Assembly: GCA_030295235.1 (NCBI GenBank)
Contig: AP026133.1
Coordinates: forward strand, 682,001-746,000
Reading direction: 5' to 3'
Length of the DNA: 64,000 bases
Origin: Fistulifera solaris
Taxonomy: Eukaryota
Shown: piece by piece, positions 1 through 64,000 of the stretch
Layout: every line of letters starts with the position of its first letter
Numbering within the stretch: the first letter of the stretch is position 1
The notes under the pieces: generated by a model
What the model was told of the DNA's origin: nothing
Database searches by the model: none
Seen by the model: the letters and a program-made list of their open reading frames with translations, nothing else
Program-made: the position numbers and the translations under genes

Positions 1-117
1 TTAAGCAATACAATAGGTTGTAAAAGTTTTTCGACAGCTACCACGCCCGGGACTATTCTTTAGCGTGAAAACTTTGATAAACAACAAAAATTTTGGCAAC
101 AACAGGTCTATATTTAC

Positions 118-1555
<1,438 letters not shown>

Positions 1556-1901
1556 GATTCTCACAAACAATACAGTTCGTTCTATTGAAGTAGAATGAAG
1601 CGAGCGTTCGATGACGGCGGTTCTTGCCGATCGACTCTTCGTGTTTTCGCTTTGCCGTGCGAGTGTCGCCGCCGCCGCGAGGAAAACGCCAAGCAAGTTC
1701 AAAAATCGGGTTCCTTTTGCTGCGGCATCTTTGCAATCTCCTGCTTCAACGCGCGTCGCGCGATTGAGTGCGCGGCATGAGAGGACATTGTCTCGTGACT
1801 GGATTTGAGTCTTGTTCATAAAGAAGCATCAATTCTTTACTTACTACTATTTTACATGAAAAACATGTTTGTCCAAAATCTCTGTAACGACAAAGCATTC
1901 C

Positions 1902-2672
1902 ATGTTTCCAAGTTCAAACAATAGCTCTCTGAATCCAATGGATTCACAGGAAGTTGATGAAGGGGCAGATGAACTGAAAAACCTGCAAAGAGCAAACAAA
2001 GATCGATGGGAGCATCTCCAAGACCTTCATCAGCAGTACTTGCAACTCTCGTCATCTCAGGCCCCTTCTGCCTCCATTGCGGCTTTCATACAGGCCGAAC
2101 GGGACGTTATATCCGTACATGGCACTGCGAATCACGAATGTGACGAACTAGTGGATGAACTAGAAGGCAAACGCTCGGGTACGGATCGTTTGGGGGCAGA
2201 ACTGGTCGAAAGGTGCAATCAACTTCACGAACTGAACCTTTTGTTTCAAGAAAAAATTCAATTTCAAACGGAATTTGTCGAAAAAATCGAGTATTTGATT
2301 CAAGAGCAGCAGATGATGCGACGCAAGTTAAAGCAGTTTGAAGCTGAATTGGACCGCGAAGCCGAGCAGACAGAAAATACAATGGTTGACCAACAAGAAA
2401 ATGAACGCCTCCGCGGTGATCTAGTGTACTTGGCAAGTCTCGTAACTCCAACCGTAAATACAAGTTATGGTCAAGAATCATGCCACATGAATCAATTATT
2501 AATCCAATTATTGGACAGATACATGGCTTCTCCAGTTGATCCTTATCTATCATGTCGTGAGTTGAATGTGGACATCAAGCATGTGGAGATATTGAAGAAT
2601 AGTTGGATGATTGATACATTTGACCACGATAATGACATGATTCGATTGACGGACTATTTGCAAGAGAATTGA
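1902..2672 (+). CDS. Coiled-coil protein, CENP-K-like centromere protein
   Basis: About 256 aa with a long coiled coil. The C-terminus LLIQLLDRYMASPVDPYL...HVEILKNSWMI...DMIRLTDY resembles the CENP-K C-terminal pattern (DPY...VELL...IRL) as I recall it. Confidence 0.55.
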   Translation: MFPSSNNSSLNPMDSQEVDEGADELKNLQRANKDRWEHLQDLHQQYLQLSSSQAPSASIAAFIQAERDVISVHGTANHECDELVDELEGKRSGTDRLGAELVERCNQLHELNLLFQEKIQFQTEFVEKIEYLIQEQQMMRRKLKQFEAELDREAEQTENTMVDQQENERLRGDLVYLASLVTPTVNTSYGQESCHMNQLLIQLLDRYMASPVDPYLSCRELNVDIKHVEILKNSWMIDTFDHDNDMIRLTDYLQEN

Positions 2673-2683
2673 TAGCTTCGAGC

Positions 2684-5611
2684 TTAGAATAATGCATTAC
2701 GTTCAAAGGAAGAGATCATTGCCTGATTCGTTGCTTCAATCCGAGACACTTCAAGAGTATTGGAGAGCCTTATTTGAGCGTCTTTCAACAGCTCTGTCAA
2801 TTCGTTCAACCTACGCAGCTGTGAAGCCACACATTCGTACTCACGTCCTTGTAGCGTCTGTGTTGTCAGGCGAAGCTCTTCCTCGGCCGCTTCTTTTTCA
2901 TTGGCCAGAAAAACGCGTCCCGTTTCCGCGTCGGAATCCATCAGCTTCTCCAATCGTCGCTTCTGGGCACGATTTCTCCGGCTTTGAACAATACCAATAC
3001 AGCGCGGACACAGAAGGTCATCACCGGGTTCAGGATCTTTCATGGTATACTTTTTCCGAGCACAGCTCCAATGATATGTGTTCGGACAAAATGAACACTT
3101 GTACAAAGGCTCCTGTGTATCTCCAGCTCTCTTCAAACAAGTGGAACATTTCGATGATCTCTTTAGGTCGTCGGGTTGGCGTGTTATGCTAGGGTATCGG
3201 CCAGAACTCAATTCTTCTACAAGTATGCGTAAGTCAATGAAAGGTGGCAAAGGTCTTTGGGGTAGGGACGACAATGTCAGTGTAGGTTGCCGCTCGGGCA
3301 CCTTATTGACCTTGCGCTTTTTCGGTACTTTCTTTTTCGTGATAAAAACCTTTGCTTTCGCAACACAAGGAACTGGTTTCTTCTTCTTCTTCTTCTTTGG
3401 CGCTAATTGTCGAGCTTTGAAGTTGAGCGCCTTGAACACGCTCGGATACATGGATCCAAGAAACTTTGACTGCTCGTTTTGAATTTGCCATTGGAGCTCC
3501 TGCATCGTTGTATCAGGGTGCACAAATTCTTTTTGTGAGGGTTTGCTCGTTTGAGCAATTGCTTTCTTTGAGTCTCTAGCTCGTCCTGTTGTTTGGTGTA
3601 GGCTTCCATCGTCATCGCTCCAGTCTCGCCGCGTGTTTCGATCACAAGGTTAGTTGATGGCTTGTAGGACCGAGGGGCTCCTGGTGGTCGAAACGCACTC
3701 ACTGTAACGGGCTGGTGAGATCGCGGAAGGAGTTTAAAGCCCAAACTGATCAATACTTGTGGATACAAGGGAAAATCCGTTACTTTGTGTTTCGGCACAA
3801 TCGCAACTCGAAGTGGTGGGGGTTTACTGTTACGACGAGCAAGTTCCCGTTGCGCGCGTTCTTCGATTGCAGCAAGCTGAGTTTCAATTGATGTCTTCTT
3901 CTTCTCGTTGTTGGTTACACAAACCTTAGCACGACAGTGATACTTGTATCCCACAATAGAAAGAAAGCCCAGCCCGCAGTCTTCGCATTGGTATTCTTCC
4001 AGTCCGTCAGAAAACGGAGTTGTGAGCTCATGACGTCGGATGTACAAACGCATTTCGGCTGCGTCTGTAAAAGTTGTCTGGTTTAAAGTGGAACCGTCAT
4101 CATTTATAACTACTTGCCGATTCTGAACAAGCTTGCAAACAACAATTCTCTGTGGGTATGAGTCAGCAGGGGCGGCGGGGTCTGCTTGAAATTTTCGGAA
4201 AGACGGTGCGACCGGTGGTAGAATCTTTGATTTTTCTTGATCATAGATGTTTGCAATGTTCGTGGCGTTATCCGATCTGCTCTCGTAAAGAGAACTAAAC
4301 TGGCGGCGTCTTGCTAGAGAATTCACTCCAGCTCTTGCTGTCCGCTCTTCAAAATATTGCCGGTATTGCACTTTGTATTTTGACCACTTTCTGTTAAGCT
4401 GAGCCAAGTCCGAAGGAATACTACCAGTTGGAGTAGCCCTGTCATCTGAAATAACTTCGACAACGCCAAAAGATGTCAAAAACCGACTCCCCGCGGGTGC
4501 TACGTCAAACGGCTTGTCGCTTTGAAACTTCTTAGTATGGCAAACCTTTTTCTCTGATACAAGAAGAGAATTGTAGGATGAGGAATTTTGTCAAAGAGCA
4601 CATGACGGTTTATTCGATTACGTGAACACTCACTTTCATGGTACTGATATCCAAGGACACTCGAGAATATAACTCCACAATCAGGGCATGTGCGATCTTT
4701 TTCAGCGCCACGGAATTTCTTGTACTTTATTTTCCTTTCCGAATTTTCATCTAGTTTTCGTCTGCCTTTTGAATAGGACCATCGGGTCGCTCCGTTGGCC
4801 GACAAACAAAATTTTGCTCGTGGTATTCCAGCGCTCTCGTCGATTTGAACGATTTGTTGCAGTGAGGACAATTGCTGACTTCCTCCTTCTTTTGTCGTTT
4901 GCGAGAACCTTTCGATGCGCCACGGGCTCGAAAGTCTTCATCCTGATCATCGTCGTACTCACTTTCCGTGTCGTCCTCTGTAGGGGCTACTTTCGCTTGT
5001 CGACTGGCGATTGCCGGGCTAGCTTCGTCATCAGCATCCTCCTCCGACTCGGTCGCCGGTGGCGACGCTATTGAAGGGTCCGATTCTCTAACACGCTTTT
5101 TGTTGGTGCCTTTCGATCTGCCCTTTGACGTTTGTCGTTTCGCGGCCGGCTTGACTGCATCCTCGTCGTCTTTGAGAGAATCATCATCGGGCTTTCCAGT
5201 AGATGCGGTGTCCTCGGGACTTTCCGGTCGTTCTTCTGGTCGACAAACGTATTTATTCACATGATAGTTGAGTCCGTAAAGACTTGTGAATACCGTACCG
5301 CAATGGGGGCATGTTTTTTGTTCCGTGGTCGCCTTCTTTCCTCGCTTCTGCTTGAGTTTTGGTATTTGCCGAGGCGAGCTCGGAATTTTCTCCGCTGCAC
5401 TCTCCTTTTTTTCCGCCTGATACTGAGGTCGACAAACCGAATGCTCCATATGATACGTCAATCCGTACTGACTAGTAAACTCACGTCCACAGTGAATGCA
5501 GGTGAGATCCGCAGATCTTTTGTTGGCTGCCGGCAAGGAGAGCTCTTCCTCCTCTGTTTCATCTGGGTCTTCGTCCTTGCTAGCACGACCGGGTTTCCTG
5601 GTTTCCGGCAT
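2684..5611 (-). CDS. Multi-C2H2/C2HC zinc finger protein with C-terminal PHD finger
   Basis: Repeated CxxC...F.S..GL.YH....VC fingers (CIHC, CPHC x2, CPDC, CEDC) and a PHD finger CSTC...CSFCPNTYHWSC...CPRC. Intron at about 4554-4633; several frame breaks. Confidence 0.85.
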
Positions 5612-6309
5612 TCTTGTGCGAATTACAAATTGATTGTATGATAATCGCAATTGTAATGGGATTGATTAGCTGGTTGCTGCCACAAATAATGAGTTGGCCA
5701 CAGATGCTGCTTCACAATCGTTTTGTGTTATCTGCGATGCCTCGTACAAAAGTTCGGATGAGAAATCCAGGTAGTGCGCTACACGCAGCGCGTGTCCCGG
5801 GAAGAGTTTGCGCTCTTTTAGTCGCGAGTCACATAGTCTTTCATTTAGCAAAACGTCTTCCAACAAGCAAAATATCGTCGACTTTACGGAAGATAGCTAT
5901 TCAATACAAAGAGATACACGCGTACCAGGTGATTTCTATCAGTCGCTTTAATATATGTTCTCGGGCTTTCTAAATGAATAATGAGGGGTAAATGTCAGCT
6001 CTAATTGATCACTTATCAAACATTCTAAATTCTAAACGATACTATTTGTCTGACGTCAATTGCGATATCGCTCTGAAGTGACTCTATTATGTTTGAATCA
6101 AACGAAGGTCGGTGGTAACTCTATGACACACCTCTGAGGAGCACTGGAGAGAAGTTGTCAGGCCATTGTGGGCCATGGAATCTCGTGAGGGTGTTGAGTT
6201 TCACGCCAACTAAAAACTGATTAGTATTGTTTGTGATGCGATTGACAGAGAGTGGGCCAAAATGCGTGGGAAAAGCGCATTCGAAAGCAGGGGCGCGCGA
6301 CAGAAGCGC

Positions 6310-9070
6310 TCAGATCAGATCAAAATCATCGTGCATAAACTGCAAAACATCGGTAAACACCGCGGCGAGAATATCATAGTTCCTGTTTTGATTTAAAGGC
6401 GATTGAGGATGTGTTCTTGTAATCAAGTTATGTTTGCACGAAACGTTCGTACCTCGTAGTTTCTTTGTGTTCCACGCCAATCGCTTCGATAACTGAGGTA
6501 GTGTATTCAATGCCCGTCGTCCTGCTTGTACCGTTGCTAAAGTACCGTATCATCTCTGGTTTATATTTCGTTCCATGTGGATGACTTGTACCCGTGTCGC
6601 TCAAATCCTTTTGGGCTTCGTCGTTAACTAATTCTGTTTCTAGGCCTTCTTTCCATTCGATCGCACCCTTGGGACGTCGGCTGATCCGGATAAGATCCAG
6701 CGGATTTGACCCGAAATCTTCACCTGAGTGCTTCAATGCCCTCACCGAATGTAACAACCAAGTTTGCGCCCACGCTAACGATAAATATGGAACCGAACCA
6801 TCCCCGCTATGCGTCTGGTGACCCTCCTTCAAAAATCGTTTCGTAGGCTTCTTTTTTAGCAGGAGAAATCCGCCTTCTTGGACCCTTTCCTCCTCAATCC
6901 GGCCTCCTTCTGTTTCCCAGTAAACAGTTTCTAAATTTGGGATTTCGTTGCTCGATGACTTTCTCTCTTCATTTCTTTTGCGATATGCGTAACCGACTTC
7001 AGTTGGTATGTCAACACCGTAGGCCATAATCACGTGTTTAATCAATGGACGCTCCCAAGTACGATTCAGCATGTTCTTTACGTTGTCTCTCCAAAACGAA
7101 TCTTTCAGTTGGTTTCTTTTCACAAGTAACGGTTTATCAGGTTCGTTCCAAATTTCATTGAATATTTCAAAGACTCGCCCTTTTCCGGCAAAATATATTG
7201 AATGAACAATCATAAGTGGCTGAATGCCTTCAAATAAGAACTGAACAAATCTCTCCTACGACTTACCGGACTGCACGTCTCGTGGACCAACATGCAGTGT
7301 TCTATTAACGGCACACGGTGACTTTTCTTTCGCAGTGCAATTTTCTTCGACAATTTGTATCATAGGAATATCCGAGTCCCAATCAGAGCGCTTGTATAAG
7401 AGATTTTTTAAAGTTAGGAAGTTCGCCCAAGGGTCGCCGATGTCTTTGTTCTCTTTCGACTCGATTTCCAAAACAATATCGTCCAGACATGCCAGTCTAA
7501 CATCAACGTGCTTCCGCTCCATCTTTTTCTCGTCCCATTTCTCAAAGTCCCAGCTATCACAGAATCCCATCTTCGTTGAGACCGGGTTCAGAGTATGAGT
7601 CGATCCGAACGACAATTCCATGTGCCGAGCTGCTTCGTCCGTTAGTGGCATCCCCATGTTCTCACCTGAGATGACGGCTCGAGAGGATTTGCTGCTCCCA
7701 AGAGTGGAGCAGCTAAGCCAACATAAGTCCATATATGTTTTTCGATCCATTCGTGCCATAGCGCATCGCCTTCGATTTTGGCAAGTTCTCGCAGCTGTAA
7801 ACTTCTATCTTTCTCGTCTGGTTTCTCGTCACTCTCTGCATCGGTGGCTTGAGGCTCTGAATACAGCCATCCTGACATTGTACTAAGATAGCTGGTACTT
7901 GCAGAGTTAGTTTTTGTCTGTTTGAGCCTGTCTTGTCGCGCTCTTTTCTCTTTTTGCTGCTCGCTTCTGGAATCCCTCGAAGGCCTCTTGTCGAAATTCG
8001 GCTCGCAACCACTCCAAAAAGTATTGGAAAACGAGGTTCCCCATGCTGTGCGCAACAACTATACCGGGCAGCTGACTGGTACTGACAGACGCTTCCAGTT
8101 TTCTTCTCATATTCGCCAAGTATCCATCTCGCTCTTGCATCTTGGATGGTGTCAGCCGCCAATCGTATGGCAGTCCTATGAGATTACTCACGTCGTACCC
8201 CAAATGTTCTGCGAGCCACTGAATCAACCACGCATAGACAGTATTCGTTCCTCCCATGAGCATTTCACTGCTGAAACCGTCGGGACTAAGACTGGATATG
8301 GCATCGAGCCCTTCGTCCGGACGCAACTTGCAACCCCCGTTATCATTGGCGTCACTTTGATTGACGCCTAAAGCAATACACTCTTTCATGCAGCTGACGT
8401 CCAGGGTACTAGCTTGGACCAAGATTTGCAAATTCAACCACACATTGTCCTGAATTTTGATATCACTCAGGATACCGGGGCATGCTTTAAATTTCCAGGC
8501 AATGAGGCGCGTCGCTGCCAGTCCGGGTATCAAAAAGATAGGAGGCCGTGTTGTATTGTGCTCGCCAGCTAAACCACTTCCACTTCGACGAAGTTTGTCA
8601 CGCATTCTTAAAATGTTCGGATTTCTTCCCCAATGTTTATCAACGGGTGGATTTGCCGTACATATCTCTTCGACATCGGTTTGAAAGTCCGTGGAGCAAG
8701 TTTCCTCGGTATCTCCTAGCTCTAGGGAAGTGACGGGGGGTGTATAGCAATTTTGATCTTCGCAGTCTGGATCAGCTTGAATTGGATCTAGAAAGGAGTC
8801 TTCAAAGGCATCCAGCGAGAGCTTGTCGGTCACGAAATCGGAAAGAAGTGTTTCGGTCAGATGTGTTTTTGCAACGCTGATATCATCATCGGAACACACA
8901 ATATGGAGAAGTAGGAAGAGCACAATGTAACGACAAGAGAGAATCGTCGTCGCGGTCCTGCTCTGAACAAAGGGCATGTTTCTAGACGATGAAGAGTACG
9001 ATCTCTTGCAAGACATCCCATAGATTTGTCTTCGATCTTCACGTCGTTCAGTCTCACAAACGTATCTCAT
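6310..9070 (-). CDS. LCAT/PDAT-family acyltransferase (phospholipid:diacylglycerol or sterol acyltransferase-like)
   Basis: Motifs PIFLIPG, GCKLRPDEGLDAI, GLPYDWRL, the lipase box VAHSMG, YVGLAAPLLGA, AYGVDIPTE and GDGSVPYLSL. Introns near 7220-7266 and 6383-6451; frame breaks; start codon uncertain. Confidence 0.88.
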
Positions 9071-9515
9071 TACTGTGCGCCCACACTCTATTCACGGTCT
9101 CCGATCAAATGTTCTTGATTGTTTCAGTTGCAATCTAGCAGGGGTAAGCATTGTTTGCTATGGTAGTACGCGATACCCGGTATTCTCATAAAGGATCTAA
9201 TAAACATAAGATTCAAGAGAGATGCAAGATCATCGGTCACCAATCAAGGCTCAAGTCACTGCGATGACGTTGGTGCAGCCAAAAATGCGTCTTTGCACGC
9301 TATAGATTTTGGCTCTATTTTGGAGGATGGAGGACAGACACCTACTACTACTAGAGAGGGTGGAGATTTTGGTATTGAGGGACCTCTATGCCCTCTATGC
9401 TAAAAACATCCACCCACTGTTATTTAGAGAAACGCTCCTTTTTGGAGTTATATACGAAACGTGATTCACACCAAAAAATCTCTCGCCTGTCGCACGGATT
9501 TCGTGCGCTACCAGT

Positions 9516-9541
9516 ACCTGGTACCGGTACCGGTACCAGGT
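9516..9541. repeat. Perfect 26-bp palindrome ACCTGGTACCGGT|ACCGGTACCAGGT
   Basis: Read directly from the sequence; it is part of a TA-C..G-TA ladder in intergenic DNA. Confidence 0.95.
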
Positions 9542-9949
9542 TTTGCTGCAATTTGAATGGTCGTTTGGCTCTCTCGATCTTATTCTGCGACTAAATAATT
9601 TCAACAGCAGCGAGTAGCCTATCTGCGTATCCATTGGCTAGAGACTCTTGAAGCTGTATTTCCCATGTTACGATGCGGTCGGCCAATTCTAGTCGCGAAG
9701 TTCGAGAAAGTCCAAAACACCGTCGTTTGACTAAAGCCGACAAATACGTGAACTGGAAGAGTTGAGACAACGAGGAGTAACGACATTACTCAATCGGCGT
9801 TTCCGTTGGTACTGCTCAAAAGGATTTGGAGGGACGAAAAGCTCAAGCTTCTTTATCTGCGCGACAGAAGAACTCTGTCGAAGTATCGCCTATTGTGTTT
9901 GAAGGTCAATAAATGGCAGAAAGAAACGCGTCGGAAAGAACGTAAGACT

Positions 9950-10033
9950 GTTCTTATGTATCAGCGCTACGTTGATACCTTTGGAAAGGCCGTTCTTATG
10001 TATCAGCGCTACGTTGATACCTTTGGAAAGGCC
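9950..10033 (+). repeat. Perfect 42-bp tandem duplication
   Basis: GTTCTTATGTATCAGCGCTACGTTGATACCTTTGGAAAGGCC occurs at 9950-9991 and 9992-10033. Confidence 0.95.
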
Positions 10034-11062
10034 AGGACGTCAAACCAAACACTCGCAAAATCCATTCGGAAAACGAGACCAAAGAGGTGCTTTTGCAGTC
10101 CGCTTCTCTCAGTCATGTATTAGACGAGAATGGATGTTCGAATCTTCCTTTCATTCAGGAAGCGACCGCAAAATGTATCCAACAACCGACAGATTCATCG
10201 ATTGAAGGCGAACCCGACAAGAAATCTGAGAGCTTCTGAAGTTATGTAAACAGCCCGCACAATCACTCGCCGACTAACGTTTCTGATTTGATCGAGCACC
10301 AGGATCTTCTCAACAACAAAGACGACTTATCCCTCTGCTCAGGTCTAACATTGAGCTCAGAACAAGCTCAAAACTAGAGCATAGAAGGGTAACGTCTATA
10401 GAAGATATGAGAGGAGTGTCATGGTCTGGAAGTATTTGTTTTTGCGAGCCGAAAATAACAATATGGCACCGTTGACTTTTCAAGGACATCATTCAACGAA
10501 TGAAACCTAGCTGAGTTCATCTTACCATAGATTAGTGTAAAAAAATTTGAAAAGCGCAGGTTTCTATCAGTCTTTATTATCTTTCCTACCATACTTAAAA
10601 TGGGAAACGAGAGCATCGAAGTCAGTCCTGAGTCCTGAGTCCAAAGGGAGACTATTAACCTCATCCTTCTAAGGTTCGAGGTCATTGCAAATTACAAATA
10701 CTTTTAAAACGGACGTCATCCAACAAAATTTGGCGCACCTTGACCCGACTGATTGTATACAGCTTTGAAGAAAAGTCAATGATGAAATTCATTTGAAATT
10801 TGTCGCCGCGACCCGTTGAGAAGAATAAAGTAACATCGCGTGTGCGCGATGAGTTTTTACTATAGATATTAGAGTTAAGGAAATGGGCATTTAACGGTAG
10901 ACATTGGATCATTTTTTGCACCTCAACCCCTCCGACTTCCGCCGACCCAACGACTTCTTCATTCGACGAAACTTTTTGTTCACAAATTCTCGTTTCAAAT
11001 CTTGAACCGTTCTGGTGAATTACTAAATATCGCACTTCAAGACAACCAAAACCTTTGCTAAT

Positions 11063-11908
11063 ATGTTAAAACAAATCGTATTCGTTCAAATGCTGTTGAT
11101 CCTTTCCATGGGTTTGTCAGCTGGACAGAGGGCAGAAAATACCATTCGAGGAGCACTTTCGCAAGAACAAAACCAACGTGCCCTCAGCCGTCATGATGAC
11201 GATGGCTACTATACAGATGACTACTACTACGGTAAGTTTACCTCCCATCGCAAAGATTAGTTTAGCGCCAGAACAGATCACTCACGATGTATTATGTTTG
11301 CTCGCCTTTCAAAAGGAGGCAAGGGTAAAGGAAAGGGCAAGGGTAAAGGAAAGGGCAAGGGCGGAAAGAAGGGGAAGAAGAGCAAGAAATCCTCAGGTGA
11401 CTACGATGATGATTACCATCCCGAGAGTGGCGGTTGCGAGTTGACCGTGATGAACGAGACTTTCTCGATTCCACGTGCCTTGAGTTATGTTGCACCTGAT
11501 ACTACATCGCCAGAAAATATGGGTGACCCCGTACTGGCAGGAACTGTATTCTTGTGGAGAAACCAGCAAGTTTTCGAGGCAGACGGCGTTATCCCCATCT
11601 CAGGCACAACTGTCAGTGGAACTTGTACACGAACAAACCAAGATGGAGAAGAAGGTATGGGATCCTGCCAGTTCGTCTTTGTCGATGACGACGACTACAC
11701 CATCACTGTAGACGGCTTACTGTCAGGTCCATCCGGAAGCAGTCTTGGTATCACCGGCGGAACCGGCAGTATGGCGGGGGCCGTAGGTGAAATGGAGTTC
11801 TTCTCTGTACATGAGGAAGACGACGATGCTTCTGGTGACATATTTATCAACGTCACACGATACGAGATCGAAGCTTCATTGGGTTTGATCAAATGTCCAA
11901 CCCATTAA
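11063..11908 (+). CDS. Secreted Tyr/Asp- and Gly-Lys-rich protein with dirigent/allene-oxide-cyclase-like beta domain (copy 1)
   Basis: Signal peptide, RAL site, DDDGYYTDDYYY, (KG)n, and a C-terminal domain with SGTCTRT...CQFVF...LGITGGTG. Intron 11232-11315. Confidence 0.8.
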
Positions 11909-12400
11909 TCGCTTCGTTGCTGTCCATTTCCCCGTTTTGTTCTAGTAGATTAATTGAGTAAAAATCTTGACAATGTCAGTCTAATCATTTCAATTCTCTG
12001 CCTTGTCTTGTCAATTTTAACTTACGGAAAGCCGACCGCCCTAATAATGATGAACAATGTTGTTGTGGGCCAATTCCAGACATCTAACAAAAGAAATTGT
12101 GCTGCTTTCGTCTCTGTTGCTGTTGTGGATGATTTTTGTGTATTAAAAGATATTTTATAGCTGCCCTAACCTGTACTTAGATTCCCTCATCTTGCACTAT
12201 AATGCTGTCTTAAGTTAGGTTTTACATGATGTGACTCAATCGATTTGCAGTCCCGGAAAAATTTCGATGCGACGATTGATTAGTTGCGGCTTGCGGTAGC
12301 TTTGGACGACCAAGAGCAGTGTTGTATGAAATGAAGCAAATCATGCTCGAGTAATAGGCCCTTCGATACAGGAACCAGTTCAACAAGCCTCGAAGCTGTA

Positions 12401-13027
12401 ATGATAGTGTTCAGTCGCAGGGACTTGTTCTTTTCCGCGTTGGTGTCTCGTTTGATCAAGTGCGACCGAGAAAATAAAGGTTTATCACTGGAAGGGTGCG
12501 CTGAAATCATCTGTCAAGAGACTCCAAAAGAGCTCTGCCAAGCAGTAAAAGAAACCAGGCGCGTACTTTATCGTGGTGAAGATGTGGAAAGGGCATGTAT
12601 TCTGACATTGGAGCCAGACTTATTAGATGAAAGCACTTACAACGACCCGAAGGCGCTTGCATACTTCCGTTGCATGGAAACCTTTTTAGATCAAAAACAA
12701 ACTTTCGCGAGACCGTCTACCGGCCACATTGCGACGTCATCCATTGAGGACGCCATTCCATGGGGGAATCCGGTTTCAATTTGGCCGTTAGGACGGCAAT
12801 GGAGCTACCTTTGGGCCAAAGATCGAAAGCTACTTTATCCTGGTTTTTGTGATCAGAACAACCACCTTGTGATAAACGAGGGCCTTTCTATGGCTTTGCA
12901 AATGGGAAAAGAAGTTCTTTTTTCAACGGCTGACGAAACGTCATTGAAGTCACGAGTCTTAGTTATTCCAAGGGACTTGACAACAGACCTCATGGCCCTG
13001 CTGCACGAGAAGCGCTACGGTTCGTAA
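12401..13027 (+). CDS. Hypothetical protein (LYRG...HIATSS...WG motifs)
   Basis: 208-aa ORF with globular composition, lying between the two inverted paralogs. Confidence 0.6.
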   Translation: MIVFSRRDLFFSALVSRLIKCDRENKGLSLEGCAEIICQETPKELCQAVKETRRVLYRGEDVERACILTLEPDLLDESTYNDPKALAYFRCMETFLDQKQTFARPSTGHIATSSIEDAIPWGNPVSIWPLGRQWSYLWAKDRKLLYPGFCDQNNHLVINEGLSMALQMGKEVLFSTADETSLKSRVLVIPRDLTTDLMALLHEKRYGS

Positions 13028-13167
13028 TTAACAGCGGTGCTGCCTCCCCACGGTGAAGACGATGTACAATTAGAATGTATCAATTCATTATGTATAATTA
13101 TGATTTGGGTTCTACTGCAACAATTCGGGCGACACGACACACCTGGGTCTCTTCATTAATGCGTTCA

Positions 13168-14132
13168 TTAATGCGTTGGACAAATGATCAGACCCAAGTC
13201 AGCTTCAATCTCGTACCGTGTTACGTTGATGAAAATGTCGCCAGCCGCATCGTCATCTTCCTCATGAACTGGGAAAAAATCCATTTGGCCCACAACACCT
13301 ACCATACCGCCAGTGCCTCCAGTGATACCAAGGCTGCTGCCGTAAGGTCCTGTCAATGCTCCATCGACAGTAATGGTGTAATCGTCATCATCAACAAAGA
13401 CGAACTGGCAGGACCCCATACTATTTTCCCCGTCTTGGTTCGTTCGCGTGCAAGTTCCGCTGACGGTTGTGCCTGCAATGGGAACCGAGCCGTCGGCTTC
13501 AAACACTTGCTGGTTTCTCCACAAGAATACAGTTCCTGCCAGTACGGGGTCACCCATGTTTTCTGGTGATGTAGTATCCGGTGCAACATAACTCAACGCA
13601 CGCGGAACAGAGAAGGTTTCGTTCATTACAACAAGCTTACAATCACCATCCGCGAAAAAGTTGTCATCAAAGAAATTGTCATCGAGAAAGTTGATGTCGC
13701 CCACGGAGGGATAAAGCTCGTTCCAATCCCCCTTTTCTTGGTAAGAGTAGTCGTGTGCATGGTGTTTACTTGACTTCTTGCCTTTCTTTCCTCCTTTACC
13801 TTTTCCCTTGCCTTTTCCTCCGCCATTTCCTTTGCCCTTTCCTTTTCCTTTTCCTTTTCCTCCTTCTACAATCGACGGGCATATGTAAGAAATCTTTGAC
13901 GACTTTAGCAAAAATGTATTCTCATTGTTGCGCACTCACCATAGTAGTAATCATCAGCATAGTCGTCTGTATAGCCGTCATCGTCGTAATACCCATCGTC
14001 GTCGCTTCTCAGAGCTCGATGCGGTGCTCCTTGTGAAACCGTCCCCCGGAGGCTGTTCTCGGTTCTTTGTCCGGCTACCGATTGGATCGATAAAAGCAAA
14101 AGCGCTTGAGCGAAGATGAGGTATTTTGTCAT
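13168..14132 (-). CDS. Secreted Tyr/Asp- and Gly-Lys-rich protein with dirigent-like domain (copy 2, inverted paralog)
   Basis: Same architecture as 11063-11908. Intron 13866-13939 is in the same position. The C-terminal domain is nearly identical (MNETFS.PRALSYVAPDTTSPENMGDPVLAGTVFLW...LI.CPTH). Confidence 0.85.
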
Positions 14133-14467
14133 GGTTATTTTCGTTCTATTTTAGTCGTACTTTCACACCGTCTTGGGTACGAAGTGAGTGAATTGTGCTA
14201 TGAATTCGTGGTCGGCCAATTTTGCTGCCAACGGCTCTGTTGCGATTTTGAATGAGAAAGTTTGAATTTTGTTGGCGTTCGTCCGTTTCGTTCTCACGTA
14301 AATGTCACAGAGGAGCAAAACATAAGCCCCGCCCCTGTTGTATAGCCCCAGAAGACTCTTTTTTCTCTCTCAACGCTTTCGGTACAATTCCGATGATCTA
14401 AAATTGCGTATCATCTTTCTGTGTAGGTTGGAGAGTGCATCCCACTTTTTCCTCACCACCTCCAATT

Positions 14468-15650
14468 ATGCGTAAAAGTCACAGTGTTAATTACAGAGCT
14501 ACCTTTGTAGAGGAGGAAGACGACCTCCTCCCTCCTCCGCCTCCGGCCTCCGCCTCGGACTCGGACAGGCCAAGACAGGCGGGACAACGCCCTCCTCGCT
14601 TGCTCTACTCTCCTGCCTCCTGCCGCGCCAAACAGCCCAAACGAACAAAAATGAGGCGAAAATGTCATCAGCGTCGCAGTCATCGGTCATTCACATCTTT
14701 CTTTTGCGATGGTGATGTAATTGGGTAATTTTAAGCACGAAATTCACCACCTCAGGTCCCAACTTGGCAGGATACGCTTTCACTTTAAGTAACATCTCAA
14801 TCAAGGCAAAAATGCGATGGCAGGGTCGTTCACGTCAGGCTTCCGAACGAGGCCAACATGTCAAGACAGCGCAAACTTCAGGATGCACCACAATGGTGAA
14901 TCAAATGGATTTTTTTGTGTGGTTTCGTTCCTGAAATTAGCAGTGAGCATCACATTGAGTTTTATCATCACCTTGTGGAGTACAACAAATCCATTTGGCA
15001 AACGCGGCCGACGCGAAAACGTATCTTGGTGGCACGCTCCATTGTTGACACGATCGTTCGAAGTGGAGGTCGATTTCTATGTTAAGAAAGGATATGTATT
15101 GGGAACAGAAATGTTACTCACTGGACTGTGATGAGTTACGGCGAGGCCATTTTGAAAACGATGGATGCGTTACGTGAGAGTAGCAGATCGAAAGTCGTCG
15201 CCCCCTGTCGTTCGTCTAAGAAACAATGAAATGAACGATGGGCCTTTTGTTTCTTCAATTAACAAAACTCATGTCAATGATCCTGTTGCCATAGAGGTGA
15301 AAATTCAAGTGTCTGGCAGTCAATTCAAGACCACCTTATAATGTCCGAATATGAGAGAGCGGAAGTGAGTTCTGGGGGAGGAAGCAAAGGTAAAGCCGCT
15401 ACATCTTCAAAAAGAAATAACGCCACTGTATCAGGGCTCGACATATGATGACAAGAACATTGCGAGAACGCTCTTTTCATCGGAAATCTCGTCGTCGTCA
15501 TCCACCGAAACGACCTCCAAATCTAGATGCAGTGTTGATGGTCCGGAAAGGAACAAACATGACCAAACGACTAGGTCGAATATCTGGAGATTTGGCTCGG
15601 TCAATGTCGCTGCTCTTCGAGATGGTCTCCAGAAGGTGAGTCGAGTGGCT
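14468..15650 (+). pseudogene. Degenerate DUF6824-like gene remnant, possibly with a HIRAN-like segment
   Basis: The frame from 15002 reads TRKRILVARSIVDTIVRSGGRFLC*...WTVMSYGEAILKTMDALRE, with TAA at 15083-15085. This matches the DUF6824 pattern IV..I...GGRFL...W....A..K...ALR. Further stops lie downstream. Boundaries are approximate. Confidence 0.55.
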
Positions 15651-16596
15651 CGACAACATCTTCGGAGCAAGCGACTTCATCCTATCGTGAAATCGCATGA
15701 AACCGGGTCCAGCACCATACTAAGTGGATCTTAGTAAGCCTTCACAATCATCTTACTACCGCGCCCCTATCATACACTCCCTTGATGGTTTCCGTGGGTA
15801 CTACGTATGAAATGGTTTCTCCTTGCCGTTTTACAAAATGCTGTCTGTCTCAAAGATCACTTTTAGGGGCTTTCGAGTGGATAATGGGCGCAATGTCTCG
15901 CACTTTGCAAGCCTTCACGATGAATCCCTAGGCTATCCAGCCGTAGGTAAACTTCCTACGGGCCTACGCAAAACCAAATACACTTTCAATTCCAAGACAA
16001 AAGGCATTCCTTTTTATCTGATTTGACGTCCTGAAAATTCCATAGGCATAAGATGTAACGCCCACTTTATGAATGATTTACCCCAGCGATAGAAAGGGTT
16101 GTCGAAGAACCCTAAAGTCCAGGCTTGCTTCTCTGTCCATAAAATCTGCTGATGGAGTCTACGTAAAATACACGTAGACGTGTCTTCGCTCGTTTTTCCA
16201 TGATTACATCGAATGGACCTCGCCTGTTACTTGATGGTACGAATATTGCATTATAAATGAACGTAAAGGTGTTATTAATGCAAAAGGACCCAATTATTGG
16301 TGTTGTCGCAATACGCCATATCCGGGTACCTCGTGATGAATTTCCTACGGCAGCTACGTGCAATAAATACACGTAGACTTTCGAAGAGCGTGTTTTCGCC
16401 TTGTTGCACTTCTTTGGACGTTGAAATTTTGTTCTCTTTCCTTTCTTTTCAAAAGCAGTTCATTATAGATCTTTGATACAACTTTTATATGTTCACTATC
16501 AGTTAATACACCCTTATTTGTCAATCAACAATGGTTTTGCGGCTGATTTGCTGAGAAAATTGCTTTTGTAACGTCTCAAAGCCCAGAACATTGAGG

Positions 16597-18842
16597 ATGG
16601 ACATTTTTCCCGGACTATGGACGGCAGGAATTGGCTGCTGGTGGCTTCATTTTTCGGTGGTGTACTGTCGTCGTCTGCGGTATGGTATCTTTCAACGCTG
16701 AAAAGTCACGGCGATACGGAGGAAAACAGCCAGGCACTGTTCTTTTGAAAGGGGCCATGAACATGGACGATATTCGCGAGTCGCTGGAGGAGCTCAAAAA
16801 CATATTGAATGATCTTCCTGTTTCTTTTGATGATTTGGAAACATCGAATAGGAGAACTCCCAGCTTTTAAGAAACGCCGGCCATGGCCTTGGGATCGCCG
16901 AAAACGAAAGAAAACGCATGACAATGTTGACGTAAAGCATGAAGAAGAGGGCATTCATCATGTCTCCGCGGACCATCAAAATTCACCCAGTGTTCCTTCG
17001 CCAGCAAATCCTTCGCTTAAATCCGATTTTTGTATCGGTAGTATTTTTGGGATGGATGTCGGAGGAACACTTGCCAAACTTGTGTACTTTGAACAACGAG
17101 CGCCGGTCAATTCGACGACGGATTCGATAGGTCACCGTGAACGCCTCTATCGCAACGCCGCTAGTGCTCAGACTGTTATCATGGCAAGACAGGGTGTTCA
17201 AGGTGGAAAGACAATTCCTATTTTTCCATTGAGACCTTTGCGTCAGTCTTCCTTGGTAGATCTCGAGAGTAATGTCGAACGCGAAATGCAACGATCGAAG
17301 GAGAAACGACGCAAATCAGAGATTGCCATTTCATCCCCCAAACGCAACACGCCATCGAAGGCTTCCAGCGATGACTTACTACACCTTAAATGGATGCGTC
17401 AACAGAGTGAACCCGATAATTTGCAAGCGTATGCGGATTCTGTTGATAATCGTCCCTTGCCCAAGAGTACTTCGTCTACAGACAACACACTTGACGAATT
17501 AGCTCACGACAGGCATGAACACCAACCGCAGCCTACGAATGGTATGCGTCGTTCAAGATCTATGCTGGATTTTAGTCGCGACCGGGCCGAAGCATTGGAC
17601 CAATTTTACAGTTTTGCTCGGAGACTCGATTCCTATCGCGAAGGCGTCAAGGATGACAAACTTAGCTTTTACAGCCGGGAGCTCCAAGGCGAATTCCACT
17701 TTGTTCACTTCGAAACTCGCCGAATGCAACAGGCCATGGACTTGATAAGGACCAACAATCTGCATTTGAATATCAAAAGATGGGCGCTACCGGAGGAGGG
17801 GCTCACAAATTCGCTGCTGAGTGGGAAAAGGAACTGGGGATTATTATGCACAAAGAGGATGAGCTAGATTCCCTGGTTGCCGGTATGCAGTTTGTTTTGA
17901 GAACGGTGGTGGGCGAATGCTATTCATTTCGTCCTGCAACCAGCACGAGCTCTACTAGTTCTGTCAATCTCTCTCGGGGAACATCTTTCCGCAGTGAACC
18001 ATCGTCTTCATTTGAATTTGAGAGTGAGCTCAATTCGACGAAAGGAACATCCGATAATGGGCAGGAAGTCGAAGGTGTTTTTATACCCGAAACTCCGCCA
18101 CTGGCTGTGGATGAATGGTGGTGGTCGAGAAAAGTACGCCGAGACGCTGTCTCAAGTTCTGAGACTTATCCCTATCTTTTGGTTTCCATTGGAACAGGAG
18201 TAAGTATTCTTCGAGTTGATGGACCACGGAAATACGAACGAATTTCGGGTTCTACGATAGGGGTGGAACATACTGGGGTTTGATCCGTCTATTGACCGAC
18301 ATTGAAGACTTTGACGACGTGATGAGAATGGTAGCAAATGGAGATCCAACTAAAGTAGATATGATGGTCGGTGATATTTATGGAGACAAGAGTGATGCTT
18401 TAGAAAAGCTTGGTCTCCCTGCCAACCTAGTCGCATCTTCTTTTGGAAAATTGGTTGCCAAAGAAGATCCAGCTTCTGGACTGAAACAAGAAGACTTGGC
18501 GAGAGCCTTACTCATGATGATCACGAATAACATCGGTCAAGTCGCATACCTCAACGCCAAGCTCTCAAAAACTAAACGCATTTACTTTATTGGTAACTTT
18601 TTGAGACAAAATAAGATATCACAACGGCGGCTAAGTTTTGCGATCGATTACTGGTCAAAGGGTGAGATGGAAGCTCTTTTCTAGAGCATGAAGGCTATTT
18701 TGGCGCTCTGGGGGCGTTTCTTCTCAGTCAGAATGTGAACGAGCCAGCGAAAACAGAAGAAATGGACGCTACTCGCACCGAAGTATTTTGTAAGCCAGCA
18801 TCCAGCGAAGAAAAGAGAATGACTCGCCGCCCTTCACTGTGA
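16597..18842 (+). CDS. PANK: Type II (fumble-family) pantothenate kinase with long insertions; apparent assembly frameshifts
   Basis: Motifs GMDVGGTLAKLVYF, HFVHFET, GATGGGAHKF, EDELDSLVAG, YPYLLVSIGTGVSI, DMMVGDIYG, ASSFGK, TNNIGQVAYL and LEHEGYFGALGAF; stop at 18840-18842. The start is approximate. Confidence 0.92.
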
Positions 18843-18931
18843 TAATTGTTATCCGAGATATGTTGCTTATATCAGTGAGCTTCCTTGCAAAGTGTGGTTA
18901 ATGCTAGCCTCTTTCTGTCATTCTCCTTTTA

Positions 18932-20095
18932 TTACTGCCGCTTATCGAGCAGTTTCATCATGTTTTGTTTCGTTTCCTCATAAGTCGCGAATTGAATAGC
19001 ACCACTAATCATGGCTTTCCCTACTCGAGGGGCGGCTCCAGCAAACAGTCCCGATAAGCCTTCTGTTTGGGCCAGTCCGACGAGAGTTGTAAGATAGTTC
19101 GTATCGCTTTGCTTCGTAATTTCCGTCGTAGTTGTCTGTGCCATGAGACGATTTCGAACGACATCCAACGGTGTGGTCATGAATTGCGATAAGGCCGTAG
19201 CGGCCGCTCCCACCATCGCACCTTCTGCGGGAGTGACGGGACGGCCACCGGCCAGCTGCTCGTAGAGGACAAATTTCAAAACGTCGGCTGGATATGCGTA
19301 CCAAATATTTTCCCAATATCCCACATAGTAACCTTCCCACAGCGGCACGTTGGTTCGATTGTTCAAAATATCCTCGCGGACGCGGGCGACGGCTTCCCAC
19401 GGATTGGTGGTGTTGACATATCCCGCAATACCCGCTTGTTGTCGCGTCTTGACGACTTCACTCGGATTGCGGACCAGCCAGTAGGGAATTTGGGCGATCC
19501 CTACCGCCAACGAAGTGGAGAGCCATTTGGGAATGTCCCCCGCATAGGACGTCGCTAAAATCGCTTTGGTGGCATCTTTTACGGCAAAAAAGACAGCACC
19601 GGCTGGAATATTCGACAAAAGAGGCACGGTAATGCCGCGATAACTGCCTTTGAGTAAGTTGGGTATATCGAATATAGAATAGGGTGAATTGGGCATTTGC
19701 AAGCGCACAGTGGCCGTGTCGAGTGGGTATTTGACGAGTGTTTTTGTGACGGGAAGACTGGCACCCGCCACCATCCCCGACAAAGATTCTTGTACGGTTC
19801 GCTGAAGAGTCGTATCACTGACTTGTTTCGGTTCTGTCGATTCGACGGCTCGAGTCGACGGACTGGAGGCCGTGAGGGCTACTCCCCCAATGAGAAGTGA
19901 CGTAAGAAACGATTTCCGTGTCACTGGAACGCTACTGAAGCTTTCAGAATAATCCTCTTTAGTCATAGCGATAGCTGAGGGTCTATCTGATCGATTTATG
20001 TGACAAAGCCTTCTTGTCAAATCGATCGGTTCGACCTGAAAACAACTTGATACGAGCGGTGAGAGAATGAGGACAACAGGTCGTAATCTCTTCAT
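18932..20095 (-). CDS. Mitochondrial carrier family protein (SAM carrier-like) with a bipartite plastid-type leader
   Basis: Three carrier signature motifs (YPLDTATVRLQ, NPSEVVKTRQQ, TPLDVVRNRLM) plus GAIQFATYE. The N-terminus is a signal-like leader ending SSCF. Confidence 0.88.
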   Translation of the reverse strand: MKRLRPVVLILSPLVSSCFQVEPIDLTRRLCHINRSDRPSAIAMTKEDYSESFSSVPVTRKSFLTSLLIGGVALTASSPSTRAVESTEPKQVSDTTLQRTVQESLSGMVAGASLPVTKTLVKYPLDTATVRLQMPNSPYSIFDIPNLLKGSYRGITVPLLSNIPAGAVFFAVKDATKAILATSYAGDIPKWLSTSLAVGIAQIPYWLVRNPSEVVKTRQQAGIAGYVNTTNPWEAVARVREDILNNRTNVPLWEGYYVGYWENIWYAYPADVLKFVLYEQLAGGRPVTPAEGAMVGAAATALSQFMTTPLDVVRNRLMAQTTTTEITKQSDTNYLTTLVGLAQTEGLSGLFAGAAPRVGKAMISGAIQFATYEETKQNMMKLLDKRQ

Positions 20096-20626
20096 GATTA
20101 TGATCTCCTGTCGCCCGTTCTGATTGCACTACATACAACAAGGAATGAAGGATGAGATGTGAAGCCCACACGGATACTTCATTGTGAACCCGTTGTGTTC
20201 TTCATCATACTTCGTACTTATTTCTTGCTCGGTTGGCAAAAAATCGTCATCGCGATGAAAAAGGATGAGGCACATTCGTGACCCATTCGTGACCAGACTG
20301 GATTGGAGGAGGTTGAAGTGCGCGACTGCGCGACCACTTTGGGTTGCGCGAATTTTCGCGCACTTTCGAATTCGATTATTGTTTCCGAGAAAAGAAAGAT
20401 CTACCAGGTACCGTGGCCGCAAAACACGACAAACGAAAAAGGCGAAAACGAAAACGAAATTAAAAATGATACCTCTTCTTTATTTTCTTTCTTTATCGAA
20501 TTCTAGAGCACGATTATTGCTGTTATACCTATTATTAAAAGTATTTCCTGTCACAACAATCGACCATCATCCACATTACTGACTACAGAACCTCCAGATC
20601 CCTCACCGAGACCGCTCGATGCACAG

Positions 20627-22196
20627 ATGATGCGATACGTGTTCTTGCGCCTTCTTTTCCTCCTCTGGCACGTCACAACTTCGAGTCCGCTTCCTACCAT
20701 TGAAGTCCAAGGATACAAGTTTTTGACTCCCACACGGGCGAAGAATTCGTCGTACGAGGTATCGATTATTATCCTCGTCCGAACTATGGCGACTTGAATC
20801 ACAATTCACTCGACTTGTTTTCGAGTCAGTATCGTCACATCTGGGAACGGGACGTTGTTTATCTTCAAAATTTGAAGGTCAATGTCGTGCGACTGTACGC
20901 CGTGAATGCCTCACTAAATCATGATGAATTCATGTAAGTTTGGTGTTTGTTTGCAAAAACTCGAAATAAATAGCTCCTTATGGAATCTCACTATATCTTA
21001 TTAGGCACGCCATGGAACGGGCCGGCATCTACGTCATTGTGGCTCTAGCGCACGATTGCCCGACCTGCGCCGTGACCCGAGACGCGGCTCCCGATTGTTA
21101 TCCACCCGAACTAAAGTGGCAAGGGCAGCGTGTCATTCGAGCGTTTCGGCAATACAACAATACTCTAGCCTTTTCTGCAGGAAATGAAGTCAATCACTTC
21201 GCTCCACCCAATCAACCGGAATGGAATGCACCGTGTCAAAAGAAATTTATTCGGGATATGAGAAAGTACATGGCGTCTTGTCCTGGGCGTCAAATTCCGA
21301 TCGGCTTGGTGTCCGCCGACAATGAACGAGAAGATCTTGCGCAGTATTACAATTGTGACGAACAGGATGACTACAATCGCGCCGAGTGGTACGGAATTAA
21401 TACGTACGTTTCTTGTGATGGTGCGGCCCAAACATACAGTGATGCACCAGGATTCAAATTGCTCGAAGAAAGCTTTGCCCAGTTGAACTATTCGATTCCG
21501 GTTCTATTGACCGAGTTTGGTTGCTTGTCCGATTCGTTCCCCACCATTGATGGGTACGAAGGTCAGCGAAATTTCTTACAAGGTAAATGGCTGTTGGAAG
21601 AACCCTCATTACGAGAGCAGTTTAATGGCGGTATCGCCTTTGAATATTCGATAGAGAGAGAGAATGCCGGTCAATATCCGTTCAAGACGTTCAATAAGCA
21701 AGGTTATGGAGTGGGCTATTTTTCACCCGAGCTCTGTGATGATATCAATGTATCTTGCGCATACAATCCAATGCCATCCTATAAGGCTTTACGAAACGTC
21801 TACGCCGAATCCCAGAATGTAACAACCATTCGACGAGAAGATTTTGAAATTGCGGCGAGTCGTTCAGGGAGTAGTCAGTGCCCGACACGGTTTGACCGGA
21901 TAGATGCCTTCGTTTGGAAAGCTGATCAGACTCCTAATTTGGTCTGCGCTATCGAAGACGAAACAAGCTCCCAGATCAGCCATCAACAATCAGTGATTGT
22001 TAGAGAAACTGGCTTCACGAAATTGAGCGTAGGAAACGTTGCGTTGGTGGCTGGATTACTCACGATACTTGGGATTGGAGTCTTTCACAAACGCTTGCGG
22101 CATGAGACTCCGATTATGTCAAACAACGGACCTGACGATTCTGTCCCTTTCCTTTCGTTACAAGGATTCAAACTCAATTATAATTCGATTGCATAG
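20627..22196 (+). CDS. GH72 beta-1,3-glucanosyltransferase-like protein with signal peptide and C-terminal TM helix
   Basis: Motifs RGIDYYP, WERDV, NVVRLYAV, AGIYVIV, AFSAGNEVN, IRDMRKY, YGINTY, PVLLTEFGC and GGIAFEY. Intron 20934-21004; frame break near 20725. Confidence 0.88.
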
Positions 22197-22664
22197 AACC
22201 TATACATATTTACACGGGTATACTCAACCATCATGTGTTACGTTTGAAAATTCAGAACATCAATGGCATCGATGATCAACGATAAAATCAAAGTTAATCA
22301 TCCTTCACCAACAATATAGATTGAAGCGATAAAGGAAGGCAATCGGCAATAGCCACAACCAAACAATGCGACGTGCTACTTTCAGAAGAATTCTACTTGA
22401 CGGGGTATACTTAGATTGTGTACATCCAGTACCAGTAAGGTCCACTTCGAAACCTCTTTCCTTCAACTTTCGTTCTGATTGGCTGAAAAAGCATTCGCAT
22501 TCATTTCATGGTATCTTCTTTCAAAATTGTCGGCACTTTCGACGCAGTACCAGGTATCCGATCCAAATTGCACAGGATGATGTCAATCCATCGAAAGATC
22601 CGATCCATCAATCCACAACAATACTGGTACCAGGTATCAATCAAATCTTGAAATTCCATTCATC

Positions 22665-23455
22665 ATGCTATTCCGTCAAGCCTTCCGCACTTTGTCGCGC
22701 ACGTTTGGTCGTCGCAGAAAGAGCACTGCTACATTTGGTGATGAGGGAGCGTCTTCGTCGGGTAACGGGGCCCTGGTGGCTGCAGTTGGCACCACCTTCG
22801 TCACGTATATGACCGCCGATTTCCTTTCGAACTTCATCCAGCACCCGACTCAGCAGGTAAGTTATACCCCTTGTCTTGCCAAAAACGGCTTTACTCTTGC
22901 CTTTTCTCAATCCTTCGGGCTCAGATGGACTACGGCTACTTCAACCAATTCATTGGCCGGCCTGTGACGCGTAACTGGTGGGGAACTCGCACGGAACATA
23001 TTGTCGGTGTAGCGGCTTGTCTTGCCGTGACGGATCATGCTTCCCAGGCATACTTTTCAAAGTTTTGGCTGGGTGGACGCGCTCTAAGTTTTGCGGCGGC
23101 CCCGGCCACTTTTGTGGCACACACATTCTTCTTCATCTTCACGGGCGTAACCTTATACGTAGGTGTAGATGCAGCATTCAATCCTCAGCATGCGGGCAAA
23201 CGCACTGAAGAGTTCCTCTCGGGAACTTACTCTTCGGCAGTTGGATCGTGCACTGCTTGGTATGAGCCCTACGTGTCTCCGGCGCTGGCTCGCATTGCTG
23301 GGCCAGCCTTTGCAGGAGGCTGGTTCGGTTCCTCGCTTCTCCCGGCAACGCTGGCTTACTCTACCGTCAAAGGATGCGGATGGAATGATTGGGGTAACAA
23401 CGGCTTGAATGATTTGGAGCTTAGTCTCAACGGACTTACGGGGGACAAGGAATAG
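22665..23455 (+). CDS. Hypothetical membrane protein with mitochondrial-type presequence
   Basis: Arg-rich N-terminus MLFRQAFRTLSRTFGRRR. Intron 22857-22924 joins PTQQ|MDYGY. Several hydrophobic segments. Confidence 0.75.
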
Positions 23456-23565
23456 AAGACAAGTCTGATTATAGTTTAGTATGTTAGTGTAATTGATCAA
23501 TATATTTAATTCTGGTCGACGTGATGGATGCTCACTAGCTATCGCTGCGCCTTTCATGCAAAATC

Positions 23566-26500
23566 TCACAACAATCCCTGTTCTTTACGTTCCATGTACT
23601 CGGCGAGACTGATACCCTTTCGAACGCGGTTCGCTCGTATAGCTTTTTTGCGGCTTCCTCCCAAAATGGTATCCATAACTGTTGCTTGCGCCAGACTTTC
23701 TTCATCGATCGTAAACTGATGTCTGTCTCGGAGAGCTGCAGCTTTACCCTGGGACTCGTTAATTAATGTGGGGGTTTGCGCCTCAGTATAAGCACCGCCT
23801 GCGTTTTCCTTCGAGCCTCCTTCGCTTTCTTTCGCCTCCTCGGACTTCTTTTCTTCATCGTTGGTTTGTCCTACTTCCCACAAAATCTTCGGTTTCACGC
23901 GGCGGCGAGCATAAGGGTTGAACGCAGCTTTTTCGGTTGCACCGCTGGTTCCCTCTTTCATTGATTTATTGGCCTCGCGATCAGCGCGCTGGTTCGCTTG
24001 GACCGCACGCTCGTTGACCTTTGCCCAATTCATGTCCTTTGCACGGCTGCTCAATTTTTTTCTTCCTATTTTCGACGATCTCTTTCATTGTGCGTTCTTC
24101 GCTTAGCAGCTCCTCGAGTCGCCTTTGGGCGGTCTCGTACACCTTTTCGGCTTCGCGGACGTTTCTGGTCAGTTCTGTTTCGTCGGCGATACTTTCAGAT
24201 TCCATCAACGCTTTCTTTGCCTGACTTAGCCGACTGTCCATCTCCGCAGCATATTCTCGAGCGGCTTGTACAGCAATTGCCATTTTGGTTTGTTCCAAGC
24301 CAAGATTACCAGACTTCTTTCCCAGTTTCTTGCGCTGTTCCAGGTTTCGCTCAATATCTTCCGTCGTGTAGGTATAGTTGGTGATAAGGTCATCTTGCAA
24401 GCGACGGAGTTTATTTGCCCGACGCTTTGTCAAGACTTCCAGTCTGTGATTTTTTTTGCGTAGTGACATATTTGACGACATCAATTTCTTCAGGAACAGC
24501 ATCCGAGATCAAGAACATAGGAAAGTCACGCTCACTAGTTCCAAATTTCAAACGGAGGGTTTTGTTGGTGGAAATGGGTTTGTCGCCTTTCTTCGCAACA
24601 GGAAATTTGTAAGTTTTATTTGTTGTGACAACATCGACGATCTCGCAAAGACGGTAAACCTTTTCACCATTCTCGTCTTCGCCAATGAACAACCGAACGA
24701 AACATTCCAAAATCGCAGCGTTGAAAAAGGGTTCGTTGCACCAACGAGCAAGTCTACGCCGAGGGATTGTAACTTTTATGAAGTCCTCGAGTCCAGCTTC
24801 TATATCTGTTAAAGCCTTCGCCCCGCGGACTTCCTTCTTCTTTGCAACAGCCTCCTCTTCGTCCTCGTCATCTATATCCATATCGTCACTAGAGTCACCT
24901 GCTTCGTCAAGTCTTGAAACAGTCGAACGGGCTGCTCGGTCTTTTTTCTGCCACGGCTTTAACTGAACATCTTCGTCGTAGTCCTCGTCCGAATCGTCAT
25001 CATCGTCGTCAAATCCAAGATCACTATCGTCAGATGAATCGTCTCGTTGCTGCTGTTGTTGAAGTTTCTTTTCCTTTTTAAGAGCAGCAAGAGCGGCGGC
25101 TTTCTTACTTTTAGCCCCGGTTTTATCACGGTCTCGGGCTGATTCACGGCGTCCAGCCAAAGTTTTTGCTAGTTCTTCATCACCTTCGGTCTTGGACTTT
25201 TTAGCAGGCTGCTTGGCCGGTGCAGCCTTTCGTTTGCCTGTTTGTGTTTTGCCTTCTTTGGTAGCCAGCTCACTTTCCTTGCGCCTGCCGGTAATCGATT
25301 TCATGAGGGACATGAACGCATGACGAGACATAAAAACGAAATACTTACTTAGCCTCTCTGATTGCCTTTCTCATGTCCTGCTCCGCTTTCAGCTTATCGA
25401 ATCGCTCAGCAAGAATAGCTTCACGCTCTAGTTCCGGTAGCGAATCGAGATGCTTTCGGTCAGCTTCGTCACGAATCAAAGCTTCTGTGTTATTAATGTC
25501 TAATTCTACCTCATCGTAATCGTCCTCATCGTCACTGATTTCATCTTCTCCGATCGCATCGTCTTCAACAATGGCCTTCTTTGACGCCGCGGCTCTCTTA
25601 GGTCGTGACTTTGGTGCAACTTCAGCAAAACCTTCGTCGTCGTCATCCTCCTCTTCCTCCACATCCTCGTCGCTCGAGTCCGACTCCAGTTCCATCTCAT
25701 CCTCATCGTCGTCGTCGTCTTCATCTTTTAGAGGTTTGCGGATCTGCTTCCCACGAGTTCCTAGGGAAGAAACGATCTTTGCCGCTTTCTTCTTTGCCGG
25801 CTCTGTTTTCTTGGGTGCCGGTTGCCGCAATTGCTTTCCGCGAGGTGTTGCCTTTGAAATTTGGTTCGTCGCCGGTTCTTCAGTTTCTTCGGGTTCCGGT
25901 TGTCGCAATTGCTTTCCTCGAGACGGCGAAATCGAAGTTTCAACCTTTATAGCAGCTTCAACGGGGGCAGGTTCTGGTGGCCGCAGCTGCTTGCCTCTTG
26001 ATGGAGATGCAATCTGGTTGACAGAATTAGACGTCTCCGGTTCCTTTTTCAATGCTGTAGGAGCAGTTGCAGAAGACGCGGGCTGTTCTTCTTCAGGTGG
26101 ACGAAGGGTTTTCCCACGACTAAGATTCACCAATGCTTTACCACCTGATACACGCTGCACGGGCCGAACCAGCGCGTCCTCCTCTTCTTCCGATTCTTCG
26201 AGATCATCCTCCGACTCTTCTTCCTCGTTTGGTGCCATACGGGTAAGCGATTTTCCACCACTGCGCGGCATCACTTGGTAAGTGGCAGGTTTCTTACCGG
26301 ATTCTTCTTCTTCGTTGTCGTCGTCGTCTTCTTCTTCTTCTTCTTCGCTGTCCTCCTCTTCATCATCATCGTCGTCGTCGTCGTCATCATCATCGTCATC
26401 AGGGGCTGCCATTCGCAACAGATTCTTGCCACCGCTGCGTTGCATGACGCGAACTGGTTGATGATTCGCCGTAACGTCTTCTATTTCATCATCATCGTCG

Positions 26501-26964
26501 TCGTCCTCCAAGGCGTCTTCATCGGAATCTGCTTCTTCCTCGTCATCATCTTGTCCACTAATAACCAAAAGAGGTAATTTGTCAGAGCACGTGTGTACAT
26601 AAACAAACAACCGTTCCTGATTTACTATACTTACGGAGGATGCAGATATTTGCCGCCATGTCCTCGCAGTTGTTTCCCTCCTCCTCTAGCCTGAGAAATA
26701 GAATAGTTCTGTTCTTCTTCCTCCGACGATTCCTCTTCGTCATCCTCCAGCGGACGAAGACCTTTGCCACCACTAACTCGCAATTGCTTGCCGCCGCCGT
26801 AGGGGTCGTTGTTATCGTTGTTGCTGCTACTACTAGGGGCTGTGCGTCGAATATTCGGCTGAGAGTGTCGTGGAAAAGAGGCGTTAGTAAGTGATATTGC
26901 TATCCCCGAACGAAAAGAGCCGTCAGCGATGCTCTAGCTCTCCCATTCTCTTTCTTCTTACCAT
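23566..26964 (-). CDS. RTF1: RTF1 (PAF1 complex) homolog with Plus3 domain and long acidic N-terminus
   Basis: HMD-like DRKHLDSLPELEREAILAER and Plus3 IPRRRLARWCNEPFF...FVRLFIG...YRLCEI. Introns 26859-26961 (after an ATG-only coding exon), 26558-26634 and 25285-25348. Homopolymer frame breaks near 24455 and 24055. Confidence 0.9.
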
Positions 26965-27647
26965 GATGTCTCCGTACGGCGGTTCGTTCGATTACTTTAA
27001 AGACCCTACTCCACCTTGATTCGAATTGATTCCTTTTTGTAAACCTACCCTAATCCTTTTAATGGTATTAGCCTTGCGCTCATCTCTTTCGCCGATGGCG
27101 TTGGTTTCCTCCGCGGCACCGCGCTGGCCACTGGCAACTGGCAAGTGTCACAAGACGCGGGTCTCTACACTTTGTCGGATTCCCCGGTTGCGACTTTATC
27201 CGCGACTGCATTCCAGTCATGAACCCTGATCTTGCCAACAGATGAATACCTAGACCTTCATTTGTTCTGCTTACTTCGACCATATCTCATTTGATCACAA
27301 TACAGCTTCTTCTAGTAGCATTAGCAGTGCACGCTTTGACTCTTTATGTCGGAAATCCTTGCAAAAATGTTGTCTTTCATATTCACTTTAGACGCAAAGT
27401 GTTGGCGACCTCTTACCACGACTGATTTCCAGTCATGAGCCACTAAACATTAAGGACTGTACCAGGTAACTACAAAGTCCAAAGTAGTATCGGAAATACA
27501 GTTGTCTTGAGTATATTCGTATGTCACACCGCTTTCATGTAATTTTGGGCCCCATTTTCGCCGTGCATCGAATGCATGGCGATCACGTAATCAACCAAGT
27601 TGCAATCGAAGCGTTGTATAGATCATAGAGACAATAATAATAGAAAC

Positions 27648-28584
27648 ATGACAACACAACAACCATCTGCTTCGACTATCAATGTCTTCAAGGCTTATTT
27701 GAATCCTTTGTTGAAGAAGCACGAAAGTGGGAAGGTCATCGTCTATGAAGATTTAGTAGCATCATGGGAGGCCGTCGAAGCGGTCCTTTCGAAACATGAG
27801 TCGTCCCCCGATGCTAATGATGCGGTAAGGTTTTGTGTTATTTGATTATTCAGTTTGCTTTTCATGGTAGCTTACGTCTGATTTTAAAGAAAGAGAAAAT
27901 CAAAGCGCTGCACGATGAGCAAGTCTTGGAATACAAAAAGGCGGGCAAACGCGCTCTTATCGAATATTGTCGTACCTGTTCCCTCCCCGCCGGCGATTCA
28001 TCCGATCCTAATCACACACTCAAATGTATTCGGCATGCGTTAAATGGCATACCGAACTGGAAATTACCTCGATCATTGGTTCTTTCGGTTTTACAAAGGG
28101 AATTCAGGAGCGCTTGAGTACGACGTCCTCACCGACACCAGCTTCCCCCACCAAGCCTCCAGCGCCAACCCCGACACCAGCTCCAACGAGTCTCACACCT
28201 CTTGCTATCAAACCTTCAGCAAAAGTAGTGTCGAAACAGAATGAGCCTGCTGTGACTTCGATAGTAGAAGAAGGAGAGGAAGTAGAGACTCCCGTTGAGG
28301 AAGCCGCACCTGCGTCCGCTGACGAAGGGGAAATCGAAGAAGGAGAGGAAGTAGAAGAGGAGGAAGACGAAGAAGATGAGGAGGATGCCGAGGGAGAAGC
28401 TGCAGATGAAGACAACACAGAAAAGAAGGGCAATGCCAGTAAGACCAAGGGTCTTCTCGCGAAAAGAAGGGCATTGGGAAAGATGGCAGGGCCGAAAAAG
28501 AAAGGAACCGCCGCCAAAGGTGGACGCAGTGGGGCGCGTGGACGAATAGTTCGACGTGGAGGGAGAAGTGGTGGCAAGGCTTAA
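27648..28584 (+). CDS. Hypothetical protein with Pro/Thr, acidic and C-terminal RGG tracts
   Basis: Intron starting at 27826; EEGE acidic repeats; ends GGRSGARGRIVRRGGRSGGKA; frame break near 28100. Confidence 0.65.
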
Positions 28585-29303
28585 GTCGTTTGGTTACTTC
28601 CCGTTCCTACTACCCAGTGCGGCACTTGGTCTTCATATCTCGCATCATATTGCCCACAGCCAAGTAATTAAGGAACTTTCATCATTTGTGGGATAGTTGG
28701 GTAATGACATCCTTCAATTCGGACGCTTTTTAGAAAAGGTTTCAAATAATGATCTCCGATTAGGTGCAGCACTGCATATATTAATAACGTTTCAAGTTTG
28801 CGAGATCATTTCGGCCTTTTACTATCACATTTTTCACATCCTATCTATAATTTTTCTTCAAGTCGTTCAACGCAAACATGGATAGACGCTAGATTGTCAA
28901 AGTTTTGTATTAGTTACGCGCCTTTTTCCTGGCAAGCGCAAGTTAAATGAAAGAAGATGTCCATGCCTCTGCTGCAAAGGGTCAGTGTTAAATGACGTCG
29001 ACTGACTCTATAACCAGCACAAGGATACGGAACACGCAGCTGAACGCTTGAAAGCCATGCTTAGCCCTTCTTTGAAGCAGATTTTTCGGTCTTGAGTTTA
29101 GTTCGATCATTACGGCGGAAATTATCTGTGAGCCGAGACATTTCGAGTACATTTTTTTGTTATAGTGATTCATGATGTTTTCCGACGACGGACTGTCGCA
29201 GCTAGCTACGACGCTTTCTTCATTGCAACTCAAAGCGCAGAGTGATGGCGCAATAATAGAGTTTGAATAGAAAAGACGTCGGCTAGTTGTAACATTTCTT
29301 GAA

Positions 29304-30407
29304 ATGAATTCGGTGTTCGTTTTACTGTGCTTCTGCATAGCGTTATCAAACGCGTTTTTCTTTTCGTTTCCTCCCATTTCCCGAAATAAACTAGCATTGA
29401 TTCCTCGAAGTCCCGAGACATGCCATTTTTTGTCTTCTTTTTACGGTAACTTTGACGAGGAACTAGAGGACGACGAGGATGATGATGAAGAAGAAGATGA
29501 TGATGATGATGATGATGAGGAGGAGGAATTTGATAACTTGGATGTCGCTAACTTTCGTACACGCATGTCCAGTATGTTTCAAACGGAAGAGTCAAAAGGA
29601 GTGGATGAGCTCATCGGCTTGGCAACGAGCAAATCTCAACAAACATCAAAAGACTGGGCGAGGGCTGCCGATACGGTCGCTCCAGGGACGATTCTCTTAG
29701 CCAATCCGGATTATTTTTGCGCCAACTTTAATGGCAATCGAAGAGTTCCGAGCTCCGATTTGATGGCTCGATTCGGTCTCTCCTTGCCGCCGCCACTGGA
29801 ATTAGGACCCGACCGACGGGCGGATTTGTTACCCGTTCTCTTGGTGGTGGATTCCTCCAAAACCAAAGGAACACGGGCCATTTTACTCAATCGAAGGACG
29901 GGGCATCTTTTGGGTGATTTAGAACAACCGCTAGATGAAGGAGGATCGTCGCCTTTATTGGCCAAATTTTGCATCCAACCATTATGGTTCGGCGGCGTGG
30001 ACTCGTATTCGGCAGGTTTGGAAATGGTACATTTGTGTCCGGCTGTTCGAGGAGCGAAGCAACTCACGGAAGATGGATTGTTCTGGGGTGGGGACCCTAC
30101 GGAAGCGCAAGATGCTATGGAGGATCCTTCACTGGAGCGACCCATGTCGGGGTTTGACTTTAAATTTTTTGTACAAAGTACCATCTTCGCACTGGGGCAA
30201 GCGGAGAAAGAAGTGGCAAGCTCTACTTTCTTTCTGGCTAATGTATCGACGGACGTCATTTTCAAGTCGAGAGATAGAATGGGGACAAAACGCGCGAAAC
30301 CGTTGTGGACCGAAATAATGGAACTCATGGGTGGCAAGTACGAGGCGACAAAGAATAAACTTTACGAGGAAGGGGAATTTAAGGTAGATTATACTACAGA
30401 TTCATAG
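29304..30407 (+). CDS. DUF179 (YqgE/AlgH-like) protein, plastid-targeted
   Basis: Signal peptide ending SNAF; motifs PGTILLANP, VLLVV...AILLNR, PLWFGG, GLFWGG and FKFFV. Confidence 0.75.
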   Translation: MNSVFVLLCFCIALSNAFFFSFPPISRNKLALIPRSPETCHFLSSFYGNFDEELEDDEDDDEEEDDDDDDDEEEEFDNLDVANFRTRMSSMFQTEESKGVDELIGLATSKSQQTSKDWARAADTVAPGTILLANPDYFCANFNGNRRVPSSDLMARFGLSLPPPLELGPDRRADLLPVLLVVDSSKTKGTRAILLNRRTGHLLGDLEQPLDEGGSSPLLAKFCIQPLWFGGVDSYSAGLEMVHLCPAVRGAKQLTEDGLFWGGDPTEAQDAMEDPSLERPMSGFDFKFFVQSTIFALGQAEKEVASSTFFLANVSTDVIFKSRDRMGTKRAKPLWTEIMELMGGKYEATKNKLYEEGEFKVDYTTDS

Positions 30408-30440
30408 CGAAAGTCTTTACGATTAAGAAAGCTCTTCTTG

Positions 30441-33400
30441 CTAATTTTTGAGTGATGTTAAAAGTGAACTCTCTTTATGCTTTTTGCGTTGATCATCTTT
30501 GACAAGAACAGGAAAACCATAACACACTGGAGCGCAGCCAACCAGATACTTCATCTTACAAGCATCTCGCGCATCAGAAACACACTGTGCAATAGAGCGA
30601 CCGCTGTTGTCGAACATGCTTGTTAACAAAACTTCCGTGTAACGATCAATATCACCGTCTGTCACGTCCCATAGGTTACCAACGACACAAGGGGCACCGG
30701 CCAGCAGATAAGACAACGCAATACCTTCGGGCTCGTAATGGATCGGTAGCTGCGACGTCGTTCTAGCATTTCTTCGATTCACTGACTCGAGTCGACCACT
30801 GCTACATCCCATCAGAATTACCGACGATTTTATGGAAAAGCTCTCCTCTGACGAAAGAGATGCAATGTCGGACCTGGAAAGCAAGCTTTCGCCCCCACCG
30901 TGTCCAATGTAGAGAAGTAAACCATCGCGCTGAAGAAAACCATCCCGCATAACATTACCCTCCGGAAGTCGCCCAACCACACCTCTCCATCGGTCGCTTC
31001 CACGGCCTTCACTGAGGGCGGAAACTAACGGATAAAGACGATCTCTTGTCGCTGCCAAGTTTGATTCCGGGTCGATAATGTATGAAACCTTCTCTGTCTT
31101 AACCAAGTATTCCTGAAACGACCGTTGTTTCAACATCGCGACCATGAATGTCAAAGATGGAATCCTACAGACAGATTTTCCACGGAAAAAGGATAAGTTT
31201 TCGAATGGAAAGCGCTGTAAATTTTCGTCGAGAATAAGGAATATGGTTTCTTTTTCTTCCTCTTGATTATAAGCTGTAGTATGCACTGTCTCGTCGTCTT
31301 CAGCAATAGCCTGACGCTGCTCCGTGACAAGCTCCACAAGTTCGTTCTTCCGTAATTTCCGTATTCTCTTGGTTTCCAAAGCCGTAAAATATTAACTCTT
31401 CTCTTAGCTCGGGTACCTTCATTTTCGAAGGGCTTTCTTTGATGTTGTTAAGATAGGTGTCGTTATCTTCATTACTTGCTTCGTCGAAACGCGAAATTAA
31501 TTTCCGGCTTGGAGTGTCTGCACTGCTGCTCATGTTGACCCCAAATATAGACTGCAAATCAGAGTTATTGCAGCACATACCTTCGAATCGGGTAAGTAGT
31601 TCCATTAGGTCGGAATCCAGTTGCTGCCTCAACTCCCACCAAGTTTTCTTCAATTTTCTGTCGTTGTTTTTGTCGCTTCTACATTCCCCAGTCGCGCCAA
31701 GTTGTTCATGGCTTTTGCAAATGATATCATCAAGGGGCTTCAAAAACTCATCATAAAAAGAAAACTTTGGTCGCTTGCCTGATTTTACTTTTGCTGTCTT
31801 GTAAGCAAGACAATCGTCGAAAGAACGGATTGACGACGCAAGCAACTCTCCCGTCGGAGCCAAAGCCGTCATGATGACCCTGCAATTAGGTGGAAGCAGT
31901 CGTTCTAGTTGGTCGAATGCCTCGTCGGAAACAACATGCGCTGTCAGAGATTCTTGTTCACGGGAATCTTCAATATTCAGCTCGAAGTCTACTGCGGAAA
32001 CTTTCATCAACGATGTACACTCATTTTCGATGAGCGCTCCCGAATCGCCACCCAAACCCCTTCCGATCGAAGATGCTATAAAGCGGCAAATCGATTTATC
32101 AGTAACCCCGCCCCCTATCGAAGCCAAAGCAACAAATCTGTAGATATCCCGTATCTTCTGATGAGAAAATACCATCGGTAGTTGCAATGCCGAAACGAAA
32201 TATCGACGCGCATTAGCGAGATTCTCCGAATCAGTGTCTCCGTTGTAATTAGATTCCGAAAGACCAAGAGAGTCTTGTGAGGTAGTTTTTTCGGCGGAAC
32301 TCAAAGACAGACAACCCAGGATATAAAGAGATCTACCACGAAGACTGGCGTGGACATTATGATCATAGACCATTCTTTCAACAAGAGCACGTTCTTCGGT
32401 TCCCAATTTCGTCAGAGGGTGGCGATGGAGTCGGTATTCAATTGATCGAAGGTGTATGTCGAGGTCAAGAACAGGAAGGCTGTTCGTGCCTCGTCGTATC
32501 TCAAGCTTATTGTCTGTATGTTCTAATAACTTCAAAATAGTTCCAAGTACAGCATGAGCACCGCTTTTCGTCAATCGCTCAGCATCATGAATCTCTTCAT
32601 ATGAAACACAACTATATTCCGACCCCAATGTTTCCCACACTAGAGAAAGGGTAAGAAAACAATGATTTCTTTGGAGCAGACCGAGGCCACCTACCTAATT
32701 GACTATCCAGGAGATCCTCTATTTCATTATCTACGATTGGCTCTTCGTCGCTGTACAACGTGTTTAGTAGCGATTTCCTGTTGGCCAAGAACCCCTGGAT
32801 AGCACTAATAACGACATCCAGAGGAGAAGACCGTATCTTTGTCATGATCATATTTCGTCGAAGTAATTTCTGCAAAGGACTCCTGCAAATCTGAGACGAA
32901 AATATTGATAAAGCATCAGAAACAGACGCTTTCGGAGAGACGGTAATAGTATGTATTCCGCTAAAATCGTTCCAGACCAACTGAGCGTATCCCCATGCAC
33001 GGCGATAGTCTCCAATCAGATAATATATACTGCAGAGTTGTCGAAGACAGCTTATCTGGCGCAGTGTACACATGGAACGAAGTGCTTTTAGTTGCAACGC
33101 GTCATTTGGATTTGCTGAAGTATGCGATACAAGGTGTGATGATATTCTGTTGCATTCCGAGAAGCACATCCTTACACCAACTATGGCGTCGACGTAGTTG
33201 CCACAAATTTTCTCCAATTCTCCCCGCCCCAACGAAATGGAGCTTTTGATCCAGCAAGCAGCAATGTCCTCAAGAGAAATCTTGTCGCCGTTTTGCAAAG
33301 TTAGCAGCGACTCCGCATCTGCGATGAGTATATCGAGCTCGTTCCTCATTTGCCTGATGTTTACAGATGATCGAGCTTGGGATACTGCAGCTAGAAAAGA

Positions 33401-36400
33401 TGACGCTCTCATAGCAAGCTCGCGGTCCTCAGTTATACGCGAAGCAGAACCGATTGCTTTGATCGATTGGAAATTGACCAACGGTACATGATTGATATTT
33501 GAAGGTACGTTTGCAAACAAATCGTACCATGGGACTAACATGTCATTCCTTTCTGCTGAATGTTCTCTGTACCAAAAAGCACAGAGTGACGCAGATAGGT
33601 CGAACCCATTTATGATCAAGTAATCTCTCAATCGCATCATAGCCCCTGTCGCACAAGCTCGTGCGAATGATCCCTCTGCAGTCAAGCAAGAGCCAATACC
33701 AATCGACAATCTTCTTGCATCAGCCATCACGTCATCGAAACACTCCGATTCACAAGCATTACCATCTATAAAGAGTCTAGCCTGAAGTGACAAACGGAAA
33801 GAGAGAATCACGACTTCCCATCCACCTTCCGGGCAGCGACCAAGTTCGCTTAGAGCAGATACCAGCCTAGCCAAAACAATCCTGGGGATTTGTGTGGATT
33901 CACAAACCTTATTTATCTCGAGCATTATACGCAATAATTCCCCGAAAAAAGCTTTTGAGGACGAAGCAATCAAAGCGTGAATGTTTTTGTCAAGCAAGGA
34001 AGACAATACCCTTTGACAACAACAGACAGGTTCTTGGATGCCAATACGGCTAGCTTCTTTCTGGATTTGTTTGTACAGTAGAAAAAGAAGAGCAATGTAC
34101 TCCAGATCTTGTGTCGATTCTGGCCTTGTACTAAATCCTCGACCGTCAATTCGAAATAGATAAGAAAGCATATCCTCCAACCCGGAACGGCTATCACCAG
34201 AAAAAACAGCTTTTTGAGAGTTCAGTATTTGTCGACCGAGGAGCATTTCAACTACATCCAATGGAGCAGTCGGTGATTCCCATGAGATTGACGGTCCCTC
34301 TGTAACATTTCCCAATTCGCGTAAACATTGAATAATTTTGAAAACAAGGCGTAAACGACGTGGCGACTGAAATCTTTCTTCGACATGATCGATGTGAAAT
34401 ATCCCGTTGGATAAAGTGCTGAGAAACTTGAAGAAAGCCAACCAACAGTCACCGGTCAACTCCTTGCGACTTAAAGCGCTTTCTTCTGCATCTTTCAGGA
34501 GCGCCATGATAAACGCCATTGTAGCCTCTTCCCACCGATTCATATTCATGTATATTGAGCCAATTGCACTCAACCGAAGCGAGACTTGAAATTGAATGTC
34601 AGAGACGCCATTTTGTGACAAGTGCATGAATAGTCGAACAGAGTGCAACATGGAATCAAGTGCTCCATCGGTAACATCCTTGTCGATTAGGCTTTTTCCA
34701 TTGAGAGCGAATAGCTGCGAAACTGTCAGTATATAATCCGTCAAATAAACAAACCTTCCAACGATTTCACTCACTTTTGCCGCTCTTTCTTGAAACTTTG
34801 GGTATTCGTCAAATTTCTTGCTACAAAGCTCCGTAACAATATCCTTTAAGCAAGATCTGATAGCTTCAGTGCGATAATCGACCAATTCCAATTTCTGATA
34901 GGCTACGATTGATTTGATGACACAGTCACAGCCGAATTCCCACACGCTAGACCCTTTTAGACCTTCAGTGTCGGTAGAGATTGCTTTAGCCATCGACCAG
35001 TAACATCTGTGCAGCAACTGCGCAGCGAGAAATAAGGCTGGATGTGACTTTAAATTTTGATCATCGCCTTCGGCCGCTTTGGAAATCATTCGATTCAAGG
35101 AGGTTTTGTAAAAAATCTTAAACCAGAATTGAAGCCTGACGCTTGAGGTACTGGGATCCGCCGAAATCATGGTCTCAAAATTTTGAATGGCGTCCAATAA
35201 GAAGTTAACGACTCTCATGTCTTCATAAGAAGCGTTCTCATGACCGATCGCCTTGATGACGTCAAGGGCAAGACAAACGATAGATAGAGAAGCATAGTCA
35301 ATTGTAAGCTTGCCTTTGAAGGGATCTTTACACTGGAATCGGTAGGGCAGATTATGAAAGATGCACGTGTCGACATTATGGTCGGAATACTTCTTCTCGT
35401 GGGGGTCCAGCGAACCGCCGTAAAGCGCTCGATATCCACAGAATTCAAAATAGCTTGCTATTTCAGCACCATCGAAGCGTTTCGCTATGGAATCAAGCTT
35501 TCTACCAATATCCTCTAAAATCATTCTCAAGCTCGCAATGTTAGTATGAGCAAGTTGATCACATACCAGAATGGCCTTTGATGCTTGCGAGCACGCACTT
35601 GCGAACTGAGTACGAAACAACTCCTTTTCTATTCCTTTCATCTCGTGTGCGTTCCGAGGAATAATAGCAAGTAAGCAAGCAATCGAATGGTGCCTTAAAG
35701 ACAAAACGGCATCAGGACCAATCGCTTCTTCATAGCCATCGACGCAATCCCACAGAATTTTATTCGCCCGTCTCGACAAAGCAATCGACTCTTTCAAAGA
35801 TCCTTCTGAGCCGAGCGCGAAAAGTTGCAATTGCCAGGGTCGAGCAATAGTACAGATTAGGTTTGCGGATAGATGAAACATTTCAAATGGTGTCTGTTTC
35901 TTTGCAACAGGCAAGCATCGAAGCAGCAACTCCTCTTCCGTGCGAAGTGGTGCGTCATTTGTATGCCAGAGCGGTAGAAGAAAAACTCTGGAGCAGGAAA
36001 GAATGACATGATTTCCAATGGTCAACAGTTGCTCTTTGACAGTGACAATGATAAAGATTCTTTGCAGTGTAGTCTCGGTATCGGAAAGACCCATTGGATC
36101 GTCTCCGAAGCAGTGTGGTCTACAAAGTCGGAGCAACACCTCCTCAGTACAAGTCCCAGAGTTTCAAGCGACAAAACGGTGTAGTAAGCAGCTAGTCGAC
36201 TGACTGAGTGTTTCTTATGAGCGATGGATTCCAAGGTTGAGATAATATGGTAGAGAAGTTTGATGATTCCCTCTGGCTTCGGTACGGTTTGTCCCTCCGC
36301 TGCTACAATGACTCTAATGCCGTAGATAGCAGCACGAAGCAGCCGAAACGCAACTTTATTGTCCTTAGAAACCGTCGACTCTTTGACCAGCTTTCGACAC

Positions 36401-36686
36401 GAATTCAACAATGAGACCGAAAGCTTCTTTTCAGTAAAACATTGTCTTTGGGACTTTTCATCGTGAAGGATAGCTGAACGAGGATTTCAATCAACCCTTC
36501 GTGATCCCTCCAAATTTCATTATCAGGTATATTGGCCATTGAATCTCTAATCTTGATAGCCATTGTTTGTAATTCTTCTTGAGAAAGGATTGTGCGGCAA
36601 TTCCCTGTACTCGACGACTTCGAACAATTAGACATTGCATTTTCCTTGTCGTCTTCGGCACATAAAACATCCTGCATCACATCCAT
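30441..36686 (-). CDS. ESP1: Separase (peptidase C50)
   Basis: Catalytic motifs YIGHGGG and LMGCSSG, plus VVGNLWDVTDGDIDR, APVCYGFP, WWELRQQLD and LILDENLQRFPFE. Large helical N-terminus; introns and frame breaks. Confidence 0.93.
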
Positions 36687-37247
36687 CGCAGCAATAAGGC
36701 ACGTATAGAACACCAGGGGGTTTAAAATATCGTTTAAAGCTTGCAGCACTTATCAAGACGAACTAAATTGCAGCAACAAAATAAATAATTTAAATCTTGT
36801 TTGTAATAGTTCGTTTGTTCGTCGTCGATTGATTAGAATTTTAATGTCGTATTGCCGATACGACGTCAAGTGCTATTTGGCGAACAAGCGAATTCGTATC
36901 CACTTCTTAGGTACCGTATATCATAATCTCTTTTCAGGCTTAATCATCATCATTTTTCAAAAGTGTCACTTAGCCATTTTAGTTACGGTCAGACACATTC
37001 TCCCCTGTGTTGTATGCCCCGTCACCCGTCACCCCTCACTTATTATCCCCAACCCTAAACAACACTCACATCTTCACAAACCGCAGATTGCGTCGAATTA
37101 AATCGAAAAAGTCAGCATACCTTGTTTCCAGTCTCACCCAAGTGATTACTTTGACGGATTGTTTGCTTCACCCCTGACTTCTTCCCGCTTCACTGGTCTC
37201 ACTTGTGACCTTTCCGTGGCTTTCAGAAAAGATCGATTCCCAAAACC

Positions 37248-38480
37248 ATGACATCCCTCTTGAAACGATCTCTGATCCTCTTTTTATTTGTCGCTAATGC
37301 TGGTGCTTTGATTCCATTACGGTCGCCGAGGGTAGAAAGGATTTCGAGGATAACTCCTACGAATGTTTCATTTTCAACAACCGCAAACAACTCTGAGAAA
37401 TTGAACACATCAAAGGGGCAATCACGACGACAATGGATATCCAACGTGGGTAAAGCTGCGATTGTACCTTTCCTGTTACCATCGCCTTCCTTTGCGAGTA
37501 CAGCGGTAGTATCTTCGAAAGCAGTCTGCGATAGTACAGTTTCTGTGTGGAAAGAACCCAATCGGAATCGATTGGTCTATATCTTGGGAACAGCTCATAT
37601 CTCGAAAGTCTCTGCTGATTTAGCAAGACAATTGGTCCGTGATGTTCATCCGAACGCCGTTTTCGTTGAATTGGATCTCAAACGAGTGAACGGTGTGGCT
37701 CAATACGTCCAGCAGCAGCAAGATCTAAAAGATTCTATTGAACAGGTGACGTTGCCGCCAGGCACAAGGAATATGCCATTGGCACCATTGGCAGCCGATA
37801 CACCACCGAAGCAGTCGACTGTCATCGTTCCTGTCCCGACGACACCAATTGCTTCAGAAGAGACCCCTCCTTCGCCACGACGCGGCTTGTTTGGAGGTCT
37901 ACGTCAGAAAGCTCTGAGCGTGGGTGCACAAGTTGTTGGCAGTGCCGTTCGTGGCATGTACCAAAACCTGGGGGATCAGGGTTTCTCACCAGGTGAAGAA
38001 TTCGCTGCGGCAATAATGGAAGCACAGAAACAGGGCGCCGATGTTATTTTAGGCGATCAAGATGTACAGATCACCCTGCGGCGCCTTACACAAGCACTAG
38101 CCTCGACAGATCTCAGTAAACTCAATGACGATGCGCTGTCCAGCAAATTTTCTGACTTGATGGGTGGCGGCAAGGCGATGGAGTTACCGCCATCTGGCGT
38201 GATGGACGACAAGTACAAAGAAGAACTCACAAAAATGGTTGAAAGCATGAAAAACCGGGAAAATGTCCGTGCTATTATGACTGAGCTGAAAGAAGTTGCG
38301 CCGGCACTAGCGCAAGTCATGCTTACAGAGCGCGATGCGTACATGGCGACCGGTATCGATACGTTGAATCAGTTTGAATGCATTGTTGCGGTGATGGGTA
38401 TTGCGCACATGGATGGAGTAGAAAATAACCTGAAAGGTCGAGGATGGACACAAGTTGCACCCAACTGCGCTGCGTTCTAA
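37248..38480 (+). CDS. TraB-domain protein with signal, transit and twin-arginine-like leader
   Basis: Motifs VYILGTAHIS, VFVELD, PGEEF, ILGDQDVQITLRR, ERDAYMA and VAVMGIAHMDG. The leader contains SRRQWI. Confidence 0.88.
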   Translation: MTSLLKRSLILFLFVANAGALIPLRSPRVERISRITPTNVSFSTTANNSEKLNTSKGQSRRQWISNVGKAAIVPFLLPSPSFASTAVVSSKAVCDSTVSVWKEPNRNRLVYILGTAHISKVSADLARQLVRDVHPNAVFVELDLKRVNGVAQYVQQQQDLKDSIEQVTLPPGTRNMPLAPLAADTPPKQSTVIVPVPTTPIASEETPPSPRRGLFGGLRQKALSVGAQVVGSAVRGMYQNLGDQGFSPGEEFAAAIMEAQKQGADVILGDQDVQITLRRLTQALASTDLSKLNDDALSSKFSDLMGGGKAMELPPSGVMDDKYKEELTKMVESMKNRENVRAIMTELKEVAPALAQVMLTERDAYMATGIDTLNQFECIVAVMGIAHMDGVENNLKGRGWTQVAPNCAAF

Positions 38481-39352
38481 TTAATTTGAGCTGATCATGT
38501 CTGATCCGTCTTCTGCACGGCACTATCTGATGCAACCTACAAGCAAATAGAGCCTTTCGGTTCCTTAGCAAAGTTCAGTTGGATCCCACGGTCCTAGACG
38601 ACAGCAGGGGATAATAGCTAGAGATCTGCTACCAGTTTGCTGTCAGATATCGAATATGAAATGCCATTTAGATCTGGGGAAATAACTTCCCGGCGACAAT
38701 ACTGATTTATGCTTACTTTGTCAATGATAATGACATCAGTGCTGTAAACCTTTGTCATCGAACGTCGAACATCGATTTCAAGCATCGATTTCATCCATTG
38801 ATAGTCGTCGAGCGTCGAACACCGATCGTGATCCATTGATAGTCGTTAAACTTCAAACATCGATTGGGACTGAGAGTTCGCTTATACTTGAAATCTTCAC
38901 AAAGTTATGAAACTTGATAGCTTCTGATGATACATTCCGATCGACATAGTTCATTCTAGAAGACATATCAAAAACAGTATAACCAATCGTGTCTTTCTGA
39001 AGATACTTGTAGCTTGCGATCTCAACATGGCATCCTTTGTATCAAACGTTCTTCGTAGCAGCCATCTAAAACGTCAACAAAAGAAGTACCAATTGGTAGA
39101 TGATTACGTGGTATCAAATATTTCGATAGGAGTTCCCCACCGTGTTTCACGTGAACTCGCATTCTCTTACTATATAGTACTAAAAGAATTGGTTGAGAAC
39201 CAAAGTAGTAAATTTGGTTCGTATTTGTTCAAAAGCCCTTCCTTTGCGATGGTCTAAACATTGTCCTTTAGTCTAAATGCGCCGACCGCCGACTACGAAT
39301 GAAGACTAAGGACGTATATTTTTATACGTGCTTAATGAAGACAACAATCGTA

Positions 39353-39565
39353 CAGATTTTCTGGAAATGGGAAAACACCACACCCACAGATTTTCTGTTA
39401 TCGTGAAAGACACCAAATCCACAGATTTTCTTTTTTCGGGGAGGCCGCAGCCCCAGATTTTCCGGGAATGGGAAACACTAAACAACCAGATTTTCTGCGC
39501 ACGTGAAGACACCACACACCCAGATTTTCTGGGCACAGGAAGACATTAAATACACAGATTTTCTG
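39353..39565 (+). repeat. Degenerate minisatellite, 7 units of 32-35 bp
   Basis: Core CAGATTTTC at 39353, 39387, 39422, 39454, 39487, 39521 and 39555; most units also carry GAA(G/A)ACA. Confidence 0.9.
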
Positions 39566-39610
39566 TGAGTGTAAAGATATTAAATTTAAGTAGGCGCCAA
39601 CCGTAAACGG

Positions 39611-39675
39611 CGTTAAAATTCTGCCTCGTCGTGGACGCTACGTAGAATCTTGTACTGGGAGGCAGAATTTTAACG
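39611..39675. mobile_element. 65-bp hairpin/mini-MITE-like element, copy 1
   Basis: Perfect 17-bp inverted repeats CGTTAAAATTCTGCCTC / GAGGCAGAATTTTAACG around a 31-bp core; a second copy lies at 44873. Confidence 0.7.
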
Positions 39676-39884
39676 TCCTTCCCCGACGTCTGCTGCGACA
39701 GTTGGATGAGTTTTTGATTTCGATCGTGATCGATGACATGAAAAAGTCATAATTATCGAGATTTGACTACAAGGTAGAAACGATTATCGCTATTCATTCT
39801 AATATCTATCACCATTAAAGGCTCAAAGCACTTGACAAGTGTTTAAAACCACCCACATCGCCGACTAATAACAAAGTGCATGTC

Positions 39885-40745
39885 ATGACCTCAATCGTCG
39901 CTCAAAGAAAAGCAGCTATCGAAGCCCAGCTGAAAGCAAACTCACCGGCGAATGACTCAAGGCCTCCGACATCCGCTCCAAAACGAGCTTCTACAGACTC
40001 ATCCCCCTATAAAAACTACAATATCAAAAGGGTGCGAAAGGTGTCTCAAGAGACGAAGAGAGGCTGGGGCTTCACCAAAACAACATACGTCATAAAACAT
40101 GAACAGCCCAATTCTACAAATCCGTCGCTTGCACCGAAAGTCGTACCGCAAGATCTGCCGTCGCAAAACAGCGCTCAACGCCCCGCTCCACCACCAAAAG
40201 CTTCCGGGAGACTTCATGCTACTCTGCCACAAGAAGCCGAGATGCAACCTCCGGTAGAAAACGTGTATTATTCGGATGTTCCTGAAACAGTATCGCTGCA
40301 GTATTCCGAACACGAAGACTTTGAAGACTTGCAACCTCGCTCAGCAGCTTTAACCGAAAATATTGATCAAAGTAGGCTAGAGACGTTTCGGTCAGCCTCC
40401 GACGAGCAGCCATCAAATGTAACAGCATCTCAAAGGCCTCATTCGATTCAACGAACAGGGAACAGTGCCACGTACGTTCCTTCTTTACCAGAAAGACGCA
40501 AACCCGTGGTTCGAGAAATGGCCGACACTAATCCGTCACAAGATAAGGAATACGAGGGTAGCTGGCAAGCTAAGAGGATGTTGCCACCTCAGCCACACCC
40601 GGGTATGCCCACGCCAGATATGGCCGCCGCTGCAGCGGAAAAGTACAACAAAAACAAGGACAGAATTCAGAAAGCTGTGCGAAAACTAGAAGGTGAAGAA
40701 GACCCGGCGGCAAAACGCGGGTTAGGTTGTTGTGTTATTTTGTAG
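39885..40745 (+). CDS. Disordered protein with C-terminal CaaX (CCVIL)
   Basis: Pro/Ser/Gln-rich ORF ending AKRGLGCCVIL*. Confidence 0.75.
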   Translation: MTSIVAQRKAAIEAQLKANSPANDSRPPTSAPKRASTDSSPYKNYNIKRVRKVSQETKRGWGFTKTTYVIKHEQPNSTNPSLAPKVVPQDLPSQNSAQRPAPPPKASGRLHATLPQEAEMQPPVENVYYSDVPETVSLQYSEHEDFEDLQPRSAALTENIDQSRLETFRSASDEQPSNVTASQRPHSIQRTGNSATYVPSLPERRKPVVREMADTNPSQDKEYEGSWQAKRMLPPQPHPGMPTPDMAAAAAEKYNKNKDRIQKAVRKLEGEEDPAAKRGLGCCVIL

Positions 40746-41931
40746 ACAAGAAAAGGTCATTTTACTGTGGTCATGATCTGCCTTCGCCTGCAGGATTGAA
40801 TCCGATTATTCGAGGCTGATGAATTTTGTTAGGATTTTGTTAGGGACGTCCCTTCTTTTATTTGTGACTTGTGACAGTGTAGTTGGAGGTTCCGTTATAA
40901 TGGAGTGATCTTGAGAAGCAAGTACGGAAATTTGGCTATACCGATGTGATGTTGATGTGTGTGACGACGACCGTGAACTCCAGATTTATGACAGCTTCTC
41001 ATCTTTGTAAAGTAAAGAAACCGGTTCTGTTCGGGTCGTAAAATGCTTTCATCGTTCCGTTCTCATTCTCATCGCCATGCATCCTCGCGACCCTCCCTCC
41101 TTCCATCAATCGAGTGGATCCTATTTTTCGCATCATCGTGAATCAGCCATGCGGACTAAACAATTATTTCAAACATATGCACTCGTCTTTCTCAGAACAT
41201 CAATAAAGGGCGATGATACTACACCCGGCGACGAGAAATATGCTCACGGGGAAGAACCGATGACTTATCCTGTAGCTGGAATTGACAACGAGGATATCGA
41301 TACCGTAGAAGTGCAACGCCTGGCCTGTGAATGCGGAAACCCGGGCCTTTGTCCATGTCTTTGATAGCTTACGGATTAATGATATCCCGGAAAAAAACAT
41401 CACTTAAGCGGGTACTAATGCATTTATAATGGATGATGAGCGTTACATTTTAATAAATTTGTGTGGATAATTTCGGCTTGCGCCAAGCGGATTGCATGAG
41501 ACGAATGGGTCTTGCCCGCAGGAAAATTCATTATTCTTTTCACGAGAGAATAGACTTTACAATTGTCGTATCCGTCGCATCATTGATCATCTTAATTGAT
41601 TGATGTGACGAGAAAATGAGATGCATCCTAGGTAGACTTTTTCTACGGAATAATACGTAGAATGTTACGGAGTACATTGTTTGCTGTACTTCGCGTACCA
41701 GGTACTTATTTGTATGCAGAGAACGGAAACCGGAAAGACCTCAGTTTTCTTTTTTGTCCGCGAGGGGACTTTTTTGCCGAGTCGCGCGCCGCTGGGCGTC
41801 ATAATTCAAAATTGAAACAAGAGATCGAGGTTCGACTTTTGTTGTAAGTGACCCTCTTTGTCCATTCAACTATCTTCCATCTTGATCGCCCCGACTTGAG
41901 CATACAACAGTTCGCGTTCAACTTGTAGAAA

Positions 41932-42606
41932 ATGTCGCGCACCATTTCAAGGCAGCGATCCACGTTAACGTTTTTTGTCTTCTGGTGTCTGTTGAGCATG
42001 AGTCGCGGAGCGTTCGAATGCCCCGCAGCGACTGCTCATTGCATGAATGAGGAAAATCACTCACAATGCATGAAACTATTGCAATCTGGATGCGAAGAAT
42101 TCGATACGTTTGAAAGTTGCCCATTACAGTTCGCTTGTAGCAAGCAGTCAGTGGCAGATGCTTGTGTCACACTTCTGGTCTTTCAAGACGACAAGTGCAC
42201 CGGAAAACCTTTGCAAAAAATGACATTTCCAACGTTTAGTAAATCAAGGAAAGATTGCTGTAAGTTGCAATCGTGCTCTTATCTTTTTCGTGAATAACTG
42301 CAGCGTATTGACTCATTCATCATGTTGTGACGACCGAATTCACTTACAGATCACGATGAAGGCACGAAAAATCTTTCCATTCAAAGTCGGTATTGTAATC
42401 GAGAAACCGGCAACTGGCACGAAACGGTTTACTTTGGATCCGAAGACTGTGGAGAGACAAAGCCATGGTGGCAGTTCTGGTCGACAAAATCAATGGATAT
42501 TGTGTTTTCGCCCGATAGCTGCGTTGAGGGGTATCAATTGGGGAAATGTCAATTTCAACCATGCGACAGTGAAATGAACGGAAAGGTTGCTACAGCAGAA
42601 TCATAA
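41932..42606 (+). CDS. Small secreted Cys-rich protein
   Basis: Signal peptide and many Cys. Intron 42260-42349 gives an open exon 2, (Y)HDEGTKN...KPWWQFW...ATAES*. Confidence 0.72.
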
Positions 42607-42846
42607 TCGCAGTATCGCATTATGTAGTTCGTAGAGGGACTATAGCAAGGATTTTTGTTTAGAGTTATTTCAAAAGTAAGGAGTAGACATCCCGTAAAAG
42701 ATAATTGTTATGACGGCGATTCTCTTTGACAAATAATCTCTAAAATCACCATTTACTTGATGCCAGTGATATTCATCTCGATTTTTATCGAATCGATCAG
42801 GGCACACTAGCGATGTCATCACATTCTAGAGTCAACTACTGGAATA

Positions 42847-43428
42847 TTATTCTTTAAACACAAGATTGGGCTTTTGAGTCACATCTACGAGCTTCCCACC
42901 TTTCGTTCTCGGGATTTCAAACGTCACTTTCCCGTCTTGTTTGAGCTTCTCGACCTCACTATCGGCAAGTGCAACAAACGTCCCATCGGTCTTCTTGACC
43001 AGAGTTTTTCCGACGACGCTGAAAAAATCTGGGTAGTTTTTCATGTAATACGCGTCTAGCGCTTCCTGTACAGCGAAAGGTTATGATTTATGAGTTTCAA
43101 AGAGAAGAGAATGTACGTTTATGTCATTCCTGTTGATGTCGGCATTTTACTCCATTTCGTGTTGTCGTCGTACCTGTTGATACCGTTCCCTATTCATGGC
43201 ACTCTTCTCTTGCAAGGATCGGATGAGCTCATTTCCCTCGCTGAGATCACCACAACCTTCGCCTACTCCAGCGGAGCAGTATTTGCTGGAAATCACAGCT
43301 TCGGCAGGCGACGATGAGGCCACGAAAACACCGACGAGGGCTTGTTGCAACAGATTGCGTCGATTGGTTGACGGTTGGTAGCCGAGAGCCAAGCCGATCA
43401 GCATGATTAATACCAAAGTAGATCTCAT
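42847..43428 (-). CDS. Thylakoid-lumen protein, PsaN-like
   Basis: Signal peptide, NRRNLL Tat motif and AEA cleavage site. Intron 43066-43173 yields LQEKSAMNRERYQQEALDAYYMKNYPDFF. Confidence 0.65.
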
Positions 43429-43807
43429 TGATACACACTATGATTTTATCGGAATAGAAATGAACTTTTCGATGCTTACCGTTGCTTTGTTGATCCAGCG
43501 TTTGTGTTTTTCTTTTTCCATTTCTCAAGGCGTCGCTGACGTCACGATTGCGACCTCTCCTCTCGTTTATTGCATGGTGCCGCGACAACGCTAACCTTAA
43601 AATCGTTTTCATCCTGCAATAATGAGCGTCGATCAGGCCAAGAATTAATGCTATTGCTACTTTCTTATCATCCTATTCATTACATCGAGACAAAAGTTAC
43701 ATTCGATCCCTCTCCTTTCTTTTTTCCTTTTGAAGGAAATTTGCGTCCTTGGAGAAACGCGGACTAAATTTACAGAAAAAACCGAACCACTGAAACGATC
43801 TTTTCCC

Positions 43808-44285
43808 ATGACACCTTCTCCCATGCTGAGCGGTCCGATGAAGGCTCATGCTGTCCGCTTGGAACCCGGAGACGATCTCGTCTCATCACTGCAGCGCGTT
43901 GCGAACGATTTGTCCCAAAATAATTGTTTTGTCATTTCCGCCGTCGGCTCCCTATCCGGCGTCACCTTGCGCATGGCCAACGCGACGGCGCAAGGCTCTG
44001 GAACGATCCGCACTTGGAATGAAAATATGGAGATTCTTTCCATGGTTGGTACTTTTGCGCAACACGACAAACACTTGCACCTTTGCCTCTCGGATGCAAC
44101 CGGAGCCACCGTTGGAGGACATTTGGTTTCGGGTACCGTGTATACGACTCTAGAGCTTGTGCTCGGAACTATTGGGGGAATCCGCTTCGAACGCGCTTTG
44201 GATCAAAGAAACTGGTTTCAAAGAACTTGTCGTCACTCCGTTAACGTCTGAAAACACTATCAGAGACGAAAAGAATGAACCCTAA
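43808..44285 (+). CDS. PPC/DUF296-domain protein
   Basis: Motifs VRLEPGDDL, SAVGSL, EILSMVGT, HLHLCLSD, VGGHL and TTLELVL. The C-terminus TGFKELV lies in a shifted frame. Confidence 0.9.
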
Positions 44286-44819
44286 ACACAGAAGTAGTAT
44301 TTCCTTTAATCGACTGCTGGTACATGAGCGCAGTGGAGGGCCACCAATCAAAATTGATCTACTTAGTCGCCCCCCGTTTTCCTTCTAATCAAAATTTTTC
44401 GCAAAGGTCTCGACCCGGTGGAATGCGCCTAGTTCGTCGACTGTCTCGATTTGAACATGGACAAAAAGTGACGTCCCTTCTTGGAATGAATTTCTGCAAC
44501 AGTGTACCTCTTTACACGATATAGTTAGGTCATCTGGGTCGGAGACACGAGTCGGGAAGTCGATCAAATAACTAGAGATTTAGGCAATAGGACCAGGGAC
44601 CACGACGACAGCATTTACCATAAAGTATCACTTTGTAAGCTCTTGCAATAAAGTGGGTGAAGAATAATTACGACAGACGACCAATCCCAACTCCAACTCC
44701 AAAGAAGAATAATGATAAGCACTAAGCACATTAACCATTATCCGGACACGGGTCATCATGAATCATGATCAAAGATCATTGTGAGTCATGAACACTATAA
44801 AACTGTCCGAGACAATTGA

Positions 44820-44844
44820 ACCATGACCATGACCATGACCATGA
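44820..44844 (+). repeat. (CCATGA)4 microsatellite
   Basis: Read directly from the sequence. Confidence 0.9.
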
Positions 44845-44872
44845 AACGACTTGCGCAGTTAGCGAGGAACGG

Positions 44873-44937
44873 CGTTAAAATTCTGCCTCGTCGTAGACGG
44901 TACGTAGAATCTTGTACTGGGAGGCAGAATTTTAACG
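44873..44937. mobile_element. 65-bp hairpin/mini-MITE-like element, copy 2
   Basis: Same 17-bp inverted repeats as 39611-39675, with two substitutions in the loop. Confidence 0.7.
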
Positions 44938-45470
44938 TTCCTTCCAGTAAGCAGTTAGCAGCAGTGCGTAGACCATAATGACCACTTCCGTTTCCGTTGG
45001 AAGCAAGGAGTTGCGACTTGAGACTTGAACCTGGCGACTAGCTACGCGCTACGCAAGAAACCGAACAACTTTATTAGATCGTTGCCATGCGGTCATTACT
45101 AATATGTAACCTACAAACTGTCCTAAGTTCAAACACGGTCCATGTTCTGCATGACTAGAATACTTTTCATTTCCATAATCTTTGTTCCTCAACCGGAATT
45201 GGGATGATGCGCGAATCGACTGATAATGGTGGTTTCTTGTTATCTTCAAAACTCCGAACTTCGACGTACATAAGGAATGGTTCCAGGTACAGTAGATTAG
45301 TATTTGACATCCGTCATCATCACCGTTCACAGTCAGCATTCCGCAGCTGTCAGCAGGCATGAAGGACAAAAAGATCTTCGCATCAATCTCATCAATCATT
45401 TACTAGTATCACAAACATCATCATCGCCTGACAAGAGATGAATTCACGTCAGTGCAGTTGACATTTGACC

Positions 45471-46141
45471 ATGAATTCCAGCTCCCTCAGTCCCAGTCAA
45501 CAGAACAATCTGGCAATCGAACTGCTTTTCGAAGGAAAGATTTCCGAAGCCAAAGCACTCTTCCGTGAAGCCATCGCCAACACAAAGAATGTACTCGACT
45601 ATGCCGAATACGTCACTTCGGACGTGCCAAGTTCATTGCCTTCACCAAAACTACTAGCCGTTTTGCTACCTAAGAAGCTAATGGAATACCAGGCTCGGCA
45701 GGATCGCTAGCGCTATTCCGATGTTCCACAAAGTTTTTGTCACACCCGAACACGTGGGCCCCGAGAATCTCGATCTCGTAGCAGCATCCATTTTTTACAA
45801 TTTGGCTGTGACAAACTCCGTTGAGAAAAACGAGTGTGCTTCCTACAATCTTGAACACAGATTATACAGCTTATCTACAGAGATGCTCAACGCTTCTGGT
45901 TACTTTCATGATCCTACGTGTTGTCTTTTGTTGCTGGCTCTGTGTAACAACATAGCACAAAGTTCTTTCTGTGACGGTCGGGTCAACGAAGCGAGCAGCA
46001 CTTCAAGAGATGTTGTACCTACTGGAATCACGACCGCAGGGTGATTCTATGGAGGAGCGGGATGTTCAGTTCTTCTATTTGAACACCTTGGTCATGAAGC
46101 ACTGTGATCAAATGCGATCCATTTGCTCCCCGGCGGCTTGA
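45471..46141 (+). CDS. Diatom-type helical (TPR-like) family protein, frameshifted
   Basis: Motifs NNLAIELLFEG, ASIFYNLA and LLLLALCNNIA, ending SPAA*. Two frame breaks, either error or pseudogenisation. Confidence 0.6.
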
Positions 46142-46544
46142 TTTCCAAGTCGCGGCTACCACCACTGATACCTTAGTTTTGTCGTCAAAGGATTTTATTG
46201 TCTTCGTGAATTGCATTTTAACGATACCAGTAACAGTGAAAATTGAAATAATCCGAAATTTTGAATACTGTTAAGTTAAAGTCGTGTCCCGGTTACTTTC
46301 GAGGCTATAGTAAGCTTGTAACTCTAACCCTGGTACAAAACTAAAGATGGCATCATGCGGACGAAAATAGCACGCAGCGACGACGACTCGGGTTTTTGTA
46401 CGAAGTTCTCGGCGTCGTTGCCAAAGCATTTCTTATTAAATTGCAAACGAATAAGCCCATGGTTTGTTTTGAATGATTACTGTACTCCCTCTGTCGTTGC
46501 TTTCTGTGTGGTTGACGAACAGTTTGAATGATTGTGCCGCAACA

Positions 46545-47367
46545 ATGCCCATCCACTACATGACCGTCGGTGACCCTTCTCGACGCATTGCCGTCGCACG
46601 AAGATCGATCCAGTGAAGTTGGCGTCTTATTTCTTCCAGGCTTTCATTCGAAAATGGCATCCAACAAGGGGAACGCGATCGCGAATTGGGCTCGCACGCG
46701 CAACTGTTCTTGTACTCTGTTCGATTATTCCGGCAGCGGCGCATCGGGGGGAGATATTCAAGAGGGCACGATCAGTCGCTGGTTGGAAGAAAGCATGTGT
46801 GTCTTTTCCGAGCAGACACAGGAAAGGCAAATACTAGTCGGCTCTAGTATGGGAGGATATCTGGCGCTTCTACTATGGAAGCAAGTGTTGAAGGAATACC
46901 CACAGGAGGCGACCCGAATCCATGCGTTGATCTTAATTGCTCCTGCTTGGGATATGACGGAAAAACTCCTTTGGAATAGGTTTTCGCAAGGCATTCAGAA
47001 TCAGATCTGGTCGAGCGGTGTGTACAATCGACCTTCGGCGTATGGAGACGGTCCCTATCCCATAACGCGACAGTTGATTGAAAACGGTCGAAAACACTTG
47101 TTGTTTGCCGACGGCTGGCAGTTTCCGGAACAGCGTCCCCCGATTTTCATTTTACATGGCATTCGAGATGAAGATGTTCCGCACACACATTCCATTCAGC
47201 TGACTGAATTGCTTCATGACGGCAACACGAGACTTCAACTGGTTGAAGATGGCGATCATCGGTTGTCACGACCGGAAGATTTGGAGCTATTGTGCGCGAT
47301 ACTCGACGCTGCATTGAGCAGCGATCATGTCGATACACGCACAAATGATGACAAAAACACTATCTGA
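46545..47367 (+). CDS. Alpha/beta hydrolase, ABHD10-like
   Basis: Motifs FLPGFHSKM, FDYSGSG, GSSMGG, ILHGIRDEDVP and DGDHRLSR. The in-frame N-terminus MPIHYMTVGDPSRRIA requires one indel near 46600. Confidence 0.88.
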
Positions 47368-47886
47368 ATTCCGAAAAGAAACGTTCTGGAACCCAGCCGG
47401 TGTCTCCTGCTTCCTGGTTAATTATTCAGTGTGTGTGCAAAGCAATGAAAGACGGTCATCATGTGTTCACGCGGAGAAGAACGCTCCAATAAGCTAGTGA
47501 TTGAAGCAAACGCGCAACACTGGAAGTTTAATACTGCTCATTCATGGCTATTTGATTATGAACCCATTTGTTTCCGAAATGGCGTCGATAGAAAGTGGTC
47601 GTTCTTGAGAACGAAAGCAACTCAAGAAAATGAAGCGAAATATTCCAGGAGACTGCGGGAAATTTGATAACGGTGAAAATTCCCGAAAAACAGTTTGTTC
47701 TGGTTATGAAATAATACTAAGAAATAATCGATTTATTGTTGGTTTGGCTACTTTGCGCATCGTAAAAGCTGTAATTTCCTGCAGAAAGAAAAAATTTACT
47801 CCGTATTCAACAATATCCATTGAAAAATCCTACCGTACTCCGTAGAACGTGTGGCTCAAAGGGTACCGTCGCGAATTAAGGATACA

Positions 47887-48841
47887 ATGAACATCAAGTT
47901 CAATTACTCTACGTTCCAGGCGCGTGAGTTTTTGAGAAGCGGATGCTTCATTATGGGCGAGTCGCTGGAAATGCGCAACTATCAGCCTACTCTCGTGCAA
48001 ACTCGACGATTCCAATCGCACTTTGGAGTATCCCCAATCCAGTGTTCTCAGCTGTGGATTCTACTGAAAGTACCAGAAAATGCTAGATTCAAGCATTTGC
48101 TCTGGGCATTGCTAAAACTGAAAGTGTACGCGACAGAAGAGGTTCTCAGCGGAATGGCTGGATGCGATGAAAAGACCTTTCGAAAATGGTCTGACCAGTT
48201 TATTGATGCCCTTTCTTTGCTCTCCTCCTGTCTGGTAAGATGTAGACGCTATTTGTCGTGCGTTTCCTGAACCATGAATCATGACTAACAACTACTCAAT
48301 TTTCGTCTGGGTAAGATAAACTGGAATAGTCGAAAGAAGAATGGAGTTCATACATTTTCGGTTGATGGAACCGACTGTCCGATCAATGAACCAAGTCCTT
48401 TTTCGCCTAAATGGTATTCTCATAAGTTCAAGAGTGCGGGTTGCGGTCTCGCTTTTCGCAAGTGAAATAATCTGGATCAACGGACCGTTTCCTTGTGGAG
48501 AATACCCCGATTCAAAAATTTTTTGGCGAGACCTTGTAGATAAACTTCCAACTGGTGAACGAGGCATAGCTGACCAAGGGTATCGATCAATTGCCCAACT
48601 TACCATAAAAAGTCGTGGTCACCAGAAAGGGAAATGTGTCTTGATCGGAAAAGTCTTAGATCGACACGAAAATGTGAATCAACGAATCAAGCGGTTTGGA
48701 TGCCTGCGACAGCGTTTTCGCCATGGTTGGAGATGCCATGGCAAGTATTTTAGAGCAGTCGCTTCTGTCGTTCAATTGCGATTGAAAACAGACAATCCGA
48801 TTTCTTCGCTACCAAAGAATAGTCGAAATCGAGAACACTAG
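47887..48841 (+). mobile_element. PIF/Harbinger (DDE_Tnp_4-type) transposase, damaged
   Basis: N-terminal HLLWALLKLKVY...DEKTFRKW; intron 48235-48315; catalytic SVDGTDC, WYSHKF, IIWINGPFPCG..PD, IADQGY and RHENVNQRIKRF. A small deletion/frameshift lies near 48440. Confidence 0.9.
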
Positions 48842-48846
48842 ACTGA

Positions 48847-50376
48847 TTACACTAAGCTTTCGATACGCGAACTGTAATTCCAAGAGATACATTTGATATA
48901 ATCTTCGTCTTTGTTTAAAACTTCTTGTTTGTCGCGTTTGCCCACATCAAGTGTGATGTATTTGTCTCTGATGTCTGTCTCGAGAATAATTGAAATCGCT
49001 TCGCCATCATTTGTTTTGGATTTCTTAAAAAGATGAATAGTCGAAATTTGATCGTGAAGGTTGTTGTTGTTTGTTTCAGTCGCAGTAACATCCAAATCTC
49101 TCTCTTTTACGCCATGATGAGCTTCAGAAATTTCTGTCAACGCCGCGATATTTTTTGACGAGTTCAGCGCTTCCATATATTCAAAATCACGTTTCCCAAG
49201 CGCTTGAATATCATAGCTCATAGCTTCAGGTAAAACTTCGAGTGCTTGCTCAGTTGTGAATTGCGAACGCATATTTGTGGTTAAAGATACTGCTCTGGCG
49301 AGAGATGTAGGAGGAGGGGGGTGACGCGCCAAAAATCTTGCGTTCAAACTAGGGGTCTCTTGTGTATTGCTAATTTTAATCGCATTCCAAGGTAAATCAG
49401 CATCGTGAAGTGCTGCCTCAACGCCGCCAGGTAAGTCGCGTAACGCTGAAAGGGGCAAGGATTCCTGTTTTTGTTCTGCAGATGCAGTAATGTGCTCCTT
49501 TGACTCCATTTTAGCAGAGACAGCGATTGCGAATTGATCTAGAGTAGTTTTTCGATCGCCGCTTCCACCGCCGATCGTATTTTTAGCTAACGAGTCATCC
49601 AAACCAAAAATTGTCTGTCTTTTGACCTGCTCTGGATCCGTCTTATTCGGCACAACAGGCTGATCGCCTTTCCTTGTCTCTTTCTTTTCCGCGTCAAATA
49701 CACTGCGTACATGCTCTGAAGTGACAAGCTGGTGGTCGGACGCTTCGTTGTTTTTCACCGTAGGCGGTGCTAGCTCTACAGTCGTGCTTACTTCTTGATC
49801 CATTGAAGCGCGAAAACTAGTGGCCATCCGATCCGACATAGTAAGTTTTTGGCGCCGGCCATGTGGACTATCCGTAAAATTGGTTGCGACCTCCTCCATT
49901 TCGATTGCCGCCACTACTTCGTTTTCATCGCCCTTTCTACTTTTCATTGTTACCACGCGGAACGGACGATTCTCGTCTTTGTCGTCCAACTTTTTAAGTT
50001 CGACTACCCCATCGTTAATCACCTCACGATGCGAAAAAAAGATTTTTCTATTTTTCGCCTTGAGTTCTTTCAGTTTTAGTCTGTGCGCAACAACAAGGGG
50101 GTGGTTCTCATTCATGTCACGGCAAAGGACAAAGAAATCGTCGTGGAACATCAAAGCTTCAGTAATGTCAATCGTGACCTCACTTCCATTCCTATTGATA
50201 CGACATTCAACGGAGTTGCTGCCGTATGCGGTTCGGGGTCGAAGCCCGGATAGAAGATTTGTGTACTGCGAAACGCGAAGATTTGCCTGCCGGTTGTACC
50301 AGCCATAAACAACGGACCCTGGAAGTTTTCCGTGAATTGTGACGGTCTCTTCACTCTCTTCGATATTCCTTTGCAT
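48847..50376 (-). CDS. Transposon-associated ORF A (HPxVVAH domain plus disordered tail)
   Basis: Intact 509-aa ORF convergent on the transposase, 5 bp apart; contains LPGSVVYGW...SG...HPLVVAH...IEME. Confidence 0.75.
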   Translation of the reverse strand: MQRNIEESEETVTIHGKLPGSVVYGWYNRQANLRVSQYTNLLSGLRPRTAYGSNSVECRINRNGSEVTIDITEALMFHDDFFVLCRDMNENHPLVVAHRLKLKELKAKNRKIFFSHREVINDGVVELKKLDDKDENRPFRVVTMKSRKGDENEVVAAIEMEEVATNFTDSPHGRRQKLTMSDRMATSFRASMDQEVSTTVELAPPTVKNNEASDHQLVTSEHVRSVFDAEKKETRKGDQPVVPNKTDPEQVKRQTIFGLDDSLAKNTIGGGSGDRKTTLDQFAIAVSAKMESKEHITASAEQKQESLPLSALRDLPGGVEAALHDADLPWNAIKISNTQETPSLNARFLARHPPPPTSLARAVSLTTNMRSQFTTEQALEVLPEAMSYDIQALGKRDFEYMEALNSSKNIAALTEISEAHHGVKERDLDVTATETNNNNLHDQISTIHLFKKSKTNDGEAISIILETDIRDKYITLDVGKRDKQEVLNKDEDYIKCISWNYSSRIESLV

Positions 50377-50879
50377 GCTAATAGTGATTCTACAAAAGAG
50401 AGTTGATTCAATAGAAGACAGAAGCTGAAAGCACTGAATAAATAAAACTAAAAACTGAATTTGAGATCAGTCATTTTGTTGTGCGTGTAAATCATGCGTT
50501 GCGTGTTGTGTGCTGCGGGACGAGGAGATGTTCGTTGGTCGTCCTTCGTTGCTTGGTGCTTGATGCCTGTACAGTATCGGTCATCAGTCCCACGTTTACA
50601 GTTTTAATCCGGTTATGCTAGCTATGTACTGTACCCTGTACCAGGTACCGGTACCGTACCGTACTGTAGGATTGTCGGTGTATACGTCACTAGTCGCTGT
50701 CGCTGGGGTGGCCAGTGGCGAGTGGCGAGTGGCCACAGAACACAAACCGATAATACTCCACTCTCCACTACAAGTAAATACTACGTACTACGGTAAGATC
50801 AAACGATTTTCATTTGGGCTTTGGGCACTACTTATTCAACGTCTTTACCTTTTACCTGGTAATGGTACTACGTACGGTG

Positions 50880-51397
50880 CTCTGTGCACGATTGAAGTCC
50901 CAATCAAACTTCCAGCTTCAGTCATTTACAAGTGGGACACATTGCAGACAAACTATTATTCCCAGCAATCAGTTTTGATCTCGGGTATCGATCCTGCAGA
51001 TGTCCATTTCAGTATTAGTCCATCTGGGAAGGAAACCGAGATTCGGATGAAGGGCGACTCTTCTATCATGATGATGCCAGAAGAATTCTGGCAAGCTGTT
51101 GCTCGGAACGAGTACCCAGCGTCGCATCCAAAAGTTGTAGCTCATATGAAGGCAATCAAGAAGCTCAAAAAGACTTCAATGGCGAATTCCGTTGTTTATG
51201 TACACAAGGTAGATTTGCCGGAAAAGGTCGGGCCTAACTTTGTTCCTCTCCCTCCTTACGAAAAAGGAGCTCGCATCTCCCTCATGGGAACGAAAAAGTG
51301 CCCAGAAATTGTTGCGGGTCTTGAAATGAAGATGGAGGATGATGGTTTTCAATCTCCTACGTTGATGGGTGCTTCCCGCGACGTTCGTTTGGGATAG
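50880..51397 (+). CDS. Transposon-associated ORF B (HPxVVAH domain), possibly 5'-truncated
   Basis: Contains LPASVIYKW...SG...HPKVVAH...VDLP...LEMK. The upstream part of the called ORF (from 50615) overlaps intergenic TA ladders and is probably not coding. Confidence 0.65.
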
Positions 51398-51463
51398 TTC
51401 ATTGCTTGGCAGGACAGCCATTGCGTGTATCTATAATCTCGAACAAAAGAACTGTAGACACGT

Positions 51464-52919
51464 TTACAAAACAACAAAACTATAAAAGTAGATTACACTA
51501 ATCCTATGGTATCTAGATATTGGTATGTTTTGCCTCACTCTGGTCTCCGTACTTTTTATCATCTTTGGGAGCGCCAGCAGGTTTGGCACTGGCCGGGGAG
51601 GATCCTTCAGATTGCTGTTCGTTGTAGTCTTATCAACATCCATAGGTGTCGCACCTTTGCTATTCAAGCCTAAGAAATCTCGGATGTTGTTCTGATGTTC
51701 GTTTTCAAAGACAAAAGTCGTGGTCGTCGGCGTCGTCGTCTCTCGTCCCTTTCGCTTCTTGTTTTCGCGATCCACACTCATATCGTTGCTTTCCTCCGCG
51801 TTAGAGTCGTTTGCTTCTGTTTGCTCATCTTCATCGTCAAAGCAACTCTCCCATGCGTCAGGAACAGTCTGGCTGCGGAATTCGATAGGACGAGCTTCCT
51901 TCATCTCCATGACAACAAACTGCTCCTGCGATCCTTGCACCCCAAACTTGAGTAGAACAAGCTGGTGTTCCTTTGGAGTATCCGGATTCCACTGCATCTC
52001 AACATCAAATGGCAATTCAATTCGACACTTCTTGACAATTCGTTTGCGTGGGTCGCTATCCTTGATATCTTTTATAGCTGAGTTGTGCGCAACAACTTTC
52101 GTGTGGTTCGGACCATGAGCAGCGTCTTTCCAAAACTTCTCGTCAAATTTCTTGGGATCATAGATCGAGTCATCCGTAACGTCAATGGCAACAGTCGCAG
52201 TCCGGGGATTCTCGATGTATGCACTGACGTAGCTCTTCAAACCGCATCCGGGGGCTGGGGTGCGCAACGCGCCTGCAGGTAAGCGAACAATTACCGTCAC
52301 ATCCGCGCCTGGTTTGATCCTACCCATTCGAGCACGAGCAATGGGAGTTCAAAATCAACGTTGGCATTCGGATTCTTTTTCTTGCCCGAATTCTTGTCGC
52401 TCTTGTCGCCTTTGTTTTGTGCTGCTTTCTTCTTCTGGCAGTCTTCAGCGTCTATATCGATCCCTAATGAAACGGTCAGATAGGTTTGTTGAAGGCAGCA
52501 AAGAGGAATAAATGAAAGCTTACCACCAAAGTTCTCGTCAAGGTCATCCAAGCCCGTTCCACCAACATCGTCGTCATCATTGGCATCTGATGATTCGTAT
52601 CCCGCAGCTGCGGCCATTGCAAGAATTGCCGGATCGACTAGAGCCGGTTTGAGACATTTCTTCCACACCTTGGCCTTCTCTTTCCACTGCTTTCGGGCGC
52701 CATCCAAATTGGCGGTGAAGTTTCGCTTTTGTATTGGAAGAAAGGACTCATGGCCCGTACCGCTGCCGGCCCTTCGCCGCCATCTTTCTTTCCCTCTACC
52801 TTGATAAGCTTCGTCTTCAGCATGTAAATTAGAGTATGCCATCCCTCGCAATCTCCGCACTCTTTCCATGCTTTTAGATTGGGGTCAAAGTCGTCATCAT
52901 CGTCATCTTTCTTTGGCAT
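51464..52919 (-). CDS. Transposon-associated ORF C (putative N-terminal DNA-binding region plus HTKVVAH domain)
   Basis: Contains LPLLVLEW, then after a frame break VIVRLPAG...HTKVVAH...IELPF...MEMK. Probable intron 52464-52523; frame breaks near 52730 and 52300. Confidence 0.7.
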
Positions 52920-55709
52920 TGTTCAAAGCTCGAGTGCTGCGTTCTGAGTGCGTGAAATCGTTGCTGCCGGCGATTTGTGAGAATTACCGATTGTTACCAA
53001 AACCAAGATCCGCGAGACGCGGAAATGTGCTTACGTACAAGCGTGAAGCGTGAAGCATGGGGAAATCACAGATCACAGCATCATCAGACATCAGATTCTG
53101 TCACGAATGTCCGATGTCCCCGTTTTAAGTACGTTCAAATTATTTAGCATCATTTAGCATCTTCCTGTTTCCAGCGTCTCATGTCTCATGTCTCATTTCA
53201 TTGCTTGAACACAGAGAACTGTGACGTTCGACAGTCGACAAACAAATCACCAAATCACCTGGTCCTGGTATCGACTATCGACGCTCGATGCAGCTCGACG
53301 GCTTTGGTGATTATTTATTATTTTATCCGCTTGAGGCCCAAGGAATGCCTACTTTAAGTAGATGTTTGAAGACACAAGACACCCTAGTTTAGAAAATCAT
53401 AATATAATAATGTACTTTACAAAAATGAAGCAAAAAACTCTAGGACCTAAAGAATCCCGGATTACGTACTACTTTCTGCATCTAAAATCTAGAGTCTCGA
53501 GTCACGAGTTTTCAGTATCCCGTGGTGAATTCCGAATACCAGAATGACGATGGAGAATGGAGATTGGAGATCGAGAACGAGGACAACAGCAAAACAGTGA
53601 AACGTTCCAGTTAGTGTTTACTTTACACAAAATCACAGAGACACAAAAAATGACATCATCAATCATCATTCCTCATCTACCATCTTTTTTTTTGAAACAC
53701 GATACACGATCAACGATCAGAACTCGGAACTCGCAACTCGCAACAAAACAAATACAGAGTAAAATACTCCGTACTCCGTACCAGGTACGGGGTACGGAGT
53801 AGGGAGTACAAAAAACTCCGTAGGCAAATGGCAATAAAAAAATCAACTAGTCTATCAGCGTTCATAAATTTAGTCCAAAAACGAGAAACGAGTTCCAAGT
53901 TCCAAGTTCAAAGGGTCCAAGGTCCAAGGGTCATTGGTCATAGTTCTGGTCAGCGAAGACCGAAGACTACCAGGTACCTACAATCTACAAGTATAGCTCC
54001 AACTCTCTCTACAGAGGTCTGCTCTGGCCTCTGAAAAGTAAGAGCACATGACAAACAGTCTGCTAGTCTACACGTCCATTGCTCATTATTTCGCCCTCAG
54101 CCTCACCCATAACAGGTACCGTAGCAGAACTGATAGCCAAATTCGGCTTACCATAACTTCTTGTACGGATTTTCGAACGGTAAGCTGTCAGTTATCAAAT
54201 CGTTTCGTACCGTTACAATGGGGAGGAGCGCACGCGTGAAACACTTCGGCTAGCGTCAATGCAGTCTTCCCGAGTTATAATTGAGGTTATTCTTAATCCT
54301 AATCATCATCAATCATCGTCACGATCGTCCATCCTCAAATATTTCACGAGGAACACATTCATAGCTCGTCCGCTACCAATCCACTCAAGAAATAAAGTGG
54401 CGAATAACCATCGTTATGTTATGATAGGTAAACTTTCATAGATTTCCTAATTATGATATTTCCCGCAGTCTCCAGGAACAATCAACGCCGTGTGAATGCG
54501 AAGGTATTTTATTTTGATTACTTGAGAGGAGCCCCGAAATATGTCACTCCCGCGTGACAGTGTATGTGTGTCGAGGCGCAATAGTCGCACCTTTGCTGTG
54601 GAATATTCGACTCTTGTCTTTGCGTCTCCACTCAAGGTATTTTCCGTTCCACGACCCCCATAGACCTCATCAACGAATAAAAATTGCGTGGGACATTGAT
54701 GTAATGGCAGTGAGTTGAGTTTCCAATTCTATCACAAATTTGGGTCAGTGCATTTCTCACTCTTCCACTAACAAATCCTTTTTACGCACGCGAACATGTC
54801 GAATTTCCAGTCTCTCCTTACCATTTTCTATTTGCTTCTTTTGAGTCGCCACGCAAGCGGTCAAGTTGCTGGTCGTCGTATGCAAGTTCGTAAGCTCGGA
54901 AAGGGCTATTCGAGCCAGTGGATGGAGGAAGTTTTGGACGACAAGAAGGAGGTGTGTCTTCGACGATGTATGTAACTTATATGCTGCTCTGCGCCTTCTC
55001 TAACAACTGTTTTTCGCAGATGGAATACTATTGGAGCCATTCCGTCGAAACATCGTTGTCTATGAGTTGGTCCATGAGTTATCCTATTCACACACGCGGA
55101 AAGGAGCGCAAATTGAAAGCCTAATTCGCTTTTGTGTGAATACTTCCCAACTCTTTTACTTCCTTAGTTACGATGATCCGTAAAATCCCGTAAAGAAAGA
55201 AAGTGGGATGAACATTGGCAGTGTTATAAATGTTGGCTGTTAAATGTTGATGGTTACTATCGTTTTCGTAACCAATAATTGAAAAAATGTCGTTACCAAA
55301 TTAAGATTTCGCGTATATTGCTCTAGGACCCACCAGCATTAGTGTAGCGGTCGATTGAAAAGCTCCTTTTATAGTTTATGGTGCGTTTGTTTTGAGACTT
55401 GCTATTCAATCAGCTACTGGTACGATCACCGAAAAATGCAAAGATCCTCGCGAGAGCGTGGAGCGTGGACGTGGACGTGGACGAATAGGGATCAGGTCAC
55501 GAGCGTGCTCTATCATACCCGCATTTTTACCTGTGCGACACACCGTGTCGTCGAACGGGTATTACATTTTTCAACCGACTTTGTTGCAACCATGGACGAT
55601 TAAAGCGAAAACATACCAGTATCTACCGACAATCTAAAAAGCTCTGCATTAAATTCAGATGATCGCTGCATTGATATAAGGTCGAGTGACGAGGAGCACA
55701 CCGCAAGCC

Positions 55710-58700
55710 ATGTCGACGTTTTTCCGGTCAGCGGCAATGTCCATTTTGTCGAGGACATTGCAGACATTGCTTTACAAATACTTATTAGATGTCGACGTAG
55801 AAGGAGTTGCCTTGCCGTCGCTGTACGAAAACGGCTGGGGAGTTCGCCTTTCTAATGTAAAACTTCGAGAGGGTATCAAATTGATGGACCTTCCCGGAAC
55901 TTTTCCAAAGAAAAGCGACGGAAAGAGAAAAACGCTCGCAGAAGAGGTCTTCAAATGATCCAGAGAAAAATTCAGCCAACAACACCGAGAGTGAAACGAA
56001 TGATCATAAAAATTCATTTCATGCATCTCAGACTGGAATCTCTGACGTGAATGTTGACCCAGAAGACCAAATTCCTGCTGTGGAAACGAGCAGCTCTTGG
56101 TTTAGTCGGCTTTACTGCCGCTCCACACCGCAAGCAGTTACCGTTCCTCTAATACCTGAACCTATAAAGCCTACCCCTGACCACGCTCATCAGCCAGACG
56201 ATCTTGTAGATGTTGCAGAAGCACTTCCGAATGGCGAGGAGTCGTCTGAAAATACAGAAGCGTCAGACCACGAAGCAAAGTCAGATCCTTCACCGCCTGT
56301 CATTTTGCGACTTGGGAAAGATGGTCATATTGGAGTTTTAGATGTCCGACTAGTTGGAAAAAGTATTCGAGTACTAGTTGAGGACGCATCACTGACGGTG
56401 GAAGTAATACAGGCTCGTGTAGACGACGAAGAGGATGCAACAGAAACATCGAAAGCTGAAGTCCGCAAAACGCTAAAAGACACGAAACCCCCGTCTACAG
56501 TGGGTGAGCGAGTTCTTGCAGAAAACTCCTTGGCTCGCATCTTTTCGGCTATTCCGAATCTGTTTCTGAGAGACATTCGGCTACGAGTCATTATTCGAGC
56601 AAACGCGACGGTGTCATCGTCCTCCCCACAATCGGAAGAAGTGTCCGAGGAAATCGAACAAGATGACACCGTTTTAGATTTTGCAATCGAGCTACTTTCT
56701 GTCACAGACGGAGAAGACTTTCTCTCAAATTTTCGAGCAGCGGCTGACGTGGAATCTGTTTCCGACTACGACGAGAATGAAGATCACACCGAGTCGGTCA
56801 CAGAAGAAGCTTCTGATTTCTTTAAGAGCAATCCCAGCAGAGACAACTTTAACGAGTTTGATGTGAAGCGCATTCGGACAGGTCGCGGTGAAGAAGGCGG
56901 CGTAACGATACGAGTCTATTCTGGTTCTGATATGGGCAATTTCGATAGAAGATACACTGCGCCCGTATGGGCTCGCCAGCAGTTTCTGTCATCGTCAAAC
57001 TATTATGCTTTGCGTTTATCGGGTGTTGACATCGAGTCTCGTGTGTTTCTGGGCGAGAACAGTGATCTCGTAGCTTCGGGTGATGTATATGTCGATGATT
57101 TTCGAATGGACTCGATGTTATTTAATATCGACTTCATTGCCCCCGCTTCGAAGAAGCCTCTCCCGCCAATCAATTCGAAACACGAATACCTTGAAAAGGA
57201 CGACCAGTCATGGTCCTTACCTGGTGCAACGACGTTTGCTGCAGATATGAATGGAATACAACGATGCGGCTTGAAGAGTAATTTCCATCGAGTTTCGCGA
57301 GGCATGGTACCTGTCCCATGTGATGGCAATCATCTCCCATGTGAATATTGTTCGAAATGCTGGGTAGAATGTCAGAGCAATCCAATTAATAAGCATTTCT
57401 TGGACAATTCTCTTCCCATGGGTGGATTCGTGATGCATGCTTCAATTCGTGATATTCTTGAGATCAATGTTGACCGTCGATTGCTCGAGACAATTGCGAT
57501 ATTGGTTAAAGTGTTCAAGAGACGAACCTCGCCCGCAGATGTGGAACTGGAGACAGCTGAATCACAAGCAGGGGATAAGACTGACACTAGCGATATCTCT
57601 GAATCTTGGGATGTCGACAACAGCAAATCACAATTGTTTTCTACAAGTTTCCATGATGATAGGGCTCGCTCTAGAACATCAACTCAACGGGGTACCAAAG
57701 ATAAAAGTAACGGAACGAGGAACGACGAGGATGCGTCTAAATCTTCAGTCCGGACCGTCAACGAGAACTTAAATTCATCGTTCCCACCATACATGCAACC
57801 AGAAAAAATCCAAATTCTCGGCCTTCATATCGGGGAAGTAAAGTTTCGAGTCCACATACTCCGTAACGACTCACCCGATCGAAATTTTACTTTCTGCTAT
57901 TGGGATCTTAACTCAAAGTGTCTGACCGCTGACGTACAGCGTCTTACGGCCAGTGAGTGTCCATTTCAAGATACTCGAATTGATATCGGGCAACTGATGG
58001 TGGTAGAACATATTGGCATTCAAACCAAAATTCTAGCAAGCTTGGGAACGCGGCATCCAGAAGTCGATCTCGATGAAATGACTGTTCAGACATTACTTTC
58101 CAAGGAAACCGACAATTTGCGCCCTCCGTGGCCATCGACCGCAGCTATACTTCTCGATTTACCGCCGCCTCTTGAAACAATTCTTTACGAAGCACGAGAA
58201 AGACATGGTTTGCAACTACGACTTCTAAAGGTTGACACCTCTCCACAGTCATCTTCAAGAATACCGACTAGTCTGAACGTTGCGCTTGGAAGTACTTCCG
58301 TAGACGTTCCTTTTGGAGTCCAAAGCACGGTGTCGTCAGTAATCAATATCGCGAAGAATATCGTTATGGGAACTCCAATTGAAGTGGATGGCAAAGATGA
58401 AAACCCACTGGCAAGTTGTTCAACAAGCTCCGAGGGACGTGACTCGGTGATTCTCTACAAACTTCGTGCTAGTGGAGGGAGAGTGAAAATGCACCCCAGG
58501 TTCGATGTTAGCTTGCCCCTTTCGACAGCATTTGGTGAATGGTCGTCTTTGTCGGGTATTTGCTTGGAAACTGTGCTAAATGGTGCAAGGATAAAATACT
58601 CTAATCCTACTTCTTCGAGAAGAAATGAACGTTTCCTTTCCTTGCAAAATTTGGCTGAATTACCGGAGCATGTTCGACTCAGAATACTGCTTTTCCTTCC

Positions 58701-58980
58701 TGATTTAAAGACGATGGAAAAAGCACTTGGGATGAAAGCTGCCCCCAATTCCTTCATGCGATGCCGCGCGGTTAATAAAGGATTGGTAAAGGTTGCTCGG
58801 AGAATGATGACGAACACGCTGACTGAGCACGAAGATGATGAACCTTCGAAGACGGTAAGTCGTCGACAAGAGCTCATGGAAGAATTCATGAAACTTGGAG
58901 AATCGGAACTAGAAGATCTGTTCAGAATATACAATCGACGCCTTAAACAGTCGAGCAGGAATCCCACCTCGCGCCGTTGA
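55710..58980 (+). CDS. Large protein with chorein_N/VPS13-like N-terminus
   Basis: N-terminus ILSRTLQTLLYKYL...GVRLSNVKLR, then GHIGVLDVRL...IRVLVED and NLFLRDIRLRV. A 977-aa downstream ORF is joined through an intron or indel near 55950-56045. Confidence 0.55.
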
Positions 58981-58981
58981 G

Positions 58982-60290
58982 TCACCTGCGATGAGTGTAC
59001 TCAACTTCGATAAGATTCAGTGCTCGCTGAGCCAGCTCGTATGCTACCCTAGCAAGATTGGCTTCTGCTAGAGATGCTTCCATTCTGTCTTTCAAGTGCA
59101 AATCCTGGTCATTTACTAGTTTGTCCAGCATGACGCCAAGGTGAATTAAATCGAATACTTTTTCTGATGCGGTATACTCGTGAGGTGGACTCTGAGTAGG
59201 AAGTAGTTTCACCATACCCACAAGTATCATAAAGAAGAAAGCAGTCACATCTAGGCCTACACATCCCCGTAACATAGATTCTTTCGCGTCCCAACCGTAC
59301 ATAAGTTCCGGAGTCGATTCTTCCCATTCCTTCAGCTCGGTCTCGACAGACTCTAGTTCACCCCGTATGCATTGCCAAACCGAGCCTAGATTCGATGAAG
59401 TGATCCAATTGTGATTCACTGATAAAGTTTCTCCAATATTCTTTACCGTATGAGGCATCATGGCAGGTACAAACACGCAGTCTCCTGCATGCTGCAAGAG
59501 TGTAACGGGAGCTGGGGTATAGAACGTCCACTCTTTCGTACCAATGATATTGAACGACCAAGAAAATGAGTTCAAGACATCTGTATGCCGGCCCGTATGT
59601 GACCCATCTGGTCCCCAGTAGGTAAATCGATAGTCTCCGTTGGTACACAGCAATTGCATCTGATTCAGTAAATCGCATTCGAAATGAGGCGGAGTCTGAT
59701 ATAATGGTTCCTCATTCGGAAAATTTGATTCATAATACTTCTGAAAGTGCCAATCCTTCAAATAAAAATCATTTGACGAAGTATCCAATTTTTCGAACCA
59801 TTCCGTTAAAGTGAGATGTTCGGTTGAAGGCTCGTAAGCACGACCTTGATCATCGACGGCAGACAATGTGGACGGGTTTGTTCGCTTGACGGGCAGAAGA
59901 TCTGCTTGCCTCCATTGATCCGCAAACCACTGTCGCCGCTTTTCCGGGGATCTTCCCCACCACTCCATAATTCTTCCAAAATATCGTTCAGCCCAAGCGG
60001 GATCTTGAATGAGACAAGGGCGATTCGTTTTTAGGACGAATTGCTCACGAAATTGGCTTGGACACGGCATTTCTTGAAGAATTGCAGGGGGAGGGGAAGA
60101 CGATGATTGCGGGAATGCCTGCAAATGCTTTTTTTTGGAAGAACTCCGTATTCCGTAGAACTGTATCATTTTCTGGTAAATGTTTGTCTTTTAGTTGACT
60201 TATACAGAATTCAAGCGCTCGACGCATCGAAATTGTGTGCTCGGAAAGAAATTTCTCTTCGTCATTTTCGTGAGGAGTCTCGTCGTCCAT
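58982..60290 (-). CDS. JMJD4: JmjC-domain oxygenase, JMJD4-like
   Basis: Motifs NRPCLI, YLKDWH, DYRFTYWGP, HTDVLNSFSWS, GTKEW, FVP...HTVKN and SVNHNW. The N-terminus lies in a shifted frame across the T-run near 60130. Confidence 0.88.
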
Positions 60291-61255
60291 CTTTGCAAGC
60301 CGTTTCTCAATGAGCGCTTGACTTCAGGCCCGGTTATGTTTAGCTACCAAACCAAAGTAACGATGATGTAATAGCCCTAAGGTTTCATTTCCAGGGAACT
60401 CAGCTAATTGTCATGAGGTGGAATAAAAATAAGCGTTTGCATATTTTTCTTTTTGTTTTGTTGCTCATCACTCATCATTATTATTCTCTCACCAGGTATT
60501 GCCCGTCTGTCATTTCTTCGTCGTCTTGGCTTATATAGCTGTTTGTGTAGGCCGCAATCGAGGTGGTCACCATGATGGACGATCGCCATTGCGGCAAAAC
60601 ATGCCAGCTGAATCTTTTTCATGCTTACGACTTTTACGACAACCCTTTATCTCAAATAATTACTGCGCTACATGCTCGGCTCGTTTCGATAAGAAGACGC
60701 TCAAACACAAGAATCTTTTATCGATTTATGATGAACAACATTTTGCGCTTCTCTTGACTAACAAAAAGGTCACGAAAGGCCATGCCGCACGTGTTTCATC
60801 ACGAACAGATCGTTTCATAATCGAATATTTCAATAGAAAAGACGTGATCGCCATTCTTTGTCGCATGCTGCCATAAGCAACCGAATATTGATAGCGTCAA
60901 AGCGAGATGGACAGTTTCATTTGGCTTACGATAGGGAGATATTTCTGACAAGAAGCGGTTGTGAGCTTTGTGGAATTCTTGCTTGGGCACACTCTTTTCG
61001 GGAAGCGCAAGGGGTGCCCGGCCGCGAGTCGTCGCACCAGTTGCTTGTTTCGTGAGGTACAAGGTGAATCTATTCGCAGCGGCGAGAAAGACCTTCGTGG
61101 AGTGCTGTTTGGCTGCTAAGAGCGCTATTGTAAGGACAATACATTTTCGTCTTGACAAATCATCAAAGGCTTTTTTTAGCCTTGAGGCCAATTTTTTCTC
61201 TTCATGCCGCAAGAAATAATGCAGTTTACGTTATAAATATTACAGATGGAATAGG

Positions 61256-61996
61256 TTAGCTGTCATGGGAAGAACACCATGGGATGGAAAAAATGTGCGA
61301 CATTGCCGAAGACGATCGCGAGTCGCACGTACTACAGGTCAAGTTCGATCCTTTGAATGAAACGTCGGTTAAAGGGATTTCACGACCCTTATCACCAAAC
61401 AGTTTCTCGGTTCCTTGTTCGTCCTGTTCTGTGTTCGAGTGATTCCGTGTTGGTGATAAAGTCCTTCGAGGAGACGAAGTAAGTGTGCGAGATGATTCTG
61501 AATGCGAAAACCACCGACTATTCTCTTTAACGAGAAGTCGCCTTCTTGGATCTTCAACTCCCGTCGAGGTTGTCGATATAGTTATTTCCCGAGGAAACTC
61601 AACTGTCGCCACAATATCTCTTCGTTTCGGTTTCTTTGGCGACTCTTTAGGCGTGCGCTCGGCCCAAGAGTCCCATCGGTTCATTTCCATCGCTCTGGAC
61701 CTTGAAGATAAATGGCGTTCCGGTGACAAAGAGCTTCTGCGTGAAGTAATTGATTCATTGTCACTTATCTCGAGCGCGGGCGAAGTCGAAAACGATGTTA
61801 GACTGCAAAGCGACGACGACGACAAATCGCTTAATCTTTCCGAACTTTGCAGAATTACTGCTATTTTTTGGGTCGACAAGCTTTTACGACTGTCAACTCG
61901 AATTATTCGTATTGACGGTTGACCTTGTCTTGACTTCCGAGCCACCATGATCCTACGGATCGGCATCGTCTCATGAATGAGTAATCTACCAACCAT
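61256..61996 (-). CDS. Hypothetical Ser/Arg-rich protein
   Basis: ORF of about 246 aa with low complexity and RW...SP.KPKR motifs; no recognisable domain. Confidence 0.5.
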   Translation of the reverse strand: MVGRLLIHETMPIRRIMVARKSRQGQPSIRIIRVDSRKSLSTQKIAVILQSSERLSDLSSSSLCSLTSFSTSPALEISDNESITSRRSSLSPERHLSSRSRAMEMNRWDSWAERTPKESPKKPKRRDIVATVEFPREITISTTSTGVEDPRRRLLVKENSRWFSHSESSRTLTSSPRRTLSPTRNHSNTEQDEQGTEKLFGDKGREIPLTDVSFKGSNLTCSTCDSRSSSAMSHIFSIPWCSSHDS

Positions 61997-62547
61997 TCTG
62001 ATATTTGTCTTGTTGGTCAAAGCAACGATCGAAGATTAAAAAAATGACTGAGTCAACCAATGGAGCAAAGAAGGAAAATATCGACAAAGAAGTAATTGTT
62101 TCTAGTTCTTGCAATCCCTACTCGGTTAACCTCTCTATACAATCCGTTATGTAAGTCTGTGCAGAACTCCAGACGCCTGACTACTGAGTACACCTGGTAA
62201 ACAAACTCTTTCTGAGAGAGAGAGCGAGGGCACTGATCGAGAATCGCGAGCAAGCTCCGCCCCCAAGTGTAATTTATCCGGTGAAGGCGGAAAAGGAGTG
62301 ATAATCACAAAATTCTACTTCAAAAGACGAACACAGAAAAGAGACTATAGCACATACGTAGGAAGAAAAGAACATTTCCCAATAAAACACATGATAGCAA
62401 GTAGCAACCAGTACCGGTTAGGGTTAAAGTAACTATTCCTGAGTCCTTTGTTAACTTCACAATAGCTGTTTGGATCAATTCGACTACGCAGAATTCAATT
62501 TTCGACTCCAAAAGTTCATCAGATCAACCGATCATTTGCTTTTCAGC

Positions 62548-64000
62548 ATGGATAATCATGGTCCAAACGCCGAAGAGCCTCGGAATCGGCGATCGGTGAG
62601 GTTTGGCGAAGATCAAATTCACTACGTCGAACGTCTCGAACCGAGTACAGAAGAAGAGACAGTACCGGCTATTCGTACTAGTCACAGTGAATCTCAAAGT
62701 ACTAAGAACGCTAATCACTTAGGGACAAACGGTACTGCATCACGATGCTGTGACTGCAGTCGGCGCTCTCACTGTCTACAACGGAAAAAATGCGCATGTA
62801 AACGTAATGGAGTCCATTGTACCAACTGTATCTGCGCTGACTGTCATAACAAAGAAACTGCTACGGATACCACAACCACAACTCACAACGTTAACGGACG
62901 AGATCTTGTTGTAGACTTCGTTGCCCCAACGGCACCAACGGAAACCAACGACACCTCCGTTCACAACATCAACGGACGAGAAATTGTCGCCGAGGTCGTT
63001 CAACCAACAACTGCTCAAGTGCCTTGGCACCATCGCACTAGACTCACGGACGAAAACAGACAAAGGGACAATACTCAAAACATCAATCAGGCCCAGGACA
63101 CTATTGCACTTCCATTCAATAATGGGGAACCAGCACTAAAACAAGAAGCCGAACCACGCAAAACAACTATGCCCGTATTGAGATTGATGATGGTAGACTA
63201 CTAAAGCGAAGACACGGATGATGACTCTGAGGCAGAAAGGGGAGAAAGCTTTACACCGCACAACAATTATGAACCTTTCCTTACCCCTGAACCCGATGCG
63301 GACCTTCCGGATTTCGTTGAAGAAGAGGCACACAGAAAAATCAAAGAAGTCTACGGAGACCATCCCCATAACAACGACGGCACCCATCTCACGGGAGGAA
63401 TACCAGCGGACATTGATGCAAAATGGCAAGAATGGTACTACAAATTGGTATCTTACCCATCCCGTAGCTACATGCTGTCTAAATGTGCGACATCAAAAAG
63501 ATTCCTAAACCTCCTAGTTGAAGAAATGAAGAATGTCCGAGTGCATAGAACAGCCAACTTTGAACGAGTAATTGTCTTCTGCATTGTCATCCTGGAACGA
63601 TGCCCAACAGTCAAGGGACATAGGAACATCACGAACAGGCTCAATGACCGAATGGACATGTGGGCAAACGAACATTTCGAAGCACTGTTTACGGACACTT
63701 TGTACACAAGAAGCATCGCGCTTCCGGAAGCGCAAAGAATCTATGGAAGAGCTGGCACGACAATTCGACCTCACATTAAAGTCAGGAAGAACAAAAGAAG
63801 CAATGCAACAGCTCAAAACTACCCATCAAAAAGGGCGGTGTACTTGACCCTGATGAAATCGATGAAAAAACAGGACGCCAAAAGTCATAGACGTGTTAGA
63901 AGAAAAACACCCTGAGATGCGAGTCCCTGACCTTGATCGACCCGGGGGCACAGTGCTTTTGAACACCATGACAACCTCCCACCAGTGATACCGCTTGAAT
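62548..64000 (+). mobile_element. 5' part of a CRE-like non-LTR retrotransposon ORF, frameshifted, running off the window
   Basis: Cys cluster CDCSRRSHCLQRKKCACKRNGVHCTNC. A shifted frame near 63290-63450 gives PDADLP...VYGDHPHNNDGTHLTGGI...KWQEWY, followed by RF...NFERVIVFCIVILER...RMDMW. I recall this as the pre-RT region of CRE-type elements. The RT domain itself is not in the window. Confidence 0.72.

Follow-up and report, generated by a model that had tools for sequence, protein, structure and literature searches.

TA-bounded sequence ladders in the diatom Fistulifera solaris: candidate excision footprints of Tc1/mariner-type elements

We analysed a 64,000-nucleotide stretch of an L-type chromosome of Fistulifera solaris (type taken from the locus tags), referred to here as the window. 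Its intergenic DNA contains ladders of short steps in which neighbouring steps share a bounding TA. We confirm these ladders, in which copies of two dispersed 9-mers, TACCWGGTA and TACTCCGTA, are densely clustered. On sequence grounds, we consider it somewhat probable that TA-inserting Tc1/mariner-type elements left the ladders behind as excision footprints, and that local tandem duplication then enlarged them in part. The words are exact, TA-bounded, dispersed, chained through shared TAs and biased toward one subgenome. This bias, the absence of the words from other diatoms and the joining of differing steps by a common TA lend the footprint reading independent support.

The ladders and chains found in the window are as follows (no strand is assigned to any of them).

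9509-9541: ladder A, TA CCAG TA CCTGG TA CCGG TA CCGG TA CCAGG.
22622-22636: two-step chain, TA CTGG TA CCAGG TA, ending 29 bp before the ATG of FisN_2Lh346.
41666-41704: cluster B, TACGGAGTA (41666-41674) and TACCAGGTA (41696-41704) with a gap of 21 nt, and a looser TA chain from 41644.
50614-50668: ladder C, ten TA-delimited steps (TGC, GC, TG, CTG, CCCTG, CCAGG, CCGG, CCG, CCG, CTG).
50846-50874: TA chain, TA CCTTT TA CCTGG TA ATGG TA C TA CG TA, with TACCTGGTA at 50853.
53765-53808: ladder D, six 7-bp TA-delimited steps (CTCCG, CTCCG, CCAGG, CGGGG, CGGAG, GGGAG).

A preliminary description of this DNA had parsed ladder D, ladder A and the 50627-50668 part of ladder C in this manner, and the letters bore out all three parses; only the terminal CCAGG of ladder A lacks a closing TA, its TA-closed part being 9509-9535. 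The ladders are not isolated oddities, as they are accompanied by cluster B as a fourth cluster, by the small chains at 22622-22636 and 47831-47844 and by dispersed 9-mers. The 7-bp phasing described earlier is strict in ladder D, whereas the steps of ladder C between 50627 and 50668 measure 5, 7, 7, 6, 5, 5 and 5 bp. Likewise, the proposed hairpin was recovered by fold calculation for ladder D (−17.8 kcal/mol, z −7.2) and was also seen in ladder A (z −4.1), but ladder C gave no significant hairpin (z +0.3).

Ladder D is an imperfect palindrome centred on TACCAGGTA, with arms at 53765-53782 and 53791-53808 that are 94% complementary. It lies within a TA chain that begins at 53753, is followed by an additional CTCCGTA at 53816, and is at least 900 bp from the nearest long ORF. 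A possible outer inverted repeat around it (53720-53740 and 53882-53902, 81%) was rejected, as it falls within low-complexity noise.

We compared the window with 200 dinucleotide-preserving shuffles. Chains of at least three TA-C..G-TA steps occurred three times in the window and never in the shuffles, in which the longest chain had two steps, and single steps numbered 90 compared with 29.8 ± 5.3. Around the 9-mers, 20 of 34 motif sides had another TA step within 1-6 nt (counted by eye, the sides not being independent), while the background for such adjacency was 839 of 2906 TAs (0.29). The shared TA joins different step types in ladders C and D and in the chains at 22622 and 47831. Some steps, namely TGC, GC, CCCTG, CGGGG and CAGAG, match neither footprint family.

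When all TA-x-TA words were compared for x from 1 to 6 nt, the two 9-mers stood out (p = 4e-13 and 1.5e-8; next best 9e-4). TACCWGGTA was present at 10 sites compared with 0.10 expected and ranks first among the window's non-simple 9-mers; TACTCCGTA was present at 7 sites compared with 0.23 expected, and the extended palindrome GTACCWGGTAC had 4 copies compared with 0.02 expected. Copies outside the ladders and chains listed above include the following.

20402-20410: single TACCAGGTA, no strand assigned, 225 bp upstream of the ATG (20627) of the GH72 gene FisN_2Lh345.
22548-22556: single TACCAGGTA, no strand assigned, 117 bp upstream of the ATG (22665) of FisN_2Lh346.
27460-27468: single TACCAGGTA, no strand assigned, intergenic.
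47797-47844, forward strand: two TACTCCGTA copies, at 47797 and 47836, the second within the small chain TA CCG TA CTCCG TA (47831-47844).
53968-53976: single TACCAGGTA, no strand assigned, 160 bp right of ladder D.
57857-57865, forward strand: TACTCCGTA within the long ORF 55885-58977, which may be a chance occurrence.

The 17 exact copies carry TA at both ends by definition. Three observations identify the 9-mer as the unit: the flanks of isolated copies of both words are unrelated, with likeness confined to 9 bp; TACCWGG continues into TA in 10 of 14 cases (TACTCCG does so in 7 of 7); and half-sites occur at about the background level. One-mismatch variants were only about two-fold enriched (16 compared with 7.4, and 16 compared with 8.5) and were scattered over all positions, a pattern of decaying exact copies rather than of a degenerate binding site. 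Shorter words predicted from CCAG...CTGG ends (TACCAGTA, TACCGTA, TACGTA, TACCATA and others) were counted outside the ladders and totalled 49 compared with 29.9, ranking this set third among 170 possible end 4-mers. The same calculation with CTCC ends failed (22 compared with 18.0, rank 118 of 170), and the Sleeping Beauty-type word TACWGTA showed no enrichment in the window (6 compared with 5.6 expected).

Under the footprint reading, an element would enter at a TA, duplicating it, and on its exit repair would leave a few bases of its ends enclosed by the two TAs. Ends of the form CCAGG...CCTGG would thus leave the scar TA-CC(A/T)GG-TA, and ends of the form CTCC...GGAG would leave TA-CTCCG-TA. 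Since each scar would add a new TA within a favoured spot, later insertion and excision would append steps that share a TA. Local tandem duplication of 6-7-bp units, which is frequent in this DNA, would then copy some steps, and the adjacent identical steps (CTCCG, CCGG and CCG, each twice) may be such duplications rather than separate insertion-excision cycles. We infer excision as the source of the scars, and likewise the size of the staggered cut, the acting transposase and the order of events.

Tandem duplication could also be the whole story. The ladders would then be degenerate micro- or minisatellites of GGTACC, TACTCCG or GTACC(G), generated by slippage and fold-back palindromes with no transposon involved. 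Exact adjacent duplicates do exist, namely (GGTACC)x3 at 9520-9537 in ladder A and (TACTCCG)x2.4 at 53765, and unrelated 7-bp arrays of about three copies (AAGCGTG, GTCTCAT, AACTCGC, AGTTCCA and others) surround ladder D. Self-match runs of at least 11 peak at lag 6 (9 runs) and lag 7 (5 runs), and lags 4, 5, 8 and 10 have none. In addition, one locus of another diatom (L006) contains a 14-step degenerate (TAGC)n-like ladder, which shows that a degenerate (TAGC)n microsatellite can form a TA ladder as well. Head-to-tail copies of a single unit, however, make up parts of ladders A and D but neither ladder C, in which shared TAs join steps of mixed type and length, nor the single dispersed copies. 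Six single TACCWGGTA and three to four single TACTCCGTA copies occur at separate loci with unrelated flanks, and the subgenome bias of the words extends over thousands of promoters. We regard a purely satellite origin as quite improbable.

A source element of the kind that the footprint reading calls for has a candidate in the window, a short hairpin repeat found in two copies.

44862-44947: hairpin repeat copy 1, no strand assigned, about 86 bp, candidate TA-flanked MITE with TA at 44860-44861 and 44948-44949.
39606-39676: hairpin repeat copy 2, no strand assigned, identical to copy 1 at 69 of 71 bases, outer ends diverged.

Copy 1 has perfect 17-nt arms (44873-44889 and 44921-44937) around a 31-nt loop with two GTAC, and folds with z −5.8; the core in common with other copies is 44868-44938. 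In copy 2, TA directly precedes the first base and is absent from the right end. The repeat has the form of a MITE, being shorter than 500 bp, non-coding and multi-copy and folding into a hairpin through its terminal inverted repeats. Its arms read CC[A/C]GGAA(A)CGGCGTTAAAA..., which is not the CTCCCTCC-type Stowaway end.

The sequencing runs compared with the window were four sets of contigs, all from one study, of which X2-X4 resemble transcript assemblies (poly-T loose end at 48892), a kind that we guessed. At least 61 X1 contigs break at the left edge of the repeat (18 + 38 + 5 loose ends) and continue into differing flanks, and copy 1 shows a depth of 2102 in its bin, with contig loose ends at 44866, 44868 and 44873 and at 44920, 44938 and 44945. 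Elsewhere in the genome, the bases between TA and the left arm were CCCGG, CCCGG and CCAGG in the three junctions displayed (3 of 3), which is a biased selection because they were displayed for the likeness of their flanks to the window's ladders. In a tandem pair, the spacer CCTGTCCTGGTACGGTACCCGGA reads as a right arm ending in CCTGG, TA, CGG, TA and a left arm starting with CCCGG. A consensus of 38 left flanks, on the other hand, ends in ...GGACCCAGGA without a clear TA, and copy 1 also lies between 9-bp direct repeats of GCAGTTAGC, which could be the target duplication of a different transposon class. The ends of the repeat are thus poorly defined. Runs X2-X4 also had zero cover over ladders C and D, which carries no weight as evidence. 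A contig that appeared to reveal a homoeolog deletion of 52921-54443 was rejected, as it strings together pieces of 23-37 nt and has an unusual depth.

The resident repeat appears to have arms ending in CC[A/C]GG and CCTGG beside TA, the former as judged from three left junctions picked for ladder-like flanks. On the footprint reading, it would be one of the TA-inserting cut-and-paste elements behind the ladders. The preliminary description had attributed the ladders to repeated insertion and excision of several element families, which is partly supported. For CCWGG, one candidate family can be named, and it is one family at most; a source of the CTCCG step, an element ending in CTCC(G), was not found. 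A search of the window for TA-flanked terminal inverted repeats returned just ladder D, the inner arms of the hairpin and an unrelated gene-pair inversion. None of the 109 window ORFs of at least 110 aa matched a transposase family, Rfam gave no match at gathering score over the whole window, a metagenome scan for both hairpin arms gave no match, and a literature search on diatom MITEs, mariner-like elements or footprints returned nothing relevant.

The words could instead be remnants of transposon ends, either decayed micro-MITEs (ladder D being TA + CTCCGTACTCCGTACC ... GGTACGGAGTAGGGAG + TA) or pieces co-copied with the hairpin family. Ladder D is indeed a pair of 16-nt inverted repeats with TA flanks, and ladder-like DNA adjoins hairpin copies elsewhere in the genome: DNA resembling ladder C is joined to the repeat through GTACCGTACCCGGA and GTAGCGTACCAGGA, and beyond a truncated copy of the hairpin comes a ladder resembling D, with a joint from 44936 to 53760 and 27 ladder-type letters between. 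Ladders C and A, however, are not pairs of inverted repeats, and single copies keep just 9 bp and nothing beyond, which is too short for a decayed element. Cluster B was considered as a decayed hairpin copy and rejected, as the region has just a 10-nt word in common with the hairpin loop. Such relics are, in our judgement, a very unlikely source of the words.

The ladder words are the same as published, unexplained promoter motifs biased toward the subgenome Fso_l. Table S4 of Nomaguchi et al. (2018, PMC5935921) gives MCCTGGTA (6.9e-99), CCWGGTA (3.7e-95), TACHRGTA (4.3e-75), RGTACY (1.7e-62) and RCTMCGTA (6.6e-15) as Fso_l-biased, and TABASTA (4.1e-28) and TABAGTA as Fso_h-biased. According to the portion of the article available, they came from motif discovery in 500-bp promoters, and the homoeolog that carries TABASTA tends toward higher expression; the sole 'transposable' in that portion concerns a Xenopus subgenome method. 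CCWGGTA, MCCTGGTA, 'footprint' and 'transposon' are absent from its main text, and the article treats the motifs as possible enhancer-type elements and describes neither TA-sharing ladders nor the hairpin repeat (PMC5935921). Our full-text literature search for both 9-mers returned primers and barcodes only.

In 14 loci of other diatoms (73,403 bases), we found no copy of either 9-mer, where about 11 and 8 were expected at the window's density; the nearest metagenome relatives showed 42-60% protein identity. One of the diatom loci (L007) has its own ladder vocabulary of CAG, CTG, CA, CATG and CTCC, with TACTCCTA in 4 copies compared with 0.14 expected and TACWGTA in 9 compared with 2.07. We take the L007 words to be classic end fragments of Tc1, Sleeping Beauty and Stowaway elements.

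Alternatively, the words could be bound by a transcription factor or general regulatory factor, or by two such factors, and the ladders would be homotypic or heterotypic site clusters in promoters. TACCWGGTA is palindromic, as dimer sites are, and the words were recovered by promoter motif discovery, with higher expression of the TABASTA homoeolog in the available part of that study (PMC5935921). The distances from sites to known downstream ATGs are 37, 117 and 225 bp, and ladder C lies just past 50471, the end of the contigs over ORF 48850-50466. All intergenic sites are upstream of some gene (37-225 bp before the ATG where this is known), and for this very reason a 5'-only location cannot separate the readings. 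A word density of about 1 per 6 kb presumably resembles that of yeast general regulatory factor sites, which counts for the regulatory alternative. It must nevertheless account for a bias toward one subgenome (p ~1e-95) within one nucleus and one factor pool, while the other subgenome has different TA-x-TA words. The lack of any copy in 73 kb from the 14 other diatom loci also counts against it, as does the failure to match a factor to any of the Fso_l or Fso_h motifs in Table S4 (PMC5935921). Sites that overlap by exactly TA every 5-7 bp could not all be occupied at once; spacing variants (TACCAGTA, TACCGTA) are enriched, although a binding site should not tolerate indels; and one-mismatch variants reveal no tolerant position. 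Ladder D, moreover, is at least 900 bp from long ORFs. Taken from the sequence, a regulatory origin is unlikely.

Three observations also weigh against footprints. The 5-base retained fragment exceeds the 1-4 nt reported for plant mariners, the near-perfect palindrome of ladder D would arise in about 1 in 16 cases under random scar orientation, and upstream-of-gene placement is equally expected of a promoter element.

If the ladders are footprints, the strongest published subgenome-specific 'promoter motifs' of an oil-producing diatom would be a record of transposon traffic and not factor-binding sites. Homoeolog expression bias would have to be reread, as active promoters may simply attract more insertions. 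The 7-bp scars would serve as lineage-specific markers, in the thousands, by which DNA could be attributed to one or the other parental genome. In multi-step ladders, the reuse of TA hot spots, hitherto documented for one or two events per site, could be counted directly. A highly mobile small MITE would also be implied, and it might become a diatom tagging tool.

More speculatively, and with a good deal of doubt, the ladders may be self-reinforcing. A mariner-type MITE family with C...G ends would, at each excision, make two new (G)TA(C) targets, so that TA hot spots would grow stepwise. Over time, its scars would have become the 'promoter motif' with the strongest subgenome bias in one of the parental genomes of this allodiploid diatom. 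CCWGGTA and TABASTA would then be transposon footprints that could date and phase the subgenomes, and some footprints may since have been co-opted as regulatory sites.

Among known systems, SBP-box and copper-response (CuRE) sites have a GTAC core, and SBP factors belong to the green lineage. Many ladder steps similarly contain GTAC or CCGTAC. Unlike in those sites, the core is not invariant here, because the base after the single TACTCCGTA copies is A, T, G and A (never C, 4 of 4); single TACCWGGTA copies have G before in 3 of 6 cases and C after in 2 of 6.

Plant Stowaway elements have the terminal consensus CTCCCTCC, an end that the candidate source element here lacks. In the available part of a study of Triticeae, Stowaway footprints carry, between two TAs, 2-4 nt from the 5' TIR and 1-2 nt from the 3' TIR, as in TACTCC...AGTA, and elements are documented to have re-entered the same TA next to an earlier footprint (PMC1925063). 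The Stowaway/PlantMar (DD39D) system, for example in a beta-amylase intron, is thus alike in leaving a few terminal bases between two TAs and in its CTCC-type fragment, TACTCC...AGTA there and TACTCCGTA here (PMC1925063, available part). PlantMar is placed in plants and stramenopiles by Dupeyron et al. (2020, PMC7325037), and the available portion of that text lacks the word 'diatom'. For Osmar5 and Ppmar2 in yeast, 1-4 nt are left behind according to the accessible part of the report, whereas the commonest fragment here, CCWGG, has 5 nt (PMC9632168). The elements also resemble each other in form, a short hairpin-forming MITE there and a candidate hairpin repeat here. They differ in that up to 6-10 consecutive steps occur here, compared with one or two, and in that excision here is read from sequence.

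In the Sleeping Beauty/Tc1 footprint TAC(A/T)GTA, two overhangs that are nearly self-complementary anneal, and repair of the mismatched centre can go either way. TACC(A/T)GGTA would follow the same near-palindrome logic and is two bases longer. TACWGTA itself, unenriched in the window, is enriched in L007, and this Sleeping Beauty word falls within the published Fso_h word TABASTA (PMC5935921).

The window is eukaryotic and gene-dense (64 kb, GC 45.6%), with TA at 0.61 of its expected frequency and no depletion of CpG. Its ORF at 20970-22196 is FisN_2Lh345 of the diatom Fistulifera solaris (100% identity), a GH72 gene in whose locus tag we take '2L' to mean the Fso_l partner of chromosome 2; FisN_2Lh346 is the next gene. 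Runs of short inserts between shared TAs (ladders) had been parsed in the preliminary description at 53765, 50627 and 9509, and this parse agreed with the sequence.

9509-9541: ladder A
41666-41704: cluster B, both of the 9-mers described below, 21 nt apart, inside a looser TA chain
50614-50668: ladder C (50627-50668 in the preliminary description)
53765-53808: ladder D

Three TA-C..G-TA chains of at least three steps were present in the window, compared with none in 200 dinucleotide-preserving shuffles, and single steps numbered 90 against 29.8 ± 5.3. The 7-bp phasing described earlier was strict in ladder D but not in ladder C, where steps measure 5-7 bp, leaving D as the sole strict case. 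The hairpin ascribed to D was borne out (fold z −7.2 versus shuffles); ladder A also forms one (z −4.1), and ladder C folded no better than shuffles (z +0.3). The observation of TA ladders was confirmed and extended.

Unlike steps are joined through one common TA in two of the ladders, C and D, and also in the short chains located at 22622 and 47831. Such sharing is a prediction of insertion at TA, and is hard to derive from one-unit slippage or from independent factor sites. Degenerate microsatellites can mimic TA ladders: on a 7.3-kb metagenome contig with a relative of the GH72 gene (L006), a 14-step ladder at 2910-2969 resembles a (TAGC)n microsatellite that has degenerated, and TAGCTA is present 13 times where 1.5 copies are expected. 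For the ladders of the window, we consider plain degenerate microsatellites a very unlikely account.

Two dispersed words, TACCWGGTA and TACTCCGTA, cluster to form the ladders. When all TA-x-TA words (x = 1-6 nt) were ranked against a third-order Markov background, these two alone stood out (p 4e-13 and 1.5e-8; runner-up 9e-4). TACCWGGTA, the top recurrent 9-mer once codon-repeat and A-rich words are set aside, occurs 10 times versus 0.10 expected, its palindromic extension GTACCWGGTAC 4 times versus 0.02, and TACTCCGTA 7 times versus 0.23; Sleeping Beauty-type TACWGTA was not enriched in the window (6 versus 5.6). Because isolated copies (six of TACCWGGTA, three or four of TACTCCGTA) have unrelated flanks and half-sites occur at about background frequency, the unit is the 9-mer with both TAs; that the words are relics of transposon ends instead of scars seems distinctly improbable to us. 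Counted by eye, a further TA lay within 1-6 nt on 20 of the 34 flanks of exact 9-mers, which are not independent of one another; the background rate for one flank is 0.29 (839 among 2906 TAs).

We also counted, outside the ladders, shorter words that keep both TAs and have lost inner bases. Those derivable from CCAG...CTGG-type ends (TACCAGTA, TACCGTA, TACGTA, TACCATA and others) numbered 49 versus 29.9, ranking these ends third of 170 possible end 4-mers; those from CTCC...GGAG ends were not enriched (22 versus 18.0, rank 118 of 170).

Could the words be factor-binding sites? One-mismatch variants were only about two-fold enriched (16 versus 7.4 and 16 versus 8.5) with all nine positions affected, a spectrum that looks like decay of exact copies, unlike a degenerate binding site. 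All intergenic sites lie upstream of some gene. TACCWGGTA is found 225 bp upstream of the GH72 ATG and 117 and 37 bp upstream of that of FisN_2Lh346; ladder C lies ~160-200 bp past 50471, the end of contigs over the ORF at 48850-50466, and ladder D at least 900 bp from the nearest long ORF. Position does not decide between the readings, because upstream sites would be expected of a promoter element as well as of a transposon that seeks promoters.

F. solaris is described as an allodiploid with subgenomes Fso_h and Fso_l (PMC5935921), and motif discovery has been performed in its 500-bp promoters (Nomaguchi et al. 2018, PMC5935921). Table S4 of that study lists as Fso_l-biased MCCTGGTA (6.9e-99), CCWGGTA (3.7e-95), TACHRGTA (4.3e-75), RGTACY (1.7e-62) and RCTMCGTA (6.6e-15), together with ACCTGGTA, CWGGTAS, CGGTACY and CGGKACTS, and as Fso_h-biased TABASTA (4.1e-28), TABAGTA and others, all without a matched factor. 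Both words had therefore already been published, unexplained, among the promoter motifs of subgenome L; the TA-x-TA vocabulary of subgenome H is a different one. In the main text, TABASTA is the only one of these motifs treated, as a possible enhancer, and 'transposable' is used once, about a Xenopus subgenome method; CCWGGTA, MCCTGGTA, 'footprint' and 'transposon' do not occur in the main text. As both parental genomes share one nucleus and one factor set, lineage-specific transposon history is a much easier account of a bias of this size than binding sites, which we regard as unlikely. In the literature searched, we found the motif as such but not the footprint reading, the ladders or the repeat described next.

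When contigs of four runs from one study were placed on 40001-60000, depth reached 2102 in one bin versus 15-47 elsewhere. The cause was a short repeat at 44868-44938, part of a candidate TA-flanked MITE of ~86 bp (hairpin repeat) with perfect 17-nt inverted arms, a 31-nt loop and a fold z of −5.8.

44862-44947: hairpin repeat, copy 1
39606-39676: hairpin repeat, copy 2, 69 of 71 bases identical to copy 1

In one run (X1), at least 61 contigs (18+38+5) break off at the left edge of the repeat and their flanks differ; the repeat is therefore dispersed. Other genomic copies adjoin ladders at contig junctions, three of which were chosen for display by likeness to the window's ladders: the left arm reached from ladder C-like DNA via GTACCGTACCCGGA or GTAGCGTACCAGGA; a tandem pair with CCTGTCCTGGTACGGTACCCGGA between the copies, which we read as right arm end CCTGG, TA, a CGG step, TA and left arm start CCCGG; and one truncated copy followed by 27 ladder-type letters and then D-like sequence. 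Copy 1 has TA on both sides (44860-44861 and 44948-44949); copy 2 has none at its right side, and the consensus built from 38 left flanks (...GGACCCAGGA, agreement 0.41) has no clear TA. A 9-bp direct repeat, GCAGTTAGC, surrounds copy 1 (44855-44863 and 44951-44959). It could be a target duplication, which would speak against TA insertion, or an older small tandem repeat whose TA received the element. The genome holds a multi-copy hairpin element whose ends, at the displayed junctions, read CC[A/C]GG...CCTGG beside TA. None of the 109 ORFs of at least 110 aa in the window encoded a transposase.

Cluster B was rejected as a further copy: a 10-nt loop word (around ACGTAGAAT) is common to both (41654-41663 and 44901-44910), and the remainder is unalignable. 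At 39338-39565, units of 34-35 bp, each containing the near-palindrome CAGATTTTCTG, are repeated in tandem (6.7 copies); this array ends 40 bp before copy 2.

The gene-free 3 kb around ladder D contain many unrelated 7-bp arrays of ~3 copies each.

53000-53935: intergenic 7-bp arrays
10624, 27124, 37018, 38756 and 50708: further intergenic 7-bp arrays
Units: AAGCGTG, ATCACAG, GTCTCAT, TCTCGAG, TGGAGAT, AACTCGC, AGTTCCA, GTGGCGA and others

Exact self-match runs of at least 11 were mostly at lags 6 (nine runs) and 7 (five runs), with none at lags 1, 2, 4, 5, 8 or 10; the zeros at lags 1 and 2 mean that mono- and dinucleotide microsatellites are absent. Since 6-7-bp tandem arrays abound around ladder D, adjacent identical steps (CTCCG, CCGG and CCG, each twice) may be copies of one scar, not separate events. 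The ladders had been proposed to record repeated insertion and excision; such cycles were probably fewer than the steps. Larger duplications also occur: a 42-bp unit is perfectly repeated in tandem (2.0 copies, 9950-10033) 400 bp right of ladder A, and a long inverted duplication at 11486-13590, in which the arms match for 40 nt or more at several offsets, places two ORFs head to head, 11261-11905 (+), with a weak allene-oxide-cyclase-like Pfam match, and 13171-13935 (−).

In 14 metagenome loci with genes related to the GH72 gene (42-60% identity; 73,403 bases), neither 9-mer was found, against ~11 and ~8 expected at window density. One of these, contig L007, comes from another diatom-like organism whose GH72 is 55% identical; it contains ladders such as TA CAG TA CTG TA CTG TA CA TA CTCC TA CTG TA.

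L007 221-258, 2267-2296, 2309-2321 and 2422-2433: ladders on both sides of the gene, with steps CAG, CTG, CA, CATG, CTCC and GGAG

There, TACTCCTA occurs 4 times versus 0.14 expected and TACWGTA 9 times versus 2.07. The same architecture with another vocabulary, one of classic Tc1/mariner end fragments, is therefore present in another diatom.

With somewhat better than even confidence, our preferred explanation is that the ladders are stacks of footprints left when TA-inserting elements excised; there is one candidate source element for the CCWGG step, and tandem duplication would have enlarged the stacks in part. Of the element termini anticipated earlier, the CC type was read at the displayed junctions of the hairpin repeat, but no element with CTCC...GGAG ends was found here. 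The Sleeping Beauty scar TAC(A/T)GTA arises when near-self-complementary ends pair and the central mismatch is repaired either way. Two near-self-complementary five-base ends would likewise pair, and repair of their central mismatch either way would yield TACC(A/T)GGTA, the same origin logic. In yeast, Osmar5 and Ppmar2 scars are reported as 1-4 nt (excerpts of PMC9632168). Putative Triticeae Stowaway footprints are described, in the excerpted text of PMC1925063, as two TAs enclosing 2-4 nt from the 5' TIR followed by 1-2 nt from the 3' TIR (TACTCC...AGTA and similar), with a newer element at the same TA adjoining an older footprint. TACTCCGTA is consistent with CTCC and one G retained from an element whose termini are CTCC...GGAG.
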